DNA of 63,947 nucleotides, filler included, from Welwitschia mirabilis (taxonomy: Eukaryota), in assembly GCA_051453625.1 (NCBI GenBank). It is 4 parts of one record of this genome, joined end to end, with 100 filler letters (N's around TTAATTAATTAA, not from the genome) between each part and the next. Parts side by side here need not be neighbours in the genome. Positions count along the whole stretch, not along the records: positions 1 to 21,179 come from JBOZIK010000001.1; positions 21,280 to 45,368 come from JBOZIK010000001.1; 2 more parts are not named here. One strand, given 5' to 3'. The number at the start of each line of letters is the position of its first letter. The first letter of the stretch is position 1. Both the position numbers and the translations under genes were made by a program. Under the pieces are notes generated by a model. It did not search any database. It was not told where the DNA came from and saw only the letters and a program-made list of their open reading frames with translations. Positions 1-63,947 of this stretch are shown piece after piece.

Positions 1-1291
1 GTCCAGATGTCAATAGCAGACAACATCTCCAACTAGTCGATAACACTTCATATGTAGCTCACAGGCACTTCAACTAGAGCAGACTAAGAGTTTCAATTAT
101 CAGTCTTTGTCGTCTTCTCCTTCATCTAAATGACCAGAAAGATGACATTGTTCTCTTAGAATTTTACTGAACGTTTGCTCGAGTTATTACCACTTTATTG
201 TGACTTTCCTTTGCATGTTAACTAAAGTTTTCTCCATGCTTCTTTGTCAGTTCCCTTTCCTTTTCTATCTATAAATAAAGATATCCCCCTAGATTTTTAA
301 TCATCTTCAACAGTACCTGACATTCTCATGATAGAAGATCTTGGAACCGGAGAACCATCTTGTAATCCAGAGAGATGTTACCTTAGTGTTGATTGATGTA
401 TCCTCCATTAAGAAATGACTACTTTGTAATACATATGCTTCTATGCTTTTAATATAAATTATCTTCTTTTGTGTTCAATATATATAGGAACTCCTCCCTT
501 ATAGTTTATGTTATTTAAGATTCAGTAACAAGTTTCTTCTATTATATAGATTATGAGGGCAACCTTTATTAAGGTTAAGCTTAATTAGTTTAGGTGCATC
601 GTTATTTATTTTTTTAGANNNNNNNNNNNNNNNNNNNNNNNNNNNNNNNNNNNNNNNNNNNNNNNNNNNNNNNNNNNNNNNNNNNNNNNNNNNNNNNNNN
701 NNNNNNNNNNNNNNNNNNGTATCCCCCTAGATTTTCAATCATCTTCGACAGTACCTGACATTCTCATGATAGAAGATCTTGGAACTGGAGAACCATCTTG
801 TAATCCAGAGAGATGTTACCTTGGTGTTGATTGATGTATCCTCCATTAAGAAATGACTACTTTGTAATACATATGCTTTTATGCTTTTAATATACATTAT
901 CTTCTTTTGTGTTCAATATATATAGGAACTTCTCCCTCATAGTTTATGTTATTTAAGATTCAGTGATAAGTTTCTTTTATTATATAGATTATGAGGGCAA
1001 CCTTTATTAAGGTTAAGCTTAATTAGTTTAGATGCATCGTTATTTATTTTTTTAGATTAATTTTGCACAAGTATATTTTAATTTCCTACATTACAATTTA
1101 TTTTAGTAGATTAGGGTTACAATATTTCTATCTCAAAATAAACTCTATTATTTTCATACTATTGGCCTTCGATAGAATTACAGCATTCGAATTACTCCCA
1201 ACTATACTAGCATGTTGTGTTTGTGCATCTTATTTATAATTAATAGGATTTAGAGCAAGATGTAAAACATGCCTAAACACACACCACAATA
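1..1291 (+). mobile_element. 3' part of an Athila-type (Ty3/gypsy) LTR, inserted into the 5' LTR of the downstream Sirevirus
   Basis: Ends ...CACACCACAATA at 1291. Its 3' end resembles the PBS-flanked LTR end at ~58660-58787 (GAATTAC..CATT...TATA.TAGCATGT...CACACCGCAACA). TATA-like CTATAAATA at ~269. Sirevirus LTR homology begins immediately after, at 1292. Confidence 0.55.
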
Positions 1292-2294
1292 GTGATCATG
1301 TATCCCATATAGGGTGAGTGGCTATTAAACCTATTACAGACTAAAACAACAATGAGTGATTGATAATCTTATCAAGAGTGACTGAACTGCATTCAGCAAT
1401 TTTTAACTAATTAATAATGAGGGCAATTGAAGATACAAGTAAGGACAACTGATAACTACCTAGATAAGAAACTACCATTAAAAAGATAACCGACCTATCA
1501 AGTTTAGATGACCTCATGCAAGGTTGACTCCCTATCTATGTAAGGGTAATGAGTAGCACTATTAAAACTAAATCTAGAAAGGACAACCTAATGTATCTGT
1601 AAGGGCAACCTAATAAGTAGACTGTCAAATCTAAATCAAGTAAGGATGACCTAATAAACTAATAAGAAGGATTGAATACTAGGGTAATAGAGATTCTAAT
1701 GAGGTCGACTCAACATGTTTTAAATATAACTGTTGTACTTTTGCTTACCAAAAAAAGATAGAACTAGATTTTAATGATCAACTTCTACTATTTGAACATC
1801 TATTTTTAGCCACTTTATTTAAGTACCTTCTTCTAAATAGTGAGAGAAACCACTTTTTAAAATAGATACAACATATCTATCACTATTATATATCCTATAT
1901 GCATTATGCTTAAAAGATTGTAAGATTAGATTTCTCTTAGGCTATCTCTCTTCTTCTTATCTAGCTTATCAGAGCTTACTTTGCATTTGTACCTATGAGT
2001 CATAACTATGCATTTGTGTACCATGCTTAAATCTATTCTTTCATGGTTATGGATTAGCTCTTAAATCCACTAGTGATTATATAGGTTTTTTATGAGCCTG
2101 AAAACTAACGTTTAAGGTTAGTCTATACCAGTTAGAGACATGGTATCTAAGAGCTGAAGGGTGGTGACTATCCACCATTAAAAACATTCTATGATTTTTT
2201 GGTGATGTGTTTGATCTTTATTTATAGGTATTTGAGGTGGATGGATATTTTATTATAACCTATTCACCGCCCTTTAGGATTAAACCATTCTTCA
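1292..2294 (+). repeat. 5' LTR of Sirevirus, 5'-truncated
   Basis: Aligns by eye with 9592-10605. Ends CCATTCTTCA, followed by the PBS. Confidence 0.9.
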
Positions 2295-2296
2295 AT

Positions 2297-2308
2297 TGGT
2301 ATTAGAGC
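2297..2308 (+). promoter_or_regulatory. Primer binding site (tRNA-iMet)
   Basis: TGGTATTAGAGC, one transition from the canonical TGGTATCAGAGC, just after the LTR end. Confidence 0.9.
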
Positions 2309-2358
2309 AAGGTTAAGTAACAAATCCTAATAGATCTTTACTCCATCTAACCTTGAAA

Positions 2359-5300
2359 ATGAGTCAGTCATTAAAAGAAAATTCGGTTACAAGGCCTCCC
2401 TTCTTTGATGGAATCAACTATGATTATTTAAAGGCAAAAATAAATGTCTTTATTTAATCTATAGACATTAAAATATGGGAATCTATTACTAATGGCTATT
2501 GTCTTTCTACTATGTAAGATCCAATAATCTAACTAACATTTCTAAAGAGTAAAGACAAGTGAACATCTAACAAAAAGATGGTGATATCATACAACTTCAA
2601 AGGGTTAAATGCTATCTTTTATACCATAGGTCTGGAAGATTTCAAATAAGTAGTAAATTGCATCATAGCTAAAGAAGCATAGGATATTTTGTAGATCACT
2701 CATAAAGAAATAAGCTTAGTAAAGCAGGATACGCTTTAAATGATCATTACTCAGTTTAAAAATATCAAAATAAAAGAGGATGAAGGTATAAATATTTTTT
2801 TGTAGAACTAATGGATATTATCAATTCTGTACATGGCCTATGTTAATTTCTTGATGAGTCAAGAGTAGTATGCAAGGCATTAAGATCCCTTCCTAAGAGA
2901 TTTGAGTCTAAAGTAACTGCCATCAAAGAAATCAAAGATCTGAATATCATGAAGATGGATAAGTTCTAAGAAAACCTTTACATGTCTGAACTGAAATTTG
3001 GAAAGTAGAAGAAGAAAATTCTAGCATTAATAGCTACTCATGAAAATATCAATATAAAAAAAGGATCTGACCAAGAACTGGAAAGTGAAGATGAAGTAGC
3101 TCTTTTAGCCAGAAGATTGAGGTACTTTATGTAACTAAGACAAAATGGATGTTAATCCAAAAGATCACCAAGAAGAAAAGATGAGGGACAAAAAGACATC
3201 TAATGCTACTCTTTTAAGGGTTTTAGTTACACTTTTAATGTTTGCTCAAACAACAAAAAGGATGATAAGAGAAAAGGAAAAAAAGTCTTATCAGCAACAT
3301 GAGATGATGAAGAAAGTGAAAGCAAATCAAACTCAGATTTAAAAAGAGGTGGAATCTCTCTCATGTCCTTTATAGATGAAAAGGTATATTCCACACCCAC
3401 TATTGATTCCTTTGATAATGATGATATGCTTAGTAAAATAANNNNNNNNNNNNNNNNNNNNNNNNNNNNNNNNNNNNNNNNNNNNNNNNNNNNNNNNNNN
3501 NNNNNNNNNNNNNNNNNNNNNNNNNNNNNNNNNNNNNNNNNNNNNNNNNNNNNNNNNNNNNNNNNNNNNNNNNNNNNNNNNNNNNNNNNNNNNNNNNNNN
3601 NNNNNNNNNNNNNNNNNNNNNNNNNNNNNNNNNNNNNNNNNNNNNNNNNNNNNNNNNNNNNNNNNNNNNNNNNNNNNNNNNNNNNNNNNNNNNNNNNNNN
3701 NNNNNNNNNNNNNNNNNNNNNNNNNNNNNNNNNNNNNNNNNNNNNNNNNNNNNNNNNNNNNNNNNNNNNNNNTTTGATAATGATGATATGCTTATTAAAA
3801 TAAAAGTGGAACTCCATATGAAATGTTAAAATCTAGCCCTTAGAGTGAAGAATCTAAAGAAAGAAAACAAAAATCTATTAGATAAATTAGAGAATAAAGA
3901 AAGGAAAATTAAAGATTTGAAAAACAAACTTGAATCGAATTCAAAGATGTCTTAAGGGACTTTAACCAGTAAACATTCTACAAGATTCTTTTACACTTAG
4001 TCAAATCATGTCTATTCTCGCAAACCCTTTAATAAATTAAACTCCAAATACTTATTGACAAATATTACCTACCATTATTTCATTAATAAGGAACACTCAA
4101 AGATTGATTATATTTTTTATAAGAGTTAGTTTTCTCACTTCATGCTAGGTTATAAATTTACTTTCTCTTTATAAATTTACTTTCTCTTTAGAATATAATC
4201 AAAATTCAAACAAAAACAAATGCATGAGCTAGATTCCAAAATTCTTAAATAAAAGCTTACTAATTTAAATGGCTTTAAAGGAAACTAATCATTTTTACTA
4301 GTATTTTAATAGTGGTTGCTCTAGACATATGGAAAGTAACAAGTCCAACTTTGTCAAATTCAAGGAATATGATGGAGGAGAAGTAATGCTTGACAATAAT
4401 GAAAGAGCTTGAATTGAAGGAATTGGAAGCATCAATGGAGGTAACTTACCAAATATTTATAATGTATTATTTATAAATGGTTTAAAGCATAATCTATTAA
4501 NNNNNNNNNNNNNNNNNNNNNNNNNNNNNNNNNNNNNNNNNNNNNNNNNNNNNNNNNNNNNNNNNNNNNNNNNNNNNNNNNNNNNNNNNNNNNNNNNNNN
4601 GACAATAATGAAAGAGCTTGAATTGAAGGAATTGGAAGCATCAATGGAGATAACTTACCAAATATTCATAATGTGTTATTTATAAATGGTTTAAAGCATA
4701 ATCTATTAAGTATTAGTCAAATATGTAATAAGGGTCATAAAGTATCTTTTGATGGAAATAAGTATACAATCAAACATGATAAAAATAATTAGTTATTACT
4801 AGTAATAACAAGACACAAAAATGTTTATTATGTAAATTAGTCAAGTAATTCTATTTGTTTTTCTTCTCATGTTCAAAAAAATATTATCTGGCATCAACAT
4901 TTAGGTTACATTAGCTTTGGAAATTTAAAGGGAATATGTTGTGATGAGATTATTAAAGGTTTCCAAAAATTTCTATCACTCACAAAGGCTTATGTGATGC
5001 TTACCAAAAAGGAAAATAAATCAGAGCTTCTCATAAAATAATAAGTGATATTACTACTAGTAAACCTTTAGATTTAATTCATATATATTTGGTTGAACCT
5101 ATTCAAACAACAAGCTTATTTGAAAAAAGATACTTTTTAGACATGTTGATGATTTTTCTAGATTTTCTTGGGTAGCCTTTCTTTATGTAAAACTTGATGC
5201 TTATAAAAACTTTATTAGAATTTGCAAAAAACTCCAAACTAAAAAGGGGTATGTAATTAGGAAGATTTGTAGTGATTATGGTAGAGAGTTTGAAAATTAA

Positions 5301-7400
5301 AGATTTAAATATTATTATAACTTAAATGAAATTAACCATGAATTTTCAGCTCTAAATACTCCTCAACAAAATGGAATAGTAGAAAGAAAAAAATCATACA
5401 TTATTAAATATAACAAGAGTCATGCTAAATAACAAAGATATCCCAAAAGTATTTTGGACTAAAGTAGTAAACACATCTTGTCATATTTTAAATAGAGTTT
5501 ATTTGAGACTAAAAACNNNNNNNNNNNNNNNNNNNNNNNNNNNNNNNNNNNNNNNNNNNNNNNNNNNNNNNNNNNNNNNNNNNNNATATTCTTGGAGTAC
5601 TCTCAATAAAGTAGAGCTTATAGAGTGTTCAAAAAATGCACTCTTCATATGGAAGAATCTATAAATGTCAAAATACAACAAAATCCTCTAAGACTAATGA
5701 AGATCTAGTTCCTCCTTCTTTTTACCACAATGGAGATGACTCAAGAGATAAGACAATACTAGAAATCAAAGAACTTAAGGATCATCCTTTAGATTTAATC
5801 ATTAGAAATGTTCAATAAGGTATAGTCACTAGAAACTTTCTTAAGAATTTCAGTGCTTATATTTATTTGTTATCTTAGATGGAATAAAAAACTTTTGAGG
5901 ATGCTCAATCTAATACATGTTAGATGAATGCTATGCAAGAAGAACTTGAATAATTTTCACAAAATCAGGTGTGGTCTCTTATTCTTAAACTAGCTGAAAA
6001 AATCTCATAGGCATAACATGGATTTTTAAAAATAAAGTAAATGAAAAGAATGTAATTACCAAAAACAAAGCAAGGCTTGTAGCTCAAGGGTACTCTCAAA
6101 TAGAAGGAGTAAATTATGATGATACCTTTGCTTCTGTTACTAGACTTGAGTCTATAAGAATGTTTCTAGATTTTGCTTGTTATAAGAAAATTAAATTTTT
6201 TGAGATGAATGTAAAGAATGCTTTTCTAAATGATCACATTGAGGAAGAAGTGTATGTAAAACAACTACAAGATTTTTTTGATTCTTACAAATCAGAATAT
6301 TTTTACAAACTTAACAAGGCTTTATATGGGTTAAAACAAGCTCCTAAATCTTGTTATGAGAAGCTTTTCTCTTTTCTAATTTAGTACGGTTTTACTAGAG
6401 GCTCTATTAATAAAAAATTATTTAGAAAATTAGTGAATGATTAATTAATTTTTGTTTATATATGGATGACATTATTTTTGGGTCAACTAATAAAGGTTTA
6501 TCAAATGATTTTGCAAATCTTAAGAGTTTTGAGCTTGAAATGAGTAGGGTTAGACTAGTTAATATTTTTTTAGGTCTATAAATCCAACAACATGATAATG
6601 GTATATTCATAAATCAAAAGAAGAAGTACTCTTTAGATCTTATCAAAAAATTCAGACTAGAAAATGAAAAGAGTGTGGACTCTCTAGTGGCCACTAACAT
6701 CAAACTTTCTCTTGCTGAAGAAGACAAGGATGTGGATCAAAAGTTATAGCGTAGCAGTATTGAAAGTCTATTGTATCTAACAGCTAGCTATCTTAATAGA
6801 GCATTTAGTGTTAGTTTGTATGCTAGGTATAAAAGTAAATCAAAAAAATCTCATCTTATTACTACAAAGAGGATCATTCGCTATGATCAAGGTACCCTTA
6901 ATTTTGATCTATGGTATTCGAGTAATACTTATCTAAGCTTAATAGGTTATAGTGATGTAGATTAGGATAGATGTAAAGATGATTGAAAGAGCATAAGTGG
7001 TGGATTTGTTTCTTTGAAAATTGTCTCATAGCTTGGTATAGCAAGAAGCAATGCTCCATGTCCCTATCCATAGCAGAAGCTAAGTACATAGCTGCTAGAG
7101 CTTAATGCACTCAGATACTATAAATAAAAGAAACTTTAAAATATTATGGCCTAGACATCTCTAAAGTTTCTATTCTATGCAATAACTCAAATGCCATTCA
7201 AAATGCTTATAATCTAGTTCAACATACTCACACTAAGTACATCGATCTTAAATATCATTTTATCTAATACTTGATAGAGAAGAAAATTATCACATTGAAT
7301 ATGTTTGTACTTAAGATTAATTAGTTGATATTTTCATAAAATCTTTATCATTTGATCATTTTGCTACACTTCATTACTTTGTAGTACCATGTCTGAGAAA
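2359..7400 (+). pseudogene. Decayed copia gag-pol polyprotein (gag, zinc knuckle, aspartic protease, integrase, RT, RNase H)
   Basis: Manual translation: MSQSLKENSVTRPPFFDGINYDY (gag); YFNSGCSRHM at ~4300 (protease); KPLDLIH, VDDFSRFSWV, SDYGREFEN, TPQQNGIVERK (integrase); KARLVAQGYSQIEG, ALYGLKQAP (RT); GYSDVD, LVDIFIK (RNase H). Many stops and frameshifts. The 3' boundary is approximate. Confidence 0.93.
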
Positions 7401-7984
7401 GACTTAAAAAACCCAGCCTCAGCTGAACATTAGAGTTTAGTTGATGGATTTAAAACTTTCAATGTTATATCAAATTGAACCCCAGTCAACCTTCTAGGTA
7501 AGTTGAGATAACCATATGTCTTTCAGTTTTTCTTATTAAATTTTTCTTTACATTGGATCAATTGGATCTTTTATTTGGGTTAACCTCTTTTTGTCTCAAT
7601 TTTCCTATTAAACTCCCTTTCTATGAGTCAACCATTCATGCATATCGGGTCAACCTCATGAAGCTACTCTTTCTTGTTAAATTAGATTGACCTCTCCTTT
7701 TATTAAGGTTGACTGACTTTGCCTTAGTCTATTCTATTAAATTTTCTTCTAACAAGGTTGACCATGTTTATTATATAGTTAACCATTGTATTATAGTTTA
7801 AACTTTAAAAATTTACATGGGTCGACTAATGAATTCATTTGGTTACCCACATTTAAGGCAGTGTGCCAGGGATTTTTAAATCCACTTGCTCTTTCATAAC
7901 CCTCATTTGTCCTTTTTAAGATTGTCCTTTTCTCTAGCTTTTGTGATCCACTATTTTTATTTTACATGCTTCTTCTCTTCAAAT

Positions 7985-8995
7985 ATGGTCTTCAAATGGC
8001 TTCAGTAGTCTGGAGAGGGTTCTAAGAAGAGAATAAAGGAGTCTGCTATCAAACCTCCAAGCTACATTTTTTTTAAAATGAACACAAATCATATAGAACA
8101 TTTTGAGAAACATTTTAAATCCAGCCTTATTACAATGGAAATGACTTGTGAACCTATGTAGTTTCTTAGTTTGAGAAAAGTCTAGACTCTCCTTGAGGAG
8201 GTGAACTGAAGTTATTTTCTCCATATTTCAAGTACATGCTATCCATTGGTAACTAGGTTATTTTATTCAAATGCTTGTTTTGATGCTATCTACTCCACAT
8301 TCATTACCATTATTTTTGATCATGAGATGCACATCACTACACATTTGATAGCTTTTCTTCTTAGGTTACCTTAAGGCAACATAAAAGAATATTCATCCAT
8401 AAATGAATCCTTTAAAGAGAAGGAAGCTACCACTTAGCATGTTTATGGTATGTTCCTCACCTAGAAGAAGACCCTCAAAGATTCTCAACTTCTTCCCAGG
8501 TTTTGTCTTCTACATTTGATTCTTTCATACAATTTTCTTCCTATTGCCAGGCACAGAGATAAAATCTTTAACTATTAAGTCTTTCTTCTCTACTCGTTGG
8601 ATTAGAGATGTGACATCGATGCTTCTAGTATTATGCTTAAGAACATGGTTAATCAACTTCAACCTCATAAGAGATGCTCCCTACCATATTTTCTTATCAC
8701 TTAAATTTGTCGACACTTTGACATTTCACATATTTATTAGTAAGAAGTTCAGAAGACAATGGGACCCATTAACTACATCATGCTCTCATAGATGCACATA
8801 TTTGAGGAGCCAACTGCTCCTTGTAGGTCCAAGATTAAGGCCTCTCATACTCTATAGATTCTTGACTTATTGTGCTTTCTTGACTCTTGTACTCAATACA
8901 TTAAGGATACACTCATTGCTAGTGGTACTTCTTAGCTGACACTTCTTAGAGTGAAGATGCATAGTCTTCTGAAGAATTCTTTGATTCTGACTAAA
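7985..8995 (+). pseudogene. Decayed Sirevirus env-like ORF
   Basis: Lies between pol and the PPT. Contains CYPLVTRLFYSNA at ~8236-8275 and an LPY..LIT-like motif at ~8677. Resembles the ORFs at 35784-36446 and 42430-42757. Boundaries approximate. Confidence 0.75.
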
Positions 8996-9048
8996 TTTTT
9001 CTATTGTATATTTCTCTTCTTTTTGTCCTTCCTATCTTTGATTTCATT

Positions 9049-9320
9049 AAAAAGGGGGATAAATATGTATATGTCAAATGTATTTCTTTTATAAAAGTTA
9101 ATGCCCAAGTTGTAATCTTTTAAATGTATCAAATTCTAATCTTTTAGTTAATATAAAACATGTTTTTACACCAATGAAAATCTCTTTTACTTAAGTTATT
9201 TTTACCTGTGTTTATCCAATAAAAATTGTGTCAATACAAGTTAGTTGCAAATTTATTTGATTAAGGGAAAGCACACATTTTAAAATATTATTTTTTCTCA
9301 ATCAATGACAAAGTGAGAGT
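9049..9320 (+). promoter_or_regulatory. Region with multiple polypurine tracts
   Basis: AAAAAGGGGGA at 9049-9059 and a degenerate CAAAGTGAGAG at ~9309-9319 just before the 3' LTR. Multiple PPTs are a known Sirevirus trait. Confidence 0.6.
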
Positions 9321-9321
9321 T

Positions 9322-10605
9322 TGTTGAAAGAACATATTATCATTAATTAATTAATGAGTTTTTGTCAAGTTAGTTATTTTGTAGAGCTTTCCTAGCATCA
9401 GGTGACTATTAAAGATATTTGGGTAACTAAACTATTATTTAAATATACATTGAGTAACATGTAGGTAACTAGAAGTAAAATATAGGGCAACCAGACTGTT
9501 AGTAAGATCAAACTATTTTAAGACTGGGTGACTATAGCTCCAAGTAGAGGCAATGGAACTGCTAATCAAATGAAGACTAGTTTTAGAATGGATAACCATA
9601 TAGTTCATGTGGGGCAATCAACTATTAAATCTATTACAAAATGAAACAATAGTGGGTGAGCAATGATCTTATCAAATGCAACTAAACTGCATTTGGTAAT
9701 TTTTAGCTGAATAATAGTAAGGGCGACCGAAGACATAAGTAAGAGCAGCCAATAACTACTTAGATAAGAAACTGCCATTAAGAGAACAACCAACTTGTTA
9801 AGTTCAGGTGACCTGATGCAAGGTTGACTCCCTATCTATATAAGGATGATCAAATGTTATGAAGTAGCTCTGTTAAAACTAAATCTAAAAAGGACAACTT
9901 AATGTTTCTATAACGGTGACATAATAAGTAGATTGTCAAATCTGAGTTAAGCAAGGGTAACCCAACAAATTGGTAATGATGATTAAATATTGGGATGACT
10001 AAGATTCTCACGAGTCAATCTAATGTGTTTTAAATATAACCATTCTAATTTCATAATTTACTCAAAAAAGGTAAAACTAGATTTCAATGACCTACTTTTA
10101 CTCTTAGAATGGCTATTTTTAACTGCTTTATTTAAGTACCTTCTTCTCAATAGTGAGAGAACCACTTTTTGAAATAGAGACAACATATCTATCACTATTA
10201 TATGTTCTATATGCACTATGCTTGAAAGATTGTAAGATTAGATTTCTCTTGGGCTATCTCTCTTCTTCTTATCTAGCTTATTAGAGCTTGCTTTGCATTT
10301 GTACTTGTGGATCATAACTATGCATTTGTGGACCTTGCTTGAATTCATTCTTTCATGGTTATGGATTAGCTCTAAAATCCACTAGTAATTATGTAGGTTT
10401 TTGATGAGCCTAAAAATCAACCTTTGAGGTTAATCTATGCCAGATAGAAACATGATGTTTAAGAGCTGAAGGGTGATGACTATCCATCATTAAAAACATT
10501 CTATGATCTTTTAGTGATGTATTTGCTTTTTATTTTCTAGTCTTTAAGATAAATGAATATTTTATTATGATCTATTCAACCCCTCTAGGATCGATCCATT
10601 CTTCA
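9322..10605 (+). repeat. 3' LTR of Sirevirus
   Basis: Starts TGTTG after the PPT-like tract and ends CCATTCTTCA. Homologous to 1292-2294. Confidence 0.88.
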
Positions 10606-11090
10606 ATAACCTTGAATATTAGAGCTTTAAATCCTTGAAGTCTTAAAGTCTTTGAAAGATCATAAAATTTTGCATCAAGTTTCAAGTATGGTTTTAGATT
10701 TATCTACGTTCTTATATGGTTCCTTTATCCTTACATCCTTTTTAAGGCCTAGATAAGTGCTTCTCTTTAATGAATTTACTACTTTCTTAAAAAATCTTGT
10801 AAAATTTTGAGATATATTACTTGTCTATAAGCATTTGTTTCTACTGCTTTCTTGATAAAACTTGTGGAAGTTTGAGGTGTAGTACTTATCTATACTAGTT
10901 TGAAATCTATATAAGTATGATTGTATTTCCAAATTTTGTTCTTATATAACTCCATTCTTAGTAGGAATTTATATCTTATTAAAAATCTTTATGTTGTATC
11001 TTATTAAAATTTGTGATAATAAATATTACATCTTATTATAATACTTTGTAATCTTCAAATCTTTATGGAAATGAGAATTTCACAAATCAT

Positions 11091-11315
11091 CAAATGAGGT
11101 AGTAAAAATTAAGAACCCATAGATCACCAAATGAGGTAGTGGAATTAATAGATCCATAGAATGCCAAATGAGATGGTGGACTTCATAGATTGCTAAATGA
11201 GGCAGTGGAGTATGATAAACTCATTAGATCCCTAATTGAGGTAGTGGAATTGATAGATCCATAAATTGTCAAATGAAATAGTGGACTTCACATATTGCCA
11301 AATGAGGTAGTGGAG
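11091..11315 (+). repeat. Degenerate minisatellite, 7 copies of a CAAATGAGGTAGTGGA-like core with 29-39 bp spacing
   Basis: The core recurs at spacings of about 37, 37, 29, 39, 37 and 29 bp. The intervening sequences are related to each other. Confidence 0.8.
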
Positions 11316-12952
11316 GAAAACTATATAAAAATTGATTATAAACTAGTTATTCTCATTTCATTTCCATAAATTCATTACTTGAAATATTAACCTTATCTTA
11401 TTTATCTTGTGATTTAAAATTCTTTGATCTTTATCTTTGCCTTTTATGGGCCATACTAGGAGCTTTGAAAATTTCATGATTTTGAATTCATATTCTTATG
11501 TTAAATAGCTAGAAAATCTAGATTACAAAAAAGATGATTTAATTTACCAAGGAGGGCATGTTGGAGTAAATATTATCATTGTTTAATTTGTGTTTATAGA
11601 CTATATTACAGTGAATTATTATTATTCTTAAATATTATAATCTTATCATATGGATCTTTTATCTTCTAGATGTTGTAGTGAGTCACTTACTATGGATCTT
11701 TTAAGGCCTAAGATAAAAAATTTAATGAAGATAAAAAAGAAATATGTTGATGTGTTAATGCTTAAAACATAATGACTAAGAAGAAGGAAGAGATGAAGCA
11801 CTGAAATATCGCTCTTAAAAATCTCTTTGAGTTTACATATTTTATTTTTCTTATAAGAATATAACTAAAATACAATGATGAAAATTGAACTTTTTGTAAT
11901 GTAGTCTTGTAATGTACCAAATTGGAGGGAGAAATTTTATTTTACCATTAGCTAAGTATTTCTAAGCATCACTTTGAAGAAGAATTACCTAAAAATAATT
12001 ATTTAATGTTAAATTGGTTTAAGTTTTAGAGCTATGTGGCATGCTAAGGATACATTGTAAGTGGACATCTAGGCCACTATTGGAGAAGAGTTGAATCACT
12101 ATCTTTGTTTTCTTTCTCTACACAAATTCATTGGGCCTCCTTCTAATAATATGTAAAAATGGAAGTAGTGCTTAATAAAACTGAGAAGAGAAGCAAACTC
12201 ATATTTGATGGCCTAACTTTAGGGAGAAAATATTAAGTTGTAGATGCAAGGATTAAAATGTGAGAAACAACACATTAGATAATAAAGTATAACCTACAAA
12301 CCAATTTTGGAGAAAATCCATCATCTGTTCTAGCTAAGAAAAAAATATGTTTGAATAAAATGAGAGTTATATCAAATGAAAATGATGGATTTTAAAGGTT
12401 TTTGATCACTTTATGAAGATGCAGCGGTGGACACGATCTACGTTTGTATTGTATTTGCATTGCAATTATATTTGTAACCTATGTTTATATTTGTATTGCA
12501 TGTATAATTTAAGCACTATGAGAGGAACAACATCAAAAGACTCATCTTTAGATAGTTGTAAATATATTTCTTGACATAAATAAATATGAAACTAGTTATG
12601 GATGTTTTAAATTCTTATTTTCTTATGTAAAAATAGATGAAAATTAACTTTTTAATTTTTTATTTAAATAAATCTAAGTTTAATCCATATCATCTAGGAA
12701 TAACCTAGGTGTTTCTAGTAAAACACGTACTTCATTTTATCATTTTTAGATGTTTTAGATCACTATTATCGTTTAGTGCATTAACAACACAAAATAAGCT
12801 ATTTTGGTTGCATAGATTCTAAGGCCTAGCTTCCCTTAAATAAATTTCAAATAAAGATAGTGTTAAAGCTATGCACAAGGATGGTTATTAATCTTGAATA
12901 CTACATTAATATTTACCAATTTAATATTTTTATTTTTAAAAAACTATGAATA

Positions 12953-13117
12953 TTACATTTTAAATCAAAGCAACATTTGATTTTTTTGTGTGAAAAACAT
13001 GGATTTTACATTTTGATATTAGAGTAACATATGAATTTTTTAAGTGTAAAAGGTAGATTTTACATTTTAGTATTAGAGCAAGTAAAAGTTTTTTGTTGTA
13101 AGATTATGGACCTTACA
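12953..13117 (+). repeat. Three tandem ~53-bp units, each resembling an LTR end plus PBS (TTACA + TTTTGGTATCAGAGC-like)
   Basis: TTACA at 12953, 13006, 13060 and 13113. The first three are followed by degenerate versions of TTTTGGTATCAGAGCA. Confidence 0.6.
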
Positions 13118-13943
13118 TGAAATCCAAGTAGATCCTACCATTATGCCTTTAGTCTTTACCTCATACACCCTTATCTACTAAGGCATGCATTAGAATCTAG
13201 AGCATAGGATGCCTTGAATTCTCTAGCTTAAGAGAGATATGGATCTTTATATGTCCAAATATATAGTTATGGTAGTTAAAGATTACACAACAATCTTGGA
13301 GAGTGATGTAGTCTGACATAAGTCAAGGTCTATGTAAGACTTCCTTGGCATGCTACCAACTAAGACTTATTACTAGTGAAAGATGTTGTGTGATTAAGAA
13401 GTGGATAATTTCTAACTTTAATCCTTAATCATTAATAAACATTTTTATGAAAAAGTATTAAGTGTAAAAATAAAAATATTTAAAGATTAAATAAAAAGAG
13501 AAAAATGGATTTTATTTTGATATAGTAAAGTTAAGTAAATCTTACTTACCATCCAAACTTAACTTAATCTATTTAAATTACAAGTAAAATGATGCCTATA
13601 TGAAAAAAATAAAGTAAAGTAGATCTTATTCCACATTCTAGCTTGACTTGATGAAATATAAAGAGGGATTTAATGGACTTACATTTATTTAGAATAATTT
13701 AAAAAACTTAAAAATATGAAAAAAAGTACATGTGCATAGAAGAGGGCCAAAAAAATAACACAAATGCTTAAGGATGGGTTCAAAAGAAAAGTCACTAAAA
13801 TTTTAGTATTTAACATGTCAACATAAGAAGGAAAAATGCTAAGAAATGTAGCTTTAATGTGATAAAGTACACATGTAAAAGTAAAATTATTCAAATCCTT
13901 TAACCATCAAATGTGAATCTACTTTATAAAAATAGTTTCAATG

Positions 13944-13957
13944 TTAAATATTTATTA
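13944..13957. repeat. Candidate LINE target-site duplication, 3'-side copy (partner at 21442-21455)
   Basis: 14-bp exact match, extending to 20 bp with three transitions (13938-13957 vs 21436-21455). It is AT-only, so chance cannot be fully excluded. Confidence 0.65.
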
Positions 13958-14268
13958 TTTTTAAAAAAAGTATATATACTAAACTAGAAAATGTACATCA
14001 GGGTGTGATAACACCCAGGATTAACAGGAAAATTAAACTATTCAAAAACAAAAGAAATATATTCTACTAATTGTTTAGGAGAGGACTATGAAATAGAACA
14101 AAAATGGGGGAAAAACTGCCCCTAAGGAAATAGAAGGAACATGAGGGACTACCTATTTAGAAGAGTAAAAGCATGAAACTTCTAATAGACTAGAAGTAAA
14201 AATGCTCGTGCTACCAAAAGTTATAAAATACTTAAGATTGAAAAGGAAAAAGCCTAAAAGAAGGAGTA

Positions 14269-15824
14269 TTAGAGTCCTCTACAGAATGGAAACAAATTAC
14301 CATGATTGTGTTTAAGTAAGAAATAACCCATATCATCAAAGAGTACCTCAAAAGCTTGATTTACCTTCTTGAATTCTTTAGCACCTACTGGATTTTTATC
14401 TAGATGTAGTCTAAGGGCTTCTTTTTATAGCTTGACTAGATGGCTTGGGGAAGGGCTTTATGAGAGAATCCTAATGTGACAAAGGAACATCTCTTCAGTT
14501 CTTAAACTATTGCCAGCATNNNNNNNNNNNNNNNNNNNNNNNNNNNNNNNNNNNNNNNNNNNNNNNNNNNNNNNNNNNNNNNNNNNNNNNNNNNNNNNNN
14601 NNNNNNNNNNNNNNNNNNNTCAGTTCTTAAACTATTGCCAGCGTAACTTCCCATTAAGAAGCATTCATATTAATGTCCTCTTGAGGATGAGGCTGAATTT
14701 CTACTAAAAAAGAGTTTGAGGTAGAGTTCTAGGTAAGGCTAGGACTTGTTACTGGTTGAGGATAGGTCTGGTCATATCTACCTCGCTCCTAGGAGTTGGG
14801 GGATGGATGTTCTTGAACTGGCTTCTAAGCTATCTTGTGGGTAGGCTCTTGAGCTGTTTCCTACTAGGCTTGGGATGAAAAAATATTCTCTGAATGATCT
14901 AAGAATGAAGTCAGCCCCTCTCCCCATCCCACCTCAACTAGAGTTATTATGTGCAGTGGTTCCTCAGGATTAGGGGTTTCTTCCATAGTGGCTCTTCTTT
15001 TAAAGGCTCTTATTTGGGGAGTTTAATGTGGGCATTATTAAGGAGGAAATAAGGGGGGGAGGGGGTGGGAATGAGAGGGAGAGGAGAGGGGAGGGGGGAC
15101 TCTCTCTTAGCNNNNNNNNNNNNNNNNNNNNNNNNNNNNNNNNNNNNNNNNNNNNNNNNNNNNNNNNNNNNNNNNNNNNNNGAGCTTGGATAAAAAAGAA
15201 TAGTAAATTTACCTGACACCCTAGATCAAAGGCTTTGAGAAATGCAAAATGAATAACTAATAGTTTAGAGAAATTCCTAAACTGAATGAAATAGAGATCA
15301 ACTAGCTATGTTCCTGATCCCTATGGGGCCAGTAATGCCTTTCTGTTAACATGCCTACTTGAAATTTAGGAACTTCATCGTGGAAGAAGTACTTCATATT
15401 ATCCTCAGATTTTAAATAGAATACNNNNNNNNNNNNNNNNNNNNNNNNNNNNNNNNNNNNNNNNNNNNNNNNNNNNNNNNNNNNNNNNNNNNNNNNNNNN
15501 NNNNNNNNNNNNNNNNNNNNNNNNCATCATGGAAGAAGTACTTCATATTATCCTCAGATTTCAAATAGCATACATTCTCCTTCTGCGGGGATATCCAACA
15601 TTCTAAAGAGGGAATCTTTAGTTATCTCTATAGGGATTCTTCTAAAAGTTGTGCACCATCCTCTCCATCATCTATAAAAGGGGGTGATATCAATCCCCTG
15701 GACTCGCCTAAGCTTGTGCAAGAGGGATTTCCATCCCACAGCCTACACTTTTTTCCATAGGGTAGGGTAGCCTTTAAAAGAGGCTAAGATCAAAAGGCTC
15801 GATGATAAGCATAGCTCCCATCAT
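14269..15824 (-). pseudogene. Decayed extra ORF (or ORF2 extension): possible env-like/Transposase_32-like domain, Pro/Gln-rich linker, C-terminal J-domain
   Basis: Manual translation through stops and frameshifts: IIEPFDLSLF/KGYPTLWKKV*AVGWKSLLHKLRRVQGIDITPFYR...IPIEITKDSLFRMLDIPAEGEC...FLKAFDLGCQVNLLFFFIQA, then SPLPSPLPLIPTPSPP...QETAQEP...PQPVTSPS, then the J-domain. Most stops are consistent with CAG/CAA/CGA/TGG transitions. The 5' end is lost in the gap at 15825-16377. Confidence 0.7.
14332..14489 (-). pseudogene. DnaJ/Hsp40 J-domain, decayed
   Basis: CSFVTLGFSHKALPQAI*SSYKK/ALRLHLDKNPVGAKEFKKVNQAFEVLFDD matches the J-domain consensus (Y.VLGV...A....IKKAYRKLAL..HPDKNP....FK.IN.AYEVLSD). 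HLD at 14406-14398 is one C>T change from HPD. One stop and one frameshift. Confidence 0.88.
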
Positions 15825-16377
15825 NNNNNNNNNNNNNNNNNNNNNNNNNNNNNNNNNNNNNNNNNNNNNNNNNNNNNNNNNNNNNNNNNNNNNNNNNNNN
15901 NNNNNNNNNNNNNNNNNNNNNNNNNNNNNNNNNNNNNNNNNNNNNNNNNNNNNNNNNNNNNNNNNNNNNNNNNNNNNNNNNNNNNNNNNNNNNNNNNNNN
16001 NNNNNNNNNNNNNNNNNNNNNNNNNNNNNNNNNNNNNNNNNNNNNNNNNNNNNNNNNNNNNNNNNNNNNNNNNNNNNNNNNNNNNNNNNNNNNNNNNNNN
16101 NNNNNNNNNNNNNNNNNNNNNNNNNNNNNNNNNNNNNNNNNNNNNNNNNNNNNNNNNNNNNNNNNNNNNNNNNNNNNNNNNNNNNNNNNNNNNNNNNNNN
16201 NNNNNNNNNNNNNNNNNNNNNNNNNNNNNNNNNNNNNNNNNNNNNNNNNNNNNNNNNNNNNNNNNNNNNNNNNNNNNNNNNNNNNNNNNNNNNNNNNNNN
16301 NNNNNNNNNNNNNNNNNNNNNNNNNNNNNNNNNNNNNNNNNNNNNNNNNNNNNNNNNNNNNNNNNNNNNNNNNNNNN

Positions 16378-19300
16378 ATAAAGATTAATACTTTACTCTA
16401 AGTATAATGATGGAATAAATGATATCTATTTTAGGATTTGATTGACATATGGGATATTTTATGTTCACTTAAAATCCTCTCTTGAGCAATTGGTCTCTAG
16501 TTAAGACTCTATGATGGTTTTTTAACTAATAAAATACTTTATTTTTTTCTAGAATTTTTTGTATGAGTAATCTTTTCCATATTTCTTTAAAAGAATCTAT
16601 TTGGTTGAATCAAACTGATAGATGTTTAAATTTAGAAATTGTTATTAAGATTTAATGAGGTATTTCCTTAGGTAGAACTCCCCATGATCAATACTTTAAT
16701 TTCTGTATTTGTAATTAATTAAGTCACACCAAGGTTATCCTTCTTCATGTAGTTTTTTTAAGATCGTATGAGCTCTAGTAAGGATGCAGTCCTTTGGTTT
16801 CTAAATCCCCCAGCCCCCTGATTCTTTTGGATGACCAATAGCCTTCCATTTGTAGAGATGAATTTGGTAATGATCTTTTCCTCTTGATCATATGAACTCC
16901 TTTAAGGTCCTATTGATTTTTTGGATAATGTTTCTCGAGGAGGCAATAACAAAAGATATGTAACGGAAATAAAAAATTAAGTAAGAGTTTATGAGGATGA
17001 TATTTTCTTTAGATTAGAGAAAAATATTCTACCAAGAGTTGCATCGACTTTGAATGGATTCAAGGATATAATTCCATGTGAAGGTCTTGTGCTAGTTTTA
17101 AAGGAGAATTCCTAGATATATATCCTAAAGTATCCTAATTTTGCACTTATAATTTGGGCGATTTCACCTCCTTTGATACTTTTTCTACCTAAAGTGTATA
17201 TTCTTGACTTATTTCAATTGGTATGAAGAATAATAGCCACTACAAAAAGGTTCATAGAAATTTTGATAGCTTTTACTTGTTAACATGAAGCCTTGGTTAT
17301 AATGATGGTATCATCTGCATAGTGATTGTTAATAAAAGTTCAATTTTAATTCCTGTAACTCCATTTTTCTTAAAAAAACCTGTAAAACATTTATTACAAG
17401 GAGAAAAGGGTATCAGAATAGGGTGTTCCCTTGTCTTAAACTTCTGCCTACTAAAAAGAAATTTGATCTATAATTGTTGATATTCACACTGAATTTGGTT
17501 GAAGCATGCATGTCTAGCCAAAGATTAATGACATCTTGAGAAAAACCAATTTTTTAAGGATACACCCTAATGCTCATTAACTATCCAAATCATAAGCTTT
17601 AACAATATCTAATTTAGTACTAAGAAGAGGAAATTTATATTTTTTAATAGAATGAATGATCCCATGGATCAAGAGGATTTAATTTTGAATATACATGAAT
17701 TAGATAAAGTTAGCTTAATTTTTTGAAATCACATTAGAAAGTAGGGGGCAATACAACCAAGCATAATTTTTATGAAAGTCTATAAAGAACATTACAAACA
17801 CCTAGAGACCTAAAATCCTCTATTTTTCTAGCATTTCTTTTTTTAAGAATAAGAACCACCCTAGTTCTATTTATTTTCCTAGGGATTCACTTATTGTAAA
17901 AAAAAATTTGCATTACATATAGAAGGTTATCCCCTAATATGAAGAAATAGGATTTAAAAATTTTAACTGACCATCCATCAAGACCAGGGGCTTTATTATT
18001 CTTCAGGAACCTTACAGTAAGAAAGACCTTATTTCTACTTAGAGGTTTAGCCAACATAGAGTTGTCTTCATGTGAAATTTTCTTATTTTCTGAAATAAAG
18101 ATGGGGATGATACCATCCCATTTCTAGACTCATGAGATGGACCTGTAGTTCCTTAGCTATGTTCTCTTTATTTTCTATTATTTAACCTTTGATGAATAGC
18201 CTTCTGATTCTATTATCTAATCTATATTGGTTGACTTACTAGAAGAAAAACCTAGTATATTTATCATCCTCTTTAGTAATTTGATCCTTGAGCATTCTCT
18301 TCAGTAATTATTTTCATTAACATTTATTTTTTAAAGTTTTATAAGGCACTGATATTCTCTATTCTGTAAGCTATCCTAGTTTTCTTCCTCCTCCTACTCA
18401 GTTTGGATTCTTTTCATTTCTTTTTTAATCTCTGCTTTTGACTCAAATCTCTATTTATCTTTTCTTTTTCTAATCTCTTATATGGGCTTTTAAGGTATTA
18501 AAGCCTCTATACAAAAAAGTTATAGATTGAGACCCATGATACTAGGCCCATATTTTTTTCAGTAATGTTCTAGTTTTTGTCTAATTAATCTAGTACCATT
18601 CCATGTGAAATAGGATTTTCTAGAGCAAAATCGTCCCTACTTTGAGTTTAATAGGATGGTGGTCCAAAGAAATCCTCTTCATACCGTAAGCTTTAAATGG
18701 AAGTTTAGCTAAATCCTTACCTATAATAATTCTATCAATTTTAGATATAATCAGATCATTACCTACTTTTCTATAGGACCAAGTATACTTGAAACTAGTT
18801 ATAGGGATGTTTGTAAGAGAGTTTCTTATCAAAAAGTCTTTTAGGATTGAGGGTTCTCTAGAATTCCAATTATCACCTCCAAATTTTTCACAATGATGAA
18901 TACATTGATTGAAATCATCTAATATGAGTCATTTGAATCTATCTATTATAGTCCTTTAAACTTATTCCAAGATAAAGGCCTTATCTTAATTATTTTGGGG
19001 ATTGTAAAGGTTCATGATAGTCTAGGCTTCTTTTTTTAGAAATATTATGATGTGGTTCTTACTGCTATGAATTAGATATGCCTCTTTTTTTTATAGAGAT
19101 CATGAGGCCTCTAGAAGTGCCTTAGGATGCAAAGATAAAGGAAGTTCATTACTGCTCTAAACTTACTTTTTCCATATCATTTTTTATCTTTGTTTCTTAT
19201 AAATAAAATAGATCAATGTTAAACTAACTGATAATGTTTCTTAGGGTTTTTTCCTTATAAGAGGATCTAATCCCATATAATTTTATGTAAGACAATTCAT
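16378..19300 (-). pseudogene. LINE ORF2 (AP endonuclease and reverse transcriptase), decayed
   Basis: Starts MNCLT*N at 19300. Endonuclease motifs DDFN, YTWS, SKIDR, LDHHPI. RT motifs KAPGLDG (~17990), KLDIVKAYD, LRQG, HYADDT (~17315), YLGI, and a PKE.GG-like motif (~16820). Runs into a gap. Confidence 0.93.
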
Positions 19301-21100
19301 TGGAGGCATTTTTATCCCTTTCTATGTTCTTGACATTTCCTTAGAGTATTTTCAATGGTGGATTAGAAAATATTAGTAACATTTTCTGTCATTTCCCATT
19401 CTCGAAGTGTTCTATTACTAGTCCTCCCCTTTGTTTGAATTTCTACTTTATTAGGTTCATCACTATTTTGAGGTTTTTGGGTATCATATTCTTCTACAAG
19501 AGGTTGAAAGAGGTTATACTTCATCTCTTGTACTTTCTTTTTCTTCCTATTCTTAGTTTCCTTGGGGAAAATATTAGTGTCTTTCCCTATATGTTCCTTC
19601 TTTTGCTTATGTGGGCATAGGCTCTGATTGTGTCCGGTCTTTCCATAAAAAGTACATGTTTCCTTTAGCTTTTCCTTAATATTAATTAGCTATTTTATAC
19701 ATTATTCTCTTAAAAGACTTAATCTGCCATAATGTAAACATTTTTTNNNNNNNNNNNNNNNNNNNNNNNNNNNNNNNNNNNNNNNNNNNNNNNNNNNNNN
19801 NNNNNNNNNNNNNNNNNNNNNNNNNNNNNNNNNNNNNNNNNNNNNNTTTTTGGGTATCATATTCTTCTACAAGAGGTTGAAAGAGGTTATACTTCATCTC
19901 TTGTACTTCCTTTTTCTTCCTATTCTTAGTTTCCTTGGGGAAAATATTAGTGTTTTTCCCTATATGTTCCTTCTTTTGCTTATGTGGGCATAGGCTCTGA
20001 TTGTGTCTGGTCTTTCCATAAAAAGTACATATTTCCTTTAGCTTTTTCTTAATATTAATTAGCTATTTTATACATTTTTCTCTTAAAAGACTTAATCTGC
20101 CATAATGTAAACATTTTTTTAAGGAGGAGCACATCTCTAAGAAAGATGTTTTAATTTTTTACAAACTGTAGAGGGGATCAGAAGCTTCTCATAAGTGATG
20201 TCAAGCTTACAAATAGCCCATTTAGATCTAAATTTTAGAGATTTAATATTCTTTGTATCTTCTAGACTCATCCAAAAACAAAATTTGGTCAACACTACTC
20301 TTGTCTATTTGATAGTGACCCTTCAAGTTTGATGAGTTCACCAAACTAAGTTACCATTATCTTTAAGAGATCTTCATTCCAAAACTCCAATAGAAACTTG
20401 TGGATGTGGATTCAAATCTGTAACCTCTTAAATAGATTTAGGTACATTTGTATTCCTACATTTACTTAGCTAGGGCAAGACCTCAAACCCCAAATAACTA
20501 AGATCCTCTCATGATCATTTCATCCCAATCTCATTCGTTATCTAATTAGAATAATAATAGCCCTTCCAGCATAGCAATAACATCAACTTTACTCACTCCT
20601 ATCCATTTAGCGATCACCCATTTATAGATCCAATCCAATCTAGGCTAAGGGTTANNNNNNNNNNNNNNNNNNNNNNNNNNNNNNNNNNNNNNNNNNNNNN
20701 NNNNNNNNNNNNNNNNNNNNNNNNNNNNNNNNNNNNNNNNNNNNNNNNNNNNNNGTATATTTGTATTCCCACATTTACTTAGCTAGGGCAAGACCTCGAA
20801 CCTCAAATAACTAAGATTCTCTCATGATCATTTCATTCCAATCTCATTCGTTATCTAATTAGAATAAGAATGGCCCTTCCAGCATAGTAATAACATCAAC
20901 TTTACTCACTCCTATCCATTTAGCAATCACCCATTTATAGATCCAATCCAATCTAGGCTAAGGGTTAGATGAAACGTACTTTTTGATTAGAATATATCGA
21001 AGTTTCTTCTTGATCTCATAGCATGTATCTTCATCAATGTATAAAACTAGGGATTTTTCTTTCCTAGTATCGAGGTGTGAATTTATGTAATCTTGAAGTC
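19301..21100 (-). pseudogene. LINE ORF1 (DUF4283-type domain and zinc knuckle), decayed
   Basis: QI*IHIHKFLLEFWNEDLLKIMVT*FGELIKLE at ~20420-20325 and YEKLLIPSTVCKKLKH at ~20193, typical of plant L1 ORF1. The start is approximate. Confidence 0.8.
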
Positions 21101-21223
21101 CTTAGATAAATCTGTAAATGATGTAACTTGCAAAAAGACACATGCTAGTATAGATAAGAGTTCACCTTAATGTCGTAATNNNNNNNNNNNNNNNNNNNNN
21201 NNNNNNNNNNNNNNNNNNNNNNN

Positions 21224-21235
21224 TTAATTAATTAA
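21224..21235. other. Artificial scaffold linker TTAATTAATTAA (also at 45413-45424 and 59237-59248)
   Basis: Identical 12-mer with stops in all six frames, centred between two 44-N runs, occurring three times. Confidence 0.95.
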
Positions 21236-23294
21236 NNNNNNNNNNNNNNNNNNNNNNNNNNNNNNNNNNNNNNNNNNNNACCAAAATTGCTCTTACACTC
21301 TGTAACTAGAGATTAAAATCACTCCCATCGATCTGTGGTTTTGCAAGCCTCACTCCCTTCTATGCTCCAGATCCAATGAATCCTAGCAGAGCTCCAAAAC
21401 CCTAGCAGAGCTTAGATTATTAACTTCATCAGTTATTAGTATTAAATATTTATTAAAGCATCTAATCTTGGTGCTATTCTTATTGCTAATGCTTATACTT
21501 CTTTATACTTTTTCATGAATTCCGTGTCATATTCCATATTTTATAAACCTTACTTACTTGAATATTTAGTACGCTAATATTTTAATCAAATGATTAANNN
21601 NNNNNNNNNNNNNNNNNNNNNNNNNNNNNNNNNNNNNNNNNNNNNNNNNNNNNNNNNNNNNNNNNNNNNNNNNNNNNNNNNNNNNNNNNNNNNNNNNTCT
21701 TGGTGCTATTCTTGTTGCTAATGCTTATACTTCTTTATACTTTTGCATGAATGCCATGTCATATTCCATATTTTATAAACCTTACTTACTTGAATATTTA
21801 GTATGTTAAGATTTTAATCAAATGATTAATTATCCTTATTTAAATTCCTTATTAAATAACATATTATTTTAAATTAACTTTAGTTTATAACTTTCATAAT
21901 TTACCATAAAAATGAAAAAAATTATGTTAGAAGGTTTTTACGAAAAAAGGTATCCAAACATTTAAAATTAAAGAATCCCATTATGTAAGGAATTAAAATG
22001 ATATAAATTGAAAACTTCAAGAGGACATAATAATATATTTTGAATCCTACTTACTCATTTAAATTCTTCATAAATGTGATAGGTGTACTATATTATGGAT
22101 AGACATTTTCTTCCTTGCATTATGTGATTGACAAATTTTATGTATTTTGAAATAAATAAATATTTGAATAAGTACATGCAATCTTGCCTAGAACAAAAAA
22201 TGATAAGTAAGTAGATTTACTCTATCATGACTTTTATCTTTTTGAGACGTGTAAGGGCACTTGGTTCATAGCATACTCATTGTTTTATTCATTGGAATTA
22301 AAGAGTTTATCTCATTAGACCATATAACAATTTTTAGATTTATGCANNNNNNNNNNNNNNNNNNNNNNNNNNNNNNNNNNNNNNNNNNNNNNNNNNNNNN
22401 NNNNNNNNNNNNNNNNNNNNNNNNNNNNNNNNNNNNNNNNNNNNNNAAATAAATATTTGAATAAGTACATGCAATCTTGTCTAGAACAAAAAATGATAAG
22501 TAAGTAGATTTACTCTACCATGACTTTTATCTTTTTGAGATGTGTAAGGGCACTTGGTTCATAGCATACTCATTGTTTTATTCATTAGAATTAAAGAGTT
22601 TGTCTCATTAGACCATATAACAATTTTTAGATTTATGCATTTATTATTTCGATGCATGTCCTAGATGAATTAAACTTACTTAGGGGTCTATGAAGGATTA
22701 AAAAGAGCTATCATGAGGAAATGATGCATTTAATTAATCTTACTAATTAAAGCAAAAAGATTACTCACCTTACTTATGTTTATGAGTCATAAATATGATT
22801 AATTTTATACTCCACTGTTACTTATTACTCATCTCACTTATCAATGCTAAATCATTTGATCTTNNNNNNNNNNNNNNNNNNNNNNNNNNNNNNNNNNNNN
22901 NNNNNNNNNNNNNNNNNNNNNNNNNNNNNNNNNNNNNNNNNNNNNNNNNNNNNNNNNNNNNNNAAAGAGCTATCATGAGGAAATGATGCATTTAATTAAT
23001 CTTGCTAATTAAAGCAAGAATATTACTCACCTTACTTATGTTTATGAGTCATAAATATGATTAATTTTGTACTCCAATGTTACTTATTACTCATCTCACT
23101 TATCAATGCTAAATCATGTGATCTTGAGCTATGTGACTTTGTTTATGTATATATTGAGATCCTTTTCTCTCTTGAAAAAGGAAATACTTTTCTTNNNNNN
23201 NNNNNNNNNNNNNNNNNNNNNNNNNNNNNNNNNNNNNNNNNNNNNNNNNNNNNNNNNNNNNNNNNNNNNNNNNNNNNNNNNNNNNNNNNNNNNN

Positions 23295-23362
<68 letters not shown>
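23295..23362 (+). repeat. (TC)n microsatellite
   Basis: Pure TC run next to a gap. Confidence 0.98.
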
Positions 23363-23364
<2 letters not shown>

Positions 23365-25916
23365 ATTTTCTTGTTTTTAGAGCTTGAATCTTGGAAGCTT
23401 GGAGCTAAATAACTCTTGAGCTTGGATCTTCATCCATTTTTAACTATCAAGGACTTACTAATCTTTCCAAGTAAGATCTTTACTCTTAATATCCATAGGA
23501 TCTCTTTTTAGTATTCTAGTGGAATGATGTGATATTACATTAGGGAATTATTTATGTCTTTTATGCAATTATATTATAAAATATTATTCCTTCCTATTGG
23601 CTCTTATCAAGATTCTAGTAAGATATGAGAGTCTCTTATGCTTGGTCATAAAGGTTACTAATATATGATTATGGAAAAGTGACCAGGGATTCACTATTAA
23701 ATTAAAATTAAAAAAACAAAATTTGGGTACCCATGTTTATTTTAATATTATACGTTTATCTATTATGCATTAGATCCATCTTATTAGAGGCAAAGTCTAA
23801 TCCTCAAAATCTCTTTTAGCTACTACTCTTTCATGGGAATACTAAGGTTTATAGTAAATGATTCTTTTTTAATTGATTTGATTCTTTTTAATATAATGTT
23901 TTGAATTAGTATCTTAGTTAAGATATTCTATAAGTAATTGCTTAATATATCTATTATTTTATTGATTTAAGTTATTGCTTAACTAGTTGTAGAAACTTTA
24001 TCATATTTTTGTCATAGGAAAATTAAATTTCCAGAATAGAGGCACAAGATAAAAATATTATAGCTTATTAATTAGTAGGTATAAATTAGTGAAATTTTTA
24101 TGTAATTCTAGGATTGTGTTATAAACGCGAAAATGTTAAAACAATATTTTTATAATGAGCAATTATTTTTAAAAAAGTTATTTATTAAAATACACTAAAA
24201 AATAAATGCAAAAAATAATAAGCAAGTAATTTATGTTTCTATAACTATTTGTTAAGATATCTATAAACTTGAGCATCCTAAGTTGTAGGAAATTAAATAA
24301 GCTTTCCAAAACATCTTCAATGAATTAAAAACTCAAAGTATTTTAAAAGTTATGGTCATTTTAGTATAGTGTGGTCAGACTATAGTTTTAGAAAATTTGA
24401 TAGGTTTTAACCTTAAATGATAACCTTAAGAATAATATTTTTAGAATCCAAGNNNNNNNNNNNNNNNNNNNNNNNNNNNNNNNNNNNNNNNNNNNNNNNN
24501 NNNNNNNNNNNNNNNNNNNNNNNNNNNNNNNNNNNNNNNNNNNNNNNNNNNNNNNNNNNNNNNNNNNNNNNNNNNNNNNNNNNNNNNNNNNNNNNNNNNN
24601 NNNNNNNNNNNNNNNNNNNNNNNNNNNNNNNNNNNNNNNNNNNNNNNNNNNNNNNNNNNNNNNNNNNNNNNNNNNNNNNNNNNNNNNNNNNNNNNNNNNN
24701 NNNNNNNNNNNNNNNNNNNNNNNNNNNNNNNNNNNNNNNNNNNNNNNNNNNNNNNNNNNNNNNNNNNNNNNNNNNNNNNNNNNNNNNNNNNNNNNNNNNN
24801 NNNNNNNNNNNNNNNNNNNNNNNNNNNNNNNNNNNNNNNNNNNNNNNNNNNNNNNNNNNNNNNNNNNNNNNNNNNNNNNNNNNNNNNNNNNNNNNNNNNN
24901 NNNNNNNNNNNNNNNNNNNNNTAATACATTTTGAGTTTTTAATTTAAAAAAAGAAAAGAATATTTCCTTTATTTAAATAGAAAAGAAAAGAATATTTTCT
25001 TTATTTAAATTTTCATTATTGTAATCTTGAATATAAAGATATTCTTGTATGCTTGTTTTATTTTTATGGTCTTTTTAATAAAATGAAAGTAATAATGATT
25101 AGAAGTGTTATAACTAGGTAAATAATCCATTAAATATTCACATTAGTTAGAATTTTATGCATTAATTTATGCAGTGTATTCATCAAATATAACTAAATCA
25201 AGATAATTCTAATAATGTTCATCCCCACACTTAGATTTCATCAATAATGTGGATTGCATTATTTTTTTTTTATAATATCATTTTAGAAGTGGATTTGATC
25301 ATCACTTTATTGCCTTATCCATGTATGAACTTACTTCAACTTAATAACTTAAGCCCTTGGCATTGATGGATCATGTTGTACATCTAGATATGCTTCAAGG
25401 AAGCGAGGGTTATTTATAAGCACATACACCTCACATACCACTTGTTACCTATATTGGAGATATATTGAGGTGAAGTGAAAGCCTATAGAGTTNNNNNNNN
25501 NNNNNNNNNNNNNNNNNNNNNNNNNNNNNNNNNNNNNNNNNNNNNNNNNNNNNNNNNNNNNNNNNNNNNNNNNNNNNNNNNNNNNNNNNNNNNNNNNNNN
25601 NNNNNNNNNNNNNNNNNNNNNNNNNNNNNNNNNNNNNNNNNNNNNNNNNNNNNNNNNNNNNNNNNNNNNNNNNNNNNNNNNNNNNNNNNNNNNNNAAATA
25701 CTAAGAAGAAATAGAGAAAATAAACTTATGACATCATTATTATTTGTAAACCACAATAATCTAAAAGTTAGTTATAGGTAAATATATAATATTAATATCA
25801 TTTGTTTTTCTTAGAATATAGAAATTCTAATAAAGGAATAATTAAAATTTAATCCTAAGTTCCATTATATCTATTAGGTAATAATATTAAAGAAGAAAGG
25901 GAGGAACTCCACTATG

Positions 25917-25917
<1 letters not shown>

Positions 25918-25968
<51 letters not shown>
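25918..25968. repeat. (TA)n microsatellite
   Basis: Pure TA run. Confidence 0.98.
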
Positions 25969-25970
<2 letters not shown>

Positions 25971-28061
25971 TGCTTAATTAGGGTAAGAGAAGAGAGGGTG
26001 TCACATGTCAAATGTATCAACATTAAGTATGGCATTAATTTTTTCCTTTTCATTTGATATTAAAATTTAATGAAGGTATGATTTGATTAACTAAAAGATT
26101 ATATAATAAGATAATTTTTTAATTTCCATCTATGCATGTCTTAGATATATCTCTCTATAGGACTTTAAGCTTTATGCCTTAGATGCAGGAAGACAGAGCT
26201 CTTTAGAAACTATAGAAATAATTCCTTTAAGTTAAAGTACAAAGACATGCTGAGATAGGGGTTTATGAGATTGAAATAAGATGAACATGTTTAAGGTACA
26301 AAAGAAAGGGAACTATTCTTATTATGAAAAATAAGAAATACCCCCAAATATTTATGTTCATCACATTTTTCTTTAACATCTTTTCTAAGCCATTTTTAAT
26401 AATAATCTATTACCATTACATAGGAGGGATTATTTTAAGAGGGTTTATGTGGATACTTGTGTTAAAGCCAAAACATATAATACTGAATATCAAAAGGAGG
26501 AGGAATTTTCTAATGGATAATCATAATGCTAATAATCAATAATAATAAATATTAACTCTTAGAATATGAGCAATGTAAAAGATTATTTATTGCTTGAGAT
26601 AGTAAAATGTCTATAAAGTTAGTTGTTGAGAGACTAAAACATTACTTCTATAGTGGTTAAATCTATTTCTTATAAGCATAAATATTAGGAAAAAATATGT
26701 AGTCAAATCATGTCTAATATGTACCTCAATAATGGTAGAATCAGTGTTGACCAAATGAAATGAAAATGCTTTAGACATTTCAAAACATTAACATAAGGCC
26801 TTGAAGTTTATTCATAGTAGTTAACACATTAGTTGATAAAGGAATGAGATGGAGGTTCCTTATCATAAAATATAAAAGGCGTTAAATCACCAATGATGAC
26901 TACCTAATCCATTATAAGATCTTTGTTATTGAGGAAATCATTAAATAAGAATCAAATAGCTTATGAAGTCTAACTAAATAAATTAAACATATGATAGCCT
27001 ATGAAGCCAATTAAATAAATTTAATGGTACTCTTAAAAGATAGGTTATGCTTTAGTAATGTTAGTAACTACTACTCTTGTTGACACTCATAGAGGTTGGA
27101 ATAAAGGAGGATCGATTATGCTTTAGTAATGGCAGTAATGACTACTCTTATTGAGGCTCATAAAGACTAGAACATAGAAGCTATAAGATGAATAGAGATA
27201 GAGATAAAAGGAAGAATAGAAGCATTGGATATAATCTATAATAACCTATGAAAACCTAGTATAAAATGGCCATCTAAAACCCTTTTGCATTCCTAGAGAA
27301 ATCCTTGGACAACATAGGAAATCTAACATATAGTAATTTTGGCTCTAGATTAGAGAGCTTTCAATATATAGTTACAACTGTAGATGTGAAAATAATGATG
27401 TTAAAATATGTGGTTTTTTTTACCAAAAATTAGTAACAAGTAAATAGAGCAACCAAAACTATACCAAAGACTATAAAAATAAGTTAAAAATTTTTGTAAA
27501 TAGTAAAGATAATCTATAAACAAATCTAAACAAAGTCTAAAACATGTTTACAATTAAAAAAGCATGCATAGGCATGCACAGGGACATGAAAGATCCCTAA
27601 GAGATTCAAAAGTACCAATTATAGAAACTTGTAAACTAAGAAAATGAGAAAAATAGTAAGATAAGTTTTAAATATAGATTTTATTTTTTTTACCTTTCAT
27701 ACAATAAAGTTTTATTTTATAGGAAATCACATCTATCTAGGTTTTCATTAGAATTTTCATTTTCTACCACAATGTGAGTTATTATGTCTTAGCACACATA
27801 TGATAAAGAGGTTTTAATACATTATAATCCTTTATTTCCTTCATAAATATTTCATGTTATCTATTAATTTTTCTTAGGATTGCTTATTATAAAGTTTTTT
27901 CCTCACTTGATTTAATCTTCTTGTATGATATTAGTTTTTAATTTGTATTAATAGGTTTTCTAGGTCTAAATTCTATTATAGAAAATCATGGGTTTTACAA
28001 ATTAGATTTAAATTAAGATGATAATCCATGTTTATCATCCTTATTTTCATTCTCCTTACTC

Positions 28062-29338
28062 TATCTATTTGAGACCAAGCTTTTACAAATAAAAACTAGG
28101 ATCTTCGTCATAGAAAGATCTTAGTGTCATTCTCTTCTTATGGATAATTATGAAACAAATATAGTAAAATGATGCATACTTATAAACTAGCAAAGATTAT
28201 TTAATCAAACATTTAAGGGCAAGAACAAAAATATAAGAAAATGATTTTCATGATTAGAGACTGAAGTTAGAAATGTATGTAGCTTTCAAAATCTAGCATG
28301 AACATAATAGTGATAGTAAGAATTCTTGAAATGAAAATAAATATACTCTATGATTAAATAAAAAATATTAAGTTTAATCAATTCTAGAGCATGGTAACAT
28401 AATCTCATTTATCCTATGAATGGTGGTAAAAGCCTCAAGTTATCTTAACTTTCATAGCATATTTATATAAGAATGGAAAGTAGAATGTAATTTATAAAGA
28501 CCACTAAACATTGTATGGACTATAAAGTAGGATGTAAAGATGAAAATGTCACTCAAAAATAATATAAAGGCCAACATATTTTAGTATAATAAGAAGCATA
28601 ATAAGTATGTTAAACATCCACACTTCTAACAAAGATATTACACCAAATATTAGCTACTCTCTTTTCCACTTATCAAAAGCATGAAAAGTTTGTCAAAAGC
28701 TACACTTAAGATTAAGAAAATAAACTAAAGCATAATATTATATTAATGAAATAGAGCAAAACTACATTGTATAAGCAAAAAACATCAAGATATAACTAAA
28801 ATGTCATGCTATCTTGAAGAGCTAGCACATCTTAAGTGAAAGATTTAGAAGATAAACATGAAAAGCATCTACCTTAGTGTGAAGTATAACATATTTTATT
28901 TAAATATTTTAACAAATATTCTTACAAATGAGGCATTAAGATTAGAATTTAGACATTTAGGATTTTATGCTAAAAATCAATCATTTTGGTAGATAATGGT
29001 AGTTTTTAGTGTTGTAAATGACTAAGCCATAACTAGAAATCAATTAATTTTCCTTGGAAACTTAAGAATGTAAGTTTGGAATTAGTCCTCTTAAATTAAC
29101 TAGTACCACTATATAAGTAACTTATGCTATTGACATTTTGTGTAGGAACACATTTATCTTTAAGCTCCAAAATGTAGTTAAAATCCTAAAAAATTCATGG
29201 GAAAATGTATAAGTTTAAGGATATCATTAGAAAATATAGAAGAAATGTTTTTATGATTAAAATAGTTAATCTAATATCTTCATGATGATAAACTATCCTA
29301 ATTTACTTGAAATAAATGCCAATTTTTATGTGTTATCA
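28062..29338 (-). mobile_element. Athila-type solo LTR with 5-bp TSD TACTC
   Basis: Homologous end to end with the LTR at 33276-34468. Begins TGATAAC on the minus strand. TACTC at 28057-28061 and 29339-29343. Confidence 0.8.
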
Positions 29339-32300
29339 TACTCCTTAATAAACTTTTTCTAATCTCTTAACAGAAAAGCTGATAAAGAATGACTAACATG
29401 AAAAACTTTATAAGTAAAAGCATTCAANNNNNNNNNNNNNNNNNNNNNNNNNNNNNNNNNNNNNNNNNNNNNNNNNNNNNNNNNNNNNNNNNNNNNNNNN
29501 NNNNNNNNNNNNNNNNNNNNNNNNNNNNNNNNNNNNNNNNNNNNNNNNNNNNNNNNNNNNNNNNNNNNNNNNNNNNNNNNNNNNNNNNNNNNNNNNNNNN
29601 NNNNNNNNNNNNNNNNNNNNNNNNNNNNNNNNNNNNNNNNNNNNNNNNNNNNNNNNNNNNNNNNNNNNNNNNNNNNNNNNNNNNNNNNNNNNNNNNNNNN
29701 NNNNNNNNNNNNNNNNNNNNNNNNNGAAGTAGAAGGCAGTTCTATAATAAATTTCTAAGTGATGAGGTTATACAAATGATTGTTGTAGATGAAAGGGATA
29801 GAAAGAAATAAAAGATAAAACATTAAGAGAAATAAGAGGTGTAAATAACAAAAAAGTAAATTTGAAGATGCTAGAATAACTCATAAAAAAGGATATTGCA
29901 TTATAAAAAATATTAATGTATGTTTAAGTATGCTTTCTCATAAAGATAAAAAACTGAATGCATGTAGTATGAGATGGTGGAATGAATGGAAACGAGGTAA
30001 AAAATGCAACTGACATTTTATTATGCATGCTATAAATAAAAGAGTATAAAATTAGAGTAGTGACCTAGAAAAAAATTATTTTATTATGGATTTAAGTCAA
30101 AACAAGGTAAGGAATTGATAAAGTACATTCATGCTAATTAACAGTAGTAAAAAGATATTAAATAAAAAATTTTAAAATAATACAATCACAAAGAAGTCTC
30201 CAATCCCACCTTAATTTCTTTTTAGTCACTTTTACAATCATGACTACCTTTGTTTTAAGTACTTAATCTTATTAAGCATCTAGTGTTATGGCATTTTATT
30301 CAAATAGAGTTAAGCATGTTATGTATTATGAATTTAGTGTTTTATTACTAGTAAGTGTTTATAACCATGATGTAGTTAAACATGCTAGAATAATATCATT
30401 AAAGTTTCATTACCAGTAAGTGTCCATAGCCCTATTATAATTAACTAAATATGTAAAGATAGTCAAAAATAAAAATGTTCTGTTAGAGAAAATTTTATTT
30501 TTCTTTTAATTCTCCTTCTCATATTCATCATTTTTATATGCACATGGGAGGATTTGTTGGATCATTAACATAATAAAAAAAGTAACCTTATCCCCATAAA
30601 TGCTTGAAAGGAAGACACATCATGAAAGTAGAAAAATCACCTTTTCTTTGCTTGATTCTAAATTAGAGACATCAAACGAATGTAAGCATTAACAAAATAA
30701 CTCAAAGATAAAGATGACATTCTATAAAAGTAAGGATTCACCTAATCTCAACCAAAACCATAAAATGTCAAAGATCTCTTATTTTTATTTATGTGAAAAA
30801 ACCACTACCTAGGATTATTAAGTCTTATAAACTTATAGTATAATGATTGAGGTGGGTGTTATATGAGCCTTATCAAGTAATGCCAAGTTGGAAGAGGTGG
30901 ATGATATGGTTTAAGATAGTAATGTCCTATTCTATGGTATGAATGAAATTTTAGATTACCCAGTTGAAATTGTTTAAGAAAATAATTATACAAATGGATG
31001 TTCCTGAATGGTTCCATAAGAAATACATCATTAGCTAATATTAGTTTCATTGTGAATGGACCTATCCATTCTAATTCCAAGCTTTAAAAAATTTAAAAAA
31101 GAAAAAACATATTCTAAAACTATGTAATAAAAATAAAAATTTCTCATAATAGAATTTTACAAGGTGATGTATAGAAGGTGGCCTAAGAGTGTGAAAGCAA
31201 AGGTTGAGGAATGGGTCATAATTAAGGAGTAAATCTATATATATTTTTATACATGAATCCATAAAATTAGAAAGAAGATTAGTAAAAGTAGTAAAGTTTA
31301 TGAATTCAAAGTTTGTACTAGTCCATCCTTTAGATTACTTATGCTTTTTCAACTAGTTTTATAAGACATCATCTTAAGGAGAAGACAAAAATAAGTTGAA
31401 AACCAATAAATAAGGTAAATGTTAATTAAAAGAATCATGCTTAAAATCTTCATTAGAAGGTGGTATTAATTCTAATCAATTTTTATCTTTGTAATTACAA
31501 TCTGAATTTTACTAAAAGAAAAAAAATGATATAGAAATCATTTGCTTATAAGACTATAGAGAAGAAGGCAAAGGTTCTGCATATGATGGATCATGTATGG
31601 GTTCTTGTTTAATGTTAACTTATTCAAAAGGGATATTAAATAATTCATGCTCTCATATGTAACTCTTCTCAAGGTCCTCATTAGTTTTATTCTCATTTCT
31701 AAATGGTATGATTTGGGTATTATTAATTTTCCTATCATTAATCTCNNNNNNNNNNNNNNNNNNNNNNNNNNNNNNNNNNNNCCTCTTCATGTTAATTAAG
31801 TGTACTAAATATTTCGTAACCTAGTTTAACTATTGTATGTTTTGCTTAATCCTTTGATTTATTTACATTTGGACTTCTATGAATCTTGTAAGGATATCTT
31901 TTAAGGAATTTAAAGAGAATTGTTAAGTGGTAGAAGGGGTTTGTGCAGCATCTCCTAGGAATCTCTATAGGGTATATTACAAGGAATCTAAAGTACAATA
32001 ATGGATATCATAGGAAGAAGTATTTTACTAAAAATATGAATGATATAAGAAAGAAGATGAATTGTATTATTAAACAATGAATAATATAAAAGGACAGATA
32101 AAGCATATTAATGAAGGATAAGGATTAAAAGGTAAATGAACTTGATAAGATGATAAGAATAAGTATTAGAAGGGATAGTGAAAAAGATAGAATCAAACTC
32201 CTTAAATGGGAAGTAAGGCTTTTTAAACTCATGGTGAGGAAGTTTGATTTATATATGAAGGAGGATCTAATAATTCACATTGAAGATAATTCCTTATATT

Positions 32301-33254
32301 TTTCTTAGTTTGAAGATAATATTCTATAGTTTGTTTAGGTTAAACATAACTAGAAAAATTGTGGGAATATTTATAGCTGTAATAAATCTATGTGCTTGAA
32401 ATGTAAGAATTCATTTGGAGTTTAGAAAATGTTTTATGTAATCTACCAAAAGGATTACATCTATAATACATGTAAAGTTTTAGACAATAGTTTATAAAAT
32501 CCACTATCAGGATCACATTTTCATAAATCACTAAGGCTTTAGAAGGGGCCTAATATTAGACAAAGTTTAAAGGATTCAAAGGTCTATGTAAAGTTTAGGT
32601 ATGATCTAATAAAAAAGGTTGGTAGCACCACTGAGGTATATAGGTGGCACCATTTTTTTGAGATGAAATGATTTAAAAATGAAATGATGTTACATTCATA
32701 GCTGTATAAATTGATTCATATATTAGGCAGTAAAAAATAAATAATAGAAAGTGAAAATAATAGAGTTTGAATTAAAAGAAAATCCTATGAAAATCCTAGG
32801 AAAAATAACATTACAAAAAGAAAAATGAGAAGTCTAATCTAGAATACATAGTACTAAAATTGAGAAATATACTATAATAAAAAGTGTAGGAAGATGAAAA
32901 AAGAGGAAATAGGATTTTTTTATGTTTCCATTATTCTCAATATCTCTAGTTTTTTCCATTTTTCATGGTTGTTCCCTTAGTTCAAGAGAAATCAGGTAGA
33001 AAAACCTATAAAATTAGATTAGTTCTATACATAAATAAATTAATATATCACTAGAAAGGATTAATATTTGCCATTTAAAAGTATATAAACTAAAAAAAAT
33101 GCAAAAACCTAAAATAAAAATTAGATGAGTTTAGGTAACCTTATAAATGAACTAGTACCTACCACTATAGAATGCACCAACTGAAAATACTAAACTCTAA
33201 GATGCAAGGAAAAAAAAAATAAAGCATGCTCACTTTGAATCTACCATGCCATTA

Positions 33255-34468
33255 TCCTTGGTAATAATGCCAAAATGTTATTTGAGGCTAAGATTTTACA
33301 AATAACAAATAGGTCCTTCATTATAGAAAGATCCTAGTATCATTTTCTTCTCGAGGATAATTGTGGCATAAATATGGTAAAATGATGCATACCTCTAAAC
33401 TAGTAAAAATAACTTAAGAAAACATTCAAGGGAAAGAATAAAAATAGAAGAAAATGTTTCTTACAATAAGAGACTAAAGCTAGAAATAAGTGTAGCTTTT
33501 AGAATCTAGCATGAATATAATAATAATAGAAAGAGTGTCTATAATGAAAATACATCTCATTTATTATTAAATAAAAAATGTTAAGCTTCATCAATGCTTG
33601 AGCATAGTGAATGGTGGTGAAGACCTTAAGTTATCTTAGCTTTCATAGCATACGTACATCAGCATGGAAAGTCGGATATAATCCCTAAAGACCANNNNNN
33701 NNNNNNNNNNNNNNNNNNNNNNNNNNNNNNNNNNNNNNNNNNNNNNNNNNNNNNNNNNNNNNNNNNNNNNNNNNNNNNNNNNNNNNNNNNNNNNCATACG
33801 TACATCAGCATGGAAAGTAGGATATAATCCCTAAAGACCATAATACATTATTGTAAACTATGGACTAAGATGTACAAATGAAAAAATCACTTAAAAATAA
33901 TATAAATTTAACATATTTTATTACAACAAGAAGCATAACGAGTAAGTGAAACATCCACACTTGCCACTAAAACTATTGTGCTAAAGATCAACCTATGTTT
34001 CTTTAACTTATTCAAAGCATAAAAGTATGTTGCAAGTCATATTTAACATTGAGATATTAAATCAAAGAATAATAACATTTTATTGATGAAATAAATAAAA
34101 ATACATTACATGAATAGAAAACATCAAGCTATAATTAAAATATCATGCTAGCCTTAAGGCTTAGCCCATTCTAAGTGAAATATATATAAGATAGACACAA
34201 AAGTATCTGCCTCCTCATGTAGTGCAATGTAGTCCATCTAAAGATTATCAAAAAGTTTCTTACAAATGAGGAACACCTTCATCTTCTAGCATAAGCTCTA
34301 GAATGCAACTAAAAACATGAAAAAAGTCACAGGGAAACATATAAGTTTAGGGATGACATTAAAAAATGAAGAAATGTTTTTTATGATTAAAATAGTTAAT
34401 CTAAAATATTCACTATGATAAATTAGCTTGATATAATTGAGATAAATGTCAATTTTTGCATGTTATTA
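33255..34468 (-). mobile_element. Athila-type 5' LTR with degenerate PBS
   Basis: LTR at 33276-34468. On the minus strand it is followed by TTTTGGCATTATTACCAAGGA, a transition-decayed TTTTGGCGYCGTTGCCGGGGA. Confidence 0.75.
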
Positions 34469-35659
34469 GTATAATCTAATTTCATACCTACTTCTTTAAT
34501 TTTTGAACTATTTATTTTATCATTGTTATTTTTATTTAGTATAAATTTTTATAAATCATTCTACTTATGTTTTTTTCAATTTTTGTATTGATAAGATTAG
34601 GTTTTGACTTATTCATAAATTTAAATTTTTTATTTTTTATTTTCATAGATGGATCTTTATTGACATCTAACCATTCTATAGAACCATTATACCATGGACA
34701 ATTAGTAGGTTTAGGATAATTTTTGTAATACTATTCACATAATTTAGATTCCTTATCTTTAATAACATACTTTATTTTTTATTTAATTCATTGNNNNNNN
34801 NNNNNNNNNNNNNNNNNNNNNNNNNNNNNNNNNNNNNNNNNNNNNNNNNNNNNNNNNNNNNNNNNNNNNNNNNNNNNNNNNNNNNNNNNNNNNNNNNNNN
34901 NNTCTAATCTTAACTTATTTTATATCAAGATATGAGATAACATCTCTAATGGTAAAAATATTTTGATTTTTAATGCATTCTCTACTTAATAAATCCATAT
35001 TCTCTATAGTTTACCTGTTAAATCCTCTAAGGAATGCTATTGTTCTTTCCCTTACATCTATTCTATTATTAGGATATCTTTGTAATATAATAGTATAAAT
35101 ATCATAGAATTCATCAAATTTTTTCATATGAACCCTATTTAATGCTTCTTGTTTCATCCCTTAAATCTTTTAAAACACTTAAATATTGATATTTTTCCTA
35201 AAAATAACTTTAATATTATTCCTACTTCTAATGTTCTATTTTGGAATTCCTTGATACTAAAGCATTTCATCTATTTTTAGTAAAGAGTAAAAGTATTTTT
35301 TACTATTAATTTCTAAAATAGTTGGCTTTACTAAAAGAGTTAAATAAAATAAGATGTAATGTTGAGTTTTTTATCCTAAAATGTTAGCATTAGAGTGATA
35401 TCAGTGTCTCTTATTTTCTCAGAGGGAAAAAATACTCTTTCATCTATAGGACTAAATTTCATAGATTTAATTAGATGATCCATTGGCAATGCAACTAAAA
35501 TTCCATAATTTTCTTAATTATCATGTTTGCACTAAAAATTTTGAGACACAAATTGGAAACAAATTTAAGAGCATAAAAACAAGTACATTTTTATTTCATT
35601 AAACTAAGTAGTACAAAGTAAAAGTACTTATTAATAGCAAACTACATCTAAAAGTATAA

Positions 35660-36446
35660 TAAAAATATAACTAATTCTCCTCCTTTTAACATAAATGAAA
35701 AAGAAGAGAAAAATACACTTAATCAAAAGTAGAGAATAAACATAATCATATGAAAAGATGTGATTAGATTTCTCCTCTTCTTCTTATTCTTCAAAATATT
35801 CTTTCTCTTCTTCACCTATTGTTCTTGCTAAGATAGTCGCTTTTACTAAAGTGTTAGCAATGTTATACCTAGCTACAATGAGGGCTTCCTTAATATGTTT
35901 GATATGATATTCAATCCATCTCAGACATGGAAGAGTCTCATCAGGAGAGGCTTTCTTAGGAGAGGATGATTTTGAAGATTTTTTAGAAGGGATAAATATG
36001 TGCATGTAAGATAACATCGCACACCTAATGGATGTTATAGGTTGAAGAGCTTCAAGCTTAATATGAAAAGGCACATGAAAATAATGACACAAATTAGTGA
36101 TTAGAATAGAGTAGGGTAAGGACCTAGTCCTATGGTAATCTAACTGAGAGATTAAATTTTTCAGTATGATGGTAAGGGCATCAATGTAGTGCTTAGTTTC
36201 TACCAAATACATCAAATATGCTCTATAGTTAGAGAACTCATCACGATGGCCCACAAAAAGAAGAAAATTATAAGTAAAGATCTAATGAAGGAAATAGTAT
36301 TTGGAAGTAAGCAAGGAAGTGGAAATGGTATGTTCCATGAATGTGAATTACCACAAATTTCTCTTATGGCTATTGGCTTATCTTCCATAGAGTTACCAAG
36401 AGGCCATAAATCTTCATAATATCCTATGTGTAGATCAGTAAGATTN
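35660..36446 (-). pseudogene. Sirevirus env-like ORF fragment with downstream PPT-like tract
   Basis: ORF 36254-35784 contains SLPYSILITNLCHYFHVP, resembling the ORF at ~8680. AAAAGGAGGAGAA on the minus strand at ~35675-35687. Confidence 0.7.
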
Positions 36447-36739
36447 NNNNNNNNNNNNNNNNNNNNNNNNNNNNNNNNNNNNNNNNNNNNNNNNNNNNNN
36501 NNNNNNNNNNNNNNNNNNNNNNNNNNNNNNNNNNNNNNNNNNNNNNNNNNNNNNNNNNNNNNNNNNNNNNNNNNNNNNNNNNNNNNNNNNNNNNNNNNNN
36601 NNNNNNNNNNNNNNNNNNNNNNNNNNNNNNNNNNNNNNNNNNNNNNNNNNNNNNNNNNNNNNNNNNNNNNNNNNNNNGACAAACTTAAGTAGTGTTATCC
36701 TTCAAAGAGTAATGTATTTAAGTTCATTAGTATCATCAT

Positions 36740-37170
36740 TGTTAGATTATGTTTTGCCAATTAATGTCAAACTAATTCTTTTTTTATAGAAAATTTTGTG
36801 TATCTTGCGTAAAAGATGTTAATTACTTAAAGGTTGAAAGATGAAATCAAAACCATAAAATTTTAAGAACTAGAAACCTATTAATTCTTTTACCCTCTTG
36901 AGGGGTTGACCAGATTTTCAAGGAATAGTCTGCAGNNNNNGCACATAAACAAAATGAATTACATCCAAAGGGGTTGACTAGATTTTTAATGGGATTGACT
37001 AGACCTGTAACCTCAAGAACTAGTGTCCCTAAACTGAATGGTAAGGAGTCAACTAGATTTAAGGATCTGATAAACAATATCCTTAGACTAAATAATAAGG
37101 AGTTGACTATCCATGTGATGGGATCGACTGAATCTGTGAATCAAGGAATAGTACTTTTGAACTGATTGTG
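36740..37170 (+). repeat. 5' fragment of a Sirevirus LTR (second family)
   Basis: Starts TGTTAGATTATG. Diverged copy of 37306-37760. No PPT upstream. Confidence 0.75.
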
Positions 37171-38440
37171 NNNNNNNNNNNNNNNNNNNNNNNNNNNNNN
37201 NNNNNNNNNNNNNNNNNNNNNNNNNNNNNNNNNNNNNNNNNNNNNNNNNNNNNNNNNNNNNNNNNNNNNNAGGTAGTGTTTGTTATCAATTTCAAGAGGG
37301 GAGATTGTTGGATTATGTTTTACCAATTATTGTCAAACGAATATTTTCTATACAGCAAATTTTGTGTATTTTATGTAAAAGATGTTAAATTACTTGTAGG
37401 TCAAAAGATGGAACTAATGATTAACTTCTAAGTTTCAAAACCTGTTAGTTCATTTACCCTCAAGATGGGATTGACCAGATTTTGAAGGAGTCGACCACAC
37501 CTGAAGCAAACAAAAAAAGGAACTGCATCCAGAGGGGTCGACTAGATTTTGATGGGGTTGACCAGATTTTGATGGGGTCGACTAGACCTGTAACCTCAAA
37601 AACTAGTGTCCTTGTATCGAATGGAAAGGGGTCAACTAGACTTGTATAGGGTTGACTAGATTTGAGGACTTGAGAAATAATACTCTCAGACTAAATGATA
37701 AGGGTCGACTAAACCTATGATGGGGTTAACTAGATCTGAGCACTATGCAGCTGATACATCTGAACTAATCATCATGGGGTCAATCAAATACCTAAAGGAA
37801 TTGATTAAAATCAATACAGAAAACTCAAAAGATTTTTTATCAGAGGAGCGAGCGACCAAATAAATAGTGGATGACCAGACTGGGGTCAACTAGACCTAGA
37901 TGAGGTCAACTGGATATGAAGCCATAAGAAATTGGGACAATCAAATATTTCATTTAGGTGACTTGTGTAAGTTATAGTACCAGATGGAATCAACTAAACT
38001 TTTAAGGGATCAGCTAGACAGAATTGAACCAAAATTTTCTAGTTGTTATGTCTTCATTATGTATCTATTAGATAGTCATTTTTTAGTTATTTATAGCCAT
38101 TATAAGTTCATTTCAAATATAATAAACCCTAAAAGACTTCCAATATAAATAGCTAAGAGAGAGATGACTATAGAATCCTTTGAAATTATTTTTTAATTGT
38201 GTTAACCTATTGGATATAAAGAACTAGCATTATAATCTTGTGATATTCACTATGGTACATTGACATCTGTACTTATGATTAAGGAAGATATACCATCTAT
38301 ATCATCTCTACATTCAAGGTCAGATCATATGCTTTATCTATTGCATGTATACAAGAGAATAGCTAGATCAAATCCACTATATCAAGAACAAGTGATATTC
38401 ATGCATGTTTGGCATCATTGCATCATTACTTTGTACTATA

Positions 38441-38540
38441 AAAGGTTCAGACTAAGCCTTGAAAATTCTGTTTAAAGGTTAAGACTAAGTTTTGAAAAGT
38501 CCATTAAAAGGTTAAGACTAAGCTTGGAAAAGTCCATTTG
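38441..38540 (+). repeat. Three tandem ~33-bp units inside the LTR
   Basis: AAAGGTT(C/A)AGACTAAG..T.GAAAA.TC repeated three times. Confidence 0.8.
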
Positions 38541-39017
38541 TAAACGTTATAGGTGAACTTGAAATACCTAATAAAGTAATGAAGATTCGAATCAAGCTTG
38601 AGTATAAGCTAATAATCAAGAGTGGAGTAGAGGATTTTCCAAACCACTACAAATCCTGCATGCATCTATTTGGTACTTTTGTGCTTTTATNNNNNNNNNN
38701 NNNNNNNNNNNNNNNNNNNNNNNNNNNNNNNNNNNNNNNNNNNNNNNNNNNNNNNNNNNNNNNNNNNNNNNNNNNNNNNNNNNNNNNNNNNNNNNNNNNN
38801 NNNNNNNNNNNNNNNNNNNNNNNNNNNNNNNNNNNNNNNNNNNNNNNNNNNNNNNNNNNNNNNNNNNNNNNNNNNNNNNNNNNNNNNNNNNNNNNNNNNN
38901 NNNNNNNNNNNNNNNNNNNNNNNNNNNNNNNNNNNNNNNNNNNNNNNNNNNNNNNNNNNNNNNNNNNNNNNNNNNNNNNNNNNNNNNNNNNNNNNNNNNN
39001 NNNNNNNNNNNNNNNNN

Positions 39018-41960
39018 CTAATATAGAGGAAGTCATTTATAAAGGTTACATTATGCTTATGTTAACTCAAACTAATGTCAATGATAATAATATCCTAGTT
39101 CTCAAAGCCCAAGATCAATGAACCTCCATTGATAAGTCAAAAACCATTATAGATGCCCATACTCTTAATGCCATATTTTGTGCAGTTTTTATAGATGAGT
39201 TTAAATGCATAATAAACTATAATCATGCTAAAAAAGCTTAAGATATTCTTAAAGTAGCATATGAAAGAATCTTAACTGTAAAGCAAGAAAAACTTTAGAT
39301 TCTTATTTCAAAATTTGAAGATATCCATATGGATGAAGAAGAGACCTTGTAAGAATTCTTTGCTAGACTGATATCATAAACTCTATGATAAGACTTGGAG
39401 AATGCTTAGATGAAGAAAATATGGTAAGGAAAGTCTTGATCTCNNNNNNNNNNNNNNNNNNNNNNNNNNNNNNNNNNNNNNNNNNNNNNNNNNNNNNNNN
39501 NNNNNNNNNNNNNNNNNNNNNNNNNNNNNNNNNNNNNNNNNNNNNNNNNNNNNNNNNNNNNNNNNNNNNNNNNNNNNNNNNNNNNNNNNNNNNNNNNNNN
39601 NNNNNNNNNNNNNNNNNNNNNNNNNNNNNNNNNNNNNNNNNNNNNNNNNNNNNNNNNNNNNNNNNNNNNNNNNNNNNNNNNNNNNNNNNNNNNNNNNNNN
39701 NNNNNNNNNNNNNNNNNNNNNNNNNNNNNNNNNNNNNNNNNNNNNNNNNNNNNNNNNNNNNNNNNNNNNNNNNNNNNNNNNNNNNNNNNNNNNNNNNNNN
39801 NNNNNNNNNNNNNNNNNNNNNNNNNNNNNNNNNNNNNNNNNNNNNNNNNNNNNNNNNNNNNNNNNNNNNNNNNNNNNNNNNNNNNNNNNNNNNNNNNNNN
39901 NNNNNNNNNNNNNNNNNNNNNNNNNNNNNNNNNNNNNNNNNNNNNNNNNNNNNNNNNNNNNNNNNNNNNNNNNNNNNNNNNNNAGAGCAAAGACATAAAT
40001 GCAATGACATTGGAAGTACTATAAGGTAATTTGCAAACCTATGAATTTAAATTTTTTAAAGATAAGATAAAACGTATTACTTTAAAATATGTGTAGGAAG
40101 ACTATAGATCTGTATGCGTAGGAAGACTATATATCTGAAAGATCAAATGAGGACTTAGACAATGATGAAGTGGCTCTTCTAGCTAAAAAGTTTAGAAAGT
40201 TTCTACACAGGAAGAAAAAGGAGAATCAAGTAGAAATTAAAAAATGAGTCATCTAAAATACAAAAAGAAAAAAGAAAAAGATAAAGAAATCCAATGCTAC
40301 TCACAAAAAGGATTTGGTCATATGACAAATAAGTACTCTAACATAAGGAGAGATAATAGGAAAATAAAAAATCCCTCATTTATTACTACATAGGATAATG
40401 ATGATGATGATGAAAGCTATTCAAATCAAGAATAAGATAGAGATAGAAGGTTATTTTTTATGGCTATTATACCATTCCTCGAAGATGTTCCTAGAACATT
40501 AAAGCCTGATTATTTAGACATGATCAATGAAGAAAAGGATGAGTTGGAAGATACATGTCAAGAGCTATATGATAAATATAAAAAGTTAGCTAAGAGGATA
40601 AATGATATAAATAAAGTAGTGAAGAATCTCATCAAATAGAATGAGAAAATGAAAATAAAATATAATGTGCTAAAATCTAAGAACACCAATCTAACGTCTT
40701 AGGTAAAATATCTTTCCTTCTTTGTAAATAACTTTTCTANNNNNNNNNNNNNNNNNNNNNNNNNNNNNNNNNNNNNNNNNNNNNNNNNNNNNNNNNNNNN
40801 NNNNNNNNNNNNNNNNNNNNNNNNNNNNNNNNNNNNNNNNNNNNNNNNNNNNNNNNNNNNNNNNNNNNNNNNNNNNNNNNNNNNNNNNNNNNNNNNNNNN
40901 NNNNNNNNNNNNNNNNNNNNNNNNNNNNNNNNNNNNNNNNNNNNNNNNNNNNNNNNNNNNNNNNNNNNNNNNNNNNNNNNNNNNNNNNNNNNNNNNNNNN
41001 NNNNNNNNNNNNNNNNNNNNNNNNNNNNNNNNNNNNNNNNNNNNNNNNNNNNNNNNNNNNNNNNNNNNNNNNNNNNNNNNNNNNNNNNNNNNNNNNNNNN
41101 NNNNNNNNNNNNNNNNNNNNNNNNNNNNNNNNNNNNNNNNNNNNNNNNNNNNNNNNNNNNNNNNNNNNNNNNNNNNNNNNNNNNNNNNNNNNNNNNNNNN
41201 NNNNNNNNNNNNNNNNNNNNNNNNNNNNNNNNNNNNNNNNNNNNNNNNNNNNNNNNNNNNNNNNNNNNNNNNNNNNNNNNNNNNNNNNNNNNNNNNNNNN
41301 NNNNNNNNNNNNNNNNNNNNNNNNNNNNNNNNNNNNNNNNNNNNNNNNNNNNNNNNNNNNNNNNNNNNNNNNNNNNNNNNNNNNNNNNNNNNNNNNNNNN
41401 NNNNNNNNNNNNNNACAAAATTAGACAATTAATACTTTTCTCAGATTTTGTAAATTCTTTAGCATTTAAATTTATTCCTAAAAGATGTGTACCACCTAAG
41501 TTAAATAAGACTAAGTGGGTTAGAGCTAATAATCTCAAACATTTTCTAATATAGATAGCTTTAAGAGGATCTAGTAAAATAGTTTCTATTTAGACAGTGG
41601 ATGCTCAAGCCATATAACTAGAAAAAGATCAAACTTCTAACACATAATGAGTATTAATGGGGAAGAAATCATTTTTGGAAATAATAAAAAGGCAAAGATA
41701 GAAAGTATAGGATGCATTAAAGGAGGCAAGTTATCTAAACTTGATGATGTACTTTATTTAAATGTTTTAAAACATAATTTATTAAGAATTAGTCAATTGT
41801 GTGGAAAAGGTCATAAAGTAATTTTTGGAAAATCAAAATGTAAAGTTGTAGATACGAAAATAAATATTTCTACATTTACTAAAAAATGAGTAGATACTAT
41901 CTATAAAATAGATACTTATTTGATCGATCAGTTAAATCATATGAACTATGATAGGCAGAG
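39018..41960 (+). pseudogene. Decayed Sirevirus gag-protease
   Basis: MVRKVLI, DEVALLAKKFRKF, QCYSQKGFGHM (zinc knuckle, ~40292), YLDSGCSSH (~41587) and LKHNLLRISQLC. Interrupted by gaps. Confidence 0.88.
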
Positions 41961-42429
41961 TAGAAACATTAGCTTTGACAAATCTAAATGTTTTCTAGGA
42001 AGCTCTAATGTAACATCCTATTTCTGGAATTTACTTATTAATAAAAAAAATAAACTAGGATGTACTCACTGTCCCTTGGCTGATTGTAGGGCGATCTATC
42101 AGATCTATAATTTGGTCAATTGATGTGGTTGGTCGACTAGCCTAAAAGCCCAGTCACTTAGACCTCTTCTAATACTATAGACCTGCATATCGATGGATTA
42201 ACCAAAATCCTGAGTGGTCGATTAGACCTAATGGATCATAGTGTGAAAGTACCACCTTCATTTTGCATTATTTCACACAGTTTATAAAAGTCAAAGGCCC
42301 CTAAGGTAATTTTATTATGTTTTAGCCTTCTTTATCTCTTATATATAGAGCTTTTTCTTCTAGATCTAGAGCTTTGCTCTTAGATCTAGTGCTTTTTTTC
42401 TTGGATTTCTTGCTTTCAAGGTTTTTGAA

Positions 42430-42757
42430 ATGGTTGAAAGCTCATCTAGAAAGAGAGTGAAGAAATATCCTTCAAGGGATCTTACTATCTTCTACCACAG
42501 GATGTCAAAAGAAGACATTGAGAAGTTTTTTGAAAACTTTGAAAAGAAACTAGTATGTCAAGAATTGTTTGTAGTAACATTAGAGCTTAAAGAGCTTTGA
42601 GAAGTCATTGAACTCCTAAGAAATTATGATCTTGATTACTTTTTGGATTTTTTGGCTCTGCTTATCCATTTCTCACTTAGATGTTTTACTATAATGCTTC
42701 TTATGATTATGACTCTAGAATGCTTGAAACCCTTATTTTAGAGAAGTGACTGAGAGT
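42430..42757 (+). pseudogene. N-terminal part of a Sirevirus env-like ORF
   Basis: MVESSSRKRVKKYP...EDIEKFFENFEKK...AYPFLT*MFYYNA, similar to the ORF at 7985-8995. Ends at a gap. Confidence 0.75.
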
Positions 42758-42857
42758 NNNNNNNNNNNNNNNNNNNNNNNNNNNNNNNNNNNNNNNNNNN
42801 NNNNNNNNNNNNNNNNNNNNNNNNNNNNNNNNNNNNNNNNNNNNNNNNNNNNNNNNN

Positions 42858-44760
42858 TATCTTAATTATGACAACATCAATAGGATAAAAAGCTTTCTCA
42901 ATTTGGATAACTAGGTTTTTGATAGTTCCTAATGGTTTCTTAAGTGAGGTATTAGCTAATTCCAGGATGATTGGTGTAAGTTCAACTCTGTTTTCTATCC
43001 CAAATCTTTTACATATATGGATAGGCACAATGTTTACAATTACTCTTATGTCAATAAAAGCTTTTTGAATTCTTTTATTTCCTTCTAAGGTAACACTTAC
43101 AGTTACAACTCTAAGGTCTTTAAATTTAGGACATTTTTGCATAACTAAGTTGGAAAGAGATTGGGTAAGAAAAACTTTGCTAAGAATGATACATTTTTGC
43201 TTTCTTCTTATTAAATCCTTCCATAACTTAGAATATTTATGATTTTCTTAGAAGAGTTTCCAAAAGGGTAGGTTTATATTGACTTATTGCATTAAAGCTT
43301 TTAGGTATTCATCAAAGATAAGATTAAATCCATTAAAACAAGGAGTGGATGGTTCATTTCCTTTGTTTTCTTGTAAAGTATTTTCACTGGAGGCCTCAGT
43401 AGGTGATGTTAATGAAAGGTTGTATAAATCTAAAATTCTTACATCATCTTATTCATTTATTTTGTTATTTTTAGAAGTTAAAACCTCATGGGTAGGAGGT
43501 ATTGTATCCTTTCTACTTCTTGTCACTATTTTTAAGTCTCACCTAACTTCATTTGGGTTGGACACTGGTTGAGATGTAAGAGATATTTATGGTCTTTGAT
43601 TGGTAAGAATTATTTGTTAAATCAAATTTACTAAGTTTTCAATATTTCTATTAGTATTTTTAATGTTGTTATTATGTTTCTCTTGCACTTTTCGCATCTA
43701 TTTTATGGATTCTCTAAGTGGATCATTCTGATTTGTTGAAAATTAGGTTGAAAGTTAGAATTCTTGAATCTACTTTCAATTGGTTTCCATTAAGATTTCC
43801 CATGTAATCTCTGTTGAAATCATGGTTGAATTTTAAAATTAGGTGTCCTTTGGTTGAAGGCATAATTTTCTTCAAACATCTTTTCTTCTAAGTTGGTAAC
43901 AAGGGAGGATGAGAGTCATCTTCACAAATTTTACAATTTGAAGTTGATTTTTTATTTTTTACTACTTTTTCATCAACTATTATTGGTGTATACTTCTCTA
44001 AAGTATTAGTAAAATCTTCTATTAAATTGGTTAATTCCTCTCTTTTTTCTTCCTTGTCACATTTTACTTTCTTTAAGTATTTTAGAATTTCACCTATCAT
44101 GCAATTTTCTTTAGTGGATTTAGGCCAAGTTTGACTTATTTTTACTAAGTTTTTTAACACACTCCATGCATCATCTAGGCCTAAATTCAACAAGTTTCCT
44201 TCATAAGAAAAATATACAAGTTGCTTTGTTAAAGCATTTAATCTGCTATAGAAATAATCAACTAGTTTTTTCTTATGAAATTCATCAATAGGATTGTAAT
44301 GGCTAGCTATGATAAAATGTTCATAGGCTATTGCATAATCCTCATGAGGTTTTTATTGAAATTAATTACTTTTTTTCTTCTTTTCTTCATGGAATTTTCA
44401 CTCAAAAAATATTTGATAAATACTTCTTACACTTAACTTTAAGAGTTAAGACTTTTATATGGGATAGTTTTAAGCTAAAATTTTGCTTTTTCTCTAAGCA
44501 TGACTGGAAAAATAATCATATAGATACAGTCACTAATATGTTTCTTCCCATTGCCTAAGGTGAGCATATGTTTTTCAATGTTAGCCAAATATTGAAAGGG
44601 ATCTTCCTCTGATTCCTTTGAAAAAGTTGGATAAGCAGTTAAATTTCTTAATTCTACATCATCTCTAGGAGATAAATAAAAAGGATTTTGAATTTCACAT
44701 TTTTTTCTTAGTAATTAAATCCTCAAGAGTAATGTTTGTATTTGAGGAAGAAGTTCCAAT
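42858..44760 (-). pseudogene. Athila-type Ty3/gypsy gag and aspartic protease, decayed
   Basis: EEDPFQYL (gag, ~44600), INLPF, and the protease region KFKDLRVVTVSV...AFIDIRVIVNIVP...LELANTSLKKPLG...FYPIDVVI. Confidence 0.85.
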
Positions 44761-45469
44761 TACAATTAGAATATTAGATGAAGCCACTTGCTTTGGTTTT
44801 TGTAATGATTTCGATAGGTTTGACATATCCAAATAAGAAACAACATGATTTACTTCTACACTATAATTTTATTTTACAAAATATAATTCTAAGATAATAA
44901 AAGCAAAAACATCTTATTTTCCAATTCTAAAAGTTGCACATGAGGTGTGCATACTTATATTTAGCTCAAAGTCAAATAATCCTTATTTGATGTTTTCTNN
45001 NNNNNNNNNNNNNNNNNNNNNNNNNNNNNNNNNNNNNNNNNNNNNNNNNNNNNNNNNNNNNNNNNNNNNNNNNNNNNNNNNNNNNNNNNNNNNNNNNNTG
45101 ACTTACTTTTGTTTTTGCAATGATTTCAATACATTCGACATATTTGAAAAGGAAACAACATGATCTATTTCTATACTACAATTTTCTTTTGCAAAATCTA
45201 ATTCTGAAATAATAAAAGAAGAAAGATCTTCTTCTTTAATTCTAGGAATTTGCATACCTAGGGTGTGTGTACCTGGATTTAGATCGAAGTCAAATAATCC
45301 TTCTCTGATATTTTCTTTGATTAGGTTTTATTCTCTCTGACATTTTATCTTTCTACTAGAATTCATCANNNNNNNNNNNNNNNNNNNNNNNNNNNNNNNN
45401 NNNNNNNNNNNNTTAATTAATTAANNNNNNNNNNNNNNNNNNNNNNNNNNNNNNNNNNNNNNNNNNNNT

Positions 45470-47330
45470 TATTCACATCTATTACTTAAGCCTTTAAACA
45501 TGAAAAAATATAATACAAAGAATCAATGAAAACCATTAAGTTAATTCCTTCATTTGAGTTATTCTTTTGACTACATACATATCAAATAGAAGTGTGCATA
45601 AATATAAAATCAAATGCATCTTGATGATAATTTACCTAATTTCTTTAATATAATAATAAGTTGCCATTTAAATTTACTTAGTTTATTTCTATTCCTATCA
45701 AATTTGACCATNNNNNNNNNNNNNNNNNNNNNNNNNNNNNNNNNNNNNNNNNNNNNNNNNNNNNNNNNNNNNNNNNNNNNNNNNNNNNNNNNNNNNNNNN
45801 NNNNNNNNNAATGATTATTGATGGTGAAATATAGCTATGCTTGTATCTATTGTTAATGTATAGTAAATAGCATGATCACTGTAGGGATACACATATTGCA
45901 TGGCCAAACATAAATTTTACTAATATAACTAGGACTTTCATTTGTAGTATGATCTTAGTGTTGTTTTTTTTACTAAAATGAATAATGTGAGGTATTAAAA
46001 AAGCAAGCATAATCATAATGAGTATAAGAGACTAATTGTATAATATAAGTAGGAATGGAATACCTAATTTAAACTAATATAATAAATTCATAGAAAATCA
46101 TAAGTATTAAAGTAAATTCATGTATCCTTTACTCCTAGCAGCATAGTTTCATCCACTGTAAACATGAATCTCATGTAGTTCTAGCTTAAAGAAAGTGGCG
46201 TAATCTCATCCACCATAGACATGAGGGTGATGTTTTCAAGCCACCTAGACTTCATAACAAAAATAAAATAAGCATTAAAGTAAAGGGTCTTCTAAGATCC
46301 ATCAAATAGACATTCATGTTATGCAAGCTAGAATGAAAAGAATAATCATTAAAAGATCTTAAAGTAAAATCATGTCTCAACTAATTCTAAGCATAAAATC
46401 TATTAAATAATCACGATGTTATATCAAATCAATGCATCAAGAACATGTAACACTTTATTATAAAAAATATAAAACCATATAATCCATGAAAGTACTCATG
46501 TTAAACTAAGAAGAATCATGCTAGCTTGGTAGTTAGCCCATCCCTATGGAAGGCTTAGAAAGAATACATACCTAATGCTTTAATATCTATTATACAATAT
46601 GCCTAATGATAACATCAAGTGAAGTGAAGTAGGATATTTATAAACCTTAATTAGGGTTTTAAATTAGAGCTTATAAGACTTAATAAGATCATGATTTATA
46701 ATGCTAAAAGTGTATGGGGTCATCCTTTATTCATGAGGTCAATTTAAGGGATTCTTCTTTGAAAATATTCTTCATTTATCTTCTACATTTGGAAATGGCC
46801 AGAATGAATTACTTGCATCAAGAAAGCTTAAAAACATGAGTATGGACCCCTTTTTCTCATAGTAATCAGTGATATCATTGATAATAATACTCAACACTTC
46901 ATCTTCGTCTATTCTAATGTCTAAATGATGAAAATATTTTTCAAAATAGTACTATTAAGGCATATTATTTACAGAACTAGATTTTCATAACCTTATGCAT
47001 AATAAATACATAAAATCATTTAGATGATCAATTAAGCATGCTAACAAAAAGCCTAAATTCCTTGTCGTAAATATCATATTTTGTAAGTTATTATACCTAT
47101 AACCAATGTTTTGATAGTCCCCTAGGAAATAAAAGTATGTTAAAAAATTAGTTAACATGAGAAAAATTACAAATTGAAGCAATCAAGTGTAAAAAAATGA
47201 AGGGATTTTGAAAAGAAATTTCAACTAACGTAAGCTAAAATTACACTTAAGCAAAAGTACAAAGCATGAAAAGTAGGTACTTAAGTGAAAATATCACTTA
47301 CCCCAACAAAAGCTAAATTTTATTCTCAAA
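45470..47330 (-). mobile_element. Possible gypsy LTR with PPT-like junction
   Basis: The minus strand reads TGGGGTAAG-TGATATT at ~47290-47305, resembling a PPT/LTR start. There is no partner copy, and the left boundary is unknown. Confidence 0.35.
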
Positions 47331-48249
47331 GTTTAAAAGCTATAAAAAATTGAATGTAAACATAATGAGGAATGAATAATGCATGTGTTAATGAAGTTTA
47401 GAATAGTCTAGAAAGGAAATTTTTGAAAAATAAAATATGCAATGCATGTCTAAACTAAAAAATATAAAATGCAAAGTAATACAAAAGAAAGAATAAAAAT
47501 TAAATTAACTCTCTGATTATAATGTCTTAATCTCTCAATATGACTTGTATGCTATAAAAATGATTAGAAAATAACTAAAAAGGATGAAGAATAAGGAATG
47601 AAGTACGATGTTTTAAGAATGATGAAATGGATGATGAATTTATATTAGTCAGTTTTTATGAATTTTTAACAAATATCTAAGTACTGAAANNNNNNNNNNN
47701 NNNNNNNNNNNNNNNNNNNNNNNNNNNNNNNNNNNNNNNNNNNNNNNNNNNNNNNNNNNNNNNNNNNNNNNNNNNNNNNNNNNNNNNNNNNNNNNNNNNN
47801 NNNNNNNNNNNNNNNNNNNNNNNNNNNNNNNNNNNNNNNNNNNNNNNNNNNNNNNNNNNNNNNNNNNNNAATTAAGAATTCATATTGATTTTTGATTAAG
47901 TACAAAAGTCATTATAATAAGATAAAGTGAAATTATAATGTAGCTATAAAAAATAAAAATGTGTAGGTGAAAAAGGGTAAAAGAGAAAGATAGAGCGAGA
48001 AATATTACTCATGAATCTTCTATGAGAATACAAACTTTTCAAATTTTGATTAATCTCTTAGTGTTTTATTGATATATCCTTTTGCTTTTTGGTAATCGGN
48101 NNNNNNNNNNNNNNNNNNNNNNNNNNNNNNNNNNNNNNNNNNNNNNNNNNNAGACGGGGGGAAAGCAGGGGGATGTGAAGATTCATCAATAGGCTCTTTT
48201 CCCTTTCTTCTGGTAGTGGGTGACTAGTAGGGAGAGGAAGGAGCTTGGA

Positions 48250-51200
48250 AGAAGTAAAAGTTCTTTGAGCATTTTTTTCTTCTTATTCAATCCTCTCAAG
48301 ATCACTTGGAATCCAATATTCATTTTTAAGCTTGCTAAGTTGGATAATATTTTTAGGGATTATGGTCTCTATAAAGGTCCTATTCCATCCCTTAAAGTCT
48401 AAAGTATGAGATAAGTCATTATAAATCTAGTTTAAAAGTAAGAAATGAAGTGGAAGATTACTCCTATGATCCATATTATTTGCTAGAGTGAAAAAAAGGA
48501 ATTTGACCATATCAAAGGGCTTATTATCTTGGATGATCCTAATCATATCAAGATGATTATAGTAGGCATCAGTTACATGTGATATAGGAAAAACCTTTCA
48601 AATGATAGATATAAAAATGCTAGTTAATTCTTATAAAGGTATTTTTAAGGTAAGATCCCTTTCCTATTTAATGCATATTCAACATTAAGTATATCACAAT
48701 AATAACTAAGGAATTTGTTGCATTTTGATATAACTACAAAACTACTTTGAAAGATAGAAAGTGTTATTTTCCTTTAATAAATAGTTTTAATAACTTACCT
48801 CAATTTTATCAAGGTGAAAAGGTGTAAACAAATCAAGAAAATACATGAAAATTTCCTCTTCCAAAATTCTCTTCCTATTTAACTCATGATGGCTTGAAGT
48901 GATATAATTTTAAAAAAAATGAAGTAAAAATAAAAGAGAGATAAAGGAGGGAGTTAAAAAGAAAAAAATTAATTGAAAAATAAAAACAAGGATTTTCAAT
49001 TTAATAATANNNNNNNNNNNNNNNNNNNNNNNNNNNNNNNNNNNNNNNNNNNNNNNNNNNNNNNNNNNNNNNNNNNNNNNNNNNNNNNNNNNNNNNNNNN
49101 NNNNNNNNNNNNNNNNNNNNNNNNNNNNNNNNNNNNNNNNNNNNNNNNNNNNNNNNNNNNNNNNNNNNNNNNNNNNNNNNNNNNNNNNNNNNNNNNNNNN
49201 NNNNNNNNNNNNNNNNNNNNNNNNNNNNNNNNNNNNNNNNNNNNNNNNNNNNNNNNNNNNNNNNNNNNNNNNNNNNNNNNNNNNNNNNNNNNNNNNNNNN
49301 NNNNNNNNNNNNNNNNNNNNATCAAAATTTGCCTTGTATTTATACATGAAAAGAAGAGTCAAATTATAGAAAACAAACTTGTGCTTTATCATGTACTTTT
49401 TCATAGAAGGAAAAACAAATGAATATGGCTTGATATGGATGATGAAAGTTAATGTTATAATAATGGTGTGAAATAGATGAATGAAATAATAAAACCTACT
49501 ATGCATCTTATGAATAAATGAAACATGATGAAGGCAAGCTAATGGTCTTATTTATTTACAAAATTTTGGGTGGACCTTTTATTACATAAAAGAAAAGTGT
49601 TAATTAGTAAATCCTTGAAATCCCTAAATAGTCAAAGAATCTTAAGTTTAATTTGTTAAAATAAGTAAATAAAAGATACTTCTAATTCCATCTCAANNNN
49701 NNNNNNTTTCATTCCATTATCCTTCCTATATTATGGGCATCCAAGTTTTAAGCATTCAATCATATTAAGCATTTAATATTATGATACTTTCTACTAATAG
49801 GTTTAACATGTTATACTAGAATGATTCAACATGATGTTGCTAATAAGCATCCATAGTCCTAATGTAGAAGAATGTATCACAAATAAATAATTAGAGTTGT
49901 GTTAGTAGGAGGTATCCATAGCCTCGATGTAGTTAACCTAACCCAATAGAAATGATCATAAANNNNNNNNNNNNNNNNNNNNNNNNNNNNNNNNNNNNNN
50001 NNNNNNNNNNNNNNNNNNNNNNNNNNNNNNNNNNNNNNNNNNNNNNNNNNNNNNNNNNNNNNTTATTTATTCTTGTTTCTTTGACATATTCTTTTGTTTC
50101 TTTATAATCTTTCTCATTTCCCTTCATACTTTCTAATCCAAGTCCTTTGAGATTTAGGGACTTTATCAAAAAATGTATCACATAAAATCATGGTGAAATA
50201 TTTATGAGTCATGAAAGGAGGAGCAAAATAAAAAGAAAAAGAAGAAGCATGAGAGATTTCACAAATAAGAGCACTTTCCTTTCTTCTTATAGTGGGTGAA
50301 GAGTAGNNNNNNNNNNNNNNCTTTAAGGCTATTCTTCTCCTTCCTTTTGAATCTCTTGAAGACTTCTTGGTATCTAATCTCACTTATTACACATGCTAAG
50401 TTGGATAATAGTTTTAAGATTAATGGTCTCTATGAAGTTCATATCCCATCCTTCAAGGTATAGGATATGAGCTAAAGCATTGTAGATTAGGTTTGAAATT
50501 AAACAAGAAAAAGAAATATTATTCTTTCAGCCTATATTATTTACTATAGTAGTGTAGAGGCATTTGGAAATGTTAAAAGGTTTACTATCTTAGATAATTA
50601 TCATCATATCAATGTGATTAATATAGGAATTGATTACATGAAATATGAGAAAAAACTTTTGAATGATAGATTTAAAAAGTACAATTTGATTCCAATATAA
50701 GTATTAAAAAGGGAGTACTCCTTCTATTTTTTGTAAATATTCAATATTAAGTGCAACACAACAATAACTAAAAGATTTCATAAGCATATAAAATAAGCTA
50801 TAATGGTGTTTAACTCTCAATAATGCTCTTACCTCATTAAAAGAAATTACAAAGAAAGTGTATCAAAAAGATAAATGAATTACCTAGGGGTCATCTTCAT
50901 TAATTATTACATTTTGATAGAACTCAAAAATAACATTTTAAAAATAGTAGGTATCATCTTTCTTTAACAAATAGTTCCAATTCCTTATTCAAATTTTATC
51001 AAGGTAAAAGGGGATAAATAAACTGAGGGATGATGTGAAGATGTCTTCTTGCAAAATGAATTGTATTATTTCACTTATGATAGTTTAGAATGATAGTATG
51101 GAAGAAATAAAAAGAAATGGAAATGAAGGGGAAAAATGGTAAAAGTTAATAAACTAAAAAATTGATTGAAATAAAAACACATGAATTTCAGATGTGAAAA

Positions 51201-52750
51201 TAAATTTATCAATTAACTATAAATCAAGAGGAAGCTAAAATAGAACTAAAAGAAGAAGTTGCACATGTAGCGAGGAGAATAGATGATAACATCATTAAGG
51301 GTAATGATGGTATTAACCAAATGTATAGGCACATGTCAAGTGAATGCGAGAAGGGTTAACTTATCATGAAGGTTATGAAAGATATGAGTTCTTAGTATAG
51401 ACAATTAAAAAACCATAGGTTCTTATAGAAAGTAAATGAAATAATAAATGCTGGATGACTAGATATTATCAATGGTTTAGATTAATTTTCTTTAGATTTA
51501 GACATATATAAATAAGTTAAATTATAAAAAACACAATGTGCTTCATGATGTGCTTATTCGTAGAAGGAAAAAAGAAGGATTATGGCTTGATATGGATGAT
51601 GAAATTAAATGGAAATATGATGAAATAGATAAATTAAATAATAAATCCTACTATGTATCTTGTGAATAAATGACTTAAAATAAATTCAAGCTAATGATTT
51701 TATTTACCTACATAATTTTGGATGGGACTTTTATTAAGACAAAGAAAAGAATAAATAATTAAATCCTTGCAAATTTATAACTAGTCAAGAAATCTCAAAT
51801 TCAATTATTGAAATAAGTAAACAAAATATTTCTCCAATCCCACCTTAATTTTATTCCTTTACCTTCCTTTTCCATGGGAATTGAAGTTTTAAACATTCAA
51901 TCACATCAATCATTTAATGTTGTAAAACTTTCTTATAATAGGTTTAACATGTTATACAAAAAGGATTCTATGCTACATTGCGAGTAATCTTCCTATCATC
52001 ACGATGTAGATGAATGTATTACAAATAAATCATTAGAGTTATATTACCAATAGCAATTCATAGTGCATGAAAAAAAATCATTGATTCATTAGCCTAATGA
52101 AAAATTTATCTCATCCCCATGAATGCTTTAAAATAAGGTAATACTATGAAAAATGAAAATACAACTTTTTTTTTTCTAATTCCAAGTTGAATATCTCTAA
52201 ATTCATGTAAATTCAAATAAAGAATTCAAAAATTCAAAGGAATAGCTAATAAAAGGTAAATACATGAAATGCTTTAAGTAGTCTTTAAAAAGTTAAAGAT
52301 CTTTTTATTCATGTATTAAACGAAAGACCATTAACCAGGATCAATGAGTCTCATAAAATTATAAGATGATATAATAACTAGACTAAATGTAAGTAATGAA
52401 GGATTATATGAAGTGGATTTGAATGAGGAAAAATGGCCAAATTACAGATGATATGATGAATATGATTATTGTTTTCTCTGAAAATATCATCCTTAAATAT
52501 ATGAGGGTTTTCATAGTTTGATTCAAGCATTCTAAGGCTACAGTAGATGAATTTAATTTAGTCTCATTTAATAAAACTAATTTATGCTTATAAGAATATT
52601 ATACACTCATTGGTAAGAAGAAAAGATATGAATAATTATGATTTTTATAATAAAAATGTTAAGATAATTGATTAAGTAACAAATTAGATCTAGAAACATT
52701 ATCATGACAAAAATCAATACATGCATTGGAAAACGTAAAAAGGGTTTGGG
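48250..52750 (+). repeat. Two diverged tandem copies (~2.1 kb period) of a degenerate repeat, possibly gypsy protease-derived; related sequence at ~29900-31400
   Basis: 48280-49930 aligns by eye with 50340-52070. TCTCCAATCCCACCTTAATTT is shared at ~30198 and ~51831. Only weak protease-region resemblance (AYYLG*). Confidence 0.55.
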
Positions 52751-52999
52751 AAGAATACTCATTTTGGTTTAAACATTCTAGATCATAAGAGGATCTACCT
52801 ATTTCTTTCTTTATTTATCTAACAATTCTTGTAAGACATTTTTCTTTAANNNNNNNNNNCATACATAAATTAGAAATCCAAGAATGAGAAGGATCATTAT
52901 CAAAGATACATCTTAAATCCTTAAGAGGTAAGTCCATATCAAAATAAGAATCATTTTTAAGGTTAACATGTGAATTAAAATCTGAATAAAATATTAAAA

Positions 53000-55600
53000 G
53001 GAGGGAAATGGTTTTTTCGTAGGAAGTAGGATTAAAATCATCATGACTTTTAACAAACAACACTCCTTATAAATCATCAAGTTCCTTTATGGTATTAAAT
53101 ATATTTAACTTAATAGTTATCTTATCAAATAAATTATTCATTAAACCAATTATACAATTCGTAATAGCATTAGTAGTAGTAACAAAAGTTTTTTACAAAA
53201 TGATAGGAATGATGTGACTTGTAGTTTTTAAATCTCCAAAACTACAAAGTTCATACAAAAGTAGTAATTCTTTACTTAAACAATTGCATTATTTACTATG
53301 CATAATGATGCCTACAAATGATTATTAGCCAATTTCAATTAAAGTTTAGTATTTTTGAGATCATTTAGTCCAATTACCTTATAAGGAATATAGCTTCAAG
53401 ATCTCATAAGAGTTGTTGAAAGTTTGTATTCCTAATGGTAATGGCCATGGTATGGAACCTTAAATTTCATATTTTGGGAAATATAATTTTGAATTACGTC
53501 ATTATTTTGTTGAGAAAAGAAGGCTTTATATTTCACATTCAACTTCTTTTAAAAATTCATATATCTTTAAAGTATTGAGAATAGGAAGGTACTTATTTAA
53601 TGGGTTTTAAAAGAGGGATACTAATCTTCACTTCTTTAAAAAATTTCTAGGACCTCTTATTATTTCTTAGCTAATTAAATTTTTAAAAATTATTGAGGGA
53701 AGGTAAGGGAGTATTTAAAAGTTTGGACAAGTTCTTTACCTTTATGTTTCTTTTTTACCTTTTTCTTACTTTTATCTTATCTTATTATATGTCTTCTTAT
53801 TATGGTTGTTTCTCTTCTATCTCTTTTTTATTTGTTGCCACTTCTCACATGTACAACCTTAGTTTTCTTAATTTATCAACTTGAAACTACTAGGGTTAGG
53901 CTTATGTGTAATTAGAATCTTTTCGTTCTTATATTATTTGAGTGAAAAGGATAAATCTAGTGGTTTAACTTAGTTCTTACATTCTTTTTCCTAGCTTTCA
54001 TAATGTAAAAGATATTTTTATATTACATTTTTTTGGTGAATTATTAATATTATGTTAACCTTTCATAAACTTATCAAGGATAGCCTCTAAAACATTATAG
54101 GTTAAGAAAGGATTTGAACTCTTTGATTAACTAGTTAAGTCTTGGATAAGACTATCTTATTTCTATTAGAAGTTCAGATGATTATTCTATCAAGGATTAT
54201 AGGTATTAGAGTAGGATTTATTTGCTCTTTAATTTGGCCATTTTCATTTTATAACATTAACTTTTTCTTTCACTACTTCTTGAAACATAGCAATGAATGG
54301 ATAACCTAAGGTCTCATAAGTATCCATAAGACAAATATTTTAATGAAGAGAAGAGTTTCAATATACTTAAAAATTACATCTAATTTTTAGTTAACTTTAT
54401 TTTTGTCAAGGATTTTAAAGATACTAGTGAACTAATTAGGTTATCGTAATCTTGTGGCTCATTAGATTTCTTTCAATTCTTATAGCGTTTAGTTATAATA
54501 TCAAGAAAGTTTCAATCTTCATTATTTTCAAGGTGTAAAAAGCTTTCTTTACTCATCATCTCTATAAATTAACTAGGTTTAAATGAAAAATATTTATAAA
54601 ATAAACTTATAGTTATTTATTACTTAAAATAATGCTATGGACATTTTATAAGTAGGTCATTAAATCTTTCTAAGGTATTAGAGAAGGCACTATCTTTTTG
54701 TTGAAATTTCATGTTTTCGTATCTCATGACATTAATCTTATAACTAAAAAAAAAATTCTAACTTGTAAAGCTAATATTTGACCTTCTCCTTAAGGGAAAG
54801 AGGGTGTCAGATTAATCTAAGTACATTAAATGTATTAGGATTTTGAGGGATTGTAGAAAGAACACACTTAAACTCCTTAAAATATAAATAAGAATCCTCA
54901 TTATATAAACCATGAAAATGTGGTAGTAATTAAATAAGTGCTAATTAAAATTCAATTATCTTAGCATTAGGGTGGTAGAGAGTGTAAGAGAATGTACTTA
55001 GAAATTATGGTTGAATACATTTTTTCAAGGTTCTTCTAAGTTGGTTGATGTTGAAGTTACCTCTAAAGTTGCTTCATCTTTCTTAGGGTATCCCTTGTAA
55101 TTGGTTTCTATAGTTTTTCTTCATTTAGGAATTAAAGGTAATTCAATGTAATATACCATCATATATCCATTATCAATTCATAGAGTATAATAAAATACTA
55201 AAAATGGGTTATGTTTCTAGATGCATGTGATATGTGAAAAGGTTTAGGATGATGTAAATGTAAGGTACATAAAATGTAAATATAGTTTGATATAAGAAGC
55301 TAATAACACTAGTAAGGAAAGATAGTAGCACTAGCAATATGGCATAAAGATGTCTTAGAAAAAATGACTATGAAGCTTTCAAAAACTAGTTGTCTAAGAT
55401 AATAGGTTAGTTCAATTGATTTAGAAGAGAAAGAATAAAATAAATTCTAAGAAGGGCTAATGAAAAAATAAAACTATAATACAATGTCAAGAAATAAATG
55501 AAAATTGTAGAAATAAATAATGCAAGTTCTAAAGCACTACTTTAATATTTTTTCTAATAAATTTCTTATTCAAAAGTTATTTTCAACTATTTTATTGAAA
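53000..55600 (-). mobile_element. Athila-type leader, gag and protease remnant (copy 1)
   Basis: I*LLPHFHGLYNEDSY at ~54935-54890, LFPLRR/SLKEKVK region at ~54790, and FGDLKTT at ~53235. Confidence 0.8.
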
Positions 55601-55830
55601 AAGTTGCCTAACATAGAAAAGGGAAGCGATGAAAGAAGAAAGAGTAGAGAGAGAATATTAATAGAAAAAAGTATTATTTTATGGATTTATTCTTGATTTA
55701 TTTGCTTTAAACCTATAAAAAATTAGCCCCNNNNNNNNNNNNNNNNNNNNNNNNNNNNNNNNNNNNNNNNNNNNNNNNNNNNNNNNNNNNNNNNNNNNNN
55801 NNNNNNNNNNNNNNNNNNNNNNNNNNNNNN

Positions 55831-57618
55831 ATAACCTTGATTTTCTTCATTTGTAAATTCTTCATCAACTTATAACTACTTAGGTTAGGCTCGTTTATAG
55901 CAGAAGGCCTATTTTTTTATGTTATTTGAGTGATGTAAGGATATGTATAGTAGTTTCACTTAGTTGTTGCATTTATTGATCTGCCTTTTATAATGTAAAA
56001 GAGATTTATTAATTTAATTATTATTATGAGGTATTAATTTGATGTTGAACCTCCATAAACTTATGAAATATAGACTCTAAATAGTTATAAGTTGAGGGAG
56101 GATTTAAACTCATAAGTTGACTAGGTAAGGCTTAGTTAAGATTATCTTATTTCTATGAGAAGTCTAGGTGATTAATCTATCCAAGGCTATAAGTATTAGA
56201 GTAGGGATTTTTCACTCTTTGTTTTTTCCATTATTATCTTATGGCATTGAGTTGTTCTTTCACTACACCTTGAAACATGGTGATGAATGAAACATCATAA
56301 GTATTCACAAGACAAATATTGCAATGAAGAGGTAGAGTAATGGGTTTAGATTTGGAACTAAGAATCTCAAATTTTTTAGAAAGTTCTTTCAACTTTTAAT
56401 TGACTTCATTATTATTAATAATTTTAAAGATATTAGTAAACTGAATAGGTTTTTATGATTTTTTTGACTCATTAGTTTCTCTCCAATTTTAGGACTTTTA
56501 GATATAGCTCCAAGAAAATCCTATGTTTCATTAATTTTTACATCTTAAAATTGTTCTCTACATATCATCCCCATAAGTGGTCTATGATTGGATGAAAGCT
56601 CTTTGTAAAAGCAACTTTTGACTCTTTCTTACACAAAATTATATTATGGGCATTTAAGAAGTAGATCTTTAGATCTTTCTAGGGTGTAAGAGAAGGTTTT
56701 ACTATCCTTTTTTTGGAAGGTCATAATCTCTTATCTTATGGCATTGATCTTGCAATTAGAAAAAATATTTTCTAATGAAATATTAATTAAGAATAGTTCA
56801 AGTAGTAATATAAAATAGGTGTTAAAGTTTAAAACCAAGATTTTTGCTTCTCTTTAGGGAAAAAAGGGAATAAAGTTAATCTAAGTGGATTAGATGTATT
56901 GGATCTTTAAGGGATTATAGATAAGATAAGTTAAACTCCTTAAAATATAAGAAAGGATCCTTAGACTTTAAACCATAAAAATATAAAAGAAGTTGAATAG
57001 TTGCTAATGTAAAGTCAATTCTTTAGCATTAGAAAATAAAACAATACAAGAGGATGTACCTAAATACTATGGTTCTTTCAATGCTGATCTAGGTTGGTTG
57101 AAGTTGAAGTTACTTCTAGAGTTATAAGATTAAGAACCTAATGAATTAGTTTGGCTTTTTTTAGTTTTTCTATTTCAAGATTAATAGGGGCAACATGCAA
57201 TCTACTATTAAGTGTTTATTTTCAATTCATCAAAAGTAAGAAATAATTATAAAATATTAGGTTTTTGAATGCAGATAATATGNNNNNNNNNNACATAAGA
57301 TCCACCATAAATGAAGATATGTTAATGGAAGAAGCTAATGACATCAGTAAGGAAAGATAGTGGTATCCATAATTCAGTGTAAAATAGACTTAGTCAAAGA
57401 TAGAACTATTACTCTCGAAATAATTGACATTATTAGATAATAAGTTTAACTAATAGGAAGAGACTGAATGTAAATTTTGGAATGGGCTAATGCAAAAATA
57501 AGATCCATAATACAATGTAATACAAGAAATTAAAATGCAAAAATGTATAATGTAAGTACTAAAGCACTTTTTTAATATTTTTGTTGATGATGTTCTTATT
57601 CAAAATTTTATTTAAGTA
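55831..57618 (-). mobile_element. Athila-type leader and gag remnant (copy 2)
   Basis: Diverged homologue of ~53880-55590. IQLLLYFYGLKSKDPFLYFKEF at ~57000-56932. Confidence 0.8.
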
Positions 57619-58808
57619 TGTTACGATGCTATTTGTAGGAATTTGATGGTGTATTTTGAGTACATTTATAGGACATTCATATAGGTTTTAATGCAATACC
57701 AATGACTATGGATATCTGACAGGATGATTAGTAAAATATGTGATACTTAGGATTTTTAGTAGTTTTTCAAGCCTATTCTGACACTGCATATTTAGAAGAA
57801 GGACTTCATGATACAAAAAGATTGACTTACCTTTGTGATTGAAGAAAAGGAAGACTGTCAACCCTTTTATCATCCCACGATAGGTAGGACAACAACACTA
57901 CTAAGATGGACAAAAGTTACAGAGCTGACAGTAGCACATGAAGAACAAACAGACATGTGGCACATGACATCATTTCCTATGTCATCTCCACAGCATNNNN
58001 NNNNNNNNNNNNNNNNNNNNNNNNNNNNNNNNNNNNNNNNNNNNNNNNNNNNNNNNNNNNNNNNNNNNNNNNNNNNNNNNNNNNNNNNNNNNNNNNNNNN
58101 NNNNNNNNNNNNNNNNNNNNNNNNNNNNNNNNNNNNNNNNNNNNNNNNNNNNNNNNNNNNNNNNNNNNNNNNNNNNNNNNNNNNNNNNNNNNNNNNNNNN
58201 NNNNNNNNNNNNNNNNNNNNNNNNNNNNNNNNNNNNNNNNNNNNNNNNNNNNNNNNNNNNNNNNNNNNNNNNNNNNNNNNNNNNNNNNNNNNNNNNNNNN
58301 NNNNNNNNNNNNNNNNNNNNNNNNNNNNNNNNNNNNNNNNNNNNNNNNNNNNNNNNNNNNNNNNNNNNNNNNNNNNNNNNNNNNNNNNNNNNNNNNNNNN
58401 NNNNNNNNNNNNNNNNNNNNNNNNNNNNNNNNNNNNNNNNNNNNNNNNNNNNNNNNNNNNNNNNNNNNNTATAAGTTATAGAAAAGGTAGTCTCTGTAAT
58501 AGAAGAACTAAGATCTAAGTAGAATCCATTTCCATTTTCCATTCACTACATTTCATATCCATTCATCTTGCATTGCTTTTGCATTGTTATTTACTTTTAG
58601 TTATTAAAAGACAAAAGACTAAAAATGCCTTTGGAAATCAATTCTCTAACTCTAATCCCTATGCTTTCATTGGAATTACGACATTTGGGTGAACTCCTAT
58701 TTATAGTAGCATGTATTTTTCTATAAGTTATTTGATTTATAGGTTTATCTAAAGAGCTTCAGGATTGCATAAATTCACACCGCAACATTTTGGTGCCATT
58801 TATAAGAA
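57619..58808 (+). mobile_element. Athila-type 5' LTR (57619-58787) with PBS
   Basis: Imperfect terminal inverted repeats TGTTACG...CGCAACA, followed directly by TTTTGGTGCCATT. Starts where homology between the two Athila copies stops. Confidence 0.8.
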
Positions 58809-60589
58809 AGGTTACAAGGAGCTAAGAGGATTATCATTAACTAGATAAGTACCTTGAATCTATTATTTAGGTTCTTTATTTAAGTTAATACTATATTTCT
58901 AGTATAGTTTTAAAATAGATTTATTTCTACATGATTTTATTTTCAATTAATTTTCTTAGGGATCCTATCGTTTTCTCTGTCATCTCGATGACATAGGGCA
59001 CAACAGTTTAAAATTTTGAAATTAGTTTTTATTTTTTGCAATTTTTCTTTGTTTTTATTCATAATAAACTATCATTGCATCTGTCATCCCCATCACCAAA
59101 AGGACGATAGTCCTAAAATTTTTCACATTTTTAATTTTTTCTTTTTTGTGAATTAAAAAAACTATCATTCTTCTTGTCGTTCCCATGACAGTNNNNNNNN
59201 NNNNNNNNNNNNNNNNNNNNNNNNNNNNNNNNNNNNTTAATTAATTAANNNNNNNNNNNNNNNNNNNNNNNNNNNNNNNNNNNNNNNNNNNNACAACATA
59301 TGTCATTGACCACTTTTAATGTCTTTCATCTTCCCTTGTAAATATTATTCATCTTATTCAAAAAATAGATGACTTGTATATTACATTTGTTAGTAAATGA
59401 TTTTTTGAACATTATAGAACCTTATGTGCTGAGGAATACATTTCTACCATCTAATGACCTTATTCATTTATTATTAATAAAATAGAATAAGTTAAAATTT
59501 TATTAATTTATTTCATGTTACAATAACTTTACCATATGTAGTTATTGATGCATGATTATTATCTTCTAGATAATTTTTGTATAATTACTCAGCTTTGGCT
59601 ACCAATAAAATTTCATTATCTATTAAAACTTTATTCTTCTTCCAAAATTATACCAATAGTTATCTTGATATTAATCAAAATTTTTACTATCTAATAAATT
59701 CATAACTATGCAAACCTCAAATTTATTTAAATTCATTCGTTAGGATTTCTTCAGTTCATGAGCACTACTAAAAAAGGATCTCCTCTAGAGTAAGAAAGTT
59801 TGTATGAGGCCCTTCTTGGGAATTTGATATCTAGGAATTTTATTAATTATTACCATTCCTAGCATTATACACTAGATTTTCAATACTATGGACATCTAAG
59901 ATCAAATTGGTCTAATCTAGGAGCATTTAACATTGGATATTATATATGTACAAAAGCTTTTAACTCCAAAATAATAGATTTAAACATAAAATACCAAATT
60001 TTATACAAATATATTTTGTTTTTATTTTCAGAACCTATCAAAGTAATTTGAAATGCCTTTGCATGAAATTTTGACCTCTACATAAAACTTTTAAAACTAA
60101 TTTATTAGCATTTAAATTACTACTATGATACTTAAATTAAATGAAGATAGTCTGAAAATCTACAATATGCATTTCTTAATTGTGTGATTATATTATTAAA
60201 CATCTGGATGGATAATAATATTCTTCTTGATTATGTCTTCAATTATTATACTTATAACTTCTTTGAAAGTTAAAATCTTTAATAAAATAAAAGGATTTTC
60301 AATTAGTACTAAAATAGATTATGTTATTTATAATTATTAATAAGTACTTCTATTTACCCTAAATATCTATTTAGAAAGAAGTAGATACACATAGAATTCA
60401 TAGCTATCATATTTTATTTCATTAAAAATAAATAATAAATATCCTTAATGGATACTAAAATTAGATTTATAAAATCATTATGTAGTGAAATTTATCTAGA
60501 AATAAATAAATGGTAAGTTTCAATTTTTCATCCATTCTTAGTTCATAGATGATACATTCTCACTTTCTAGAACATTAGAAGATTAAACA

Positions 60590-61780
60590 CAAATTATCAA
60601 ATAATGAATTATTAATTTAAAATAAGCCTCTAGGTGAAAAGTTAATTTTATAAAGAGAAAACTTGGTGGATTTAGTATGAAAATATTAACTTGAACAAGT
60701 ATGGGAATTAGTTATATTATTCTTTAGATGAATTTCCTACAAAATAATTAAGAATTCCTCTTTTATTTAATATAATAAGTTAAATTCATTAGGAGAAGGT
60801 GATTCTTAAAGTTAGGTAATACTTCAATGGATGAAAAGCCAAACTTCTATCTCAAACTAAGAAACTCAAACTACTTCAAAGTACCTTTAGAATCTACTCA
60901 TGTTTCTTACATCTTTTTCTAAGGATTTACCTATAGTTGTCAAGTATGTTAAAAAGGCTAAAAGATAATTCTTTTGAAAGTTAGGAGAGTAGTAATTCTT
61001 ACATATTTTTATCATAGAATAAAGTAGATAGAGATAAACATATTAGAGGTTGGGCTATTTAGAATATTTTATNNNNNNNNNNNNNNNNNNNNNNNNNNNN
61101 NNNNNNNNNNNNNNNNNNNNNNNNNNNNNNNNNNNNNNNNNNNNNNNNNNNNNNNNNNNNNNNNNNNNNNNNTTTGTGATTGACAGGATTTTCTTAAAGA
61201 AGTAATGATGGCATAAATATGCACCACAACAATCAGAATATTAAATGAAAATTATCAAATAATGAATTATTAATTTAAAATAAGCCTTTAGATTAAAAAT
61301 AAATTTTATAAAGAGAAAACTTTATGGATTTAGTATGAAAATATTAATTTGAATAAGTATGGGAATTAGTTATATTGTGCTTCAGATCAAATTTTTAAAT
61401 TCTTTTAAAATAATTAAGAATGTCTCTTTTGTTTAATAAAATGAATTAAGTTCATCAGGAGGAGGTGATTATTAAAGTTAAATAATACTTCAATGGATAA
61501 AAAACCAAACTTCTATCTAAAACTAAAAAAACTTCAACGACTTCTTAGTACCTTTAGAATTTACCTATGTTTCTTATATCTTTCTTTAAGGCCTTACTTA
61601 TAGTTATTAAATACATTAAGAATCCTAAAAGATAATTCTTTTAAAAGTCAAGAGAATAGTAATTCTTACATATTTTATCATGTAATAAACTAAATAGAGA
61701 TAAACTTATTAGAGTTGGACTATTAGAAATCTTTTAGCTTTAAATATGGATTTGTTTAATAAGTCGATTAGAAAGCTTTA
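60590..61780 (+). mobile_element. Two diverged copies of an L1 LINE ORF2 post-RT fragment
   Basis: 60590-61070 aligns with 61250-61740. Degenerate FPTK*LRIPL (YLGIPL), SLGE/GRVIL-like and GLG motifs. Confidence 0.6.
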
Positions 61781-61839
61781 TAATGTGAATAACACCCTAA
61801 ATAACATAAAGATCAGCTTTTTACTATAGGCCATGACAA

Positions 61840-63650
61840 AAGAAAGGACTTAACTATAATAAAGTTTTAACTCTAATAGCAAAATGAACTACTATTAGAA
61901 TAATGAGTGCCTTGCTAGCACAAAAAGAATGAAAGCTTTACCATTTGGATATAAAGACTATCTTTCTTAATAAAAAGTTAAAATAAGAAATATACATGAT
62001 GTAACCAAAGGGTTTTGAGAAAAAAAGAAGTAAAGAACACAAGGTGTGTATATGATCAAGTCTCTATGTAGACTAAAATAAGCACTAAGAGATTGGAACA
62101 CAAAGCTTGTAAATTATTTAAGTTCTATTGGATTTATATTATGTGATTATCAAGATATGGATATCATGTTATTCATAAAATCCAATGGGCATAAATATAA
62201 ATACATTGTGATTTATGCAAACAATATCCTGATAACCAAAAGTGATGAAGAAGATGTGTAAAGAAAAAAATTGCCTTAACTAAGGCATTTAAAATTTATG
62301 ATTTGAGATTAGCCAGATTCTACCTAGGTGTAGAAATTATTCAATACAAGGATGAAATCTTCTTAATACAAAAGATGTACATTGAAGATCTAATCCAATA
62401 TTTTGGATTAGAAGACATAAAATAAGATGTAATATCCTTAAAGAAGAATGCTAAGATATCTATTGATGAAGATTTAAAACCTACAAATGNNNNNNNNNNN
62501 NNNNNNNNNNNNNNNNNNNNNNNNNNNNNNNNNNNNNNNNNNNNNNNNNNNNNNNNNNNNNNNNNNNNNNNNNNNNNNNNNNNNNNNNNATTAGTACATA
62601 ACTCTTATAAATTATTTAATTTTTATTATTTTTAGATTATGTGATTATTGAGATATTGATGCCATGTTATTCATAAAATCTTATGAGCGTAAATCTACAT
62701 ACATAGTGGTTTATGCAAATGATATGTTGATAACCAAAAGTGATGAAGAAGATGTGTAAAAAACTAAAAATATCCTTAAGTAAGAAATTTAAAATTTATG
62801 ATTTTAAATTAGCCAAATTCTACCTTGGTGTAGAAATTATTCAATAAAAGATGGATTTTTCTTATATAAAATAAGTACATTGAAGATCTGATCTAAAATC
62901 TGAGACTAGAAAACACAAAAGAAGATGTAATACCTATAGAGAAGAATGCTAAGATATCTATTGATGAAGATTTAGAACCTACAAATGAAATAGACTAGTG
63001 AGATGTTTAATTTATGTAACTAATACTAGACCAGACTTATGATATCTTATTAGTATATTATCAAGGTATCTTCTTGTATCTAACTTCACTCATATAAATA
63101 CTACAAAAAGGGTACTGAGATATCTTAAGAAAATAAAAGATTTATATCTAATCTATAAAATAAACTCTTAATTCATCCTCAAGGCATACTTTGACTCATA
63201 TTTCATTGAAGAAACTAATACCTCATTGTCAATATCAGGGTATACCATGTTCTTACAAACATCACCTCTATCTGGGTGGTTAAAGCATCAAAAATACTAT
63301 AGCATGATCTTCTATAGAATTCAAATGTACAAATACTTTTGAAGTATGTAGAAAAATCAAATGGCTAATGAAATTACTAGAAGTAATAAAATTAAAATGA
63401 ACTAAGCTAATATACCTTTTTATTAATAATCAACCAATAATTTGCATGTTAAAAGATCCAGTGCACCATAACAAGATAAAACACTTTCATGTTGGGGTTT
63501 GAAAAATTAAAAAATCATCCAAAATGAAGTTATTATGCCAATATGTATTATCTGACTAGAGCACAAACTATCAATATGCTTACCAAATCACTTGGTCAAG
63601 AGAGCTTTAGTATTTTCAATCCAAAATTAGATTGATAATACATTGATTTA
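61840..63650 (+). pseudogene. Ty1/copia RT-RNase H remnant with an internal diverged duplication
   Basis: TTIRIM, KSLCRLK*ALRDWN, IYANNILI (YVDD-like), FYLGVEII, TNTRPDL, AYFDS and MLTKSLG. 62140-62489 is repeated at ~62640-62990. Confidence 0.85.
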
Positions 63651-63947
63651 AACTCATTCGTTCTTTCACATTATGAACTTAATTTGATTTTTGAGCCTCT
63701 AATTAAAGTTACTCTTGATCCTAGTACAACATGATGTATAGTATAATAATGAGTTAATAATATAGAGTGTGTAGTACATGTTTTAGCTTAGCACTACAGG
63801 ATGTGAAATGCACATAATAAGCCCTATCTACTATGGTAGGTGTAGTAGTAAATTGACTACTTTTATAACAAACTAATTTTCTCACATGATACATCCTTTG
63901 AGAAGGTTTTATTATAGGTTGCATTTCCAAGGTTTTTCCTTGGGAAA

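What the first reader, a model, noticed from the sequence alone, without database searches (positions are those of the whole stretch)
13944..21455. L1-clade LINE that appears to carry its own DnaJ J-domain coding region inside its target-site duplication
Seen in sequence: on the minus strand, ORF1 is followed by ORF2 (EN-RT), a 553-N gap, ~1.5 kb of same-strand coding remnant ending in a clear J-domain (14489-14332), a ~300-bp 3' UTR and a short A-tail. The whole unit is bracketed by TTAAATATTTATTA (13944-13957 and 21442-21455). Established: plant L1s normally have two ORFs, with ORF2 ending in a zinc finger and sometimes RNase H. J-domains recruit Hsp70 through HPD, and polyomavirus T antigens use one to hijack host Hsp70. 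Inference: this may be a LINE family with a third ORF, or an extended ORF2, that recruited host Hsp70. I do not know of such a plant L1, but I could not search. A one-off 3' transduction of neighbouring sequence is the main alternative. This copy is dead.
Basis: partly seen in the sequence, partly recalled or inferred. Interest (0 to 1): 0.88.

Follow-up and report, generated by a model that had tools for sequence, protein, structure and literature searches.

The report
Multi-copy J-domain retroposon behind dead L1
A decayed J-domain (Hsp70-recruiting) coding remnant really lies just downstream of a dead plant-type L1 element, and it belongs to a many-copy, poly(A)-ended mobile unit, but assembly gaps hide whether that unit is part of the L1 or a separate hitch-hiking element.

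Summary
Partly confirmed. The minus strand holds a badly decayed plant-type L1 (ORF1, endonuclease, RT and zinc-finger remnants, about 21068-16378). A 553-N gap follows, and a real but broken J-domain remnant lies at 14483-14332. It reads HLD instead of HPD, has no helix IV and is split by a 1-base deletion.

Reads and contigs from four public runs show the J segment is not single-copy. Its depth is in the range of the L1 body. Other copies end exactly at 13958 and continue into A-rich tails. Other copies also carry the base this copy lacks and AAG where it has an in-frame TAG. This rules out a one-off transduction of unique DNA.

The "1.5 kb coding remnant" is not supported, because only the J-domain shows protein similarity. 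The 14-base "target-site duplication" is doubtful: an LTR fragment sits between its 5' copy and the L1, the word is A/T-only, and chance is about 4%.

The link between J unit and L1 RT stays untested, because the junction may lie in the 553-N or 70-N gap. My odds:
- About 0.45: a separate L1-mobilised retroposon in tandem.
- About 0.3: a 3' module of the L1 family, of which about 0.1 is a working J-domain.

The parts
13944..13957 (-). 3' copy of the 14-base A/T-only word proposed as target-site duplication; may equally be degenerate tail
   Evidence: Exact match to 21442-21455. It directly follows the family terminus at 13958.
13958..13962 (-). Five A's; 13958 is the 3' terminus of the repeat family
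   Evidence: loose ends at 13958 in 93 (X1) and 85 (X2) contigs. The consensus beyond is T-rich on the + strand (A-rich on the - strand), with agreement 0.48-0.49.
13963..14268 (-). Untranslated-like 3' region of the J unit
   Evidence: No protein similarity. Multi-copy: bin 14092-14364 has depth 255 in X14. Depth is uneven, and 81-91-base length variants occur among copies (table 5).
14269..14483 (-). J-domain remnant (14483-14332) plus a 20-codon tail and a TAA stop (14271-14269). It is split into two frames by a 1-base deletion near 14418-14421, has HLD at 14406-14398, and has an in-frame TAG at 14438-14436.
   Evidence: One search shows that other copies have one extra base behind 14420 and T for A at 14438 (+ strand): 59 of 59 and 64 of 66 reads in X14.
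14520..14619 (.). Artefact gap (100 N) between overlapping contig ends
   Evidence: A 25-base overlap with 1 mismatch. A contig joins 14485 to 14644 with 33 letters between (table 5c).
14620..15111 (-). Region upstream of the J-domain, with a C/T-rich tract at its 5' end. No coding evidence. Possibly the leader of the J unit.
   Evidence: Depth is 91 (14638-14910) and 22 (14911-15183) in X14.
15112..15181 (.). 70-N gap with no flank overlap; could hide an L1 A-tail or the J-unit 5' end
15182..15824 (-). Multi-copy segment of unknown nature (L1 3' region or another repeat). It contains an artefact gap at 15425-15524.
   Evidence: A 49-base overlap with 3 mismatches. Depth is 63-170. Other copies run on past 15778 for a median of 58-65 letters, that is into the 553-N gap. 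No protein similarity.
15825..16377 (.). 553-N scaffold gap; flanks do not overlap
16378..19300 (-). L1 ORF2 remnant: endonuclease about 19300-18650, RT about 18000-17130 (YADD at 17321-17310), zinc-binding zf-RVT 16627-16436 running to the gap edge. Many frameshifts and stops.
   Evidence: zf-RVT E 0.11. Motifs read by eye. No Pfam RVT_1 or endonuclease hit and no PDB hit.
19301..21068 (-). L1 ORF1 remnant: DUF4283 at 20945-20784, CCHC knuckle at 19659-19609. It includes two artefact duplications around the 100-N gaps.
   Evidence: DUF4283 E 0.0068. (273-bp and 213-bp duplicates flanking gaps 19747-19846 and 20655-20754).
21075..21179 (-). Terminal piece of a very high-copy LTR abutting the L1 ORF1 start
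   Evidence: 82% match to 58675-58781, where a TGG-starting primer-binding-like site follows. Depth 1137. Loose ends at 21074/21075 lead into that same site in other copies.
21442..21455 (-). 5' copy of the 14-base word; separated from the L1 by the LTR piece and two 44-N gaps

Best explanation
The J-domain is the decayed coding remnant of a small J-protein reading frame. About 90 codons are readable in this copy across one frameshift and several in-frame stops. It sits near the 3' end of a multi-copy, poly(A)-ended retroposon unit that spread by the L1 copy-and-paste machinery (target-primed reverse transcription).

At this locus one old, dead copy of that unit (about 15111-13958) lies in tandem, on the same strand, directly behind a dead plant-type L1 (about 21068-15182). 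The L1's own ORF2 end and A-tail are hidden in the 553-N and 70-N gaps. L1 endonuclease favours A-rich targets, so insertion into a pre-existing poly(A) tail in the same orientation gives exactly this arrangement (established knowledge, recalled).

Shown: the J-domain similarity, the multi-copy status, the family 3' end with A-rich tails, and the better frame in other copies.

Inferred: that the unit is separate from the L1, where its 5' end lies, and that it derives from a host J-protein transcript.
For: All depths below are (runs X1, X2, X14, X15; reads counted from 80% likeness). X14 depths are both directions summed per 273-base bin, N not corrected.

- Multi-copy status. Depth is 154, 255 and 213 over 13819-14637. 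The left flank 13273-13818 has 21-29. The L1 bins range from 47 to 594.
- Gradient. Depth rises towards the 3' end: 22 (14911-15183), 91, 213, 255, and about 600 at place 13979. This is what 5'-truncated retrocopies of a roughly 1.1-kb unit starting near the 70-N gap would give.
- Family 3' end. It lies at 13958 in 93 (X1) and 85 (X2) contigs, followed by T-runs on the + strand.
- No sharp 5' boundary inside 13958-15824 appears among the best-supported loose ends that were listed.
- Better frame in other copies. They carry one more base behind 14420 (69 and 88 contigs) and AAG instead of TAG at 14438-14436. In them the two J-domain halves are in one frame.
- A second, more divergent group (61 contigs, loose end at 14406). 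Over 10 codons it differs by 4 synonymous single-base changes and 3 replaced codons.
- J-domain similarity.
- The sequence between the gap and the J-domain shows no coding signal. The unit starts with a C/T-rich tract.
- The 70-N gap has no overlapping flanks, unlike the two 100-N gaps inside this stretch.
Against: - No L1 A-tail and no J-unit 5' end is actually seen; both are only placed in gaps.
- J-unit depth is in the range of the L1 body. That would follow naturally if the two were one element.
- The segment 15457-15729 (depth 170) is also multi-copy, and other copies continue from 15778 into the 553-N gap. The repeat may therefore be longer than 1.1 kb.
- Depth is a poor copy-number measure here. 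Of 25108 X14 reads, 23095 lie only partly on the stretch, and depth varies 30-fold within the L1 itself.
- Only a small part of the tables was shown: 3191 other-letter places, 718 joints and 12792 loose ends were not listed.
Confidence: 0.45

Rival explanations
1. The J unit is the 3' module of this L1 (sub)family, carried as a passenger. A master L1 picked up a host J-domain exon with surrounding sequence, by read-through (3' transduction) or template switching. All its progeny then ended with that module. The J-domain did nothing for the element.
For: - The J unit is on the same strand, directly downstream, and no L1 tail is visible in the sequenced parts.
- J-unit depth (213-255) is in the range of the ORF2 3' part (130-389).
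- Other copies continue past 15778 towards the L1 side.
- No sharp J-unit 5' boundary appears among the listed loose ends.
- The J-domain stops after helix III, as a captured exon might.
- No coding signal links ORF2 and the J-domain.
Against: - Depth falls to 22-91 between 14638 and 15456.
- About 2.4 kb behind the zinc finger is long for a plant L1 3' region (recalled).
- The junction is unseen.
- The bracketing duplication that would tie both parts into one insertion is doubtful.
Confidence: 0.2
2. Active masters of this L1 family encoded a working J-domain, as a third ORF or as an extension of ORF2, that recruited host Hsp70 to the element's ribonucleoprotein.
For: - As for the passenger model.
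- In addition, other copies restore the reading frame.
- Two divergent copy groups keep the YRKKAL core through synonymous changes only. Over 10 codons there are 4 synonymous changes and 3 replaced codons (read by hand). This hints at past selection on the protein.
Against: - The hint rests on 10 codons of consensus strings with agreement 0.68-0.81. A selected host source gene would explain it equally well.
- HPD reads HLD here, and its state in other copies was not shown.
- Helix IV is absent in all three frames.
- No open or coding-like frame joins ORF2 to the J-domain.
- No RT-plus-DnaJ protein was found: 0 relatives among longer proteins, and 2 hits in 1.84 billion representatives, neither a LINE.
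- No such element turned up in three literature searches.
Confidence: 0.1
3. A one-off composite. This single L1 copy read through its own weak terminator into a pre-existing downstream J-unit copy at its source locus. It was polyadenylated at that unit's signal, so L1, spacer and J unit arrived here as one insertion.
For: - The 14-base word occurs at both ends.
- There is a lower-copy spacer at 14638-15456.
- The composite ends exactly at the J-unit terminus.
Against: - The 5' word lies beyond an LTR fragment rather than at the L1 edge.
- The word is A/T-only and adjoins the tail.
- 104 of 2473 random anchors give such a match.
Confidence: 0.1
4. A scaffolding artefact. In a genome where every piece is repeated, the contigs on the two sides of the 553-N gap were joined wrongly and are not neighbours at all.
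For: - There are 47 N runs in 64 kb, and several flank unmerged overlapping contig ends.
- All bins of the stretch are multi-copy.
Against: A wrong join would need mate pairs linking these two repeats, and such pairs would themselves point to adjacency somewhere in the genome. There is no direct evidence of misassembly.
Confidence: 0.1

Closest known systems
Plant L1-clade LINEs (ORF1 with DUF4283/CCHC; ORF2 with APE endonuclease, RT and zf-RVT, sometimes RNase H)
   Same: The order of the ORF1 and ORF2 remnants, the weak DUF4283 and zf-RVT matches, the YADD motif, and the poly(A)-type spread of the locus.
   Different: Nothing known in this clade carries a J-domain. That rests on my recall, plus three searches that found none. 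Here the J-domain lies about 2 kb behind the zinc finger, across two gaps.
Non-autonomous poly(A) retroposons and amplified retrocopies mobilised by LINEs (for example the Sadhu elements of Arabidopsis; recalled, not seen in any call)
   Same: Multi-copy, an A-tailed 3' end, ragged 5' ends, no reverse transcriptase of its own, and tandem placement behind another retroposon.
   Different: It carries a recognisable J-domain reading frame, and its abundance is in the range of the L1 itself. Its source gene is unknown.
L1 3' transduction and exon shuffling (recalled from the mammalian literature)
   Same: Extra same-strand sequence between the LINE body and the final A-tail.
   Different: The extra segment is not unique DNA. 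It is itself a repeat family with its own terminus.
Insect R1 LINEs with an added C-terminal viral-type helicase domain in ORF2 (PMC4686597; only the search listing and the start of the abstract were seen)
   Same: A precedent for a LINE gaining a foreign protein domain at the 3' side of ORF2.
   Different: There the domain is in frame within ORF2 and full length. Here no frame links the two, and the domain is truncated.
J-domains of DnaJ/Hsp40 proteins (Pfam PF00226; best solved match the C. elegans DNJ-12 J-domain, 2och)
   Same: Helix II, loop and helix III are similar, E 3.2e-7.
   Different: HLD instead of HPD, no helix IV, a score below Pfam's cut-off, and a frameshift plus in-frame stops.

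Membership tests
L1-clade LINE | APE-type endonuclease at the start of ORF2 | tested here: inconclusive
   Motifs were read by eye (LQETK 19202-19188; DDFN...SLDHHP 18928-18653). There was no Pfam hit at E<=0.1 and no PDB hit at E<=1.
L1-clade LINE | Reverse transcriptase with a Y/FADD catalytic motif | tested here: inconclusive
   YADD at 17321-17310 and PGLDG at 17988-17974 were read. Pfam RVT_1 was not reported. There were 0 PDB hits at E<=10 for all three frames.
L1-clade LINE | Zinc-binding zf-RVT region behind the RT (plant L1 type) | tested here: inconclusive
   PF13966 E 0.11, 13.6 bits against a cut-off of 27.5, at 16627-16436.
L1-clade LINE | ORF1 of the plant type (DUF4283 plus CCHC knuckle) | tested here: inconclusive
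   PF14111 E 0.0068, 16.6 bits against a cut-off of 27.2. The CCHC pattern was read.
L1-clade LINE | Placement of the RT in the L1 clade by phylogeny | not tested
   No reference L1 proteins could be fetched (one search found none), and the RT is too broken.
   No genome is held. The one read-laying run showed only short pieces. Protein and metagenome searches found no copies.
   Depth is 154-255 per bin against 21-29 in the left flank. There are dozens of distinct contigs per place.
J-domain (PF00226) | Significant sequence similarity to J-domains | tested here: met
   PDB phmmer gave E 3.2e-7 and 23 sequences at E<=1; 22 are named J-domain or DnaJ proteins and one is unnamed. tblastn gave E 2e-7. 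The Pfam score of 18.3 is below the 27.8 cut-off.
J-domain (PF00226) | HPD tripeptide between helices II and III | tested here: not met
   This copy reads HLD (CAT CTA GAT, 14406-14398). The state in other copies was not among the places listed.
J-domain (PF00226) | Complete four-helix domain | tested here: not met
   The match covers profile positions 22-56 of 63. The first half lies in another frame. Nothing like helix IV appears in any frame after 14332.
One-off L1 3' transduction | Transduced segment is unique DNA traceable to one source locus | tested here: not met
   The segment is a repeat family with its own A-tailed terminus.
LINE-dependent poly(A) retroposon | Family copies end at one 3' terminus followed by A-rich tails of differing sequence | tested here: met
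   Loose ends at 13958 in 93 and 85 contigs, with a T-run consensus on the + strand and agreement 0.48-0.49.
LINE-dependent poly(A) retroposon | Target-site duplication flanking the unit at this locus | tested here: inconclusive
   The only candidate is the 14-mer pair, whose 5' copy lies beyond an LTR piece. A 5' end near 15111 would be hidden by the 70-N gap.

The most novel reading that the evidence does not exclude
A plant L1 lineage whose active masters encoded a J-domain protein at their 3' end, as ORF3 or an ORF2 extension. It was kept under purifying selection across subfamilies and used to bring host Hsp70 to the L1 ribonucleoprotein. It left a very large number of dead copies, of which this is one.
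Probability: 0.1. Interest if true: 0.85.

Novelty: new variant of a known kind. Interest (0 to 1): 0.42.

Why it matters
If the J unit proves to be part of the L1, it would be the first LINE known to carry a chaperone-recruiting domain. It would also be a natural parallel to the J-domains of polyomavirus T antigens (recalled). It would point to Hsp70 as a limiting host factor for target-primed reverse transcription.

If the unit is a separate element, it is still an unusually abundant non-autonomous retroposon that derives from, and preserves traces of, a J-protein gene. That would make it useful as a marker of L1 activity in this very AT-rich, CpG-depleted plant genome.

Either way the question can now be settled with any long-read assembly of the species.

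Tried and rejected
- Ciliate code (TAA/TAG = Q). It opens long frames everywhere: 52 ORFs of at least 250 aa in all frames. I rejected it for three reasons. The window holds plant-type transposon proteins (PF20167 twice, weak; copia Pol_BBD E 4.6e-16). Differences among copies are dominated by transitions, 2169 to 667 in X14. The in-frame TAG at 14438 is AAG in other copies, and one contig has CAA where the window has an in-frame TAA just upstream of the J-domain.
- Whole genome: none is held.
- Earlier findings: nothing by place, sequence, relatives or words.
- Protein searches. The J piece against longer proteins gave 0 hits. The J piece against 1.84 billion representatives gave 2 hits. One is a repetitive, unrelated protein and one an ordinary N-terminal J-protein. 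The endonuclease piece against longer proteins gave 0 hits.
- Metagenome contigs: 412 pattern matches, none confirmed.
- PDB with the three L1 frames: 0 hits.
- Other copies inside the window: none by blastn, tblastn or nhmmer.
- Plus-strand genes under the J unit: none.
- The ESM Atlas look-up did not accept a reading under another code, so the post-gap segment got no feature-based look-up.
- Helitron or terminal-inverted-repeat ends at 13958: the sequence does not fit them (end motifs recalled).


Full report
SETTING

The window is 28% G+C when N is left out. Its CpG observed/expected ratio is 0.14, and it has 47 N runs in 64 kb.

It holds plant-type transposon remnants:
- two weak matches to the 'putative plant transposon protein' PF20167 (E 2.4e-4 and 7.1e-6, both below the cut-off);
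- a copia Pol beta-barrel domain (E 4.6e-16).

All of them carry in-frame TAA/TAG codons. Reading TAA/TAG as Gln opens long frames in every frame of the window: 52 ORFs of at least 250 aa. That is therefore no evidence of a ciliate-type code. Differences among repeat copies are mainly transitions, 2169 to 667 places in run X14. This fits cytosine deamination in an old, methylated plant repeat landscape. I did not determine the species.

THE LINE

By HMMER standards, however, the element is barely recognisable.
- Pfam gives only DUF4283 for ORF1 (E 0.0068, 16.6 bits, about 20945-20784) and zf-RVT (E 0.11, 13.6 bits, 16627-16436). Both are below their cut-offs.
- No RVT_1 or endonuclease family was reported.
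- The three frames found nothing in the PDB at E<=10.
- The endonuclease piece found nothing in the PDB or among longer proteins.

The case for an L1-type element therefore rests on motifs that I read in the translations and recognise from memory:
- a CCHC knuckle at 19659-19609;
- LQETK at 19202-19188;
- DDFN...SLDHHP at 18928-18653;
- PGLDG at 17988-17974;
- YADD at 17321-17310;
- the Cys/His region running to the gap edge at 16378.

Two 100-N gaps inside the element are flanked by near-identical duplicates of 273 and 213 bases, which are unmerged contig ends.

THE 5' SIDE AND THE PROPOSED DUPLICATION

L1 sequence stops at about 21068-21074. From 21075 upward lies the terminal part of a very abundant LTR.
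- It matches 58675-58781 of this window at 82%.
- Its depth is 1137, against 47-594 for the L1 bins.
- In other copies it continues, beyond 21074/21075, into a conserved TGG-starting site: 691 and 287 reads in X14, and 735 and 361 in X15. The same site follows the LTR end at 58782 in this window.

The 5' copy of the 14-base word (21442-21455) lies about 370 bases further on, behind two 44-N gaps. I could not lay reads there, because the short piece between the N runs was not accepted.

The word is A/T-only and directly adjoins the five-A tail, so it may be degenerate tail. In a control, 104 of 2473 random 76-base anchors had an exact 14-mer match 3-12 kb away. The same 3' zone has a second, 15-base match at 24162. 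The pair exists, but it is weak evidence for a single insertion.

THE J-DOMAIN

The stretch 14427-14335 is J-domain-like.
- Pfam DnaJ: E 0.0026, 18.3 bits, below the 27.8 cut-off, profile positions 22-56 of 63.
- PDB phmmer: 23 sequences at E<=1; 22 are named J-domain or DnaJ proteins and one is unnamed. The best is C. elegans DNJ-12, E 3.2e-7.
- A library J-protein: 17 of 31 identities, E 2e-7 within the window.

The loop reads HLD, not HPD (14406-14398).

The N-terminal half is in another frame: 'CSFVTLGFSHKALPQAIQSSYKKK', read from 14519. It has the spacing of helix I and II of J-domains as I recall them. On its own it gave no Pfam match at E<=1.

After 14332 no frame shows anything like helix IV. 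A 20-codon tail ends at TAA 14271-14269.

THE SEQUENCE BETWEEN THE GAP AND THE J-DOMAIN

Two of the gaps inside it are artefacts. Their flanks overlap by 49 bases (3 mismatches) and by 25 bases (1 mismatch). The 70-N gap at 15112-15181 has no such overlap.

After merging the overlaps inside a script, the J frame upstream of the domain has 12 TAA/TAG in 192 codons. The other two frames have 11 and 6. The J frame differs only in having no TGA, against 3 and 3 (counted by hand).

No Pfam family matches any of the six frames. The '1.5 kb of coding remnant' is therefore not supported. The segment begins with a C/T-rich tract.

WHAT THE PUBLIC READS ADD

The one read-laying run allowed covered 13000-21179. 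I used contigs of runs X1 and X2 and raw reads of X14 and X15, counted from 80% likeness.

Caveats:
- Most raw reads lie only partly on the stretch (23095 of 25108 in X14).
- Most are under 90% alike (21831 of 25108).
- Bins contain N.
- Depth varies about 30-fold within the L1.
- Only the best-supported rows of each table were shown.

Findings:

(a) The J segment is not single-copy. X14 depth, both directions summed, is 154, 255 and 213 for 13819-14637. The left flank 13273-13818 has 21-29. The ORF2 3' part has 130-389.

(b) Homology in other copies ends at 13958: 93 contigs in X1 and 85 in X2, with a median of 255 loose letters. Beyond it the consensus is a T-run on the + strand with low agreement (0.48-0.49). 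On the element's strand these are A-rich tails followed by differing flanks. This is the signature of LINE-type retroposition.

(c) Loose ends at 14420 (69 and 88 contigs, agreement 0.78-0.81) are not a boundary. They continue the window's sequence with one additional base. At 14438 nearly all reads have T for A on the + strand (59 of 59 and 64 of 66 in X14), which turns the window's in-frame TAG into AAG. Read by hand, other copies thus encode the two J-domain halves in one frame, with 'YRKKAL' before the H-x-D. This copy's break is private.

(d) A second group (61 contigs in X2, loose end at 14406, agreement 0.68) is more divergent. Over the same 10 codons it differs from the first group or the window by 4 synonymous single-base changes and 3 replaced codons, and it keeps the YRKKAL core. 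This is a hint of past selection on the protein, on very little data.

(e) Depth is 91, 22 and 63 in 14638-15456 and 170 in 15457-15729. Contigs run on from 15778 for a median of 58-65 letters, which reaches into the 553-N gap.

(f) A 300-base contig of X1 is identical to 13264-13563. A 388-base contig of X2 spans the 13958 junction (13607-13993, 12 differences). The same insertion is therefore present in the second organism label.

WHAT THIS MEANS

The segment is not unique transduced DNA, and it is not single-copy. It is a mobile, A-tailed unit that once encoded a better J-domain.

Whether that unit is the tail of the L1 family cannot be decided here. No genome is held, and no other copy could be fetched:
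- the J piece found no relatives among longer proteins;
- it found only two unrelated or ordinary proteins among 1.84 billion representatives;
- it found nothing in metagenome contigs, where 412 pattern matches gave 0 confirmed;
- the window holds no second copy.

MY WEIGHING

For a separate, L1-mobilised retroposon in tandem (0.45):
- Depth rises towards the 3' end from the 70-N gap onwards: 22, 91, 213, 255, and about 600 at 13979. 5'-truncated copies of a roughly 1.1-kb unit would give this pattern.
- The unit looks like a small transcript: a C/T-rich leader, a short frame ending in the J-domain, a 300-base trailer and a tail.
- The 70-N gap is the only one of the three in this stretch that is not an overlap artefact. 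It is a natural place for an unassembled A-tract.
- Same-strand tandem insertion into an older element's A-tail is expected from the endonuclease's target preference (recalled).

For membership in the L1 (0.3 in all):
- The abundance is similar.
- No L1 tail is visible.
- No sharp J-unit 5' boundary appears among the listed loose ends.
- Repeat sequence continues into the 553-N gap.

Within that 0.3, a functional J-domain gets about 0.1. There is no frame joining it to ORF2, it lacks helix IV, and the selection hint is equally explained by a selected host source gene.

A one-off composite and a mis-scaffold take the rest.

LITERATURE

Three full-text searches found no non-LTR element with a J-domain. 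The nearest precedent listed was insect R1 LINEs with an added C-terminal helicase domain in ORF2 (PMC4686597). For that paper I saw only the listing and the start of the abstract.

VERDICT

The bold interpretation is neither shown nor excluded. The finding is a real and cheaply testable lead of moderate interest.

Noticed in passing
window 14520-14619, 15425-15524, 19747-19846, 20655-20754, 21598-21697: The 100-N gaps are flanked by near-identical duplicated ends of 25 to 273 bases at 94-98% identity. These are unmerged overlapping contig ends, probably haplotype differences. Frames and lengths read across these gaps are therefore unreliable.
   Followed up: partly
window 21075-21179 and 58675-58800: Two copies, in opposite orientations, of the end of a very high-copy LTR. 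Depth is about 1100-2400, against 47-594 for the L1 bins. At 58782 a TGG-starting primer-binding-like site follows the LTR end, and the same site follows in most other copies in the reads.
   Followed up: partly
window 8210-9316 (+) and 35154-36413 (-): Two decayed copies of a 'putative plant transposon protein' (PF20167, E 2.4e-4 and 7.1e-6, both below the cut-off).
   Followed up: no
window 40169-41889 (+): A decayed copia-type Gag-Pol start with a Pol beta-barrel domain (PF22936, E 4.6e-16), interrupted by a long N run.
   Followed up: no
whole window: Extreme composition for a plant-like sequence: 28% G+C without N and a CpG observed/expected ratio of 0.14. Under a TAA/TAG=Gln reading, spurious ORFs of 250-500 codons appear in all six frames, which could mislead a reader into assuming a ciliate code.
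   Followed up: yes
window 13000-13272: Another multi-copy repeat in the left flank (depth 135), with a sharp boundary at 13117 (195 and 197 contigs; 344 and 336 reads).
   Followed up: no
window 13958-14330: Copies of the J unit differ by 81-91-base length variants in the trailer (joints 14003>14085, 14048>14140, 14170>14262). Local depth there drops to 30-90.
   Followed up: no
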